A DNA stretch of 60,516 nucleotides, the filler included, from Hausera hauseri (Eukaryota): the NCBI GenBank assembly GCA_046269625.1. It is 10 parts of 10 records of this genome, joined end to end, with 100 filler letters (N's around TTAATTAATTAA, not from the genome) between each part and the next. Parts side by side here need not be neighbours in the genome. Positions count along the whole stretch, not along the records: positions 27,840 to 32,220 come from JBJURY010608777.1; 9 more parts are not named here. One strand, given 5' to 3'. The position numbers were made by a program, and so were the translations under genes. This document shows positions 1-60,516 of the stretch, piece by piece; position 1 is the stretch's first letter; each line of letters opens with the position of its first letter. The notes beneath the pieces were generated by a model that worked only from the letters and a program-made list of their open reading frames with translations, was not told where the DNA came from and did no database searches.

Positions 1-10
1 AAACTACAAT

Positions 11-22
11 TGGTGTCAGAAG
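11..22 (+). promoter_or_regulatory. Primer-binding site TGGTGTCAGAAG (tRNA-Leu type)
   Basis: TGG-initiated 12-mer two bases after LTR-like ...CTACA; matches complement of tRNA-Leu 3' end. Confidence 0.75.
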
Positions 23-420
23 ATTCACAGAGCAGATTCGATCGTACTAAACGTATTCATTAGCTGGATTTCTGAATACAGATTCATACTGGTAAGTTTG
101 GTTTTTGTCTTTGGGGCACCCCGCAGTTGTTTTTTAAAATTTGGTTTAAAATTTAATGGAGCTAATTATCCTAACGATGTTGATTCGATAGAAAATTCCC
201 GATTTATGAATGTTTATTTCAAAAACGGGCAATTAAATCACAGTTTTACAATTTACAACACATCATTATTGGAATCCGAAACATTTCGGCTATTTGACTT
301 AATTGTTTTTTGCGGTTCATGGTTGCGAAAGAGTCAGAAATAATGCAAGCCTATCAAGTATAGTCGTCAAAATCATTCTTAAACTTACAGAAAGTCCGAA
401 TTGTCGATGGTTTAAAATTG

Positions 421-1420
421 ATGTCACTAATTGAACAACAAATTCTTGATATTGTCGTAGAGTGCAAACAGAATAAATCTCTTTTGACAAATGAATTTAT
501 TTAACGACTAACTGAAATCGACGAATTTTTTTGTGCAGTTGCATCAATCAACTGTTCAAATTTTGACGAGAAAATTGATTTAATCCCAACTGTCATAGAT
601 GCCTTTTTGAACGACTGTGCTTTAGACTTGTATGAAGTGGAGAAAATGTTTTCAGCTTGTGTTAAAGAATACGAGGACAAACTGCATTCTTTTAAACTTC
701 ATAGTACAAAATAAACTAAAATTAAACGTTTTCAGCGGTCTTTGAAAAAGGCAAATGAAACAGAAACAGCGCTCTTGAAAAATATAAATTCTATGGAATC
801 ACTGACGGAACGCCTGTTTTACGATTTCTGCCAGTACACTTTGAACGACGTTTTATTCAAGCCCATACCGGACCGTTTTACATCGAATTGGTCGGGTGAA
901 GTCGACGAACGACAGTTCCGACGAATAGTCATGATCAAATTATTTATCGATAATTTTAAAAGCAAAACGTTCTCTAATCTACTTTTGATGAAAGAAATAG
1001 AATTGGTCATAAATGAACAATCCATTAGTTCCGATGAATGTGAAACTTTTTCGAAACTTTCGTTTAATTTGAAACCACAAATTGTCGGACGTGAGACATA
1101 AACAACGTCCACTCCAATAGCTCCAGTGTCAATAAAACGAATGAAAACAATGCCTCGTTACAGTATATCATCGACGGATTCCGGTTATTTACAAACACCC
1201 ACCGATATTTCGCCGAGAGGTAGCCAGACAACATGGACATAATTCAATTTTTAGATGAGGAAATTGAAAAACCTGGTGAAGAGAACTGGAAGTGTTCAAG
1301 GAATTCCGATCGAAGAGACAGCGACATCGCCAGGATGGAAAGTTTGACTGAAAGGAACAAGATTCACAGATCCGCGGAATTATACAATAAATCGGTTTCA
1401 TTTAAAGGTATCACCATATA
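421..1420 (+). pseudogene. Decayed helical ORF of unknown family in gag position
   Basis: Frame from ATG 421 runs ~250 codons with a few in-frame stops (includes ORF 742-1101); no gag knuckle or protease seen. Confidence 0.4.
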
Positions 1421-3800
1421 ATTGCACGACACCAAAGACCAATTCGACAAAAGGTCCGTCCATTGTCACTGCGCCGCAGGCAGGCAGTATAGGAGGAATT
1501 TTTTGAACTCGAACAATCAGGTATTGTCCGCACATCTAAATCTCCATGGTCTTCGCCTCTCCACGTTGTCCAAAAAAGAGGTCCTTCCGACCATGTGGCG
1601 ATTACCGCCAGCTTAATACTTTAACCATAATAAATGCATATTCACCACCATTAATTAAAGATATATTACATAGACTTAATACTACTACAGTCGATTCAAC
1701 AATTGATTTACTAAAGCTCACAAACAAATTCCTGTCGCACCGGAAGACATCGAGAAAACTACCGTTACCACACCTTTCGGTCTTTATGAGTATTTGTACA
1801 TGCCTTTCGGCCACCGGAATTCTGCGCAGACTTTTCAGCGATATGTCTACTCAATCCTTTCAGATTTCCCTTTTGCGCATCCAAATATTGACGATATCGT
1901 GGTTGCTTTTTCTTCTGTTAAACAACACGAGGACCATCTAAGATCTATCTTCCAACGACTTAATCAGTTCAACCTACAGATCAATTTTGTGAAATGTAAC
2001 TTCTTCCAAAAACGCGTTAATTTTCTTGGACATATCATCTCCTCAAGCGGTTATTCGCCTCAGCCTGATCGAGTTGAGACTCCTAAAAACGTCCAACTAC
2101 CCATGACAACCACAGAAATGCCGTGTTTTCGGTACCTTGAATTTCGTACACAAATATGTCCCATATTGTTCAGAACTCACGGCACCTTTTGCACACTTAA
2201 GCGGAGGAAAAGACACCAGAAAATCATGTGGACACCACAACTGGTTAATATGTTTGATAGACTACGCGAAGGACGAAAGACCGTTGAAATACTATCCTTT
2301 CCTAAGCCTGACGCTGAGCTAATTTTGACCACAAATGCATCAAACATCGCAGTAGGCGCCGTACTACAGCAGTTGTATAAAGGCAAAAATCATCCCCTAG
2401 AATTCTTTTCCCGAAAAATAACGCCGCCCAAAACTAGATATTCAACTTTCGACCGCAAACTTCTGGCAATAGTCCTTGCTTTAAGACATTTTTCTCACTT
2501 ACTTACAGCTCGTCATTTTGTTTTACAAATTGATCACAAATCGTTGATTAATGTAATGGCAATGAAACATCCTTCAACTCGACAAGAACGATAAATTTCA
2601 TATTTATTCACGTTTAACTTTGACATTAAACACATTGACGGTGTTGACAAGGTAGTTACCGATTTCCAATTTAGATCACTCGGTTCAATTAATTTTTCGC
2701 CAATTTTTACTCAGACAAAACTGCAAGAAAATCAGCCACCCCAAGACATTCTAAAGTCTTTCAAGTCTTAGCACATTGTTAAAGGCGTGGCCTTAGATAC
2801 TTCCAAACCAGGAAATTCTAAAATAATTCTTGCCTCATCTTTACACAAACAAGCATTTGATAGTGTACATTCATTATATCATCCTGGTGCCAAGGCAACT
2901 TTTTGCTTACTTCAACGTCAGGTAGTTTGGCCGTCCATGCGCTCCGATGTGCAAGCATGGATTAAAGAGTGCCTGGCTTTTCAGAAATATAAAACCATAA
3001 AACATTTAAAACCACCATTATAACATTTGCCTTGCACATCACACTTTGAAACAGTACATATTGATATCGTCGGTCCTTTTCCAATAGACAATGGGCATCA
3101 ATTTATTCTAACCATGATTGACCGTTTCTCACGATGGCCGGAAGTCATCCCACTGCGGAGCACAAACACTGACATTATAGCCGATACCTTCATCCGTACG
3201 TGGATTAGTAGGTTCAAGTCTCCTCGTTATATCATCTCAGACCAAGGTCCGCAATTCGAGTCAAATCTGTTTAAATCCCTAATCAACCGATTGGGAATAA
3301 GCCACATTCATACAACACCTTATCATACCCAATCAAACGGCCTTCTCGAACGCTTCCACCGAACATTGAAAACATCGCTTAGAATACTTGCACAGTCCGA
3401 CACCAATTGGACTACTCTTCTTCCGTTCGTTCTGCTTCGATGGCGGAACGCCCCGTCTACTTCCACAGGATGCTCACCAACGAAAGCTTTATTCGCAATC
3501 CCTGTACGGTCACTGTTTGAAATAACCGCTCTTGAAGAAACTCCTACAGACGAGAGAATACGAGCAGCACAGGATCACTTCGTCACAATAAACAAGGATT
3601 CGTTTTGCACGCTTTTACATAACGACAAATCTTACATATCCAAAGATTTATACTCGGCAAAATTTGTATGGCTAAAAAACTAAACACCGTGTGGTTTCCA
3701 GCCACAGTACTTAGGACCCTATAAACTAGTGCGGTTACATTCACACAACGATATTATCCTCAAAGACGGAAAAGAAGTTGTAGTGCATATTACTAATTTA
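1420..3800 (+). pseudogene. pol: gypsy pol remnant: RT, RNase H, integrase
   Basis: FRPCGDYRQLN, MPFGHRNSAQTFQR, NIDD(YIDD), LTTNASNIAVGAVLQQ, YSTFDRKLLA, HIDIVGP, SDQGPQF, NGLLERFHRTLK; frameshifts and stops. Confidence 0.93.
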
Positions 3801-4366
3801 AAACCCGCTCTTTACGTCGACGATACCTCACCAACCGAAGCATCAACCTCATTCCTTACATTTGTACCCACCTCTACCCCTACTTCAATTTTCCAGTCTA
3901 CGACACATCATTCCACTGCTCCTATTTCTGTGCCTACATAGTCACCTGCCAATCCCATTCCTGTTCCCATCTCTGCTTTACCCTCTACTCCTATTTTTAC
4001 TCTATTTGTGGTCCACACCCTATTTCTATACCTTCGCATATTTCTACTTCACCTCTCAACTTATCACCTTCCAAAACTATCGCAAAAAACCGGAATAATT
4101 TGCCTACAATCATCTTTTTTCCATCTTCTGTATTACTTTCCCCAGACACAACACCCAATCATACTAAAACTAATGTTTTTTTGCCAAACCCAGCCATCAT
4201 TCAGACACAACGGTGAAACTACATCGCAAATCGGTCACATTCAGTACTTATAGTAGACAATTATATAACGATGGATTACAACGTCTCGTACGCACAAAAC
4301 CTTATTAAAACAGTTTGTTCTCGAGATTTTCTTTTAATCTTTTATTTACAGATTCATCTCAGCCAC

Positions 4367-4384
4367 GGGGGGAGGTATTGTAGT
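4367..4384 (+). promoter_or_regulatory. Polypurine tract and start of 3' LTR (TGTAGT at 4379)
   Basis: GGGGGGAGG-TAT-TGTAGT downstream of integrase; 3' end of LTR not identified. Confidence 0.7.
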
Positions 4385-4949
4385 GCCTATCACAAGCTAT
4401 AGATTAATACAATGTAATTCTATTTTCTCGTGTTTTCCATGTGTAGTTTATGTACATAGTTTTTTATATGAGAGAGAGTGTTGTTAGTTGTTCTATATTG
4501 TGTAGGTTGTAACGTATTTTATGACGCAAGTTTATTTTAGAGATTTATAAATTTTTGTATTTCAATGATTCCCTATCATCATGCATGTGTGTACATAATC
4601 CATGTAATTTTCTTATGTTTAACAACGCTGATTAATAACATGAAAACTGTACGAAACAACTGCGGGAGGTTCCTGGATTAAGACCGGATTCGCTTGATTT
4701 GACAATTTTACAATGTCAGCGATCTTGTTATAAACGAACGATATAAAATGAAAAAAACTTAACTCCAATTTTAAACGTTTTTCAACAAATATTTATAAGT
4801 TTAAACTGGCTATTCATTTGGAAAATTTAATGGATACCAACGAAGAAAAGCGCACATCATTACTTACGATGTTACAAACTTTTCAAATTACCAAAAAATG
4901 ATGATATGTTGTTGGTGCAAAGAAATTTGGCAAGTTACATTTCGATGCA

Positions 4950-7900
4950 CCAACAAAACTTGGTTAAAATTTTTGAGTATTCAAACTTCTTTATTTACTT
5001 CGAAGGACCAGCGACCTATACACTTGTACTTCTCACAAACTCCACTATTTTGTACTTTGACTTTTTGGTCGGAGGCCTACAAACCGTGTACTTATCTCTG
5101 CGTTTATCACATCTTTGAATTTGCCCAGAACCCTTTTTTATTTTCTGTTGAGTAATTTGTATGTGTTGTTGGATAATTGCTGGTATCCATGAAGTGTACC
5201 ATTGGACTGAAATTTTCAAAAATATATTTTGATTGTATTCTGTACGTGAGTGAATTAGTGTCCATGTACAATAGCTGCAATCGATCCAAACCAAACTTCG
5301 GAATCATGATATCTTAATGAAAATCATACATCAGTATTTTACTTAGACCTAGTATGCACATGCCGACATATATTGGTTTAAAAAACTCCAAGCGAGTTTT
5401 CGACATGTGAATACTGATGAAATTTTGTGTCGATCTGAGAGTGAAGAAAATTTGGCTTCGCGAAAAGCTTTTTGACTCGCTTCCATTCATTGACCAGTTC
5501 AAAGTGTATTCGGTTTCTGATATTCTACATTGTTTACCCGAATACGGCATTTTTGTACAGCTTATGCCAGTATTTTTCAAATTTATTAATGACTACTGTT
5601 CTCAATTCCGTATTAAATTGTATATATGGCTGTAGCCATGGAGATTGGATAAACCGAATTGTCCTTTGAATTTTTACGACGTTAAGTCCATGAAGTATGG
5701 CTTGTTGAAGGGATCTGTAATATACAACGTATCTCCGTCGATTTCCAAGATGAGGTATCAGTTTCTTATATTTACTGCCTGAAGCACTAATTGTTTCCGG
5801 CAAAAATGGTAGTTGACCATGATACCAGTGTAAGATCTCAGGATATTTAGTGTCCACCTCAAAAATGTATCCAGTATCAGTTTATGGACGAATGCTGAGT
5901 AAATCAGTGTCCTCACCATTCCATTGTGCGCATTTGAAGTCTTAGTACGGTACATAATGCGACATGGCCCAAACATACAGATTGCTGCAATCCAACTACG
6001 AAATGTACACTGCTTTCCGGCTTTCAATGTACATTTCATTCATTGTTGGATTCAGTGTATCGGTGAACAACCTGACATAATACGCCTCTAATTCCTTGCT
6101 CCAGCATGAGAATCATGTAGTAATCTTTGATAATTTCCAGTCTGACCTTCGTCCTCTTAACTTTGCATTCCATGTGAGTCCTAGTGCTGTAAAGTAGTGA
6201 GCCGAGTCTACTTTATGTGTTGTTACCGTTAAATGACGAAACCTTTCAAATGCGTCAGTTAGTAATAGGACATCTGTTTTCAAATAAATGTCGCTCTACA
6301 GACCTATTTTCTGACATTCCACCGCATGCCAGACTGCTTGAGCATGCTCATAATCTCTATATGTTATATTTGATTGATACACAGTACTGTAGAATCATTA
6401 CTTTGCCGGCAACAATGTTTCTTTGAGCTTATCCTACTCAGTAATATACTCGTATGGACACCCGCCATTTCTTCTAACTAAACTAAACAACTGATCATTG
6501 GCAAAGTGTTTAATTGGTTCCTTCGAAACATCGTCGGACGTATTTTTGTCAGTTCATCCAGGCTGCTGCTCGTAAATTTTAAACTATCCATGAACTTCAG
6601 TTCCATTTTTCGGACATGTTTTGTAAACGTAATGCACCATATTCGTTATGTGGAATGACGGATATTTGACCCTGTGATTCACATAATTCTCGAATGAAAA
6701 AGTGTGAATCGTAACCCGACAAATTATGAAATACTACTTAAATGAACCGAATGCACCTACATCCAAAGTTGCAATTATTACAGGCTACAACACAGTATTT
6801 TCATGAAAAATGGCAGTGGCTATGGACTTTATAATTTTCATTCAGTAAACTGTTTTTCTCATAATTAACATACTTTCACCCGTTCATGCTGATAAATATC
6901 ATTTTCATCGAATTCTTTTTTTTCGGGTATTGTTTCTATTTCCACTGCGATCCGTTCCAATTCACTCATGAAAATTGATTCCTTATTCTGTCCTCTTTAA
7001 GGGATAAGTTTATCTCTGTAACCCGTTAGAAACATACAAAACGACATAGGCTCATGTATGTGAGTGATTGTTATGCTCGATTTGTCATTACTTGGATTAC
7101 ATGTATGGACTGACCCCAAGATGGATTCGAAGTCACAGTAAATTACGACCGGTACCCAAATGAGTTTTTTATCGTCCATAAATTCTATATAGTCTTCAGT
7201 CAGAAAATCCGGTAGAAGTACTTCTACAGCTTTGTTTGATCACCAAAGTGTGTCAGACATCTCTTACAAATATAAATTCGTCCTTGGTGTCCGGTAATTT
7301 GTGATTTCACAAATGGTTCAAAGTTTTGTGAATAGAAAAAAATGATTTATTTCGCCACTGATGAGTAAGAGCAGGTTCCTGTGTTCATTATGTTCATCCT
7401 TGCACACTTTCATAGGATATATTTTATTGCTTTCATTCATGAAAAATACATTAATTGACATTTGCATTCTCAAAATTCTTAATTTCGTGCACCCTTGGGG
7501 AGAGGGGGAATACTATATACATGAAAAATCATATGAATGTGCAGGGTTTTCACACATGGCTACCCGATATGGATTATGTCCATTTTGATCTACAAGAAGT
7601 TTTGTTATTATTGTGTATTTGAAGCACTATTCATCATAGTAGTTTTTCACGTTGATACATGCTTTCGTTTTCTCAATCCTGTTTGAAAACGGTAAATACG
7701 AGAATCTTATGATTGGTGAGCATTTGTTTTTCCTAACATCAAGTTTTCTGACTGTCAACAGAGTCCACCCGCTTTTCGCGACTCACTTTCATCAGCCCCG
7801 TTGTTTATTTTCTGGTACGCCGTTTCGAAATATACGCCGATGTTCGTTTCCAATAATTCTGTCTTACTCTTTGTTTTAAAGGCTCAGAGAAATTTCTCCA

Positions 7901-7988
7901 TCTATATTAGTATACAGGGACTCCAGAAATAGACTTACGTTTACTGCATTGAGAAGATGCAGTTAATCTCTGATAATGCATTCAACTT
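4950..7988 (-). pseudogene. Protein-primed DNA polymerase B (Polinton/adintovirus-type) copy 1, decayed
   Basis: IYCDFES, HNLSGYDSHF, KLYKNAVFGK, FKPIYVG, LLYMDTNS, LGKFKD motifs across frameshifts; homologous to 14348-16887 and 42264-45250. Confidence 0.88.
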
Positions 7989-8088
7989 NNNNNNNNNNNN
8001 NNNNNNNNNNNNNNNNNNNNNNNNNNNNNNNNTTAATTAATTAANNNNNNNNNNNNNNNNNNNNNNNNNNNNNNNNNNNNNNNNNNNN
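7989..8088. other. Artificial contig spacer (N44-TTAATTAATTAA-N44); identical spacers at 12713-12812, 16888-16987, 21592-21691, 27740-27839, 32221-32320, 41593-41692, 45912-46011, 50143-50242
   Basis: Nine identical 100-bp N blocks with a central TTAATTAATTAA that gives stops in all six frames. Confidence 0.97.
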
Positions 8089-8431
8089 ACCCTTTTTATG
8101 GATGATTATAAAAGATTGTGTTCCTTCCTGGGCGAATATTCCATAACTCTCGTGCTATCAGCTTTCAGTATCATGTGTTAGAACCATTATGACAAGTTGG
8201 GTAATTCGGTCAATATCCAATTGAATGTATGTATTTGAATGTATATTTTGTATGTATCGTTTTATATTTATTGTTATTTATGAATGTGTGCGATGGTGTG
8301 GGTTTTATTGAGTAAGTAAAATTATGCAATGTGAATTGACAGTTATGTAACTATTGTTTTTTAGAATGACTGTAAAACGATTCCTTAATACGAAAATTTC
8401 AATTTCTCTTACTGAAAGTTTCGATCATTAG

Positions 8432-9530
8432 ATGGATAAAATATAAGTGTCACCTTTGTAGAATTCGTTTTAAAATTTTTCGTTCAATGAATAATCATTT
8501 GTTTAAAAATTCATCAAAGATACAGGCTCTCTAGAAACCTAGAAACGAAGTCAGATTATTGGCAAATAAAAAAAAGCAAATCGAAATCAGTTTGAGATTT
8601 GACAATTTTCTGGTTGCCTTGAAGAAATTCAAATAAAGTGAAGTTAAAATGAATTTTAATATGTTTAGTTGTTCTGTTCAAAGACATGACGATAGTTTTC
8701 CATCCAATATATTGTCGCTCCGTCCATTCTATAATCGAAACGATAGTTGTTTTCTAAAAGACGTCATGAATGATTTGTTGTAATTAGTCGTTTCCAAAGA
8801 CAGAAATTTTAATTTCAGCATTCTGGTCATCGAGGAACAAAAACCAAATTATTTGATGACAATCTGGTAGATTTTCAAGCTATCAGCCAAAAAATTATTT
8901 CCAAACGATATTTAAACATTTCCTTGGTATAAAATGAGATTACTGTCATGCGCAAAAGTGCACTCATTCGGGTGTGATTTATTTTTAAGTTGTCATACAG
9001 TTGTTGAATTTTGCAAAGATGCTTTCATCCAAAGATCTTTCAAAAACTGTGATTAGTATATTAATGGAGAATGTTTTGCGATTACAAGCTGAGAGAAATA
9101 TCCCGAACAAAATATGTTGGTTGTTACCAAAATTGGCCCAACAGTTCGATTATCCTACAATTTAAAATGCGGGACGAATGTAGCCTCAATGATGTTCCTA
9201 CGGAATTTAGAAATGATACCAGTAAGGTTAGAGTTCATTCCATTTCATTATCATATGAGTTATGTCTTGTTATCGTTGACCCATAGAACTCAGAAGGTTT
9301 AGGGTTTAATTAAGAGACACTATTCTTATAATACCTTGTAAAACTCATAAGTGATGGAGTAGATAAGTTGTCACCGAAAATTGAAAACGTTCTAAATCTC
9401 TTGGAAAGCAGCATCAGAAGTAAATTGTTAAACTATCGTCAAAAGGTATTTTACTTCGTTAGGTTTTATGCTCATGCTCGAGAAAGACAAATGGTTCGAC
9501 ATTTAAATATGGTGAACTTTAGATTGTAGA
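8432..9530 (+). pseudogene. Possible decayed C2H2 zinc-finger gene
   Basis: YKCHLCRIRFKIFRSMNNHL(F)K at 8442-8510 (second His needs a frameshift) followed by stop-ridden coding-like sequence. Confidence 0.3.
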
Positions 9531-10319
9531 TCTATTAGAATTTATTATACTGTACAACGAACCGATGGAACGGAAATGTGTACAGTGAAACGAAATATAT
9601 CAAAATAAATGATTTTTCATGAGCATCTTCAAATGATATATTTTTCACTTTTATGAAACCTAATCAATAATTGCTAACACTTTACCTCTTCCCCAAAAAT
9701 ATTCTACTTCTAACAAATGATTTATTTTAAAGGAATACTGAATTATGTCAAAAATCTTCCAATTAAAAAATTCATTCAAATACTGTGTATAAAATTAAAT
9801 TTTTACATCGATTTTGGTTTGCCCAAGTATGTCTGGAATAAGTCGAGATAGGTTACAACTACCATTTAATGGTACGTCTCAAATTTGACTCATGATGGGT
9901 AAATAATAAATGTTGGTTAGCTCTACAACGAAAAACCTGAATACAAGTTTGAAAAACCATTTGGCAGTGTTAAAGATTACTTTAATAATGTGGGAGTTTT
10001 CGATAAATATAAGGTATTTAAACGACTACTGACCAAGTTAGAAAGTGATTGACAGGCAAAATAAAAATACCATGCAAATCGGGCTTTATGCCAGTATTGG
10101 GTTTCGCAGATCTTCTGTTGCTAGAACTGTACAAAATGTCATCGGTTTTCATTTCAGTTTCATTATTTGGATGAGTATAAGGTCTTTGCTTGCCAGTATT
10201 TTTGTCAATTAACGGTTTGGTTCGACATATGGCGGTCGGAAGTGTAGATTCGTATTTGTAGAGATTTTCAAAGTCATGTACGTTGGATTGCTGAGAATAG
10301 GAAATATGTATCAACATGT

Positions 10320-11890
10320 GACATGAAGAAATATGAAATTATTTAGTTCATCAGCGTTTATTCAGTATCCCCTAAAATATAGATATTACTTGCATAAATA
10401 GTAACCTAATTTGAAACCAAAAAATTACGATGGTTTGACTGAATGAAATAATTGCGAGATGAAAAATGCCACTCAGTAAGAGCAAGAGGAGAGTCTAAGC
10501 CAGTTCTTCTGTTGCTATGAAACAACCATTGGAACTGTCGCGATCTAATATCCAAGATACAAAGGGGAATCGTAACCATAGAAACCATGACTATCGATTT
10601 GGATGGGTACCGTTGCTAAGAGACCGTTACAATTATTATGGTAGCAATTTTAATCGTAGCCCAGAAACCTCATTGGAGTTGCCGTGAACAGGAACTTCTG
10701 AAAAGTAAGAAACCCGTGGCAACCATATTTGCTATTGTCTGATTGGTTCATTTCTACTTTAGAAAGTGCAAATACTCCCACTTTTGTGTTTAATATTCGA
10801 ATTCACGTGATTTCATAACAGTGTGGTACTGGAATTACACATGTGAACTAACATGGCAATCATACCTATTATTTGTGAAGTTTCGAGTTTTCAGAAAACA
10901 ATGAAACCGAGTATTCGACTGAACTTTTCGGTTTTCAATGTGCAGGACGAGTTGTGGGCTGGTCCAGAGTTCTTTGAACAATGAACAAGATGGATATCGG
11001 CAAAGTAAATCTAATGATGCACGTAATCAATATGAAGTATGTGAAAACGTGTGTATGTGAAATAGTAAAGGTCGAATAGTACCTATGAAAAAGGGAGTTC
11101 TGTTTTAAGAATGGATACTATTCGACTTTAATACTTCATATGCACACAGTTTAACATACTTAATATTGATTATTCATAACATTAGATACATATTATCCGT
11201 ATACATCTTATGCACTGTTCAAACACCTCTGGGCCAACACACAACTTGTCATGCACATTGCAAACCGAAACTTTTGATAGAATACTCGATTCCATTCCAC
11301 TTTCAAAAACTTGCAATTCCACACATAATATGTACGGTTGCCATGTTAGTATACTTTAGGTTCTACATTCTTTTTGTAACAATGTGAATTCCAATATGAA
11401 ACAAGACAGTGTTAACATTCGGTTTCCTTTAGTATTTTTCGCTCTTTCTAAAGTCCAAATAGTCCAAAAAGTCGAATAAAACAACGGCAAACACAGTTGC
11501 CATGGTTTCAATACTTTACATCGGCTCCTGGTCACGGTAACCCTTATGAGGATTCTAGGCTAACAGGTAAAATTATCACTATAGTCATGGTAACGCCCCC
11601 CTTAACAGCGGTACACATCCAAGTCAACAGGCACGGTTGATATGGTTGTGTCCGCTTTACCACTTGGATGGTATACACGGACCGTCTATATGGAAATGTT
11701 TCATAGTTACAGGGAACCTGTCCTAGACTCCACTCTCTTTACCCTCTACTCCACTCACCCAACTTTTCATTAATGACTGTTTTATAATTCCGTGAACAAG
11801 AATTGCAGCTCACAACAGCTTTGATATTGAGACAAATATTTTAATAGTGTTTTCAGACTTCATAGTAAGAAAATTTCATATTTTTGTTTA
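10320..11890. repeat. Long diverged inverted repeat (foldback) centred near 11097
   Basis: 10491-10696 aligns to reverse complement of 11523-11730; 11024-11083 aligns to reverse complement of 11113-11171. Confidence 0.8.
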
Positions 11891-12812
11891 CCTTGAAATT
11901 GGCATAACAATGTTTTTGAGTATGCGCAATATGAGTATTTAATTGGATAATATTATTACACTCAATAATCTTACCCGCATTTAAAAACCTTTAAGCACAA
12001 ATATAAATTATACGGAGTTTAAATAAGACATGTATAAGGTGTAATTAAAATCCTAGTAGTAAAAATATGGCAAATTTTTGATAAAAATTCACAGGAAAAG
12101 TGATAGTATATGCAAAAAATTTACTCCGTAGTACAAATTTTTTGCAAACCATAATGAAATGATTCATTAAAAGTATCAACTTGTGTATTGAGCTTAGTGA
12201 AAGATATAGTTTAATTTGTCTTTTCACCTTTTCGTAAATATATTTTTCCTTGTTTTAGTTTATTTCCTATTATAATTTCATTAACTTCACGTAAAACATA
12301 GCCTATTATTATAATTAAGAAAATTGCAGTAGACTTATATTTTGTTGAATATTACACATACACCAATATACACTATACACGATTAAACACCACAAAATAT
12401 TATTAGGTAAAATGTTCATTATAAAGGAAGGTCATATAATAATGAATAAAATCATTATAAGTAGGTACATGTAAGCTCTCCACCGCACTTCTCTGATTGG
12501 TCTGACGACCAGTTTTCCCCACCTGATTGGCTATTCTGAACATTTCACTAAAATTTTCTCACAACCCACTCTCCAGAAAATGAGGTCTAGCAAAGAGGAT
12601 CGGGCCAGGTGATATCGATAGCGCGTGACGAGGTAAACAAAAGTTAACAGAGGTGCGGCTTACAGAAATGTAAGGGAGAGGCGCTAGAAGAGGAAGAAGC
12701 AAAACAGGAAATNNNNNNNNNNNNNNNNNNNNNNNNNNNNNNNNNNNNNNNNNNNNTTAATTAATTAANNNNNNNNNNNNNNNNNNNNNNNNNNNNNNNN
12801 NNNNNNNNNNNN

Positions 12813-13400
12813 TGCAACTGAAGGCGAAGTCCCATAGGTTTTATTTGTCCTAAGGAAGCAAAATTCGATATTACATTGAGCGGTGACAGGTAGGAAGTCG
12901 AGTATGGAGATCTTGGATATCGAGTCGAATATTTGAAATTCGAACATTTTTTAGCTCGAATATCAAAATTCGAACTTTTCGAAAGATCTGACGACGGCAT
13001 TCGGTTCTTCATGTCCGAAAACCCCCTGATCCATTAAAATTATTCCATTAAAATGTACTATATAGATATAAAATCAATAATTCGAATTAAGCAAAATGTG
13101 CATTTAAAGCCCAGTGAAGCGGAAATCGATAAATATAATAACGCAGAGATAGGAATCCATATATGGCGAATCGGAATGTGACGTCAGATATTCGAATTCG
13201 AGCTTAAAAATTGAATATTTAGCTATTCTAACTCGAAAACTCGGTCAAGCATGCATTATTCGAAGAATCTAATGTCGTCATTCGATTCCCCATGTCCGAA
13301 AACCTTAAATTGGGCGCCGACAGGCATTTAATTTCTTTGATGCATTAAAACAAATTATTGTAGAATGTTCGAAATTTCAACTAATGGAGAAATCGAATTC
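12813..13400. repeat. TTCGAA-rich non-coding repeat with internal ~280-bp direct duplication (MITE-like)
   Basis: GAAGATCTGACGACGGCATTCGGTTCTTCATGTCCGAAAACC (12982) vs GAAGAATCTAATGTCGTCATTCGATTCCCCATGTCCGAAAACC (13262). Confidence 0.5.
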
Positions 13401-13559
13401 AGCCTCCTATTAATATTATATATTTTGCTTAAATTTTGTTTTACTGGATCAATTATCAAACTTAGTGCGTGCTGACACAAGCATATATTTCAGAATTTTA
13501 GGATTCTATTCTACAAATGGTTAGATTTTTATTTGTGCTCTTCAAATAATTGCTTGTTT

Positions 13560-16500
13560 TAGATTTGCAAACTCTACAAACAGTGCTGGGCTCAAATCCA
13601 CGAGCCTGAAAATTGCCACAATGTTATGAAGAAGTATTTCAGCCATGTTTACAACATAGCTGAGTATTATATATGCCGTATATGAGGTAGTGTGCCAAAC
13701 CAATTATGAGGACTTTTACAGTGCCCATAAACATCACCCGATTTCCTTCACCAAGTCAGAAAAATATTCAATACGAATATGCCAATAATGATTTTCGTGC
13801 CTAAGCAAAATCAAGGATGTAATTCATACGTGTATTGCACATGTGCAATACACAACCCTCAGAACTGTCATAATACCATGAGGAGCTACTATGGACACAA
13901 ATACAAAAGGGCCCATTACTCTATTTGTCCAGGATGTCAGGCTCTATGTGATGAAGAATACATGCAGTTTTATTATAATCACAAACATCATTTGAGTGAC
14001 TTCGCTTCAAAGTCCAAGAAGACTATCTTCAATGCGCAACATAATCCTGCTTCGCAGTATTCTGGTTCGCATTATGCTGCTGGATCTGGTGCAGCACCTG
14101 CGAAGCATATGAGAGAATTGAAACGCGCAGCCATATCAGGCACAGCAGCATCAGGCGCATCAGGAGCAGCCACATCAGACGCAGCAGCATCAAGCGCAGC
14201 AGCTCCACCAAAAAGCCAAAGGCAGCGGCCAGTTGATGCTGCAGCATTAAAACGAAAATGCCGCAGATATGTTATTGATGCAACTGACTCCTCAAAGAGT
14301 TCCTCTTATACACAAAGGATGAAACAGAGGGAATACTCTGGGACAGCATGACAGAGCTCAAAGCCCTTAAGGTCAATATAAAACTGGAGGCCACATACAT
14401 CAATGTAGATGTCGACGAATCCAAAAGGGCCTTCAAGACCAAAAATAGGCTCGTATTGGAAGCCACCAATATAGTAGAATGGCTGCATGAAGAGCATGTG
14501 AAGCTGATCCACGAGGCTGAGGCAAGCCAGGATAAGAAGAGAGGCTCGACCCTGGCAGCCATCAAGAGATTGCGTGTGCATGTACACAAGTACTCCCCCA
14601 TGCAGGGCAGTTCATATATTCAGCTCCCTGAATGGATTCGGCAGAAAAACGCATGCATTAATGGCCATAATAGAAACAGCATGTGTTTCATGTATGTCAT
14701 TCTATCAAAACTCGTAACGTATCAAAATCATGCTTTACGAGTTTGACTATATAGGGATGTGCAGCACAACAATGGCTTCCAACGTATCACATTCCCACCA
14801 TCCACAGATGAAGTCAAAAAATTCGGACAACTAAACAATATATCCATAAACATCTTTGGATTGGATGAGGAGGACAAATTCTATCCCCTGCAAATATGCG
14901 ATGCTGAATTGGAAGATCATAGGAATCTGCTCCTACTAGACGATGGAGAAAAGAAACTTTATGTTTGGATAAAGAATTTCGAAAGTCTAGTAAGATCCCA
15001 AATAACAAAACATCATGGACAAATAGAAATATGCAAACGACTCTTGTCCCATTTCAGTGACAATATAGCAGTATTGAAGCACAAGTTGTACTGCAACAAC
15101 AATTATTGTATCAAGCCAGAATTTCCCAAGGAAGACTACATCGAATTTAAGAAGTTCGATTAAAAGATCAAAGTCCCAATAGTAATCTACTACGACTTTG
15201 AGGATATTTTCGGTCCAGTTCAGAGTTGCAGCCCTAATCCACAACATATCAGTACAACGACATACCAATATCATGAACTTTCATCATATAGCATGTATGT
15301 CAAAGGACTGGACAGTGTACAATATCTATTCAGAGGTCCAGGCGCAGCAGCTCATTTCATGAAGAGACTTGAAAACATAGCTCATAGGATTGGAGATATG
15401 CTGCAGCAGCATAAGAATAACATGAGCATGTCGAAGATGCAGGAAGAAGAATGGCGCAAGGCAACATGTTACTTGTGCGACAAGTCCTTCACAGCGGAGA
15501 ATTGGAAAGTCAGTGATCACTGCCATTTTACAGGTGCATGTCGAGGCGCAGCCTAAAACAACTGCGATCTACGTTGCAGAACATGTACATATGTGCATGT
15601 AGTGTTCCACAACCTCAATGGCTATGATTCCCACTTCATTGTTCGGGAACTGGGAAACATTGATGTGATTCCCAATAGTGAGGAAAAGTATGTCACATTT
15701 ACGAAACATGTTGGGAAAATAAGGCTTCGCTTCGTAGACAGCTTCCGTTTCATGTCGTCTTCACTTGACAGCTTAGTGAAGAACCTCCCTGCAGACGAAC
15801 TCAAAGAGATGAAGCGATTTTCCCCACTGCATTTGACCTCGTCAAGAGGAAAGGCGTGTTTCCTTATGATTACATAACTTCATAGGAAACACTGGATGAG
15901 ACCTCATTGCCGAACAAGAAGGACTTTTACAATATCCTCTCTAATTGCAATATCAGTGATATGGACTACCAGCATGCTCAAAATGTCTGGCATGCATTCC
16001 AATGAAGGACTATTGGGGAATACAGAGACATATACCTCAAGACGGACGTGCTGCTGCTAACGGATGTCTTTGAGGGCTTCAGGGATATTACGATGAAGAG
16101 CCATGCATTAGATCCGGCTCATTTTTTACGGCTCCATGGCTTCAAGTGGGTCGAACATCCTGAAAACATCCATATACTAGATCTGGATCCGCTGGAGATA
16201 TGGGATACATACTGGAGGTGGATATAGAATATCCGGCTTCTATCCACACAAGGCATGAACAGCTGCCTTTCCTCCCAGAGAGCAAGTATCCGCCCCATGG
16301 AAAGCATAAAAAGCTGCTCTGCCATCTGGGTAGTAAGGAGACGTATGTAGTCCACTACATAAATCTCCAGCAGGCGGTGAGAAATGGACTCCGAATTACT
16401 AAGATCCACCGAGCCCTGCAGTTCAGCCAGTCTAACTGGCTGGAACCGTACATAGACCTCAATACGAAGCTGCGGACCAATGCTAAGAACGACTTTGAGA

Positions 16501-16887
16501 AGGACCAGTTCAAGCTGTACAACAGCAGCATTTTTGGCAAGACCATGGAAAATATCCGCAACAGGATTAACATAGAGTTGGTCACTGTGTGGAAGCGAGC
16601 AAAGAAGCTTATTGCCAAGTCCAACTTCCACAGAAGCACCATATATGCGAACTTGGTCAGCATAAATATACTGAAAACACCCTTGCAATTCAACAAGCCA
16701 ATATATGTGGGTATGGCAATACTAGACCTGTCGAAGACCTTGATGTACAAATTCCACTACGAAATCATGGTCCCCACATTCAAGTCCATACAGCTGATGT
16801 ATATGGATACTGATAGTTTCATCTATCATATCTATACGGAGGACATTTATGAGGACTTTGCTAAGTTGGCTCGACATATGGATACGT
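13560..16887 (+). mobile_element. pPolB element copy 2: tandem Cys/His-rich domains, Ala-rich linker, endonuclease VII-like domain, DNA pol B (decayed, truncated by contig end)
   Basis: GSSYIQLPEWI, CYLC...DHCHFTGACRGAA, FHNLNGYDSHFI, FVDSFRFM, KLYNSSIFGKTMEN, YMDTDS. Confidence 0.9.
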
Positions 16888-16987
16888 NNNNNNNNNNNNN
16901 NNNNNNNNNNNNNNNNNNNNNNNNNNNNNNNTTAATTAATTAANNNNNNNNNNNNNNNNNNNNNNNNNNNNNNNNNNNNNNNNNNNN

Positions 16988-17470
16988 CCTTTTCTGGTAT
17001 CGTATTCTACTCCATTACAATGTCCGCTATGCACATCCAGCCTTCCAGCTACTACTTTATATGCCCTAATTATTTTTCTGGGTTGCATTTCCAATTGCAT
17101 GTTGTCCCATTGTATTCTTCCGGTTTTCTTAGCTTGTTTGCAATGTTGATGCTATAAATTCATCGGAATTAGAGGAGAAGTTGGCTTGATTATGGAGGAA
17201 TGTCCGTGTATTAGTCCACAGTGAAAAATACTACGTGACCGTTTCAACATGCACTCCATTCCTCCTAATGATACCAATTATTGTTGTTGATACAGGAAGT
17301 AACTTTTCTCTCTTGTTTCTAGCTTGTGCGGTCTGGCATCCTCGCATACTTCTAGATCCACTAAGGAATATCTCTGTCATAATTTAACCTTATCGCAATC
17401 ATATACGGTTACAGCGCCTATATGCTTTATTATCATCATTAAGGTGAGCAAGCTAATTAGCCAGTTTGAT
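16988..17470 (-). pseudogene. env: N-terminal part of chuvirus-like (class III) glycoprotein with internal signal sequence, copy A
   Basis: WLISLLTLMMIIKHIGA-VTVYDC...YSLVDLEVC...ECMLKRSRSIFHCGLIHGHSS...HCKQAKKTG. Confidence 0.7.
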
Positions 17471-20400
17471 TCATTCTTTCGACCTCCAATGTTTGACGTT
17501 GTCAAGTTACGTAACATATCGTCGAGTTTAATGTTGTTTCGTTTGTCTTCTTCCTTGTCGAATAGTCTAGCCCAATTTACCTCGCAAGGCATTCTTCTTG
17601 CTGCTTTCCGCACTAAGCTTATAGCCCTGTTGATTTCATTCTGTCGGTTAGGGTTTATCTTGATAGCTAAATATAATAACACTTTTCTCAACTCCTCATT
17701 GGTGTTTTCTACCATAATCTTATCAATTACTGATTCACCGGTTAAGTTACTTTTCGATAGTTTGAACCGCGAACTTCGCATCATCTTAGCTGCATTGAAT
17801 ATTATCTTTTCTTTATTATCTAATACATCACCTTGAAGTCTTGAATAATTTACAATTCGTATTAAATTTTTCATTAACTCTCTTAATTCCTCATTATCTC
17901 TGCTAAGAGTTGAAATCGACATGAGTCTCAATTCTCTAATTAACTCTCCATTGTAATCTACTTCTTCTGTCACTTTTCTAGGCCTACCTACTGGGCGTTT
18001 CGGTCTCGGACCCTTAGTGATTGTTTCAGTCAGTGGTAATAAATTTATATCGTATTGTTCCTTATTCTCGTCTGTTTGTAAATACTCAAAATACAATACA
18101 GCGTCTCGAACTCCCATGATTTGTCCTACGCATTGTTCTGTTTTGGCTTTACGTGTGGCTTCTTCTTTTGTCTGTTCGTTAGCTATCACTATTACTATCC
18201 GATTTGTTTTGTCAGGAATAATCCCGACGTCCATTAGTTGTTCTAGATCATCGAGTATTCTACCTCTAAAATAAAATCTGTAATTTAACTCGTTTGTTCC
18301 ACCACTGTTTATTGGCCATTCTCTTACGTCCTTTACGTCGAAATATGTAGTTAACTCGCATTATTTTTTGTCCATCCATTCGGATGACACCATTACTTTT
18401 ATCGTTACCTCAGGTTTAGCCCTCAAGATTTTAGCGTACTTCCTTATCAAAAGTTTCGACACCGTACTATAGATCGTGTTTTCTCTAGATAATTTAGTTA
18501 AAGTTGGAATAAGTTGTCGTAATTTATTCTCAGTAATGTTTACGTTAATTAATTCAATCAAATCCCTTTCAGTTTGCGCTGAATCCAGTAGCATCTCCAC
18601 ATTGAATATTCTGTTCTGCGGGCACGTTTCTATTTTATTTAATTGTATTGGAGTCATGGGCTTTTCGGTCAGCATTGCGTCGAAATATGCATCCCACTAT
18701 TGCTCCTTACCGACTTCTGGGAGTCCAGCGTCTATCCCAATTATTTTTGCTCTCTGTACATTTTCCCGAATTTCTTTCAACCTGGGTTGTATTTCTTTCA
18801 TCTGCGTAGTCCGAAAACCTACTCCATTTCCACAGGCATATTAAATCATTTTCAGTAATTCCCCGAATTCTTTCGAGTCGATGAATCCCTTTTGATGATA
18901 ATCTGTTAGTTCGATGATTACATTTTTTTCCATCTATGTACAAATTCTCGTTTATTCTTAATTTCGGATTCGGTAAAAGCATATTTGTTCCGATAGACGT
19001 CAATCTCTTTTGTTATTTCATCTAACCTTGTTGCTCTTTGTTTCGTTTTGATACATGTTTCTTCTACTTTCTGTATATTGGGCATCAATTGCCTCATTTG
19101 CTCATCACTGATTTCCGCCATTTCCACTAATAAATAGGCTAATTCATATATCTCATTTATAACCTTCGCATCGGAATCCATGGCATCCGATAATTTCTTT
19201 ATGAACTTGTGTTCCTGAAAACTAAAATGTGGATCGTCTCTTATTTTTATCAACTTGGTATGGAAATTTTGGTCTGATCCGGGCATCCATTATTGTGGTT
19301 CGTGCAAGAATTTTATTGTGTCTATTATCGTATCTTGATGTCCTGGACAAATGTCCAAGGTTTCAAAGTCTTGTACAGAAATTTCGACAATCGGTTTTCC
19401 TGTTAAGTATTGGACTCCTTCTAGTCGGACAATCCTTAACTTTGAATTTACATCATAAATCATATTCCGTTTTTCCGTAAAATTCGTTTCTTCGATCAGT
19501 TTATAGATTTACTCCATCATCAACTCTTCTCGTTCCTTTTCCATAAATTTTAGTCGTCTTAGCGCTTCGAATTGAGTACGAATGTCTATTTCTATCCTCA
19601 TTGTGCCTAGATCATACGCACCTTCTTCTAATTGTTTCTTTACCGTTGGCTCACATTGCGGAAAATCTGTTTTGCGGTCTTCTACTAGTTTGCTTAATCG
19701 TGTTATTAATTCGGACCATTCCGACAATTGATTTGTGATAATTAATTTTGCTGTTATAGCTCTATCTAACATCTTATATACATCTCCTAACTCATCGTCT
19801 GGTTCTCTTAGGAAATTTATAATCTGGCTGACACAACTGAACTCGTCCCTGTACTCGTCCAATTCTACGATACAAGCCTTTACTATACATTGATTCTCCT
19901 CATTGTTTGGGAATATAATTAGATTTCTCAAATTATAAATCTGTGCTCGCATTTTGTTTTCTATTTTAATTCTATTATCTAAATTCGTATACCGTCTAGG
20001 TACGGCGAACGTGAGTTTAATCATCTCCATTAAGGGAGGGATATCCACTAGGTCTATACCCAATATTTCTAAGTCAATATTACTTCGATTACTAACCGGT
20101 TTTTTTTTGAGCCAGTGAATCATTGCCAGGAGAATTTCATTCATCATACGCTCCAAACTGCGAGCTGCTCTCTTTAATTTCTGGTTTGCTTCTAAAGTGG
20201 ACAGTAATGTCTGAGTTTTAATGACTTTTACATCGACTGTTTCTTCATTTTTATTCCATCCTTCTGAAATTTCTACTCTGCTTTTAATCTATGATTCTAA
20301 TTCCTGCTTCCATTTTAACAACGTTTCGGTTGATACCTCTTCGGGTTGTTCTAAGTCAACCGCTTCTGCAAACTTCCCTTCACTACGCAGTTTCAAACTT

Positions 20401-20638
20401 TCATATAACTTCTCAGTGAATATTGTTCTTTCCCGGATATATCTACTTGTTCGCTAATTTGTTTGAGCCTTTCTAAGTTACACTGTAATATTTCTGGATC
20501 ATAACGTTTGTTTCTTATTTTTCTTAACTCCTCGGCGTTTTTCACGAATGTCGGACTTTCCACTTCTGAAAATCGAAATCATCTGTATTCGTCATTTCTT
20601 CTTCACTATTGGGAAGTGGGCAGATCTCGTTAATTTCA

Positions 20639-21591
20639 TTAATCAACTCTATAGGTTCCGCTACTCCGACAGGTGTGTGAATCAATTTCTGGTGTATTCA
20701 AACTATGATTCGTGTCGCGTCTTACAACGACGTTCCGATTTTCCGTTTCTTCAATTTTCTCTCTGGTTATTTTGGAACGTGAACGACTTCTTCGTTTTGT
20801 TTTCAGAGAAGGGCTACGGCCTCTGTTTTTCGTAATTTTGAGTATTAATGGTTCCATAAATTCTTTTTCTGCTGCATCGTCCTCGGTAAGTTTAGTTATT
20901 TTTTCAACTGTAAACTCAGACTCTGCGTCTAAGTCGACTGCCGTCGATGTGCTTGGTTTATCAGATGGTTTATTGCTTGTCAGAACACTCTTTTTCCGTG
21001 TAATATCACTTCGTTTAGGTGCTATTGCGTGTTCGTATTCAGTTTCTGGTTCTGCTAAGCCATGGTACAATTCTAGTAATCTCAACTTATCTCCGTATTC
21101 TCTTCTAGCCATCAAAATTTGTAAGATAGTAGTATCTGGCTGAGCATCTAGGAATTTTCTCATATCCTGTATATCGATGACAGTGCTTGTATCTCCACGA
21201 ATACCATACTTCGCTTCTAAATTTTTATTGATTCTAATCATACTAGTCTTATTTGGTTCAGTAAATGAAACGCTACGCGGATTTGGACATGATCTTGAAA
21301 TATGTCCTTCTTTGCCACAAGTAAAACAAACCAAATTCCCATTTCTGCCGACTCTCTGTCAACCGTCGTCGTTCACCGGTGACTTAAATCTATTTATACC
21401 CTTATTATACTGGTTTGACAAACTTTTCGCATTATTGGCATTTCGTCTATTATCGTTATTTCGGTTATCGCCGTTTTGACATGAGTAATTTGAACCTTTA
21501 TATTTTGCCGCTATTCCTATCCCAGTTAGAGTCTGATCTGTTCGTATAATTACTACTTCTGCCATTTCTGTAACCGTCATTATTATTTCTA
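20639..21591 (-). pseudogene. gag: Gag C-terminus with CCHC zinc knuckle and extension
   Basis: Asn/Arg-rich segment then C-x2-C-x4-H-x4-C; one in-frame stop at 21359. Confidence 0.8.
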
Positions 21592-21691
21592 NNNNNNNNN
21601 NNNNNNNNNNNNNNNNNNNNNNNNNNNNNNNNNNNTTAATTAATTAANNNNNNNNNNNNNNNNNNNNNNNNNNNNNNNNNNNNNNNNNNNN

Positions 21692-22140
21692 GCAGAGACC
21701 AATGATGATAAGATGAGACAGTTGATGACTCAAATACGACAGGTCGAAGAAACGCGGATTCGAACAAAACTGAGAGCAACAGGATTAGATGAGTTAGCCA
21801 AAGAATTTGAAATTTACAGAAACAAATACGCTTTCACCGAGTCAGAGATTAACAAAAAGTCAGAATTTGTACAGAGATGGCAAAGAGACGTAACCAACGA
21901 ACTGACCGATTTCCAACAAAAGGGATTTATCCACTCAGATGAACTAGGCAAACTATTGAAAATGATCCAGTATGCCTGTGGAAACGGAGTAGGATTCCGA
22001 ACCACGCAGGTGAGAGAAATACTGCAAAGACTGAGATACGAGATATTGTTCAAAATACGAATACGGCACTAATAGATTACGAACTTCCAGAGGTCGGAAA
22101 CGAACAAGAATGGGATGCATAAGATGTAAGTTAGAACATG
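21692..22140 (+). pseudogene. Fragment of complex gypsy unknown region (further copy)
   Basis: ORF 21713-22072 matches 18918-19286/18707-19003 (MRQLM..I..VEET, YRNKYAFTESEI, YACGNGVGFRTTQ). Confidence 0.85.
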
Positions 22141-22199
22141 AGCGCACACCCCTCAGGATCGATAATCAATATGCAATAATCAATTTTTTTTAATTTTTT

Positions 22200-22470
22200 A
22201 TTTTTACATTTTCTTTTACAAAGTGATATCAAACTCCCCCCCACACACACAGTGCACCATCGATTTTAACTCTTCGAAAGTGTGCTGCACTATTCGAATT
22301 CGGTGCAATTTTTCGAAAAATTAAAATGTGTATTTTGAATTTTATACAACATGGTATAGGTGGGACAAATTTTTCAAAATTGTTTTTTCGAACTTGAATA
22401 TCTTTTTACCCAGTTTTCGAATAATTTTGGTCTCTATCGAATGGTATAGGTTACAGGAACACGCGACCTT
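22200..22470. repeat. Non-coding insertion, probable short interspersed/MITE-like repeat
   Basis: Interrupts two retroelement pieces; rich in TTCGAA/GTGCAC palindromic words, duplicated ATGGTATAGGT; loosely resembles 45750-45911. Confidence 0.35.
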
Positions 22471-22479
22471 AGGAACCAA

Positions 22480-25400
22480 ATCTATGACCATTCAAATATT
22501 TCGAATAAAGTATTCGAAAGGCTCTATCTACGATGAGAGTGCAACACAATACGCATACTCACTACGACAAATTGTTGCCCAATTTGTTGAGGCAGTCCGA
22601 TTAAACGCAGTTAAAAGGGAAAAAGCATCTGATGAGAAAGAATTGAACACGTATATATTGTTGCTTACCCAGTTTCTAAATGGACTAAGTCCTGAATTGA
22701 GATACAAAGTACAGGCAAAATATCCTAGTGAATTTGTAGATACATAGAAGACTGCACAAATGATTGAATCATTTGCACCACCACAAAAATCAAAGAATAC
22801 ACATAATAACAACAGATTTCCCGATTTTAATCGAAACGAAAATAGAAACGATAATACACGAACTGACCGAAGATATAGAAAAAATGTTGATTTTCACCGG
22901 TATGACAGATCAGATCAAAGAAATTTTACGGAATCAAGAACTCAAACCCCAATGAAGTAAGAAAATGTTATGCATTACGAAAAGAGTAGCTCTCCTCAAT
23001 TTGAGCAGAGTATGATTTAGTCCAGGGACAATATAAAAGATAGGTAGACAGGACCTGAAAAATCAGGACAAATGATTACATGCTTCAGATGTAATAAAAC
23101 AGGACATTATGCAGTTCATATCACACCCCAGCACACGAGTTGCCGAAACCCACTGAAAAAACAAATGCCGCAATGTACAGTGATACTACTGAAGCTTTTT
23201 TGAAGAGAATCTCCGAATTAACTCCGGGTAAAAGGAATCTTGTATCCAATGTTCTGGGAAAAATAGATGCTGATGTTGACCACTTTTTAGAAAACATAAT
23301 ACCGATACCAGTTATAGCTTACCTCAGTGCAGAGGAGTTTTTGAAGATTTAAATGAAAAAGAACCTGTAGCGGAACCGGCACAGGCTAAAAATATTACTG
23401 AATCTGTAATCATTGAAGCTCGAACAGAAGCTAAGAATAGACTCCTCGGCAAACAACTTTCTGAAGTAGATGAGTTTATGCTTGAATGTTTTCCAGTGTA
23501 TCCACTAGTAGTAGCGTGTACCAGAGTTAAGACGGATTCGGATAAAAAGGCTAATTTACCCAGTCCAGAAGACAAATTCGCATGTTATCGAATACCGAAA
23601 AAGAAACGAGAAATTACTAAATCACCCATTACTAATTGGGATATTGAATATAAGCAAAGGTACCAAAAACATGAAACATTAGATAACGCAACTGCATCCA
23701 CATCCAAACAAGGAGAACTACATCCGTCAAATAGAGCCAGGCGTACAAATTATTGAGAGATAGCATTTATGAAGTTGCTGATAAAGAAATTATAAAACGA
23801 TTGAAACAAAGAATCAAGGAACAGATACAAAATGATTTGAGGAAAATAAATAAAGGTAAAATTCCCAATGAGTTGAGATCGTCCAAATTAATAAGTACTT
23901 ACACTGAGGAAAATTGCCTAAGTAAATTAGACCAAGCCGATAAAGACAAATTGATAAAAGAAATTTATAAAATCCGAGAAAAGATCTGGTTTCCTCCTAA
24001 AAGGAACCAAGATACTTGATGGATGCTGAAAGGCAAGAGAAATTAAATTAACAAATCGACGACGTAATCGGAGAAGTTTTGGGTCGAAAAGTTGACCATC
24101 ACCGATTATAGTTAGAAGTAACGGCAATGAAGGAGCATCGCCGACTCCCGATATAGCATACAAAACCAAACTGATCAAAGATAATGACGAAGTCGATATT
24201 AGAAAATTTATAAAAGGATATGATTTGTTCCTTAATAATAATGTATCAACTAGAAACAAATATTTAGACCGACTGTGTCTTTTACTGTTAAAAAACAAAA
24301 AAATGAAATTGGAATATAAAGAATAAAAAGAAATTCGAAACAATATGGAACTGTGGTTGAATCGGACGTTCGAAGCAGGAAGAAAAATCCAGTTGAAGAA
24401 AATCAGTGATATTTGAACTGAAATTTAGAAATCGTTATGCAACTTTGTCAACACACTTAGTTGAATTACGATAGGTATTCGACCGGATTAGACTCGCGAA
24501 ATTAAAACTAAATCCGAAAGTGTGAATGATGTAAAACCGAGGTTCGATATCTTTGAATTGTAGTATTAAATCAAGGCACATCGCCCAGTACGGATTTAAT
24601 GACCATAATATTGGAGTATCTGCCACCTACCAGTGTCAACGAAATGAGAGCTTGGTTGGGATTGAGAGGATTTTACGCCACCCTTTAGACAATTTTGCGG
24701 AAATTAATCAACCACAGTATCAACTGTTGAAAAAGAACCAGAAACAGGAATAGACCGAAAGAAATCAAGAAGCTTTTGATGAAATTAAACGACTTTTAGT
24801 ATCTGCACCAATAATGAGATATACAGATTTGTCCTTACGCTCATCTTACAAACAGACGCCACCCTCAAAGCAATCAGTTACATTCTAGGCCAACAGAGCC
24901 CGAATGAGTTAATGAAACATGTAATTGCTTATAAAAGACGCAGTTTGGACAACGCTGAGAGAAAATACTCTACCAGAGTCAGAATTGTTAGCAATACGCG
25001 AAGGATTACGTCACTACGAATATTATGTGTATGGACACGAATTCAGTGTTTACAGACCATAAAGCACTACTGTCATTACGTTCGGAACAACAGACATGTA
25101 TTAAATAGACTCCAAAGATGGAAGTTAGAAATTTTGAATTATGATATTGAGTCAGATACCGACCCGGAAAGGACAATACGGACGCAGATGCAATTTCGAT
25201 ATTACCACATGAGAATAGTAGTTTCGGTGCATAAACCAAGGGATACAGAGAAAGACAGATAATTAAATAAGAAAATTATTAATGTTACAGGAACGACAAA
25301 TTTATGTTCGAAATATCGAAATCTTACAAAATCAAGATCCATTCATTGTCTAGGTTAAACAACTGGCAAATTGACACATGGCTGATCACGTATCAAGTCA

Positions 25401-27739
25401 CGTTAAGAAATTTTACGGAAAAGGCAAAGACCAAATAGATATTGAAAATGTCATTTTAAAACTTAAGATTGGAGACAAAAATTAGTAATTGTGCCTGGTA
25501 CCGCAATTAAAGCCGTTATGTTACAAGAACACGGTTCGAATTTGGCTGGTCACTCATCTCTAAACAAGACGCTGAAACGTACAACTACAAAATATTGGCC
25601 TCAAATGAATAAACATATTGAAGGATGGATCCGGTCCTGCAAAATGTGCGCTACGAGATAGAGGATTTCGCTTAAAAACCTTTCTGAGAAGCCTTCCGGA
25701 AGAAAGACAACCAATGGATGTTTCCTCAATGGATATTTCCGGACGTTTCCCAGCCTCGAACTCAGGATACAAATATATCCTATCATTTGTTGATTATTAC
25801 TCGAGATATGTCGTTTTAATACCACTGCGGAATATGACCAGCAGTACTGTGGCAGAAGCATTCTTCTACGAAGTCGTGGCCGTATTAGGCACACCGAAAC
25901 AATTATTAACCGATCGAGCACCTTATTTTGTTAGCGAATTATTCTAGAAACTATCGAAAATATTTCAATGTAAGCACCCTTTAACTACATCTTACCATCC
26001 TCAATGTAACGGTATGGTTGAAAGAACAAATCGGAAAATTCAAGGCATTCTCTCAACAAAGGTCCACATGATCAAAAGGACTGGCAGCTTCATTTAAAAA
26101 CCAGCTTTCGCAATCAATACTACACCAACGAAAGGTACCAATCACTCACAATTTGAATTAAAGTTCACACGATTTCCACTACTACTATTGGATACAGAAT
26201 TACTATCATCTTCCTTAAAGACAAGTGATCATATAGACGAGCAATATCAGGATTTACTACAGACTCAAATATTTTCAAAAGGAAGCTGAAGAATTTAAAG
26301 AAAAATATAAGACAGGTTACAAGAAGCAGTTTAATAAAAAGCACGTCCACACTTACAAAATTGGTGATTATATAATGGTACATTATCCTGCCGTAAAGAA
26401 AGGAAAATCGCTGAAACTGACATGCACTGGCCAAGGATGTACGTCCAAACTCTTTTCATCCAAAAAGGACCGAAAAAATATGAAGCCGTATCGGTGCAAC
26501 GAGTCACTAAAGCACCTACATCTTATAACGAATAAATACGACAAGCAGAGCTAGACTCACTAGATATGGTAGAACCTAAAGTAGCTGCTTTGACTCAGAA
26601 TCAACACATGGATAATCAGGAACCTAAATATTAGCGAGTTCACCTCAAGTTGAATAGACACTTCGGTATTGTTTTACTGATTGATGTTTTTTCTAAAATC
26701 TACAATCGCCTTAAACAACACTACTACTATGCAAATAACAAATTTTGAATTGGCCCAATGCACCACCATTGTTTACGTCGATAAAAATAAACTTAGCATT
26801 TGCCGTAGGACGCACTTACCGGTATATGCACAACACCAAGTGCACTTTATATTCATATCATCGGAAAACCGATCATCTAGTTGTTTAATCACGGAAAGGC
26901 ACTATAAAACTCGTCAACTAAGATACAACACGTCTTATACCTATCACGTACTAATAAAAACTTGATCACGATGGATATATCGCTAAATGGGACTCACATA
27001 AGTATTCACATTCCAACCCATGAGATCATGACGACGTTGGATGAGTCAGACATTGTAAATTACGACGGTTTTTCTTCTCAATTATTCCAGTTAATGTCGA
27101 AATCTCGGAAGTAAATCCGAACCCTCCATGCATTAATTTCCGAACCACACAATTACTTCCCGCATGATACGAAATCAGAATATAGTTCGATTCATACTCC
27201 GTATCTGTATTTCAACCACATTACTGTTACCTCAGTAAATGGTGCACTCAAGTATGCTGTACATTCTATTCACATATCTGATATACAATCCGTTTTGATA
27301 TGTATCTAGAGTTGAACGCAGGTCTCAGTAAACAAAAACACTCTTATCGATTACCAATTCTTATCTCCGTCAAACGCGCACAAAAGAAACCGATTCCAAA
27401 CCCTGTAACAAGAACAACGATTACACAAATAACACGGGTAGTCGCCCATAAGGGTAGGAGAGAATATGATCTTCACAAGCTAAAAGAAAAGCCAAAGCCA
27501 AAAGTAAACAAGCACATATTTCACGGAAAACTTATGAACGAATTTCGAATAAAGGTCAGACTAACATCAAGTACTACAACAAACGGAATTTTTGTGAGAA
27601 ATTGACTCCAGACACGAATTATTTAGTAGCTATAAAAACTCACGATAAGTCCAAACTCCTGGCTATAAAGATATTACCCACGGCAGACAATTTTAGATAC
27701 ATCAGATATAATGATGACGATGAAAAAATGAAAATAACC
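22480..27739 (+). mobile_element. Second gypsy family, decayed: gag, unknown region, (PR and most RT deleted), RNaseH, IN, post-IN signal peptide plus FN3-like ectodomain
   Basis: QFLNGLSPELR, CFRCNKTGH (23080), QTDA..., MDISGRFP, LTDRAPYF, YHPQCNGMVER, then FGIVLLLMFFLKSTIA and LTPDTNYLVAIKTH. Confidence 0.82.
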
Positions 27740-27839
27740 NNNNNNNNNNNNNNNNNNNNNNNNNNNNNNNNNNNNNNNNNNNNTTAATTAATTAANNNNN
27801 NNNNNNNNNNNNNNNNNNNNNNNNNNNNNNNNNNNNNNN

Positions 27840-28924
27840 CTAACTAATCGGCTATAGCTACCATTCGAATAGTATCTCAGGTCCGCAGCTTCTGCGCGGC
27901 ACACTGGGCATGTAGTCTTACCGTTCTCTAATGTCCATTTTTCTAGACAGAACCTACAATATTTGTGTCGACAATCCGGGTTATTTAGTCTTACATGCCC
28001 TTGTTTTAAATTGGCTTCACAGACGGGACATTCTTCTTCCTCTTTTTCCCACTTTTCATCATCTAAATCCACTCTCAGCATAATTTCGATGGGCTCTAGG
28101 ATCAACCCGTCTTTGTCCTGATATAAGTAAGCCGCAATTCTTTTTTCTTTGGGATTTATCGAACTCTTTTTCGGATCGCATCCTACCGATATTAGGGTCC
28201 AATCACTGATGGTGTCTCGATCTAAGTCGGGAACCTCTCCAGTCGACTGGTACCTTTGATATTGCTTCTTTAGCATCATCTTAACTGATTTATCAACAGG
28301 TAACAAAAGTTTACCATTTCTTCTTGATTGAAATATTGGAGCGACATATTTTCCTATCTTGTGGTTCTCCCAAACATACGTATTTTCATAAACTTGTCGA
28401 GCAGGCACCGCTTTTACAAAAAACATTGCTTCTTTAATTTTCTGTTTGCTGTAGTACTCGGTAGCTACTAGTATACGGGGGTAATCGGTCGTGGTGGTAT
28501 AATGAACGTTGTCCGCTGACGTCTTTTTCCTTAAAACGTTTACTTCGATTATTTGTTCTTTTTTTCTGTCCGGTTTCGAACCTTCTTCCCTCCTGTTTTC
28601 TTGTTTGCATGTCAGTGTGGGCTCCGATCTTTGTTTCTCTTTTCTTTCTCCTTCCTTACTTCTTTTCTTAAATAAGTAGTCAAAAACGGATGTTTTCCTT
28701 TTTGCCGTTTTCCCGCTTTCGGCTTCTAGTTTCCGAGGAATTTCAGGTACCTTAAATAAACAATCCTTTGTGGAACAGCTTGTACTGGGTTTTTCTTGGA
28801 TTTGCTTTTGAGTTTGTACTGCTTCGACTTCCGACCCCTTTATAGTTATCTGATAATTCCATTTTGGGGTAATTTCAACGCTCCTAGGTGGAGAATATAG
28901 GCGAAAACGTCTGCGGTAACGCAT
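27840..28924 (-). CDS. Accessory protein with C-terminal C3HC4 RING finger
   Basis: CPVC-x15-CRHKYCRFC-x11-CPVCR; Lys-rich N-half; homolog at 59321-60450. Confidence 0.85.
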
Positions 28925-28993
28925 ATTAAAATCTTGGGTTCTTGGAAAATTTATTAGGTTTTGTGCAGGATTTTGGGGAACCCACTCATGCTC

Positions 28994-30262
28994 TCAATTC
29001 AGTCCAGCACTTATATCTCGTAGGTACTGGGATCTTTGGCTGGCGGTCAATATTCTACTAATTTTCATATTTCCCCCGGTCATAGTTTCTATCATTAACT
29101 TAAACCGGCCTTCTGGGGTTAATAAAATATGTCCTCTTCTTTCTTTATCTTTGATCTGCATCTGTTTCACTACATATGGGTGAGATTCTATTTCTCTTAT
29201 TCCAGCTAAGTATTCTATTGGTATATCTAGTTTTCTCATTATTCCTTCTACTTGATACCCCACTAAGACGTATCCGTAGAAACATTGTGCCACCTCTTGT
29301 TGTACTAGTCTGACGTCCTTCCCTTGACTCAATTGGTCTCATCTAATCCCAGTAACTTCCGCGTGAGTTTCAAGCATCTTTTTTCTTGTAGTAATAGTTT
29401 TCGAATAGATTTCGACTCCATTTTCTTCCCGGATGGATATTTCTATCGGAATATAATCTTCTTCCCCCTCTCCATAATTTACTGCTACAATTCGGATATT
29501 GCGGTCATCTGCTACCAGCCTAAAAGACTGTAGATGATTTTCTTGTTCTAGTTCTGTAGGCTTTTGTCTAAATTTTATAATAGGTAGTATGGTATGTTCT
29601 GGTTCTTCTTTAGTTGTTTCGATAATCATTTTGACTGGCAGAGCGGCTACGCGGAACTCTAATTTTCTATCTTTGAAGTTCTTGCTATCGAACACGAACG
29701 TGCTAAATCGGTTTTGTCTTCTTTGGGAGGAATCCCATTTTTGCTCTTTCAACCGATAATATATTTCTCCGTCGGCTAGATGTACATATATTCTTTGTTT
29801 CTCGTTTACTTGGTATTGAGCGATTTGCTTAAAGGAATAGTCTCTGGCGTCTTTATCTTCTCTCCATGCGTATAGATATACTGTCCGATTTTCCTCGGTC
29901 ATTCCTTTAAGGCCATTTGGGATTTCGCTGACTCTATCATATTGGGCCATATTTTTTTCTTGTAATTCATTATTGATCTGTCTATATATGGCTTTAGAAT
30001 TTGGAATTCGTACAGTCACAGTTTTCTGCAAAAATTTGTCGATACTAAGTCGGCTTGCAGCATTTTGAGTGTCATTTTCGGTGTCGATTCTAATTCGGCT
30101 CGCATTCTCCCCTGCGTCGATCCTAAGTCGGCTAGAATCCATTCGCGTCTGGTTACTTACCAATCTGAAGAAAAAGAGATAAAGGTTAATTCTAAAACAA
30201 AGAATTGTTTTGAACCAAAACCAATTCTGTGTTTGATGACAGAATATCCTGTTCTGTAATTG
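28994..30262 (-). CDS. Accessory ORF of unknown function (in frame after TGA 30263; one internal stop at 29339)
   Basis: ORFs 29339-30163 and 28994-29332 share a frame; homologous region in copy C has no stop at that site (VTGIMKVQL). Confidence 0.72.
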
Positions 30263-32220
30263 TCAGGTTATTTTATCATATGGATCTAAGGAATTCTCCA
30301 GCTCCCTTAGTTCCCGTTCCGAATTTTTATGGCGCTTAAAATAACAGTTTTTGGTGACTAATCGAAAAATCGCAATTAATATGATGAGAACAATTACTGA
30401 CGATACCACGATAGATACAACTGTTAGTGTAGTTAATTTCATTGGTGCTTGTGTGGTGACTCGAGTTGTGATCTGCTCATAATCATGGGATTCTGTACGG
30501 ATTTCCTCTAAAGTTCGTACTGTAATTGTCTGATTTTGTTTGTTTTCTGCATATACTTGCACTATATATTTAGTTTGTGGCTTTAATAAGTTACATTCTG
30601 TTTGATACGTATTTTTGAACAGCGTCACCACATGGTTACCATATGTTGTCCGACAATTTATATATATGTCGTAGTCTTGTTTCTCTTCCACGAAAAACAC
30701 AATTTTAGACCAATATAATGAATATTTAATAGAAATACTCCCTAATTCTCCTTTAGGCACGCTGGTCGACAAAATGGTCGACGTAATGGTACTAATTTGA
30801 ATAGTTGATTTCTTTGTGGTTGTCTCTATTGAAATTTTCCAAATTTTATTTTCCAGATAGTAAGTTCGTAGTTGTACACTTGGCTTGTTAGGCTGTACTT
30901 TATATAAGTCAAGTCTTATCTTGAATTCTCGGTTTACAGGTATTTTGCAGCAAGGATTCTGCACACCTGCTCGAATAGAACAATATTCTATTTTCGGTGT
31001 CGGTCCATCTGTTGCTTCGAACGTAATACTGATTTCCTGACTAAAAGTTAATCCTGTCCTAGCGTTCACTTGGATGCATTGCTCGTCTTTATTTACAGAA
31101 ACTTTCTGGATATTTGCATCTAACATCCTTATATTTGGATCGGTGTTCCGAATTATCTCGTCCGTTTTCGCTTGGCTTGCATCCTTTTGTTGTGGCATTT
31201 GTATTATGAGCTCGGAGGCTATGTTGGCTTGAGCCCCAAACTTATAGGAATAGAATAGCTGAAAGCTATACCTGTAAACTTTCCCGAAATCTAGATTACA
31301 ACATCTCTTATGATTTCCGTATGGAAAATCACATACACTCACTTCATTCCCATTAGTTATAAATGTTATCTGAAATCCTATGTATCTCTGAACGGGATTG
31401 TCTGTTTCAAACCATGCACATGGTTTTCTCCAATCCATATCCCGTATTCTGAGTGTCTGTAAATTTTGGATATCCCTCTGTTTGGCGCTTGATTTCACCG
31501 TAGGTATGTGCGAAGCGATTAATGATAAGGCTAAGATTATCTGAACATATGATATCGGTCTAGTGACTATTGACGAAGTTTTCACGTCTCGTTGGCGCAA
31601 ATTGTAACGTTTATTTGGTCGTATTTCCGTCTTGACGACCCTTTGTACTGATACAACTTCTTCTTTTCCATTCTTGTTGATATATATTGTGGTCGGTGTC
31701 ACTCGCATAACTTCATAGGGTCCTCTACCCGTACGAGTTAATTTCAGCGAGGTGCCCTTTTTGGCTACTGGATAATGTATATAAACCCAATTTCCTTCCT
31801 CTATATTATGTGGTTTCGCTTTCTTATCATATTGTTTTTTGAATTGCTCTTGATATTCTTGAGATAATTCCTTGGCTATTTCCCAACACCTTTTTAATCG
31901 CGTTTGTAACACCTCTGCAAAGTTCTGTTCTAAATCTTCTGGATTTACTTTGTATGGCGTCATTCCTAAGTCCGTGGGTAATACGGCTTCACGCCCATAC
32001 ATCATGAAAAATGGTATGAATCCGGTCGCTTCGCAACTACTGTTGATAATACACGGATGACGGTGGCATTCATCCGTTCGACCATTCCATTACATTGAGG
32101 GTGATATGCAGTAGTTGTTAATCTCTCGATTTCAAATATTTTGGTGATTTTCTCAAATAATTCACTGGTAAAATTTCTTCCTCTATCCGTTAATATTTGG
32201 TCAGGTGGTCCGTAACGGCA
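30263..32220 (-). CDS. Integrase C-terminus fused in frame to a type I membrane protein with three Cys-containing FN3-like repeats
   Basis: YHPQCNGMVER, MYGREAVLP, GPYEV; internal signal YVQIILALSLIAS; LLKPQTKYIVQVYAEN; TM LTVVSIVVSSVIVLIILIAIF; tail YDKIT; 580 uninterrupted codons. Confidence 0.82.
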
Positions 32221-35105
32221 NNNNNNNNNNNNNNNNNNNNNNNNNNNNNNNNNNNNNNNNNNNNTTAATTAATTAANNNNNNNNNNNNNNNNNNNNNNNN
32301 NNNNNNNNNNNNNNNNNNNNAAAGAGTGCACGAATTGTGGTACCAAAGATTGCTTCAGCAGGTGCACAACCGGTGGTAGTAAACGGCGTGTTGCGCCATT
32401 CGAGTAAAACCAAAGGGAAGATGGTTGTCGAAATCTTATGAGTTTCGGCCAGGATTTTTAACGAGATCTTGAGAGTGCGACGAAAGCGTTCCAATAAGCC
32501 GTTCGACTGGGAATGGTATGGAGTTGTGTGTATGTGGTTTATGTCCAGTCAATTAACTAAAGACTTGAACAGGATCGATTCAAATTGGGGACCTTGGTCT
32601 GTAATTATATAGCGAGGTAAACCGAATCGGCTAATCCAAATCCTTATGAATGCATCAGCAATCTATATTGATGGAGCGCAAAGGGACGGCATCATGCCAA
32701 CGAGTTACGCGGTCCATCATTGTTAAGATAAATTGGTGGCCGTTATCGGAAGGTAATGGGCCAACGATATCTATGTGGACTGACTCAAAGCGGGATGTAC
32801 ATGGGAAATAGAATAATGGTGGTTTAAGATATTTAGCTACTTTGAACTTTTGGAAAGCTACGCATTGCATAACCAAGCTCTGTATATCAGACCTCATTGA
32901 TGTCCATGTTACATGACGTTTCAGAAGGCGGAATGTAGCCTTGGAACCTGGGTGGTGCAAAGAATGAACATGTTGAAATGCAGTTTGTTGGAGAGGAGGT
33001 GCCAAAATTAGCAAATGTTATCCAGGTGTCAAAGTATCCATGGCTATTCCATCGATGATTTGCACGGATTTGTACTGTTTCAAAATTTTATGAGAAGGTG
33101 GATTTTGGATTAACTGGTACTTTGAGAAAATTGGTGTGACGCTAATTGCTCCAACTGACTATAATAAGAAATCGCCTATTGAATTGTCTGTGCCAGAAAT
33201 ATGGCAAATTTTAAAGCTGAATGTTGACAGATATGAGATATGGCGTTCTTGTCGCAGTGATGGTTGTTTCATGTTCATTACGTAAACGAAAGGTTTGTGA
33301 TCCGTTTGGATAGTGAAGGAACGAGCGATAAGCAAATGTGAAAATGTTTCAGAGCTAAAACAATGGACAGGAATTCTCTATCGAAGGTAGAATAACGGCG
33401 TTCTTGTGGCGGCAGCTTGGGTGAAAAGAATTCTAGCGGCTCGTTTATACCTTAAGATATTTGATGAAGAACCGCTCCTACTGCTGTAGTTGATGCGTCG
33501 GTTGTTAAAATGAAGTCAGCATCAGGTTTTGGGTAGGCTAAAATTTCCACTGTTTTTAGCTTGTCGCGGAGTTCATCGAACTGGTTAATAAGTTCTGGTG
33601 TCCAATATATGAGCTTTTTCTTCGGCCCTGCTCCTAGTTGAGCGAAAGGAGCAGTTAACTGGCTACAGTGTGATACATATTTATGGAAAAATGTAATGTC
33701 CCAAGGAAATTACGCATGTCAGTAGTGGTTTGGGTAGTTCGATGTTTCGTTACTGATGAATTCTATCAGGCTGTGGACTGTGACCGTCAGGTTTGATGAC
33801 GTGGCCAAGGAAATTGACCTTTTTCCGGAAGAAAAAACACTTAGAAAAGTTTACTTGCAAATTGTAGTTGTGTGAACGTTGGAAAACTAGTCTGAGATGT
33901 TCTTCATGTTGTTTGGGCGATGCCGATGCGACTAGTATGTCATCAATGTACGGAAATACAAATGACAAGCCTGAAAGAACTGAATCAATGTGCCGTTGAA
34001 AAGTTTGTGCTGCGTTCTTTGAACCGAACGACATGAATGCGTATTCGAACAGACCAAAAGGTGTTATAATGGCCGTTTTTTGAATGTCTTTGGGTTCTAC
34101 CGATATTTGGTGGTAGGCTTTTTCAAGATCTATGATTGAATAAATCGTAGTTTTGTGCAAAGAATGTAATATATCCTTAATCAAAGGTAGAGGATACGCA
34201 TCCATGGTAGAGACGTTATTAAGTTAGCGATAAACGCCGCATGGGTGGAATGTGCCATCTTTTTTGGGACGACGTGGAGTGGTGATTCCCACGGTGATTT
34301 TGACCCTTTTATTATTCCAGCTTGCTCGAGTACAGAGAATTCTGCTTGGACTGCCTGTCGACGGCGTGGTGAAAGTGGGCGGAGTTTTTGCCTAACGGGC
34401 CTAGGATTTTCTGTGATAATATGATTAAATGTCGTGTTAGCCTGTCGAAATGCTGGGTTTTTTTATTGTATGAAAACAGGACTTGGTTAAATATTGTTGC
34501 ATTTCTTGACTAAGCGTAGTAAAGGCTGTTGTTGTCGCGGCAGTGGCTTCATTGGACTTAGTGTCAGGAATGGTAGAAATCGGACCGCCTAAATTGGACT
34601 TCAACTGAAACGTAGGATTGTTTACATTCGAATTAATAAGGTTTTTATTCAAATTGGTTGATGGTTTATTTAATATTGATTTTATAGCCGAAATAGGCTG
34701 CATGATCAGTTCGTTATTTGTGGAGGTGGGCTTTGTTAAACTTATTTTAGTAATCCGACGTTGTCTACAATCTACAAGGAGATTGTAGAAAGATAAGAAA
34801 TCAGACCCAAGTATTGGAGATTGTGTGTTGGCAACGATGAAAGTCCAATTAAAAATGTCGGAGAATAGTGGTAAAGTGAATGAAACCTTGAACGTGCCGA
34901 AAATGCGTAATGCTTGGCCGTTAGCTGTGTATAATTTAATGTTAGATGGTGAGATGGATGGTGTTTTGATGCATGGTGGTAATAAAAAAACAGCTGCCCC
35001 AGAATCAATGAGGAAGTTGATTGATTGATTGGATTCGGAAGCTAACGAGGCTTTTAATGTGAAAACGGCATTAGTACGGCTGTAATGATGAAAACGTTTG
35101 CTTGT

Positions 35106-35147
35106 GCCAGCATGTGCCGAAACATCTGGCGGATTTATGAGTTTTTT
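35106..35147 (-). promoter_or_regulatory. -1 ribosomal frameshift signal (A AAA AAC plus hairpin) between gag and pol
   Basis: Slippery heptamer just before gag TAA; downstream GCCAG-ATGT...ACAT-G-CTGGC stem; -1 frame is open into FLIDSGA. Confidence 0.75.
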
Positions 35148-36100
35148 TGAGGCACAGTATTTATGTTGTTGGAAGGGGTAGGTTGTGATGAATTAGATCG
35201 GATAACAAAAGTGCAACTTGTAACGCAGTTCTGTGCTTTAGAATTGAATTTATTATGGTACATGCAGATAATATGGGATCGTTTTAAATTGGGAACATAA
35301 AATCTGCAACCTAAGCAGCATTTAGTAGAGTTATTTTTGAATTTGGTATGGTAGTAACACACCATTGATCGTGTAGGTGACCTCGCATGCCTTGAATTTT
35401 GAGATGATGTGCGGCTATGGTTCGCATCAAAACGATTTTGTCTAGGCATGATTAAGGCTTCGATTTTTGACGTGAGTGCAGAAATTGCTTGTTGTATGTT
35501 GTCGTTTGCGGCACGTAAAGAATTTATCTGTGAGTTCAGATTAGCTATGTCGCTAGCTTGTTTAGTTGTTGGTACTTGTAACGAAGCGGCTACTAATGGA
35601 GCTGTACGTACCTGTAATATCTCGTGGCTTTGTCAGACAGTTGTGCTAGTTTTTGTAGTGACGATGTGTTCTCTACTATGGTCAACAGTGCACATATATC
35701 TCTAGGTAAATGCTTCAGAAAATATTTGTGTAGTAAATCGGCGTTATTTGCTTGATTAACGCCAAGAGTACTCAACTGAGTTAGTGAGGTTTGAAGAAAT
35801 TCTGAGGGTTTCAATGTGCCTATGGTGTTGCCGTTAAAATATTTGTAGGTAATGTTATCCAGAGATGATTCCGTGATTTTTATAATCGAGTTAAAAGTGT
35901 TTTGTATGGGTCACTGCTTTGGAAAATTTCCTACAAGTTTGGAAGCTGCGACTTAATGTTGTAAGGCAAAAGTATAAGCAAGCTGTTTGCTTTAAGAAAA
36001 GAATCGACAATATTATTCGACCTCAACTAAGCCGCATGAAAGTCCAACCACGTCTGGCTGGAATGTTGCTTGTCAACAAAGTATTTTGCGCAAGGTAGAT
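35135..36100 (-). pseudogene. gag: gag with two tandem CHCC motifs
   Basis: KPSEFL, FLKHLP, CYYHTKFKNNSTKCCLGC and CMYHNKFNSKAQNCVTSC. Confidence 0.8.
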
Positions 36101-36939
36101 TTACAGTAGACGACGGAGGTAGTGGTGAATTTAGCGGTACACTTATAGTAGGAATGTCGGCAAAGTCTTGTTGGTCCTTAGAATGTGCTTTTGGATCCGA
36201 CCCACTTAACGGACGGTAGTGTACAAACAGTATAGTATGTTGGAGGTGAATGGGTGTAACTTGTTATAATGTCGGATTGTCGGCGAAAAAGTCCATTAAA
36301 ACTAAGGCGAAAATTAGCAAAAGTTGTTTGTCGATGTAACATGCCTGACAATTTAGCTATTGTTACTAATTTGTGAATGTAGTAAGTTTGTGTATAATTA
36401 TTTTTAAATAACAAGACAAGTGGGACGAAATTGTGACATAAGTCGGATGTGAAATGTGGTGTTCGAAGTGTAGGCGCGGGAAAATATTCGACAATGTGGC
36501 GCCTGGGCCGCCTAACCGAAGCGTCGGCCACCCCAGTCAACGCTTGCCGATCGTGGCTCGCCAGCTGGAGGGAACCAAAGTAATTTTTCGGACGTGCAAT
36601 AAGTTACTTTTGTTTAGATGTATGTGTCACTATATCTACATTGTAATGAGGTTTGACATTTAATTGTACCTTTTCCGTTGATTTAAATTGTCCAGTACAT
36701 TTTGATGCGTAAACACTATCTGCTTTGTTTGATGGTATAATGTATAAGATTTTCCAGATTGTATTTTTGTTTTGTGAAAGTTTGAAAACTATTGTAGTCA
36801 TTTCAATTTCACATAACACACTAAATTTGTCGTTTTGAGAAGCGAATGATGGAAGTATATCTATTGTCAGGTTTTTTGTACGTGTAACGTGATCTGCAGA
36901 CACATTTGCTGGAGCCATCGGTGACAGAATTTCGGCATT

Positions 36940-38340
36940 TTAATTAGCGCCAATATCCAAAACTAAAGGACTAGTAAATGAAGATCTGGTGGCTGCCGAT
37001 CGAGCTCCATGCATTAATGTCTTTTTCAGACCATTTAACAGATAATTGCGAATATCATTCGTCAACTCGGGAATAAATCGGCTTACTAATTTCAATGAGT
37101 AAATCAGTGGGAAATTAAGTCCCGCTTGAATCAGCGGTTCAATCATTACTTTAATGTCATCTCGAACTTTCTGTTGTCAACCAGTTGCAATAAGACCAAT
37201 AACGATATAAATCGACAATTCTAACAATGGCTGACGCTCTTTCGCATCTTTATTTGGTAGGTTCGACTTGATCAGATCAACCGCTCTTGGGAAATATTCG
37301 GTTTTTTCGAACTCAACTGGAATAATGTGTGCGATAATTCCAGTACTTAAATATGACGATGGTTTTTCACGATCTTTACGAATACACAAGTTCAGGAATT
37401 CCAATGAACGGTTCCTTTGAAATTCAAACGTTGAACTTGTATCCAGTGCAATAAATCTCGGTAATGCTTGAATTACAAGTTGGATTATATGGGGTTGTTT
37501 GAAATCAAAATTTTGGATAGCAATTTGCCATATCTCACTTAATTTCTCCTGCAACAATTTTCGACATAAATGAGACTGTTTGATTTTCGGACGATGCTGC
37601 AAAATGTGTTCCTCAATTTTACTATACGGCCATTCCATTCGACATGCAGCTATTGCTGCTGGAATTCCACACGGTAGAGTTGAATTTGTAAGTTGATCCA
37701 TCATCATGCCAATCATTTCCTCTATTCGTAATCGATTGCTTTCCATTTCGTCATTACATAATTTCAATAATTCATTTAACAGTAACAATGTCCCATGAAT
37801 CCAGGCATCCGGATTCAATTTACGAATGTTTATATGGAAATGAACTACATTTTCATCGGTATGATTACGGAGAATTTCTGCCAGACATTTACTGTACAAT
37901 TCGTGTGGCCAATCGCCCGATTCCATGGCATTGGTATCCGGTCCAACGTAATTTGCCGGCGGTTTACTGCTATGCTTCTGATTATGACTGCTGCCTAAAC
38001 TGTTCATTAGTCGTCCACTGCTTACATTAGGAGATGGACCATCAAACGATGTTTTTTGTTTACGTCGACTAATGCCTTCTCTTGTTGCTGTTACAGAAAA
38101 TGATGACGCTAAAGCTACAGCATATACTTTACGGACGCTACCCTGTTTGTCTCGAATCCGCATCAGAAAATATGTGATGACATGTGTTGCATACTGAAAT
38201 AAGTGTCGACGAATGCAGAGCAATTTCTTTCAGTGTTAATGCGGCGTATATTCGCTGAGCTTCCGACTTTGTATCGTCAACAACGACACTACGAGCCTCT
38301 TTAATTTTCGACTCAACTCGTTCGGTGGGCAGTATCAAAT
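36940..38340 (-). pseudogene. TOR: TOR kinase N-terminal HEAT-repeat fragment
   Basis: AALTLKEIA, RDKQGSVR, IHGTLLLLNELL, LPRFIA, IEPLIQAGL...IPELTNDI...LMH match mTOR N-terminus; frameshift ~38190, in-frame TGA 37177, no kinase domain. Confidence 0.8.
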
Positions 38341-40053
38341 TAAATTTCGCAACAAAACGTGCCTGCAAAGCGCTAATTTGAATGTCATTTGTGATAGATG
38401 TATTTTGTATTTGGTTAGATACTTTGACAAATTTACTGTGGAAAAATATGACGTCTGAATCCAAAACACAACCCAAACTTTTCAGAACAGCTCTTCTATC
38501 GGCCAATTTGTTCTTTTCAGATAATTTGAGACTCCAAAAACATTTTATCTTTTAAGTCATAAATGACGAAACTTGAAATCTTTTGCAGTTTTCAATTTCA
38601 CATCTTTAGCTTGTCCAATAATTGGTTGATGGCTGTTGTCAGAATTAAAGTAATTGGAGTGTTCAAATAACCGAAGGAATATGGTATGATTTCCAAATAC
38701 CCATTGAAATATGCTGCATATTTCACGTAGTGTCGTCCAAAATGAATTCCTAAGATTATGCTACCTTTACTATATTTTTCTTTGGCCAGCATATAACTTT
38801 TACAGCATATAAATACCATGAAATGAAATCCCTTTATAAAATTATGAGAGTGAATGATATTAAACGCGTTATAAAATTTGTTTTGTACTGCACTAATATA
38901 ATGGATCAGTAAAATACGACAACGTTCAGTATTAAATACGTGCCAGAAGCAATCAAATGGTAAATTTACCCACCTTATTTTCCCTTCGAGAGTCCAAAAA
39001 TCTGCAGTGTTCTGGATGAACGAATGAATGAGTGTCATCACGATGGTCGATCTTGGCGTATATTTACCATACGACTGTATCTTACACCATTGTCGATTTG
39101 TCCCCGACGTACAACAAATCTCATCAGTATAGTAAAATGTTTTGTAATTAAAATCAAACACACCTCAGAATGCCATTCCCGGCCACTATTCGTCGGGTCA
39201 GTGGGCACCGCGTAAAATTTAGATCCATAATACAAAGTATGCTTCATTTAACGGCAATATCTTGAAACTCAAAATGTAGAAATATAAATAATGATCAAAT
39301 AGGAGACAATTTCGTGAAGCAAAATCGAAAGTAATAATTTTTACATTTATAGCTGTACATGAAAACCTTTGGCATATTTAAACAAGCTAATATTGTTTTT
39401 ATGATGAATTCGGGCAAATCCGCCAAATGACGGATCTGGCACTTGTTTGTTTCGTGAAGGGATTTTTTCTCGGGTAAAGAAATATATTTAATAAATCACA
39501 TCATGCATATATAGAGCTAAAACACGTTCATGATTAAAAACTGATCACAGCTATTTGAATTTCCTGAATAATTACTTGTCGCGATTTAAGTCTATTAAAT
39601 TGTGATTTTGTACGATGAAATTCCTTTACATCAATGAATGAAACAAATTTTTCTTTGATAAACAAGGAAATTTGTTCTCCTCCACTTTACTGAGTAACGT
39701 TTGAAATAAATCCACTAAATACATTCCTCGCTTCCAAACTGTCAGTAGTAACTGAGGCAGACCTGGCTTTTTCTTCATCAATATCTTCGTCGGAATAATT
39801 ACTGGCCGATACTTTCACATCGCCAATGCCTTTCTCATCACCTTTAACATTACAATTATCATCCAGATAAATTCGCTTCTTTTGGACAAAAATTGACTAT
39901 CTGACGAATTGCTTTTATCCGAGCTCATTGGCTCATTGATGGAATCAACTGTCATTTCAGTGTAATATAATCCCATTTTTTCATGCTAGTTCAATTGCCG
40001 TTTTGTACTTTTGTGATTTAAATTTAACAGAAAATTTCGAACTGAAATGTTCT

Positions 40054-40284
40054 TTAAAATGTAACAATGATTTCAGTGGTAAATAGGATTGAGACGGCCA
40101 AACTAACAAAAGCCGACAAGCAAAAATCGAGGCGGCTATAATGGTCTGATTCCGTCGGAGTCGAGACGATGATTTGATTCATCCCAGCACCGCCACCGAA
40201 TAACATTGCGAAAAGGCTTTCAAATGGTCCCGAGCCAAGAAATTCCCGAAATACATCATTTGGGTCTTTGTTAAAGAGATTCAA
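40054..40284 (-). pseudogene. Possible DnaJ(B) G/F-region fragment
   Basis: DPNDVFREFLGSGPF...FGGGAG motif only; no J domain seen. Confidence 0.3.
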
Positions 40285-40689
40285 TCAAACCTGATACATT
40301 CGATTTGCATACGTGGCTTTTTGCAGTTGAGCAATTTTTAGTTCTTGTGGCACAGATCCCCGATGGATTTGATCCACCCGATTGCGGATTGTCTTACATT
40401 CGGGCAGCAGTGAATTACTGGCTGGAATCTTTGGTTGTTATTACTGCTGTTGCTATAACTGCAGTGATTGTTACAGTTGCTACTGTTACTGCGGGTCGTC
40501 GCCAACGAACTGTGATGGACGAGTCTGTGTCGGACAGGTCTTGTTTACGGCAAAGATCACCGGCTGTTTGTTGTGGGCATGGACAACGTACAAATTTGTA
40601 TACAGTTTATTCATCAGATCTTCCTCGTAAATAAACACCGAATGCGAGGTCGTGTTATTACTTCGTCGCATCAATTTAACGTCGTTATT

Positions 40690-41370
40690 CTAATACTGAT
40701 TGAAATCGTCGAAATATCTACGAAATCTCGCCATTGGATTGTCGACACGATGATTTCGCAATGCCACTCGGACGATTTCATCTTTCGTCGGCGAACCCAG
40801 TAGAGTAGGAGAAATCATGTCGTATGAAATGGAATCATAAACGTGTTCGTTGCAATATTTGTCGGTGTGGTTCATTGCGATATCCAGTTCGTTTGGTGGA
40901 TTGATTTCGTCCGATGGGATACTGTCAATTTCAAAATCACATTGGTCACTACCTTTAGAATCGGTAACACTGTTGCTATTCGTATTTAATGAAACCGAAC
41001 TACTCAGTACCGTCGACTGATCCCAAAATCGAATGGAATGTAAATCCTCATAATCATCTTGTTCTGTTGAAATATTTAATTTTTTATAATTGTTTTTCCA
41101 ATCGTTACGATTTGATCGAGAATGCTTTATATGACAACGATATTGGCGATAAAATTTCTGAATAATGATGGCAGATTTCGTTTCCAAATCCAAATCGGAT
41201 TTATCCATTTCATACGTTCGTTCGGAATCTTGCCTTTTTAATTTCTGGTCGACAAAATAAGGTGACGAGTTGTTTGTCGTTGGCGATTTAAAATATTTTG
41301 AGAATTAAAATTTGCGTTTCATTGCCATATGTCGGTTCATCGGAATCATAAATATTCTTTTCTTCAGGTT
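40690..41370 (-). CDS. Exon(s) of IQ-motif-containing protein
   Basis: SAIIIQKFYRQYR in a 172-aa ORF; gene model unresolved. Confidence 0.45.
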
Positions 41371-41889
41371 CTGCAAATGAAAATTTCGATATGTTGCAAT
41401 TTTCAATCATTTAATGTCTGATTTCAACTTAAGAATGAGGAATATAATGCGTAACACAAATTAAATTGCTTTGAATTTCACTTAGATACTTTAAGTTTAA
41501 TACGATTTAAACTTTAATATAACGAAAATTAAAAAGATAAGAATTAAAAGTAAAATATTAGCATTTGGCTTTAGAAAGTCACAATAATTTATNNNNNNNN
41601 NNNNNNNNNNNNNNNNNNNNNNNNNNNNNNNNNNNNTTAATTAATTAANNNNNNNNNNNNNNNNNNNNNNNNNNNNNNNNNNNNNNNNNNNNTTGTTACG
41701 AAATAAATGTGTTATGAAAACTAGTTGGTTTTTATAAGACATAAAGCATATAATGAAAAAACATGTATTAAATAACATTTACATAATAATCGTATCATCA
41801 CTGTCACTGTCACTGTCAGGTAAAAATTCATGTAGGAGTTTTATCAGGCGCCCTACCCATTTTACATAGAGGCACTGGTCTTCAGCATC

Positions 41890-42093
41890 CTAGACTACCA
41901 CAAACTCACACTTTTTTCTGCATAGCGGACAAGACATTTTACTGCTTAGCCATTTCTTCAGACAGCCTATGCAGAAAGTATATGTATCGCATGCTACCAA
42001 TCTCATTGTTTCATCCGACATCTGCTCCCAACAAATCGGACAAGTTTTCAAAATTTTGAAATAATGCAAGATTAATACAAGTACATGTCGCAC
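41890..42093 (-). CDS. Small RING-finger ORF downstream of pPolB (probably decayed)
   Basis: CPICWE...ACDTYTFCIGCLKKWLSSKMSCPLCRK; His ligand replaced by Tyr. Confidence 0.75.
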   Translation of the reverse strand: MRHVLVLILHYFKILKTCPICWEQMSDETMRLVACDTYTFCIGCLKKWLSSKMSCPLCRKKCEFVVV

Positions 42094-42263
42094 TGTGTTG
42101 ATTACTCAAAATTTATTGATTTTATTGATCTAAGTTTTACTTGGTCTTATCCTATATAGTAGTCACTTAGTTTTACTTGGCCTTATCCTATGTCCCATAC
42201 TACTTGATAAAGAAGACAACACGATATTCCTATACGACATTAATTAACAATGAAAAACAATAT

Positions 42264-45200
42264 TTACAATGACACATGTCCTTGAGGTAGTGTATTGATT
42301 CCATCGCTCAGCATCTGCCTCTTGTCATCCATGCAATCTAGGTTTTTCTTATGCAGTGTTATTGTTTGGATGTTATGATCCATAGATAGGATCCATTTCA
42401 TTTCTGAAATGATGAGTCTGCTTCTGCAGAACTGTCACATAGTTCTGAAAACTGATCTTCTTGTCTAAGGTAGTCCTTTGAACTCCCTGGCTCTCTTTTT
42501 GATCTGCCTACATACGTCTAGGACATATATTTTATACCTGAGAGCCACAAATCTCGAGATGATTGATCCATTCATCTCGTCTTTGAATTTCCCAAGGACC
42601 TTTTGTTGGCAGTTGAGTAGTTTGGGTGTTCCTTTGGATAAACCGAGGTATCCATGTGTTGAGCCAATTGGGCAAAGTCCTCAAAAATATCCTCTGTATG
42701 AATCTGATATATAAAACTATCAGTATCCATATACATCAGTTGCAAGGACTTGAACTTGGAAACCATGATGCCGTAGTAGAAATTATAAATCAGGGTCTTT
42801 TACAGGTCGTGGATTGCCATACCCACATATATTGGATTCTTGAATACCATTGCTGTTTTCAGCATATAGATGCCTGCCAAGTTTTCCGTATATATTTTGC
42901 TGCTATGGAAGTTAAGCTTGGCAATAAGCTTCTTTGCCCGCTTCTAGTCACATACTAGCTCAATGTTGAACCTGTTGCGGATATTCTCCATGGACTTGCC
43001 AAAGACCGAGTTGTTGTAAAGATTAAACGGGTCCTTCTCAAAGTCCCTCTTCGCATTTGTCCTTAGCTTCGTATTGAGATCTATGTATGACTGCAGCCAC
43101 ATGGACTGGTTGAACTGCAGAGCTCTATAAATCTTGGTAATACGAAGTCCATATCTAACAGCTTGCTGTAAACTAATGTAGTAAACTACATACCTCTCCC
43201 TATTATCCAGATGACAAAGCAGCTTTCTCTACTTTCCATGGGGCGGAAGCCTCCTCACAGGGAGAAAAGGCAGATGTTGATGCCTTGCGTGGATGGAAGC
43301 CGGATATTCCATATCTACCTCCAGTATGTATCCCGTATCCCCAGTGGGACCTAGGTCTAATATAGTAATGATTTCAGGATTTTCGACCTATTTGAAGTTA
43401 CCATATGGCAATGGGGCATTCAGGTATAAAGCAGCACGTACATCTTGAGGTAAATATCACTGTATTGCCTTAATGTACGGCATTGAAATGCCTTCCAGAC
43501 GTTCTGAGCATGCTGGTAGTCAGCATCACTGATATCGCAATCAGAGAGGATATTGCAAAAGTCGTTCCTGGCTGGCAACGAGGTCTCATCCAGTGTTTCC
43601 CACGAAGTTATGTAGTCATAGGGAAACTCACCTTTCCTCTTGACTAGGTCAAATGCAGTGAGGAAAAACCGCTTCGTCTCCTTGAGTTCTTCTGTTGGGA
43701 GGTTCTTCACTAAACTGTCCAGTAAAGACGACATGAAACGAAAGCTGTCTATGAAGCGAAGACTAATTTTACCAACATGCTTAGTGAAGGTGATATATTT
43801 CTCCTTACTGTTTGGGATCACGTCTATATTACCATCAATGGTGCCTAATTCTCGGACTATAAAATAGGAATCACAACCACTGAGATTATGAAACACTACA
43901 AGTACATATGTGCATGTTTTTCAGAGAAGACTGCAGTTGTTGCATGCTGCTCCTCAATATGCATCTGGCAAATGGCAGTGATCCTTGACTTTCCAATTTT
44001 CCTTGATTAAGGACTTTTTACACAAGTAACATGCTGTTGCCTTAAGCCATTCTTCTTCTTGTTTCCACGACATGCTTATATTATCCTTGTGCTGCTGAAG
44101 CATGTTTTCAAGCTTATGAGCCATGTCTTCAAGTCTTTTCATGAAATGTGCTGCTGCACCTGGACCTCTGAATAGAAATGGTTCTCTGTCCAGTCCTTTG
44201 GCATACATGATATTAGTATGCCGTTGTGCTGCTATGTTGAAGACTGGGAGTGCATCTGTCAACTGGCCGAAGAATAGCTTCAATTCGCAACAGATAACTA
44301 TTGGGACCTTGATCTTTTTCTCGAACTCCTTGAATTCAATGTAGCCCTCTTTGGGAAATTCTGACCTTACACAGTAATTGTTGTTGCGGTACATCTTGTG
44401 CTCTAAAAGCTTGTCCACTGCTCAATCACCACTAAAATGACACAGACATCGCTTACATATTTCTATTTGTCCATGATGATTCGTAATTTGGGATCTGACT
44501 AGACGCTTAAAATTCCTTATCCAAACATAATTTTCCTTTTCTCCATCGTCTAGCAAAAGCAGATCCCTATGATTTTCCAATTCATTTTCACATATCTGCA
44601 GGGGATAGAATTTATCTTCCTCATCCAATCCAAAGATGTTGGTTGATATGTTGTTGATTCGACTGAACTTCTTAATTTCATCTAAGGATGGAGGGAATGT
44701 GATACATTAGAAGTCATAATTGTGCTGTACATCCATATATTGCCAAACTTGTAAAGCATTATGTTGATCCGGTACGAGTTTTGATAGAATGGCATACATG
44801 AAACACATGTTGACATTATTATGGACATTGATACATGCTTTTTTATTAGCGATCCAATCAGGGAGTTGAATATATGATCTACCCCGCATGGGAGAGAATC
44901 TTTACACATACACAAGCAATCTCTTGATGGTTGCCAGAGTCCATCCGCTCTTCTTATTTTGGCTCTCATCGGCTTTACGGATCAGCTTTGCATACTCTTC
45001 ACGCAGGCATTCTACTATATTGGTGGCTTCAAAAATTGGTCTATTTCTGTTTTTGAAGGCCCTTTTGGACTCTTCGCCATCAACATTGACGTATGTGGCC
45101 TCAAGTTTCATATTAGCCTTAATGACCTTGAGCTTAGTTATGTTGTCCTGGAGAATCCCTATTTTTTCGTCCTCTATGTATTCCAGGAACGCCTTGATGG

Positions 45201-45750
45201 TTGTTTGACCAGTTGCATCAATGACATATTTGCGGCATTTCCTCTTTAATGCTGCAGCATTAACGGGCCCTTGTCTTTGACTCTTTGATGGAGCCGGTGC
45301 ATCTGATGCGCGTGATGCGCGTCATGGGTCTGTTGCGCGTTTTAATCCTGCATCTGGCTGTACTGCTATTGCAGGCTGTGCAACTGGCTTATGTTCATTA
45401 AAGATGATCTTCTTTCACTTTGATGTGAAGTCAGTTAAATGATGTTTGTGATCTTTATAAAACTGTATGTACTCTCTACCACATACAGTCTCACATCCTG
45501 GACAGATATAAAAAATGATCCTATTAAATTTGTGTCTATAATAGCTCCTCATGGTATTGTGCCAATTTTGAGGCTTGTGGGTTTCACATGTGCAATACAT
45601 ATATGAACTCCACAATATATTTTCCTTTGGCATCAAAGTCGTTATTGGCATATTGGTACTGAATATTTGTTTTTATCGACTTGGTGAAGGAAATCAAGTG
45701 CTGTTTATGGACATTGTAAGGCTTCATAATTTGGTTTGGCAAACTAGTAG
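42264..45750 (-). mobile_element. pPolB element copy 3 (decayed), including Cys/His-rich N-terminal domain
   Basis: Collinear with copy 2; KVKDHCH, FIDSFRFM, RKGEFPYDY, YMDTDS, C-terminal DDKR...NTLPQGH stop at 42264. Confidence 0.9.
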
Positions 45751-46099
45751 GGAGAAAATGTGTCTTCGGTCACACCCGGGGGGGGGGGAGGCGTAATCGA
45801 TAAATCGATTTTGCACGTGCCCATCGATAGTGCACACTGTGCACTATAGATCCAGAAAGTGCCTAACAATGGTGCCGCTAGGCACAGTTGTTAAGGGCAA
45901 TTTTGCACTTTNNNNNNNNNNNNNNNNNNNNNNNNNNNNNNNNNNNNNNNNNNNNTTAATTAATTAANNNNNNNNNNNNNNNNNNNNNNNNNNNNNNNNN
46001 NNNNNNNNNNNATTTTATTTTAAGTATTTAAATTTTATTAGTAAATAATATTTTTTCTCTTTTGTAAGGTGGAACCTTACAATGAGCTTGAAATATTTC

Positions 46100-46700
46100 A
46101 AACAAATTTGGTCGGGGAATGTTTATATCATCATATCGACTCAAAAATAAGTTTACGAATGAATAGAGCGCATGCTGCACGCACTCGACTGCTGTGATTT
46201 ACCTTCAGTGTTTTGATGACAGTTGTAACAGCCTCGTAAATAACTGAACTCGTGCCCAAATCCAACTGACAAAATAGTTCGACCAACTTTGCCATGGATG
46301 ATGCACGAACTAATTCTTTAGTGTCTCGCAGACCGACAAGCAGTGATGGCATAACGCAGTCACGATACTGCACAGCAGTGGCACCCAGATTACGGATTAT
46401 TTTCATATAGGTTTCACTGAGATTCGACCAGTTTTCGACCGAATCTTCGTTCATATCACCCAACATCGATAAGTTGTGAATGGCCCTCAGGTAGACATAC
46501 GAGTCTGCATGGAACAACAAATTACAGCAAATTTGATAAATCGTCTGTGTGTTGTCAATAGCTGCCTTGTTCTTTTCGCGGTTTCGGTAATTGTTCAGCG
46601 TAACTGCTGGAGCTGACAAATTGCAAATCATTAAAAACAGATATTGATCGATGTTTCTCTGCAATTATTGTAGAGTTGAGAATTATATCAACATCAATGG
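46100..46700 (-). pseudogene. TANGO6: TANGO6/RTP1-like C-terminal fragment
   Basis: HADSYVYLRAI, RNLGATAVQYRD, GLRDTKELVRASSMAKLVEL, RVRAA; intactness uncertain. Confidence 0.65.
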
Positions 46701-48577
46701 TATCATTTCAAGAATCCTGCGAGGAATCAATGAAGTTCACTTTAATAATTGCCTGTTGTATTTTCAATGACTCGCCAGACTGGAAAATATATGGCATGAT
46801 GTACAGATGAGGCGACTATCTACGATTGAGGATGAGATTTCGGCACATTAAGACAATTCTACTTGAATATTATTCTGATAGTATGAATATCATTTCGTTA
46901 GACAAATGTTCTTTGTGAAAGAGATTCAATGCAACGATTTGATTCGTATTTACATGTGAACACAAATCATATTGAAGAAAGTGTATAGCAAAGATCGGAT
47001 ATGCATATCAAGATGCAAATACTTCTGTTCCGACGAGGGTTTAAAATGTTTGCGAAACTTCAACACATTTGGTGTTGTTGATGCTGATGATGCAAATATA
47101 TCAGTGGCCGATATGAGACGTTGTGCAGTGCTTGAATATGTCAGCAAATATGGACGAATGTTTGACCTGGAACTCGTCATATTCGGCTGTGAAAATTGAA
47201 CTGACTGAGGGTTCGAAAATATTCGCATGGCAGGTCACAGATTTCGTGACGAATTATTCGGATTATGACCAACAGAGGGAATAGCGAGATTATAACCTTG
47301 CCAACTGTTTGCTGGATGTGACGCAGACTGCTTTGATGTGGTTTGACTCTTGTCATTGAACCGGTAGTATTTGGAGCATCGCTGTTGTATTCTGTTATAT
47401 ATGCTACTCGTTACAGCATCATCACTGTCAGATCTTATTTCCAGTATTGTGAAGTGGTAGAGATGTTCTAATTAAATTCGTGAAGCGGGAAATCGGGCCC
47501 GACGCGGCGGCGACGGACGCCCGGCCGTGTCCAACCTAATGGGCCAGAGGGCCCCGGCCGCTGTGGGCACCACAGGCAGTTGGTAATTTTAACGGCATCA
47601 AATGAGCCAACAGACGAAGATAAAACCCACAGCCAGAACCGACTTGAATACAGTTCAGCTACCGCCATATCGGTGAGAACAAAAGTTATTCCCGCGACCA
47701 ACGCAATAGTGGCACTTTTTCGCCATTTTGCCAGTTGTGCTAATTTATTGAACTCCATGGGTATTCGTTACAAGTATAAAGTTATTAAACCAGATCAATA
47801 TTTATTATTAACTTTTGTTTAGAAATTAAGTCTGTTCGAATATACGTTTATTTATGGATACTGATCTGTACGCATCCAGGCTTCAAATTAAAGAGAGACC
47901 AGTGCAGCCTACAAATATCCATCGACAAATGCTCAGTACATAAGTTATTACATAAGAGAACAAGTGTCAAACCTCAACAAAAATTTGTGTAGTCAAATTT
48001 ATTACAAATTTCATTAACATCATCTTAGATTCAAACCGGCAAACATTTTGAAATTTTGGCGATACAAAGTCGATGTAAATACATATCTTTGCATAGAATC
48101 AAAAATGCTTCATGTCCAAGAAAACTAATATATATAGTATATTGAATGCGACACACAATCAAGGTTAATCCATACAATATTGTATCTAATATACTTGAAT
48201 TTAAATATTTTTGATTAGTTTTATTGGGCAAGAAGTATTTTTTGTTCCTATACAAGGATATATCAACTTCTTTCATCAAAAATACATTTTCATTTTTTAC
48301 TTCTTTGAAACTATACGGCGTCATTACGTTTACAATTTATTGAATATATTAATGAAATGCTATGTACTGAAATTTAGATTTCGTAAACTGAAATTGTTTG
48401 TATCATTTTATGAAAAAATATTGTAAGAATAAAATACTTTTCACTTTATCGCAGAGAGATCAAACGTATTACATTATTTATTAATCAAATGTAGAAATAT
48501 TATTGAAAAGTCGCAAAATTATAACAACATTTAAATCGAATAAGAACTCAAAAAGAACTCGAACATTTAATTCTACA

Positions 48578-49490
48578 TTACAACGGTCTCGGTCGTTTCA
48601 ATCCATTTGGATAACGTTTCCGAAACCTCTCAACAACTTCCGGATCGACTAACTTAGTACCTTCCAACTGGTTGCCTAAAGTAATCCTAAAGCCAATAAG
48701 AAAAACGTCTAATCCAAAGTATTACCAATTAGGCTGTAGATTATGCGGTCTTCCAAATAATTCTAATTTCCTAGTTCCCGGAGACAGCCGTTCAATAATT
48801 CCATAAATTTCATCAGGTTTATGACTAGTTTCCCGGACCTCAGAAACAATGACATCGCAATCAAGACCTCTGTTCATTCCCTGAGTAATGCTAATCAATG
48901 CAAATAACAGGAAATGGCCACTTTAGGATTCCCCTTAACACCAACAAGACAATGCTCCTTGCCATGGTTCAGCCAGTGGCCTGTTCGACCAGTTCTAATG
49001 ATTCGCTGCAGTTGGTTTGTCTTGACCCAGATTATCTCTTCAAGGCAATCATAACCCCACAGACGCAGACATTCGCGGCCTTGTTCCATGGCTCTAGACA
49101 GATAAATGTACATTGCCGTAAAAGGTTCATTTCTTACACACCTGCCAGTCACCCACAAGAAAATATATCCTTCAATCTGCAGACAGGGAATATCAAGTCG
49201 GCGCATTTCTTCGTCACTCATCGTACCGTATGGTAATTCCATATGAATATCCCATGGTGGATCGGCCATAATTACCGCAAATTTACCAAGAATGGACATG
49301 TCCAATTCTCGAATGTCACATTCGATCCACTTAAAATTCCCATTGAATACATAGAGATGGCCATTGCCTTTACCTGAGGCTGATATAAAGTGGTTGTGTC
49401 AACGGGCTGACGACTAACAGAGTTTGAGTAGTTCTCAATAAGGGTGTCCGATTGTGGCATGTCAGGTTGATTGATTTCATAATGAACATA
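48578..49490 (-). CDS. METTL3: m6A methyltransferase catalytic subunit; exons 49490-49374, 49329-49142, 49093-48922, 48880-48726, 48686-48578 (5' exons unresolved)
   Basis: [71 protein letters not shown]; GT-AG introns of 44, 48, 41, 39 nt restore the frame. Confidence 0.95.
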
Positions 49491-50745
49491 CTGAAATAAT
49501 AGATGTATAAAAATGACCAGATATGTAGAGAATTCGTGCACCGGAAATTCATAACATAAGGGAAAGAAGACACTATCAGTCTGCAAAATTTAAAAACGAA
49601 ACATTATGCTTGCCAGAAATTCGAATTTTTAAAGTATGCTTCAAATGCACTCAAAACCGGTCTGAATCTGAACGAAAATGTGCATTGTAAAAACTTTTGC
49701 TTAATAAACCATATATGATTCAAAACAACTCAATTAATTTATTTACCAAAATGCACGTCTGTAAAATGTAAAAGAAAAGAAATAAAATTGACGCAATTCA
49801 CAAATGATTTTGTTACAAAAATATGACAGTCATAACACTTATATTGCCAGATATATAGAATTTATCAAAGTACAACTAGATCAATGAAATTGAGTTATTT
49901 AAAATTTTTCCCTCCAAAATTACGTTTTTAAAGTTATAGGTTCACAATTTCCAGAATAAATAAACAGTTCATCATTTTATGTTGTATTACGAAAATAAAC
50001 TATGCTTATATAGTTAATTATTGTTGGCCGCGGACGCATCCACGCCGTTCACGTCATCGCCAGCCGGTGTAGGGTTGGAAAATACCCGCCCTCTGGTATG
50101 TCTGCTGAATCAGAGTTGGATTGATTGAGATTACTCATTGAANNNNNNNNNNNNNNNNNNNNNNNNNNNNNNNNNNNNNNNNNNNNTTAATTAATTAANN
50201 NNNNNNNNNNNNNNNNNNNNNNNNNNNNNNNNNNNNNNNNNNAAATCGACTATAATGGAGACCTAATCAGAGAATTGAGACGAATGTCTATGCCGACCTT
50301 TAGTACGGATAATGGGGAACTGAACGAACTGATCAAAGACTTAATACGAATAGTAACCTACTCTAGCCTCGGCAGTGATGTATTAGATGAGAAAGAGAAA
50401 GCCATATCGAACGCCTCAAAGGCCATGAAAGGTCTTCGATGTAAATTATCCAGAAGTACTTTAAGCGATAAAATAATAATCGAGAAGATTATGGTAGAAA
50501 ATGCCGTAGAAGAATTACGAAAAGCATTATTATATCTGGTCATTAAAACTAACCCAAACCGGGAAAATGAATTCAACCAAGCTACTAAATTGGCGAGAAG
50601 GGCTGCTAGGAAGCTACCCCGAGAAGTGAATTGCTCTAAGCTATTCGAAAAAGAGAAAGAACATCAGAGTGGATTCTTCTTCGATAACAATAGATTCGGA
50701 GATCTGCTATTAAATGTAACTGGAAATCGCAGAGGAAATGAATTG

Positions 50746-52700
50746 AACTGGCTAATAAACTTTCTTACCATGATGATGTTGATAAGACAAATGGGCGCAG
50801 TTACAGTATATTACTGCGGCAAATTTAGATTGGGCCAAAAATATTCGTTAATGGACTTGGAAATGTACAAAGATGCGAGGCTCCACAGATTTGAAACAAA
50901 AGAAAAAAGTTATGTATTATACTAACAACGCGAACTACTTACTTTGGACGTAGTAGAATGTATGTTGCGGCGATCTCGCAGCATTTCCCATTGTGGACTG
51001 GTACATAGGCACTCGTCAATAATTAAGCCAACAACTCCACTAATTCCGATGAATTTGGAGAGACAGCATTGTAAGCAAGCTAGAGATACGGGAAGAATAA
51101 AGTGGGGCGGTATAGAAATGGAAATCCAGCAAGGAAAAATAATCAAAGTGTAGCGGCAAATAATCAAAAATAGCGGCAGGAAGACTAAACTTGCACACCG
51201 GAAATTGCCAATGTGCACAATACAATACTGGAAAAGAATTAGAGTCAAATATCGTAGTAGTAGACTTTTATGAAACTGAAATGAGCGCACAGAAAGCGAT
51301 GTTCCATAGCGTTACTAAACTTTACACTGAGAACCATAAGTGCCACATACAGGATAACACATGCCCGTTTCGAAGTTCTGTTGTAATTTGACAGCCTCCA
51401 TCCAAGACCTCCAATTGCAATTTTATAAGAATTAAAGAACTTAAATTCAATGAGACGACCGGAAAACAATACATAAGTAACACGGAAACTAATTTTAAAA
51501 CGCGAGAAGATGTAGCCGAACAATCCACGCCTACTATACTAATTTCTGATACTCTTGGATTAAAATTTGTGAAGAAGGATGTACTCATAAGAAGTGACGT
51601 TATAATGTACGCCACCAATTATGAAGCATTTTCGTCGCAGAGACGGAAATAAATGCCAGAACGTTTAAGCTCGAGACTCAAGATATTCGAATTGATGATT
51701 ATCTAAAGAACAGAGACGACTATTTCTATTATAAAGGACAACCCGGAATAGACAAGTTGTATCATAAAATTATAATGAACGACTGTAAGCTAGACTTGGA
51801 AGTTATAAGGACTAAGCTTGCTTTAATATATGCCAATGCCGAATTAGCTTCACCAATAATTCCAATAAAGGAAGGTGTTTTTGGACGAGTAACCGAAGAA
51901 GTCTTATTGACCTACGAATGTGAAAAGAAGGACGTACCTATTAATGTGGAAGAAAAGAGGTGTATAAAAGAACTTCCAGTGATATACAAAGACGTACCAA
52001 GATCAGTAACACCAATTACCAGAGTACTATTGACTAACTCCACTCAACAGACAATTCTAAGAGACGGTAAAACCAGTTTAGGCGAGCCGATGTTCAGACG
52101 AAACGAAACCGACTGGGTAAGTTTGCCAAACGGCGGCATCATCGCACCACCTACCAAGTTGACAGGAACAAACCTGATAAAAGGGATAACCGATGATAAA
52201 TTTTAAGATACAGCTGCGAAGTGTATTTACCGACCAAAAGAAGTAGAGGCGTTCAGACAATTTCTCGCTTTTCTCAGTCAACGCACACATGAATTGAACA
52301 AAGCAATGCATGCAATATTGGAGTATTCGCGCTACGAGCCAAATGGGAGTCATTACTTGGCGTCGGCTATTACAAGAATGTAACAACAGAAATATTGTAC
52401 AAAATCTGGGGAAGATTCCTGATATTCGGACAAACCGCGTTAGGATTTCTGGCAATATATTTTTGTATTCAATTAGTGAAAGCCATAATTCAAGCACTCA
52501 TAAATGGATACGAGATATTTACTTTGACAGGATTTTCGTGCAAAATTTCAACAGCTATTATTACACTCTTCGGCAAATTCTTAAAGGCTTATGAAGAGAG
52601 TAAATGGAAAACAGATGTAGAGAGACATGTTGGCTACCACAATCGAAAACGGAAAAGACACATATTCGATTACAAAAAAAAGATTCGTAGATAGTAAAAC
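50746..52700 (+). pseudogene. env: Chuvirus-like class III fusion glycoprotein upstream of pol
   Basis: Signal-like segment then VTVYYC, YSL, ECML...HCG...HSS, C...TG, GRVTEEVLLTYEC, CIKELPV, PITRVL, and TM region WGRFLIFGQTALGFLAIYFCIQLVKAII..LINGY. Confidence 0.72.
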
Positions 52701-53124
52701 ACGAAGAAATAATTCTGATGATGACGAGCCTAAAGGAGCAGATGTCACCTCCAGACCAAACTGGCACAAAAATTACTCTGTTATCAAACTACCATTATTA
52801 ATATTGCCGCCAACGGCATCTATACATAAAGATTGAAAGAAACAATCTGCAAGTTCGTGTCAGACAGATGTTTATCGGAAGCCGTTTAACCTAGAGGATC
52901 CTTACGAAGGAACCAAACGTTACGGGATATTGCGTAAGATTTACGAAACGGAAAGAAAGACTATTCCACATTGCCGCTCAACGGTCGACGATCACGGTAT
53001 AATCTATTCACCTAGAGTACCTAAAGCAAACGAAATGCAATCGATATTTGCTTGAAACTATAAGACATGAAATTTCCGAAACCAAGATGATCAGCCACCG
53101 GCTAGAAATTAAAGAGTAGAAAAT

Positions 53125-56100
53125 ATGAACGGTATAAATAACGAACTATACCCAATCGGAGAACTGAGACAGATGGTCGAACAGCCATCCAGAACTACTG
53201 AAGTTACCATAAACGGTTATAAGGTGTCCACGGTACGACACCCGAGAACAGCATCAAGTTATTACTGTACGGTAATCGAAGGAAGGCCTTTCGCGAAAAT
53301 TCAATTAGAGGATTGGGATGTATACGCTTTAATAGACACGAGATCCAAAATATCACTGATAAAATACGATTTGATACCGCAGTTCCTACGGAAACAATTA
53401 TATCCACCTCCCTCAACAGACCCAAGCAGTATTGGAGCTTTTGGACAGTCATCGAAAAGTAAATTCCGTTGGAAACTGGAAATGTGCATAATGGGACAAT
53501 CTTCCCGCCATGATTTCTCAGTAATGCAGCAATTAACGGATGATGTAGTATTAGGATGTGATTTATTGAGACAACTACCCAATATAGCAATCGACTTCAA
53601 TGCAGTCAAGTTAATAGAACTTGGTCCAATAAAAGAAGTCAAAACCACCAAGGATAGAAAGTTCGGAGAAGTGTGGATTTCAGTAGATGAAATCATACCA
53701 CCCAGAACTGAAGTACACATTTATGCCCAAATACGTCAAGATGACGACAAACCGGTATATTTCGAGCCAAAAGAATCGCTTAATCCGAACATTGTACTTA
53801 GCAACATTTTGACCAGAGTATCGAGGGGTCGCGTGCCGATCAGAGCTGCAAATAACGCACCAACCCCAGTTAGACTATATGCCAATACCACTTTGGAACA
53901 CACGTATAGAGTATCATCAATTACGATCGAAGAGAAACCATATAAGGGTGCCGAATTTCCGCCCCACGTTAAGACTAAATTGTCACCGGAATCACACTGC
54001 CGATTTTACGACTTACTTCGTCGTTATAGATCAATTATCACGAAAGATGAAGAAGATATTGGCCGAGCCAAAACCTTAAGACTCACGATTCCACTTAAGA
54101 AAAAGCCTGGATCAAAGGACGAAATAGATTTGGAACATCAAAAGATGTCTAAATGTTACCCTCCTTCACACTTGTTAAGGCCAGAAATAACTAAGGAAGT
54201 TGAACGGATGTTAAAGGCCGACATAATTAGACCTAGCTACAGATCTTGGTATTCACCGATACTCATTGTTAAGAAAAAAAGTATCACTAAGCACCGATTT
54301 TGTATCGATTACCGAGCATTAAATACACTTATGATGAAGGATTCCTTTCCGTTTCCATCGGTAAAGGAAGATTTGGACAGACTCTCTAGAGCCAAATGGT
54401 TCACCACTCTCGATTTACAATCTGGATACTGTCAAGTAAAGATAGAAGAAGAAGATCGTTACAAAACGGCCTTTAAGACACACAATAGTATATACGAATT
54501 TAATGTTATGACATTTGGAATAACGACCGGACCCGCCATCTTTACTCGCATGATGAACAAGATGCTGATGGGATTAGAACAAGTACTCTCCTATTTAGAC
54601 GACGTTATGATTGCGTCAGAAACCGAAGAGGATTATTTAAAAGACATTGAAGGTACACTTATGGGACTGGAGCAAGCTGGATTGAAACTGAATCCCAAGA
54701 AATGTAAATGGGCTCAAAACACTGTATCGTACCTTGAACATAGTTGGAGAAGGTGGGTCGAAGCCGGACGAATCATTACTAAGTAAGATATCAGATTGTA
54801 TGGAACCTCAGAATCAGAAAGAATTAAGAAACTGGTTAAGGTTGTGTGGATACTATGCTAATTACGTACCAGATAATGCGAAGATAAACGCACCTTTGTA
54901 TGGTTTACTGAAGAAGGGAATCAAATAAAAATGGACCAATGTCGAACAAAAGGCTTTTGATGAAATGTAGAAGATTCTAACTAGTGAACTTGTTCTAAGA
55001 TATCCCGACTTCAACTTACCGTTCATAATCAAAACAGACGCCAGTAAGAAAGGTATCGGATATGAACTGGCTCAGAAGCGAGAAGACGAGGAACTGGAAC
55101 ACCCAGTAGCATATGGAGGGCTTTCCTTAAAAAAAGCAGAGAAGAACTATTCTGTTACGAAGCTAGAAACGCTAGCAGTGAAGGGGGCACTACAACATTT
55201 TAACGTGTACGTTTATGGACAAAAGATTATAATCGTTACTGACATAAGGCAGTTACGACATTAAAGCGTAGGGCAAATAATCCAACTGTAGACTTAACAG
55301 ATGGATTGAAGAGATTTCACGTTATAACGTCGAATTCCAATACAATCTCGGAAATAAGCACATCGATGCCGATGCATTATCGAGAATCAAAACTAAAACA
55401 AGTGCAGTTACAGTAATGAGGAAAGCACACCTCGAAGATTTAGTGGAAAGAAAACGGACTCTTATGCTGGATAAGGCAATGAAAATTTTTATCGAAAAGA
55501 GAAAAGACAAGGTTATACAACAAATTGTCGAGTTCGTTAATACCAATAAAACACCAAAGGGTCATCAGCTACGGAAACATCTACGACGATATGGTCACAA
55601 ATACTGTTTCACCGGAGATTCAAATCAAGAAAATGTATTGTACTATGAACAAAAAGGACAAAAATTAGTCGTCATACCGAAAGGATTACGAGCAAACGTG
55701 CTCATGGCCGAACATGACTCATACTTAGCCGGACACATGTGGAAAAAGACAGAAAAGAATATTAAATAAATACTATTGGCCGAGCGTTTACATTGACGTA
55801 AGGAATTGAGTGAATGCTTGTGAAGTGTGTGCGACCAAGCAGAGAAAAGTGAAAAACTATGTTGCAGAGCTTACGCCTATCGACGTGCCCGATAGACCAA
55901 TGCAAGCAATGTTTACGGATATTGTAGAACCATTGCCTACGACCCACAAAAATAACAAATACATTTTGACCTGTGTAGACCGATTGACTCATTTCGTCGA
56001 GCTTATAGCGTTATTAGACCAAAAGGCCGAGACCTTGGTAGTCCGGAAAATCATTTTCAGGTACCCACCACCCGAACAAATCTTGACAGTCCAAGGAAGA

Positions 56101-56760
56101 AACTTCACAAGTGAATTGTTTGATAAAATTACCAAAATTTTCGAGATTGAACAACTAACTACTAGAGCTTATCATCCCCAATGTAATGGAATGGTCGAGC
56201 GGATGAACGCGACCGTTGTACGAATCTTATCGACAGTAGTCTCAAAAGACCAGAAAAATTGGGATGAGTTCTTAGAAGGTACACAGTTTGCCATTAATAC
56301 TACTCTACATCTTGCGACAGGATTCACTCCGTTATACATGATGTACGGTAGAGAAGCTGTACTGCCTACAGATCTAGAATTAATTCCCTACACAACGAAA
56401 ACGGAAGATTTAGAACAGAATTTTGTCGAGGTATTGCAACAGAGATTACATAAGTGTTGGGAAATAGCCAAGGAGTTATCTAGAGAATACCAGGAACAAT
56501 TTAAGAAATAATACGACAAGAAGGCTAAGTTACACGACTTAGAATCCAGAAACTGGGTTTACGTACACTATCCAGTAGCAAAGAAAGGCACCTTTCTTAA
56601 GCTCACCAGGACAAGCAGAGGACCTTATGAGGTTACCAAAGTTACGCCAACCACAGTTTATATAAATAAAAACAACAAGGAAGAGGTCATATCGATTCAG
56701 AGAGTAGTTAAAACGGAAATAAAACCAGACAAATGTTATAATTACGTTGGAGCAAAACCG
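53125..56760 (+). pseudogene. pol: gypsy pol: aspartic protease, RT, RNase H, integrase
   Basis: ALIDTRS(DTGS), RFCIDYRALN, LDLQSGY, YLDD, KTDAS, HD...GH/CEVC, YHPQCNGMVER. Confidence 0.95.
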
Positions 56761-56779
56761 ATAATGAAAAGAAAACGTC

Positions 56780-58116
56780 GTCGATAGTGACCAGACCAAT
56801 ATCATATGTGCAAATAGTCCTCGCCTTATCGTTAATCCCATCGTATATACGAAGATGAAATCGATAACTCAAACCCAAAAGTTACAATATGAGGCAAAAC
56901 GAAAGGATATCCAAAATTTTCAATAGCTTAGAGTATATGATATGGAATGGAGCAAACCATGTGCGTGGTTTGAAGCAAGTAAACCCGTTTAGAGCTATGT
57001 AAAATTTCAAATAATATTTGTAACTAGATATGCGATGAGAACATGTGATTTTCCGTACGGACATCACAAAAGATGTTGTGATTTGTATTTTGGACAAGCT
57101 TACGGATACAGATTTCAAATGTTTTATTCTAATCAGTTTGGAGCTCAAGCTTATATAATTACTAGTAATAAGAATGCCCCAACGAAAGGATGCAAACCAA
57201 GCCAAGACGGACGAAATAATCCGAAGCACTGACCCGTTTGAAAGACTCTTAGATAATAATATTATTGGAGATTTACCAGGACCTAAAGAATCAATATACA
57301 CGAATTGAAACTAAAATAGAGCTGCCTGAAGGCAGACAAATATCCGTCCGATTTATACCATTAAATGCTTCGATCCATACTCCGGAGTATTGTTATCTGG
57401 CCAGACGCCGATCTACTACGTGCTGTGTAATACAACTAGGACAGGATTATCAGTTGCAACTTGACTTGTACAATACGTACCCCGGAGAACAAAGCACTTA
57501 TTTACGGGGATATTGTCCTAAAATCGGAATATGGAAACTTCAGTTCCCTACTACAACGCAAAAACCGTCTACAGCTCCAAGTACAACTCTTACTACGGCA
57601 ATTGTCACTTCAGAGGAAGTGCTCAGAAAAGAACTCGAAAACAAACTGGTTAAGATTTTGGCAAAAAGCGATAAAATTCTATTTTTCGTTGAAGAGAGGT
57701 TAAATCAAGATGTCAAAATTAAATGTAGCACCCTGCACACCAACCAAGTCGTGATCTTGAGAAAGAATAGTCAGAAAACTGAATGTATGTCATTACGGCC
57801 GCAACATGACTATATAGTCAGAATCACTGCAAAGGGTAAGAACCCTAAAACGTACACAGTGTGGACTTTAGATATTAAAATTGAAGTAATGCAGCATAAG
57901 AGTTATAGTATCCAAAGTGTGTTCACCACAAATAGTTCCATCAAGGAAAATAATTTACCAATAACAGCTATATTCAGTTTGTCAATTTTCGTTCTTGTCA
58001 CATTAACAGCGATGATTTTTCTAGTTGCCAAAAATTGTAATAAACGCCGTAAAAATCAAAAGGGAGATAAACGGGAAAAGAGGCACGGAGACGGACTTTA
58101 TAATAACATAACCTGA
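56780..58116 (+). pseudogene. Post-integrase FN3-like type I membrane protein, copy C
   Basis: ISYVQIVLALSLI, CDFPYGHHKRCC, LRPQHDYIVRITA, TM ITAIFSLSIFVLVTLTAMIFLVA, tail YNNIT. Confidence 0.8.
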
Positions 58117-58122
58117 CAACTA
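58114..58122 (+). promoter_or_regulatory. Stop-codon readthrough signal TGA-CAA-CTA (copy B: TGA-CAA-TTA at 30265-30257)
   Basis: Matches CAR-YYA leaky-stop context; same position in both copies; downstream frame conserved. Confidence 0.72.
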
Positions 58123-60516
58123 CAGATCGGGTTATCCTATCATCATATAAAGAGAATGTTTTGCTTCAAAACGATGATCTGTCTTAGGATTAACCTTCAT
58201 TTTTATTTCAGCAGAGTAAGCATGGCCGAGAAAACGAAAAATCCAACACTCAGTTCCAGTATTGATATCGACGGTTTCTCACAGTAGCACGTCACTGTCC
58301 TTAAACCACTGTCCAAAAGTCTATACCGACACAATGGGAGAAAACCTGAAAATCCAAAAATATCTAGAGTTCGAAAAGAGAGTAAAATACCAAATGGACT
58401 AAAATGGGGTTTAGAAGAGAATCGACTGGTTCGATTATATGCCATGCGAAATCCAAAGGATGTACGGGATTACCTTTTAAGAGATCTAATTCCATATGAT
58501 CCGACACATCAGCAATTGTACGTACATGTCGCTGATGGTGAAATTCAATACAGGATCGTAGGACAATCCTGGAGTACGCAAAAAGTGAAGCAGTGGAAGT
58601 TTAGTACTTATGAGCTATGTTGCTATAGCCTCGTGAATTATGTTCTGGAATTTAGGATCGCGGACCTCCCGACCAAAATCATGATCGAGATGATGTGGCG
58701 GATCGAGGTAATGAAGCCGCTACCACGTTATTATGTGTACAGAAACGATCGGAAGACGCGATAGAGCAAAATGGAGAGTCCTACAGATTAGTTCCAGACG
58801 GTAGAAAAACCGGAATATTGGCCGTGAACTATGGAGAAAAGGATGACGGATAGTATGTTCCAATCAAGGTCTCTATCAGAAATACTAATGAAGAAAAGAT
58901 CATAAATAAAATAATCGCGCCTCGAGCTAGAATAAAGCACACTTTTCCCGATGTCACAGGAATCATGAAAGTACAGCTCGAAAAGGGAAAGGATTTCTTG
59001 GAGATCCAAGAAGACATAAGCCATTGCTTCTATGGATATATTGTTACCAAATTTCGAGTGCACGAAGCGCTGGATCGACTAGGAATTAGGCAAGAATACA
59101 TAGTCGGAATTCGAGAAATGAGCCGAAATCTAGCAGTTGTGAGCCAAGTAGAAAATACCTTGATGCAGAAAAGAGGTTGCCTGCTTCCTTCCTCAGCATC
59201 CCGTAAATCGTAATTCAAGATGATGCTCGAGGCCATGAATGGCGAACGATTTAAATTTCCTAAACTGATGACAGCAGGTCAAGGGACCAAATTAATAAAA
59301 AATATCTACGACTCGTTACAATGGGACACGTGTGGAAACCCAGAAGCCATATGCAGAACGCAATATCCGACAACAACCCCAAAGTCCTAATGCAGAAATT
59401 ACGAGAAGGGTTTAGTGAATGCCCTAGTTATCGACACATCGAATCCCGAGGACATAAGCAATTTCAAGTAACAGTTCATAATGATCCGTTGGAAGGTCCT
59501 AGCGGCCGACAAAAACCGGCCACCAGTAAATTGGAAAAAGAAACCATCTTAGACAAAACGGACAATTCAAGAAAGAAGAAAACAAAAACTTCCTTCCTGG
59601 AATATACTAGTAAAAAGAGGAGTAAACCTAGTAAAAATCAAATGGACGAAATTAAGCCCGTAGCCGACAGTCTAATTCCAAAGGAACCAACAAATGATTC
59701 GAGGAAAATAACGAACCAACAAGAAACTAAAAAGAATAGCGAAGATCAGTTAAAGATTACCAAAACCGGATCCCTTAAAACGAAAGTCAACGTTCTTCGA
59801 AAGAACTGGGAGAAAGATACCCCGATTATAGTTAAAGAATTCGGCCAAGTGAAAGAATGTAAAAAAATTCTAGTCATGGCCGAGTACAATAGCAAAGGGA
59901 AAATAAAAGAGACTATATTTTACGTGTCTACTGTCCCTAAAAGGATAGTCAGTGGAAATGAATATGACAGAGAAGATACCACCATCGGCAGGTACTTAGC
60001 CCCAATATTTCAGTCGAAAAGCGGTACTAACAGATTGACAGTTCCCGTGGATACCCAAGTTAGAGTTCATTTAAAGATACAATACAAGAAGACTGGAGTA
60101 GCCGATTTGGATAAACAAGAAATAGTCGAATAGGTCCTGGTCGCGGTATCCGACGATCCGAGAAAAAGCTCCATAGACCCCAATCAAAAGAGATTGTATG
60201 AATGCTTGTACCAAGACAAAAAAGGACTGGTATTTGAGAGAATAGAAGTGGACGAAAACCTTGTGGACATTGACGCAGCTGAAAAAGAAGAGTGTCCCGT
60301 TTGTGACGTGGATCTCTATCAAGGATTCGTGGTTGGACAACAAAGATTGCAGTCATAAATATTGTCAATACTGCCTAAAAACGTGGACCCTGAAAAATGG
60401 GATAACGACTTGCCCAGTATGCAGGGCCGAAGCCACCAGGCTAAGATGCTACTCAAATGAAAAAAATAAGAAAATAGTAGAGATACTACCCGAACCGGCT
60501 ACTACGTCCTACCATT
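58117..60516 (+). pseudogene. Accessory ORF(s) and terminal RING finger, copy C
   Basis: IPNGLK, YVHVADGEI, LEFRIA, HCFYGY, VNVLRK, YLAPIFQS, and CPVC...DCSHKYCQYC...CPVCRAEA (60293-60435, one frameshift). Confidence 0.85.

Follow-up and report, generated by a model that had tools for sequence, protein, structure and literature searches.

A RING-finger sequence at the edge of a retroelement contig of Hausera hauseri raises two questions: whether it belongs to the element at all, and what a retroelement would do with such a protein. To our knowledge, only a small number of LTR retroelements are known to use self-encoded proteins against their hosts. The preliminary description had presented positions 27840..28924 as a RING E3-ligase-like accessory gene of an LTR retroelement, and both parts of that proposal were examined here. 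The window, that is, the whole stretch of 60,516 nt analyzed, consists of ten pieces separated by nine spacers (44 N, 12 nt and 44 N each), and we read the pieces as separate contigs and not the window as one locus. The sequence in question (family B) occupies the left edge of contig 27840-32220 on the minus strand, while a counterpart (family C) lies on the plus strand at the right end of contig 50243-60516, where the window stops. Position 27840 adjoins an assembly spacer, whose N runs are at 27740-27783 and 27796-27839. Neither Rfam families nor tRNAs nor LTR-sized repeats were detected in the window, and its long direct repeats were the spacers and one 46-nt pair. Two host genes were noted on other contigs: an mTOR-like gene (E 2e-14) and an MT-A70/METTL3 gene, in which introns were apparent by eye. 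They point to a eukaryotic host, and their divergence, together with the types of element found, suggests that it is an invertebrate animal.

The minus-strand frame from 28924 to 27842 encodes 361 aa without a stop and includes a real C3HC4 RING, in line with what had been proposed for this interval. Its start, on the other hand, is not that of the gene. Similarity between families B and C continues across the stops at 28996 and 29341 that lie upstream of this frame in B. A homologous protein, P0002, is open at both of these sites, and the whole stretch corresponds in it to one 870-aa protein. Since the B/C similarity and P0002 both run through B's stops, the ATG at 28924 lies within the gene, whose true start is at 30142 or further upstream. 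The RING thus forms the C-terminus of a single gene product of about 770-870 aa, in which it follows, in this order, an N-terminal conserved domain, a DEDDh exonuclease-like domain without catalytic acids, a basic linker and a conserved domain of about 150 aa. The family B gene covers 27840..30142 (minus strand), approximately 767 codons from the first ATG after an upstream junction spacer to the contig edge. As the frame is still open when it reaches the assembly spacer, and homologues extend further, the 3' end of this gene is missing, and the sequence does not bear out the earlier statement that the RING ends the cassette in B.

P0002 (870 aa, E 4e-65) was the one protein similar well beyond the RING among the 135 matches obtained from 1.84 billion representatives. 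When B was aligned to it with X at the two internal stops, 305 of 828 columns were identical (37%, E 6e-173). The family is therefore tiny, with one full-length relative among the 135 matches, and none of these matches was a cellular protein with the same architecture. Further homologue searches returned none of 2176 candidates with P0001, P0002 itself and one plant RING among 5575 candidates with P0002 residues 55-810, and P0002 alone among the 8000 candidates scored in an alignment search with the N-terminal half. In bacterial and archaeal genomes, 0 of 66 pattern matches were confirmed, and phages and plasmids gave weak matches alone, one of them to a plasmid 3'-5' exonuclease (E 0.06 with P0002).

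The gene is broken in both window families. In B, two internal TGA stops (29341-29339 and 28996-28994) interrupt the 767 codons, and the longer interval from 32089 to 27842 comprises 1416 codons in one frame, which three TGA stops interrupt (30265, 29341 and 28996). The RING stretch of B is itself unbroken, so that the description of an intact RING applies to the domain but not to the gene. The family C gene (58222..60516, plus strand) is decayed and reaches the window end; it carries stops at 58285, 58851, 59211 and 60131 and at least three frame changes, near 58700-58740, near 59325 and near 60332, the last within the RING. Reassignment of TGA was considered as an explanation for the three TGA stops of B and rejected: the first TGA alone is common to C, the internal stops of C are TAG and TAA, and the exons of the host METTL3 gene, read by eye, use TGG. 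The preliminary description had overlooked the N-terminal half, in which the exonuclease-like domain lies, as well as the interruptions of both copies and the stop-codon signals upstream.

In family C, the rest of the carrier element (50243..58113, plus strand), although decayed, includes a Monjiviricetes-type fusion glycoprotein at about 50750-52690 (Pfam Monjiviricetes_fusion), PR-RT at 53113-54783 (Pfam), an RNase H-like stretch, integrase and a membrane-protein ORF. The integrase core matched Pfam rve, the best PDB matches of the reverse transcriptase were to Ty3 (E 9e-40), and RNase H was assigned via similarity to the Pfam-positive RNase H of contig 21692-27739, which gives a Ty3/gypsy reverse transcriptase and the order PR-RT-RH-IN. 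A related contig (16988..21591, minus strand) holds the 5' half of this element type, with a gag zinc knuckle, around 3 kb of unassigned coding DNA and the first part of the fusion glycoprotein. The gag-env order comes from this contig and the env-pol order from that of family C, the two being joined through 59% identity over 304 codons. Pfam Monjiviricetes_fusion, which we take to denote a gB-type glycoprotein, was above cut-off in four pieces. Family B contributes the C-terminal part of an integrase (31590..32220, minus strand; the contig starts within it), 77% identical to that of C. Judged by domain content and order, the carrier is a Ty3/gypsy element of the GAG-ENV-POL type, that is, of a known kind.

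Ty3/gypsy errantiviruses of GAG-ENV-POL organization with an HSV/gB-type ENV have been described in Nematoda, Bryozoa and Platyhelminthes (PMC13524379). The present element resembles them in its Ty3-type reverse transcriptase and in a fusion glycoprotein placed downstream of the gag zinc knuckle and upstream of pol; it differs in having, behind pol, a membrane-protein ORF and a gene that joins a pseudo-nuclease to a RING. The terms RING, exonuclease, DEDD, fibronectin, readthrough and ubiquitin have no mention in the accessible text of that report, whose screen covered three ORFs and may have left extra genes unreported (PMC13524379). A survey of chuvirus-like glycoproteins in arthropods found, in the part accessible, no clear capture by gypsy elements (PMC10084718). 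Troyka was set aside, as what could be seen of it had no bearing on the accessory gene.

Does the RING gene, then, belong to this carrier? From integrase to RING, 1369 of 1416 codons were colinear between B and C, and the largest unaligned internal gap was 17 codons. Because no gap exceeds 17 codons, neither an LTR nor an intron fits between integrase and RING, and the assignment of the RING to the LTR retroelement holds; a 3' LTR upstream of the RING, which would have placed it outside, is not found there. The 3' LTR lies beyond the available sequence in both families, since the contigs end inside the elements. Protein identity between B and C was 77% for the integrase, 63% for the RING, 49% for the 150-aa domain, 43% for the N-terminal domain, 39% for the middle domain and 26% for the linker. 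Consequently, B and C are not copies, as they had been called, and on these values they are separate, diverged families, with 63% identity in the RING and 26-49% elsewhere in the gene.

Selection was estimated from uncorrected pN/pS ratios on protein-guided alignments, so that true dN/dS is probably lower. Values were 0.18 for the integrase, 0.29 for the RING (bootstrap 0.18-0.40), 0.46 for the 150-aa domain, 0.50 for both the N-terminal and the DEDD-like domain and 0.69 for the linker, with every bootstrap range below 1; the RING is not evolving neutrally between the two families. Synonymous sites were saturated (pS 0.65-0.82), and third positions were identical at a frequency of 0.32-0.46 compared to about 0.27 expected from base counts. 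Within the RING, identity at codon positions 1, 2 and 3 was 0.71, 0.79 and 0.39.

These comparisons bear on the possibility that a host RING gene adjoins the element or is passively carried by it. Such a passenger could be suspected because the 3' LTR is outside the sequence of both contigs, both window versions are broken and RING fingers are common, another one lying in the window beside a pPolB element. Against it, the gene keeps the same position, strand and frame behind the integrase in two families whose synonymous sites are saturated, no intron-sized or LTR-sized gap is present, whereas the host METTL3 gene apparently has introns (by eye), and the architecture is absent from cellular proteins among the 135 matches. 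We regard a host passenger as very improbable. Taken together, the coding-sequence comparisons show an accessory gene that is part of the element and on which purifying selection has acted in at least three lineages, although it is broken in both families of the window.

The RING of family B is of the RING-HC (C3HC4) type and lies at 27899..28030 (minus strand), residues 299-342 of the 361-aa frame, with the pattern C-x2-C-x15-C-x-H-x2-C-x2-C-x12-C-x2-C and an Arg right after the last Cys. Its matches to zf-C3HC4 (E 3.8e-7) and zf-RING_2 both passed the Pfam cut-offs. All eight zinc ligands, ordered and spaced as in C3HC4 fingers, and the following Arg were present in B and P0002. In family C (60293-60422, plus strand), the conservation previously noted is real as regards the ligands and the 63% identity, but the domain is split by the frameshift and the gene is stopped upstream at 60131. 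The E2-binding surface of RING domains comprises a hydrophobic residue before the second Cys, a Trp in the central helix, a last-knuckle Pro and the Arg that follows the last Cys, and the usual E2-binding residues were found in the RINGs of B, P0002 and C. In the structural model, pLDDT was about 80 over the RING, the one confident part of a C-terminal half with a mean pLDDT of 47, and RING and U-box structures filled the fold-search list (best match at Z 6.8, with an rmsd of 2.8 over 61 residues). The best reading of the gene product is an E3 ubiquitin ligase with the RING as its putative catalytic module.

The origin of the RING was addressed with a tree of 130 rows and 58 columns, built by a quick method, from which C and 6 of 134 non-element matches without a RING pattern were left out. 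B and P0002 paired (87), and 5 of 127 branches reached 95 or more; no donor of the RING could be named from these 130 rows. The third RING of the window, beside the pPolB element, ranked 127 of 129 in similarity to that of B, the other 128 having been chosen for likeness to B, and no special relation between the two was found. A comparison had been drawn with the RING ligases ICP0, IE2, PE38 and p28 of DNA viruses. They share with the present protein a RING-HC on an accessory protein of a genetic parasite and are among the fold matches; however, they gave no match at E <= 0.001 and nothing credible outside the RING, the part in which alone the model is confident, and no special relation beyond the RING fold was found.

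A DEDDh/DnaQ exonuclease-like domain occupies the middle of the gene (29000..29500, minus strand), with a match spanning about 29500-29230 in which the catalytic acids are not kept. P0002 matched DnaQ (8h18, E 8e-4) and the PolC exonuclease (2p1j, E 3e-3) in the PDB, PHROG 192 (E 1.1e-4), the NCBIfam DnaQ/PolC models (E 0.004-0.011) and, by language-model features, RNase_T clusters of the ESM Atlas (0.92). A profile of eight exonucleases was assembled from the plasmid protein mentioned above and seven phage proteins, picked among 25 of 68 records. Against it, P0002, through which one of the eight rows had itself been found, scored 23.6 bits, B 11.9 and C 9.2, compared to best shuffle scores (300 each) of 5.5, 2.1 and 7.3 bits, respectively, and the profile-profile probability was 84-92%. 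On whole six-frame contigs, the same profile reached 3.4 bits for C and -0.1 for B, which is not significant. Further, no Pfam exonuclease family was detected in P0002 or B, and the middle domain of B alone had no exonuclease match in the PDB. The alignable part comprises around 70-90 residues from motif I to motif II, motif III not being alignable; the model of the N-terminal half had a mean pLDDT of 36, and its fold search gave no DEDD match.

In all eight reference exonucleases, D-T-E and H-x4-D are intact, as is the motif II Asp. By contrast, the motif I D-x-E reads N-x-G-E in all three element homologues, the motif II Asp is absent from all three, and the middle domain has no invariant His and a single invariant Cys among them. 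The profiles thus support a DEDDh fold without catalytic acids, a putative pseudo-nuclease, and the nuclease-like module is probably disabled. A domain still active through an unusual active site, and trimming nucleic acids that trigger host sensing, would be in line with the Glu one place past motif I, which is invariant in 3/3 homologues and could still bind metal, and with ESM features that match arenavirus NP at 0.91; Maelstrom, with a changed catalytic set, and the arenavirus NP exonuclease are precedents (PMC7968707). Of the four canonical acids and the His, however, none was confidently matched, and since an invariant His is lacking and the invariant Cys is single, there is no ECHC-type catalytic set. 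We consider an active nuclease improbable.

The three remaining parts of the protein are less easily assigned. The N-terminal conserved domain (29612..30043, minus strand) is weakly predicted to be a beta-sandwich; cupin, GOLD and SID-1 beta domains were tried and rejected, as their matches (Z 7.2 or less) were at a common level. The basic linker (28550..28993, minus strand) is poorly conserved apart from one short shared motif near 28700-28650, and NLS-like clusters occur in the linkers of B, C and P0002 (3/3). It precedes, as had been described, the domain of about 150 aa (28082..28543, minus strand), which runs from VNVLRK to GL and is followed by an acidic patch and the RING; the motifs VNVLRK, ILVxxEY and YxAPIFQS were confirmed in B and C. 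Neither the ESM Atlas nor Pfam nor the PDB yielded a usable match to this domain, and its profile found no second copy among 137 proteins, nor in the window beyond B and C.

Upstream of the gene, and in frame with the integrase in family B, lies a membrane-protein ORF (30266..31570, minus strand) with a signal-like stretch at 31570-31514, a predicted transmembrane segment at 30448-30338 and a short tail. An FN3-like ectodomain was weakly indicated (fn3 E 0.0033, below cut-off). In family C, the integrase/membrane-ORF junction is out of frame, which may be decay. The junction between this ORF and the accessory gene is built alike in both families: in B (30143..30265, minus strand), a TGA (30265-30263) is followed by CAATTA and a 120-nt in-frame open spacer, and in C (58114..58221, plus strand), by CAACTA and a 105-nt in-frame open spacer. 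The two hexamers differ solely at a degenerate position of CAR-YYA, the readthrough signal of tobacco mosaic virus (PMC2194720). CAR-YYA follows 13 of 6506 stop triplets in the window, and both window families have it right after an in-frame stop with an open frame behind. Shuffles were open in 591 of 5000 cases for B and 512 of 5000 for C.

The spacers also contain an acceptor-like site, TTAAC-pyrimidine-CAG, starting at 30189 in B and 58190 in C (2 of 20 such sites in the window). A donor-like GTAAG lies 4 nt past it (GTAAGT in B, GTAAGC in C), and an ATG follows 10-22 nt past it. Spacer conservation between B and C was even over the codon positions (23, 25 and 25 of 33), which points to an RNA signal rather than to protein. 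The N-terminus of P0002 aligns inside the spacer, in the same frame. No hairpin shared by B and C was found after the stop; for B, a z of -3.0 was obtained at 80 nt alone, and for C the value was -0.7. The readthrough context and the acceptor-like site together suggest two routes, from which we infer that spliced RNA may give a soluble protein and readthrough a membrane-anchored one. In tobacco mosaic virus and in the retroelement SIRE1, whose pol and env are split by an in-frame stop, a stop with CAR-YYA likewise lies between two ORFs; unlike in those cases, the stop here is a UGA that comes after a membrane-protein ORF and leads into a predicted E3, and an acceptor-like site overlaps the spacer (PMC2194720).

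If the readthrough route were used, the product would be a receptor-like E3, anchored as a type I membrane protein in which an FN3-like ectodomain is joined to a cytosolic tail of pseudo-nuclease and RING. This protein would ubiquitinate surface or ER proteins in receptor down-regulation, superinfection exclusion or budding and could coexist with a soluble form. The TGA with CAR-YYA in both families, the open in-frame spacer, the alignment of the P0002 start to it in the same frame, and a predicted topology that places the extension in the cytosol are consistent with this. However, B and C share descent, so their contexts represent one event kept and not two; the conservation pattern of the spacer points to an RNA signal; the acceptor-like site and nearby ATG offer a route without readthrough; no hairpin after the stop is common to B and C; and the NLS-like clusters better fit a soluble nuclear form. 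A membrane-anchored, receptor-like E3 is, in our judgment, rather unlikely.

The reading that we favor, with a probability of roughly 0.45, is that the element encodes an E3 which has the pseudo-nuclease as its targeting module and is directed against host defence. A soluble protein would be made from a subgenomic RNA using the conserved acceptor-like site, and low levels of it might also arise by readthrough, as an extension of the membrane protein. Target choice would fall to the pseudo-nuclease and the two further conserved domains, which would either bind element RNA or cDNA or dock onto a host protein of the DEDD family or of a small-RNA pathway. There, the RING would recruit a host E2, and host restriction or silencing factors would be ubiquitinated as a counter-defence. 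The anti-silencing or anti-immunity role proposed earlier would be of this kind, and the accessory protein may well serve to disarm host defences.

The signals in the sequence would, nonetheless, fit counter-defence and the handling of the element's own RNA and particles alike. As a helper in the replication cycle, the pseudo-nuclease would bind element RNA, serving its export, localisation or packaging or protecting its 3' end, and the RING would turn over Gag or RNP components or feed ubiquitin-dependent budding. Trafficking of particles is needed by an element with its own fusion glycoprotein, and conservation outside the linker is even; the gene, on the other hand, diverges much faster than the integrase (39-63% compared to 77% identity). 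Host-facing accessory genes tend to diverge fast. For the DEDD ORFs behind pol in rotifer LTR elements, a role in processing the ends of element RNA has been proposed, and RNA binding is retained by inactive DEDD proteins (PMC5408684), both in favor of a helper, whereas related GAG-ENV-POL elements have been described without such a gene, which suggests that it is dispensable for the core cycle (PMC13524379, as far as its text could be consulted). We hold a helper role to be somewhat unlikely.

With regard to known systems, several separate ingredients of this arrangement have precedents, namely the GAG-ENV-POL order, DEDD ORFs and ubiquitin-related domains in giant gypsy elements. In the planarian giant gypsy element Burro, too, a mononegavirus-like env separates gag from pol, and there are long stretches of additional coding sequence as well as domains related to ubiquitination (PMC6431247). 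Burro exceeds 25 kb and has gag, env and pol in a single in-frame polyprotein; the frames of the present element are decayed and its contigs short. Its extras are MATH, BIR, BCL2, ankyrin and Ubi/SUMO domains inside ORF1, and in the accessible text the sole RING named is an AIR1 motif label and no DEDD domain is described (PMC6431247). None of these Burro-type domains was found by Pfam in the gag-env pieces scanned here, from which the 5' end of gag is missing. The rotifer elements Juno and Vesta are similar in that a DnaQ-like exonuclease ORF, ORF3, lies behind pol of an LTR retrotransposon; that ORF is RNase D-like and DEDDy, its catalytic residues are reported intact, and RING has no occurrence in the text at hand (PMC5408684). 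The present domain, in contrast, matches DEDDh/RNase T-type profiles, is without the acids and is fused to a RING. DnaQ-like domains are listed, more generally, among known accessory domains (PMC6338049). Among papers listed in open-licence PMC and bioRxiv, we found no report of a pseudo-DEDDh-RING fusion behind a membrane ORF with a conserved readthrough context.

The nearest functional analogy may be PML isoform I, with no homology implied. Like the element protein, PML-I combines a RING and a catalytically dead DEDDh fold in one chain; its RING-B-box-coiled coil is followed by the PXL pseudo-exonuclease, which binds G-rich nucleic acid (PMC13659232, PMC10123124). PML-I is a host antiviral protein of jawed vertebrates, with the RING first and with B-boxes and a coiled coil. 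In the element protein, by contrast, the RING is C-terminal, no Pfam B-box is present and the gene is in the parasite.

A bolder form of the preferred reading, which we consider doubtful, would have an enveloped retroelement lineage with its own receptor-like E3, in which a splicing/readthrough switch gives a soluble nuclear or a membrane-anchored FN3-like form and the dead DEDDh domain is a decoy, to which host nucleases of small-RNA pathways or of nucleic-acid sensing bind and are thereby marked for destruction. If this were true, the protein would mirror PML, and an invertebrate Ty3/gypsy virus would possess an accessory system of the Vif/Vpu type. If the preferred reading is right, the ubiquitination targets of the protein would reveal which host factors hold such elements in check in invertebrates, and complex, lentivirus-like accessory genes, together with recoding-controlled membrane anchoring, would have arisen outside vertebrate retroviruses.

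In the linker of the accessory gene, the poorly conserved basic stretch that precedes the 150-aa domain and the RING, a single short motif stood out. It reads KTSVFDYLFKKR in family B (~28700-28650, minus strand) and KTSFLEYTSKKR in family C (59585-59630, plus strand), and it is also found at ~549-565 of P0002, an unbroken 870-aa relative. It resembles a PCNA-interacting box of the p21 type that carries a basic tail, a putative assignment.

One pPolB (protein-primed DNA polymerase) element is followed, ~600 nt downstream of its polymerase, by a second RING finger (42042-41920, minus strand; Pfam zf-RING_2, E 6e-11), in which the usual His ligand is missing. Comparison with the C-terminal RING of the retroelement revealed no special likeness; the two RINGs are unrelated. 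The pPolB element itself (42648-45746, minus strand) is decayed, as is another at 13688-16885 (plus strand), and the two share 76-80% DNA identity. By eye, a fragment at 5537-5881 (minus strand) also resembles them.

Among the other repeats, two small, decayed gypsy-like elements (1448-3800, plus strand; 32361-35900, minus strand) are 65% identical in DNA, and no env was seen in either. A decayed foldback or inverted-repeat element occupies 10485-11736; this 1.25-kb stretch shows a 68% match to its reverse complement. Host genes, all on the minus strand, are represented by a divergent mTOR (37180-38551), an RTP1/TANGO6-like HEAT protein (46134-46664) and METTL3/MT-A70 (~48580-49680), the latter with apparently very short introns of ~40-50 nt as read by eye.

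The gag zinc knuckle is separated from the fusion glycoprotein by ~3 kb of coding sequence (18860-17450 and 20288-18921, minus strand; 50245-50750, plus strand), for which a Pfam scan gave no family. Its final part continues in frame into the glycoprotein, a layout that resembles that of Burro, the giant gypsy elements of planarians. A piece of this gag-env insert, with 75% DNA identity to 18789-19118, is located upstream of gag in a more distant, rearranged relative (21692-27739, plus strand). There, RT seems mostly absent, and after integrase the contig ends with a signal-like stretch plus an FN3-like motif; the similarity of this post-integrase stretch to the membrane-protein ORF of family B was not significant.

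Behind the membrane-protein ORF, a donor-like GTAAG occurs only 4 nt after an acceptor-like CAG in families B (30165-30155, minus strand) and C (58212-58221, plus strand) alike. Further, a signal-like stretch follows integrase in both (B, 31570-31514, minus strand; C, ~56770-56830, plus strand). Family B lacks a Met within this stretch, and the differences between the families fall mainly at third codon positions, which suggests that the stretch is produced within Pol or by way of a spliced leader.

Follow-up and report, generated by a model that had tools for sequence, protein, structure and literature searches.

Among described elements, the closest to the locus considered here are the giant gypsy-like LTR retrotransposons of planarians, Burro and GYPSM1 (PMC6431247, citing Grohme 2018 and Jurka 2007). 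In the Burro section of that article, Burro is described as exceeding 20 kb, with long LTRs, a dUTPase-like domain between protease (PR) and reverse transcriptase (RT) being listed among its traits, and as encoding Gag-Ubl-BCL2-Env-PR-RT in one ORF; its env lies in frame between gag and pol and matches mononegavirus-type fusion proteins, and decayed Burro fragments are reported in Dugesia japonica. Furthermore, excerpts of PMC13524379 report GAG-ENV-POL errantiviruses of the HSV/gB type from Platyhelminthes, Nematoda and Bryozoa.

The window analyzed in this study is a stretch of 60,516 nucleotides from Hausera hauseri (GCA_046269625.1), made up of ten joined parts. Very probably, the region of interest holds the envelope gene of a gypsy-type LTR retroelement that is Burro-like, has decayed and likely belongs to a flatworm. 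Its intact relatives combine Gag, accessory domains, a class III fusion protein of the chuvirus/gB kind and Pol in a single frame, the product being predicted to thread the endoplasmic reticulum (ER) membrane. A METTL3 exon of the host has flatworms as its nearest relatives, in a placement without starred support, and thus points to a flatworm host.

In the main copy, the domain order is X, signal, glycoprotein (G), PR, RT, RNase H and integrase (Table 1), and the gypsy-type Pfam models RVP, RVT_1, RT_RNaseH(_2) and rve follow in the order of a Ty3/gypsy (Metaviridae) Pol. A BEL/Pao-type Pol was rejected, as Pfam matched gypsy-type models only and no BEL/Pao families, and the window RT is 42 to 50% identical to that of eight gypsy-type polyprotein relatives. 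No window copy is continuous, Gag and Pol being found on separate contigs and in separate subfamily copies; no LTRs were seen in the window, the element ends falling outside the contigs. The window copy is a dead element and, judged by its identity to the nearest matches (approximately 35% for G, at most 50% for RT), a divergent, decayed member of its family.

Table 1. Positions of element features along the window
Feature	Position	Strand	Remarks
Helical domain X	50245..50751	+	In frame with G signal; 5' end lost at contig gap; 57% identity with copy A
Internal hydrophobic signal of G	50752..50799	+	Small residue at end, before predicted mature N-terminus; cleavage predicted
Class III glycoprotein ectodomain, chuvirus-like	50800..52403	+	PF24664, collinear tblastn, model of relative P0007; three frame changes and in-frame stops
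Transmembrane (TM) helix (about 52410-52490) and second hydrophobic helix (52515-52571)	52404..52571	+	PF24664 positions 530-603; hydropathy
Linker in protease frame	52627..53124	+	Four stops; joined to TM frame only across frame break between 52627 and 52695
Aspartyl protease (about 53281-53577, altered catalytic motif) and RT (about 54268-54735)	53125..54786	+	PF00077, PF00078
RNase H and integrase	54932..56787	+	PF17919, PF17917, PF00665; frame changes and stops
Second predicted type I membrane protein, 3' of integrase	56805..58116	+	Signal 56805-56837, TM 57970-58029; broken here
Downstream accessory ORF, about 800 codons	58116..60480	+	RING finger at end; broken; homologous to copy B ORF
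Copy A, separate contig	16988..21591	-	66% nucleotide identity over 1 kb; PF00098, PF24664 matches
Copy A Gag zinc knuckle	21287-21328	-	PF00098
Copy A long helical region	within 16988..21591	-	Between Gag zinc knuckle and ubiquitin-like segment
Copy A ubiquitin-like segment	about 18184-18405	-	Profile of 4 relatives, E 1.6e-10
Copy A AT-hook-like motif	17974-17997	-	
Copy A X, then signal, then G N-terminus	signal 17413-17460	-	
Fragment of further copy	21692..22036	+	Matches copy A helical region upstream of ubiquitin-like segment
Copy B, separate contig	27840..32220	-	Integrase C-terminus and second membrane protein in one open frame (30263-32089), then RING ORF

Glycoprotein G and its internal signal

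A chuvirus-like glycoprotein is encoded at 50752-52600 (+). Three of its four in-frame pieces matched PF24664 (Monjiviricetes fusion) above the curated cut-off of 27 bits (32.7, 52 and 50.4 bits; E 2.6e-8, 3.8e-14 and 1.2e-13), while the fourth (51200-51625), for which no Pfam match was obtained, aligned to homologues by tblastn, the G alignments being collinear with P0001, P0002, P0009 and P0025. The frame changes three times within G (at about 51150-51200, 51625-51650 and 52335-52356), and in-frame stops occur at 50923, 51151 and 52204. The fold was modelled on an intact relative, P0007 (approximately 31 to 35% identical to the window G pieces), and not on the window copy itself. The AF2 model (pLDDT 81) matched both chuvirus G (E 1.6e-42) and HSV gB (E 6.7e-14), the gB alignment having a Z of 9.8 over 414 residues at an rmsd of 8.9. 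The initial annotation, which had proposed a class III, chuvirus-like glycoprotein, to be compared with chuvirus G and herpes gB, is borne out by these matches, the window copy being known from sequence and the fold from its relative. The assignment of the window G as a class III fusogen of the chuvirus/Monjiviricetes type is thereby supported, with putative trimer formation and fusion activity. The topology could be complicated by the further hydrophobic helix that follows the TM helix.

G had been thought to follow a helical ORF in frame via an internal hydrophobic signal, and to have no start of its own. The former holds for the main copy and for copy A, in both of which G is preceded by the helical domain and a hydrophobic stretch in frame; this X-signal-G junction is thus common to two diverged window copies, and a hydrophobic stretch is present at the equivalent place in all 14 homologues inspected. 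The motif quoted for the junction, LTLMMIIKHIGA/VTVYDC, belongs to copy A, the main copy reading FLTMMMLIRQMGA/VTVYYC at that place. The latter claim must be qualified, as three ATGs are located inside the signal and further in-frame ATGs precede it, but, were translation to begin at ATG 50770, the predicted cleavage would come after only 10 residues.

In-frame ATGs upstream of and inside the signal are compatible with an alternative that accepts the polyprotein frame but has Env produced mostly from spliced or internally started RNA, as is the case in Drosophila errantiviruses, full threading of a Gag-Pol precursor being a minor route. The 1:1:1 ratio of Gag, Env and Pol expected of a single precursor, which is unusual among retroelements, would also favor such an arrangement. 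It is nonetheless considered improbable, given that no conserved separate start is apparent and that the upstream region varies among relatives, whereas the in-frame signal is kept in each of the 14 inspected.

The position of X is that of the BCL2-like motif in Burro. Profile and profile-profile searches with shallow profiles did not match the window X to Bcl-2-like segments of relatives, and the Atlas search returned no usable match for X; an AF2 model of the ubiquitin-like segment plus X, based on a two-sequence alignment, reached a pLDDT of 35. A BH2-like motif was found in 3 of 14 relatives, with weak PF00452 matches in P0007 (E 0.00096) and P0002 (E 0.2). Residues 1-80 of P0007 aligned to a Bcl-2 chain with a Z of 5.7, among many helical ties. 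The ubiquitin likeness of the copy A segment was judged by eye, no Pfam ubiquitin match being obtained.

The link between G and Pol

The C-terminal tail from 52627 had been assigned to the frame of the protease ORF at 53125. The two do share a frame, with four stops (52834, 53053, 53068 and 53110), but this tail is not in the frame of G itself. The TM-helix frame runs from 52344 onward, is closed at 52692 and differs from that of the tail; G and protease are, therefore, not in one frame in the window copy, and a link between them would require the frame to change somewhere between 52627 and 52695, for a fourth time after the three changes inside G. In 10,000 shuffles, the best of three frames had four stops or fewer in 2.7%, and, because the third frame here has merely five stops, stop count alone barely marks out the tail frame. 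No homology of the linker to relatives was found by tblastn, and third-position differences within it (12 of 38, in a hand count over the 40 rows listed out of 103) picked no frame. The TM-to-protease spacing is approximately 309 codons in the window and 131 to 391 codons in 14 homologues.

When the G piece was used in a word-indexed search (proteins of 402 to 2000 aa), none of 759 candidates matched, a result that must be regarded as weak, since phmmer then found 72 matches. The Pfam scan covered 29 of these 72, two cluster members and two proteins from a further search, representing 33 distinct proteins and, with P0073 and P0075, 35 (two repeats uncounted). G and PR/RT occupy one ORF in 12 of the 35 homologues scanned, and G precedes PR or RT in one ORF in P0001, P0002, P0003, P0004, P0005, P0008, P0009, P0010, P0015, P0021, P0024, P0073, P0075, P0076 and P0077. 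Upstream of G, Pfam places Gag markers in P0008, P0015/P0075 and P0024, while P0076 (4,029 aa) proceeds from a Gag region through G and integrase to a second membrane protein. For the family, the one-polyprotein idea of the initial annotation is thus upheld, as an uninterrupted ORF in close relatives contains G together with Pol and, in several of them, also Gag, and the window G piece groups with them in an 11-row clade (support 96/98), 9 rows of which are polyprotein-embedded.

These relatives refute in practice the view that G came from a chuvirus as an insertion of its own into an otherwise ordinary gypsy element, its shared frames being due to chance. Chuvirus glycoprotein insertions are indeed reported for invertebrate genomes in excerpts of the literature, and the linker lacks homology support; however, the junction shared by two diverged window copies, the grouping of G with polyprotein-embedded counterparts and the occurrence of family contigs of run X1 in each of the 30 bins that span G and Pol leave this view with a negligible probability.

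Run X1 is rich in the element's family (15,706 contigs on the element). At stops 53053 (three to four contigs) and 53068 (four contigs), where coverage is thin, the whole of the covering depth departs from the window; seven loosely fitting contigs differ across 53110, and the 40 rows listed out of 103 differences include none for 52834. Two of the four tail stops are thus lacking in every contig that covers them, and some breaks of the window copy are not common to other copies.

At the TM-to-tail break, a length difference from the window is present in just four X1 contigs (depth 64.8 of 280) and is not displayed by the others, although many contigs diverge right there (loose ends 52693-52702). 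The lack of a length difference in most of the depth, and the closure of the TM frame after a basic tail by two adjacent stops (52692 and 52695) beside an A-run, would be in keeping with a Gag-X-Env ORF from which Pol is reached, in this subfamily, by a programmed frame change or read-through right after the G cytoplasmic tail, lowering Pol relative to Gag and Env. This we consider very improbable, because no relative extending into the protease has a break on the way, approximately 91% of the covering X1 depth differs from the window at 52692, and many other frame breaks are present inside G and Pol of the window copy. A -1 slippery site, as suggested by the A-run heptamer, was rejected as the link to Pol, the shift needed being +1. 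A single frame in intact members, broken by decay in the window copy, remains the preferred reading.

Downstream genes and predicted processing

Between PR and RT, the stretch 53620-53970 aligns to relatives, although no Pfam match to a dUTPase-like domain was obtained. No relative of the Pol ORF was found in viral_contigs. The RING finger of copy B matches PF13639 and PF00097. For the ectodomain of the second membrane protein, comparison with the C-termini of six relatives gave a best E of 0.003, none being convincing, and FN3 matches in the Atlas (0.80 to 0.82) serve as a lead only; hydrophobic segments follow integrase in the same ORF in P0001, P0003, P0021, P0073 and P0076.

It is proposed that Gag, the ubiquitin-like segment and X would be made in the cytosol, and that the internal hydrophobic stretch would act as the signal sending the G ectodomain to the ER lumen, with a likely signal peptidase cut. 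The G TM helix would then stop transfer, so that the linker and Pol would stay cytosolic, where the aspartyl protease of the element itself would free them, while a second signal, 3' of integrase, would insert a further type I membrane protein. Membrane threading and processing of this kind, which we infer for the precursor, would likely produce an enveloped particle able to bud with a fusogen of its own and to pass from cell to cell. In herpesviruses, gB is paired with a receptor-binding protein; by analogy, such elements might be two-glycoprotein enveloped retroelements, one polyprotein crossing the ER membrane four times to yield a class III fusogen and an FN3-like type I membrane protein as its attachment or triggering partner, a proposal that is speculative and rather unlikely. 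The layout is biologically striking, as capsid, fusogen and polymerase would arise in equal amounts from one membrane-threaded precursor, the strategy by which flavi- and alphaviruses make their proteins.

Comparison with described elements

Nematode NERVs, attributed to Sacco et al. 2022, reportedly have a continuous gag-env-pro-pol ORF, with cargo that differs from that of the window family. Like that family, they are metaviruses in which an RNA virus-type glycoprotein is placed between gag and pol, the host phylum being different (cited in PMC13524379, in part). The BEL/Pao element Anakin (PMC7642597), cited in the same excerpts, reportedly carries a Chuviridae glycoprotein of the same family as the window G but belongs to another retrotransposon superfamily, and the phmmer match P0064 has G after integrase, whereas G precedes the protease in the window element.

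The gB-type GAG-ENV-POL elements were already surveyed in 2026. Such errantiviruses share the gag-env-pol order and a gB-like class III Env with the window family (PMC13524379), and visual inspection of the Schmidtea Env sequences in the supplement shows the motifs present in the window G and in its relatives; the word "polyprotein" has no occurrence in PMC13524379, and the parts covered do not discuss a single polyprotein or accessory domains.

The earlier idea of a Gag-X-Env-Pol polyprotein is essentially right, but the one-ORF layout was already published in 2019, for planarian Burro (PMC6431247). By the description given there, rather than by direct sequence comparison, Burro and the window family (window pieces and relatives) have in common a huge ORF with env in frame between gag and pol (in relatives of the window copy), Gag zinc knuckles, a putative ubiquitin/SUMO-like domain, PR-RT-RNase H-integrase and RING cargo. 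Unlike Burro, the window pieces display no BIR, MATH, ankyrin or AAA domain, and the window X is not demonstrably BCL2-like. The window family, in turn, has a second predicted membrane protein after integrase, of which the Burro section of PMC6431247 makes no mention. What the window adds is a decayed, divergent member of a known layout.

Glycoprotein G and its upstream junction

When the in-frame pieces of G, the chuvirus-like Env glycoprotein, were translated with stops rendered as X, three of the four exceeded the Pfam cutoff for PF24664 (Monjiviricetes_fusion), matching model positions 5-128, 284-502, and 530-603, and the fourth could be aligned to relatives with tblastn. The upstream helical domain, domain X, is linked in frame to G through a hydrophobic stretch, a succession which the initial annotation had described and which is seen at the same junction in both the main copy and copy A; the junction motif quoted there is present in copy A but does not derive from the main copy. 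Copy A also harbors a Gag zinc knuckle and an extended helical region, together with a ubiquitin-like segment common to four relatives (E 1.6e-10) and an AT-hook-like motif ahead of domain X. A BH2-like motif precedes G in 3 of 14 relatives, with weak Bcl-2 matches in two, and in shallow profile comparisons the window's domain X did not match these Bcl-2-like or BH2-like segments.

The intact relative P0007 was modeled from a 38-row alignment (pLDDT 81). Among viral models, its best matches were chuvirus glycoproteins (Tacheng tick virus 4, E 1.6e-42), and among solved structures herpesvirus gB ranked first (E 6.7e-14; Z 9.8 over 414 residues, rmsd 8.9), followed by GP64 and vesiculovirus G. 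As modeled, the P0007 fold is class III, and the anticipated structural match to chuvirus G and herpesvirus gB was thereby obtained for a relative of the window's G.

Features of the element copies and of other sequences in the window
Feature	Position	Strand	Remarks
Main copy	50243-60516		element under study; last stretch
Domain X	50245-50751	+	helical
G	50752-52600	+	
Hydrophobic stretch	50752-50799		
Second predicted type I membrane protein	56805-58116	+	main copy, after integrase
Accessory ORF	58116-60480	+	main copy; ~800 codons, C-terminal C3HC4 RING finger
Copy A	16988-21591	-	diverged, 66% identical over 1 kb
Copy B	27840-32220	-	diverged, 70-78% identical
Second predicted type I membrane protein	30263-32089	-	copy B; positions are those of the one open frame shared with the integrase C terminus
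Accessory ORF	27842-30259	-	copy B; RING finger
Decayed gypsy-type pol fragment	1400-3540	+	no linked G match
Decayed gypsy-type pol fragment	24440-26200	+	no linked G match
Decayed gypsy-type pol fragment	32340-35630	-	no linked G match
Gag-like and Pol-like pieces	22400-27739		includes the 24440-26200 pol fragment; possibly membrane ORF downstream
DNA polymerase B gene (PF03175)	12813-16887	+	protein primed, decayed
DNA polymerase B gene (PF03175)	41693-45911	-	protein primed, decayed
Host gene exons	37177-38551	-	likely mTOR HEAT region, by eye
Host gene exons	46131-46664	-	RTP1/TANGO6-like HEAT protein (PF10363)
Host gene exon, METTL3 (PF05063)	48895-49398	-	

Frame breaks and stops between G and Pol

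The frame starting at 52627 is, as first reported, that of the protease, with four stops, but the G transmembrane helix sits in a different frame, closed at 52692, and G is therefore not continuous with the protease in the main copy. Three further frame changes occur inside G and several in Pol. A best frame with four or fewer stops arose in 2.7% of shuffles, and the third frame here contains just five.

Whether the stops are shared or private was assessed with X1, a set of contigs only, rich in this element family; 15,706 of its contigs map to 50244-56800, with none of the 30 bins left uncovered. At stops 53053 (three to four contigs) and 53068 (four contigs), all of the depth disagrees with the window, and seven loosely fitting contigs differ across stop 53110; decay thus accounts for at least two or three tail stops. 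Stop 52834 has no entry among the 40 of 103 differences listed. The frame break between transmembrane helix and tail is resolved in part: four contigs differ there in length from the window (depth 64.8 of 280), and many others diverge at just that point.

Single-ORF relatives and proposed membrane threading

When the open piece 51625-52203 served as phmmer query, 72 matches were obtained. The Pfam scan covered 33 distinct proteins (22 plus 7 phmmer matches, the cluster members P0073 and P0075, and the later matches P0076 and P0077), the other 43 matches, many of them short fragments, being left out. In 15 of the 33, G lies ahead of protease or RT in a single ORF (P0001, P0002, P0003, P0004, P0005, P0008, P0009, P0010, P0015, P0021, P0024, P0073, P0075, P0076, and P0077; P0009 is counted on a weak protease match at its cut end); these represent 13 clusters, P0005/P0073 and P0015/P0075 being cluster mates. 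P0064 is the single case with G after the integrase, and the remaining 17 carry PF24664 without Pol, as stand-alone glycoproteins or fragments. Pfam Gag markers lie upstream of G in P0008, P0015, P0075, and P0024, and P0001, P0009, and P0076 have Gag-like N termini by eye. In P0076 (4,029 aa), the Gag-like start is followed by G, then by proteases, RT, RNase H, and integrase, and the protein closes with two further hydrophobic segments.

A hydrophobic stretch sits just ahead of the mature G start in each of the 14 relatives inspected, and the spacing from transmembrane helix to protease is ~309 codons in the window versus 131 to 391 in 14 relatives. A tree built from 39 G segments places the window piece, on a long branch, inside a 96/98 clade of 11 rows, nine of them labeled polyprotein; one of these nine, P0007, shows only an upstream domain and G.

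In P0073, P0008, P0002, and P0003, the regions between G and RT and beyond the integrase hold multiple aspartyl protease domains in tandem (as many as about seven Pfam stretches in P0073) as well as C2H2 fingers and ankyrin repeats. P0001 is a eukaryotic retroelement polyprotein bearing a Flavobacteriaceae MAG label, probably because animal DNA was assigned to a bacterial bin.

Hydrophobicity, together with what is generally known of ER translocation, suggests that Gag and the accessory domains would remain cytosolic, that the internal signal would translocate G, probably with signal peptidase cleavage, and that the G transmembrane helix would act as a stop-transfer sequence. Pol would then be cytosolic and cut out by the element's own protease, and the last membrane protein would be inserted through a second signal and a second transmembrane helix.

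This predicted post-integrase protein continues the integrase frame: a signal is followed by an ectodomain that contains cysteines and has FN3-like features, and then by a transmembrane helix; the FN3 assignment (score 0.82) is a lead only. Outside its RING finger, the accessory ORF had no Pfam match.

Host and published relatives

The ten stretches of the window are connected by identical N-spacer linkers, so that adjacent stretches are not necessarily adjacent in the genome. The METTL3 exon is closest to flatworm proteins (77-78%, versus 72-75% for most arthropods), and its tree position lies, without support, between Macrostomum and Neodermata; the top search match is beetle labeled, its high score arising through two matching segments. 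On sequence grounds, the host is likely a flatworm. The two DNA polymerase B copies, 76-80% alike and with GC above their flanks, are likely Polinton/adintovirus-like.

The embedded fusogen first noted is real, and its reading as part of a Gag-X-Env-Pol polyprotein is right in outline. A single ORF with env between gag and pol was published in 2019 for the planarian Burro elements (PMC6431247). Expression of Burro1 under PIWI control is shown in PMC8532177, and an IAP function of Burro1 in regeneration is cited in PMC13465017. According to PMC13524379, GAG-ENV-POL elements with a gB-type Env are known from Nematoda, Bryozoa, and Platyhelminthes, six of them from Schmidtea. The element is a further, decayed member of an already published kind, and the Env motifs of the six Schmidtea elements resemble by eye those of its G.
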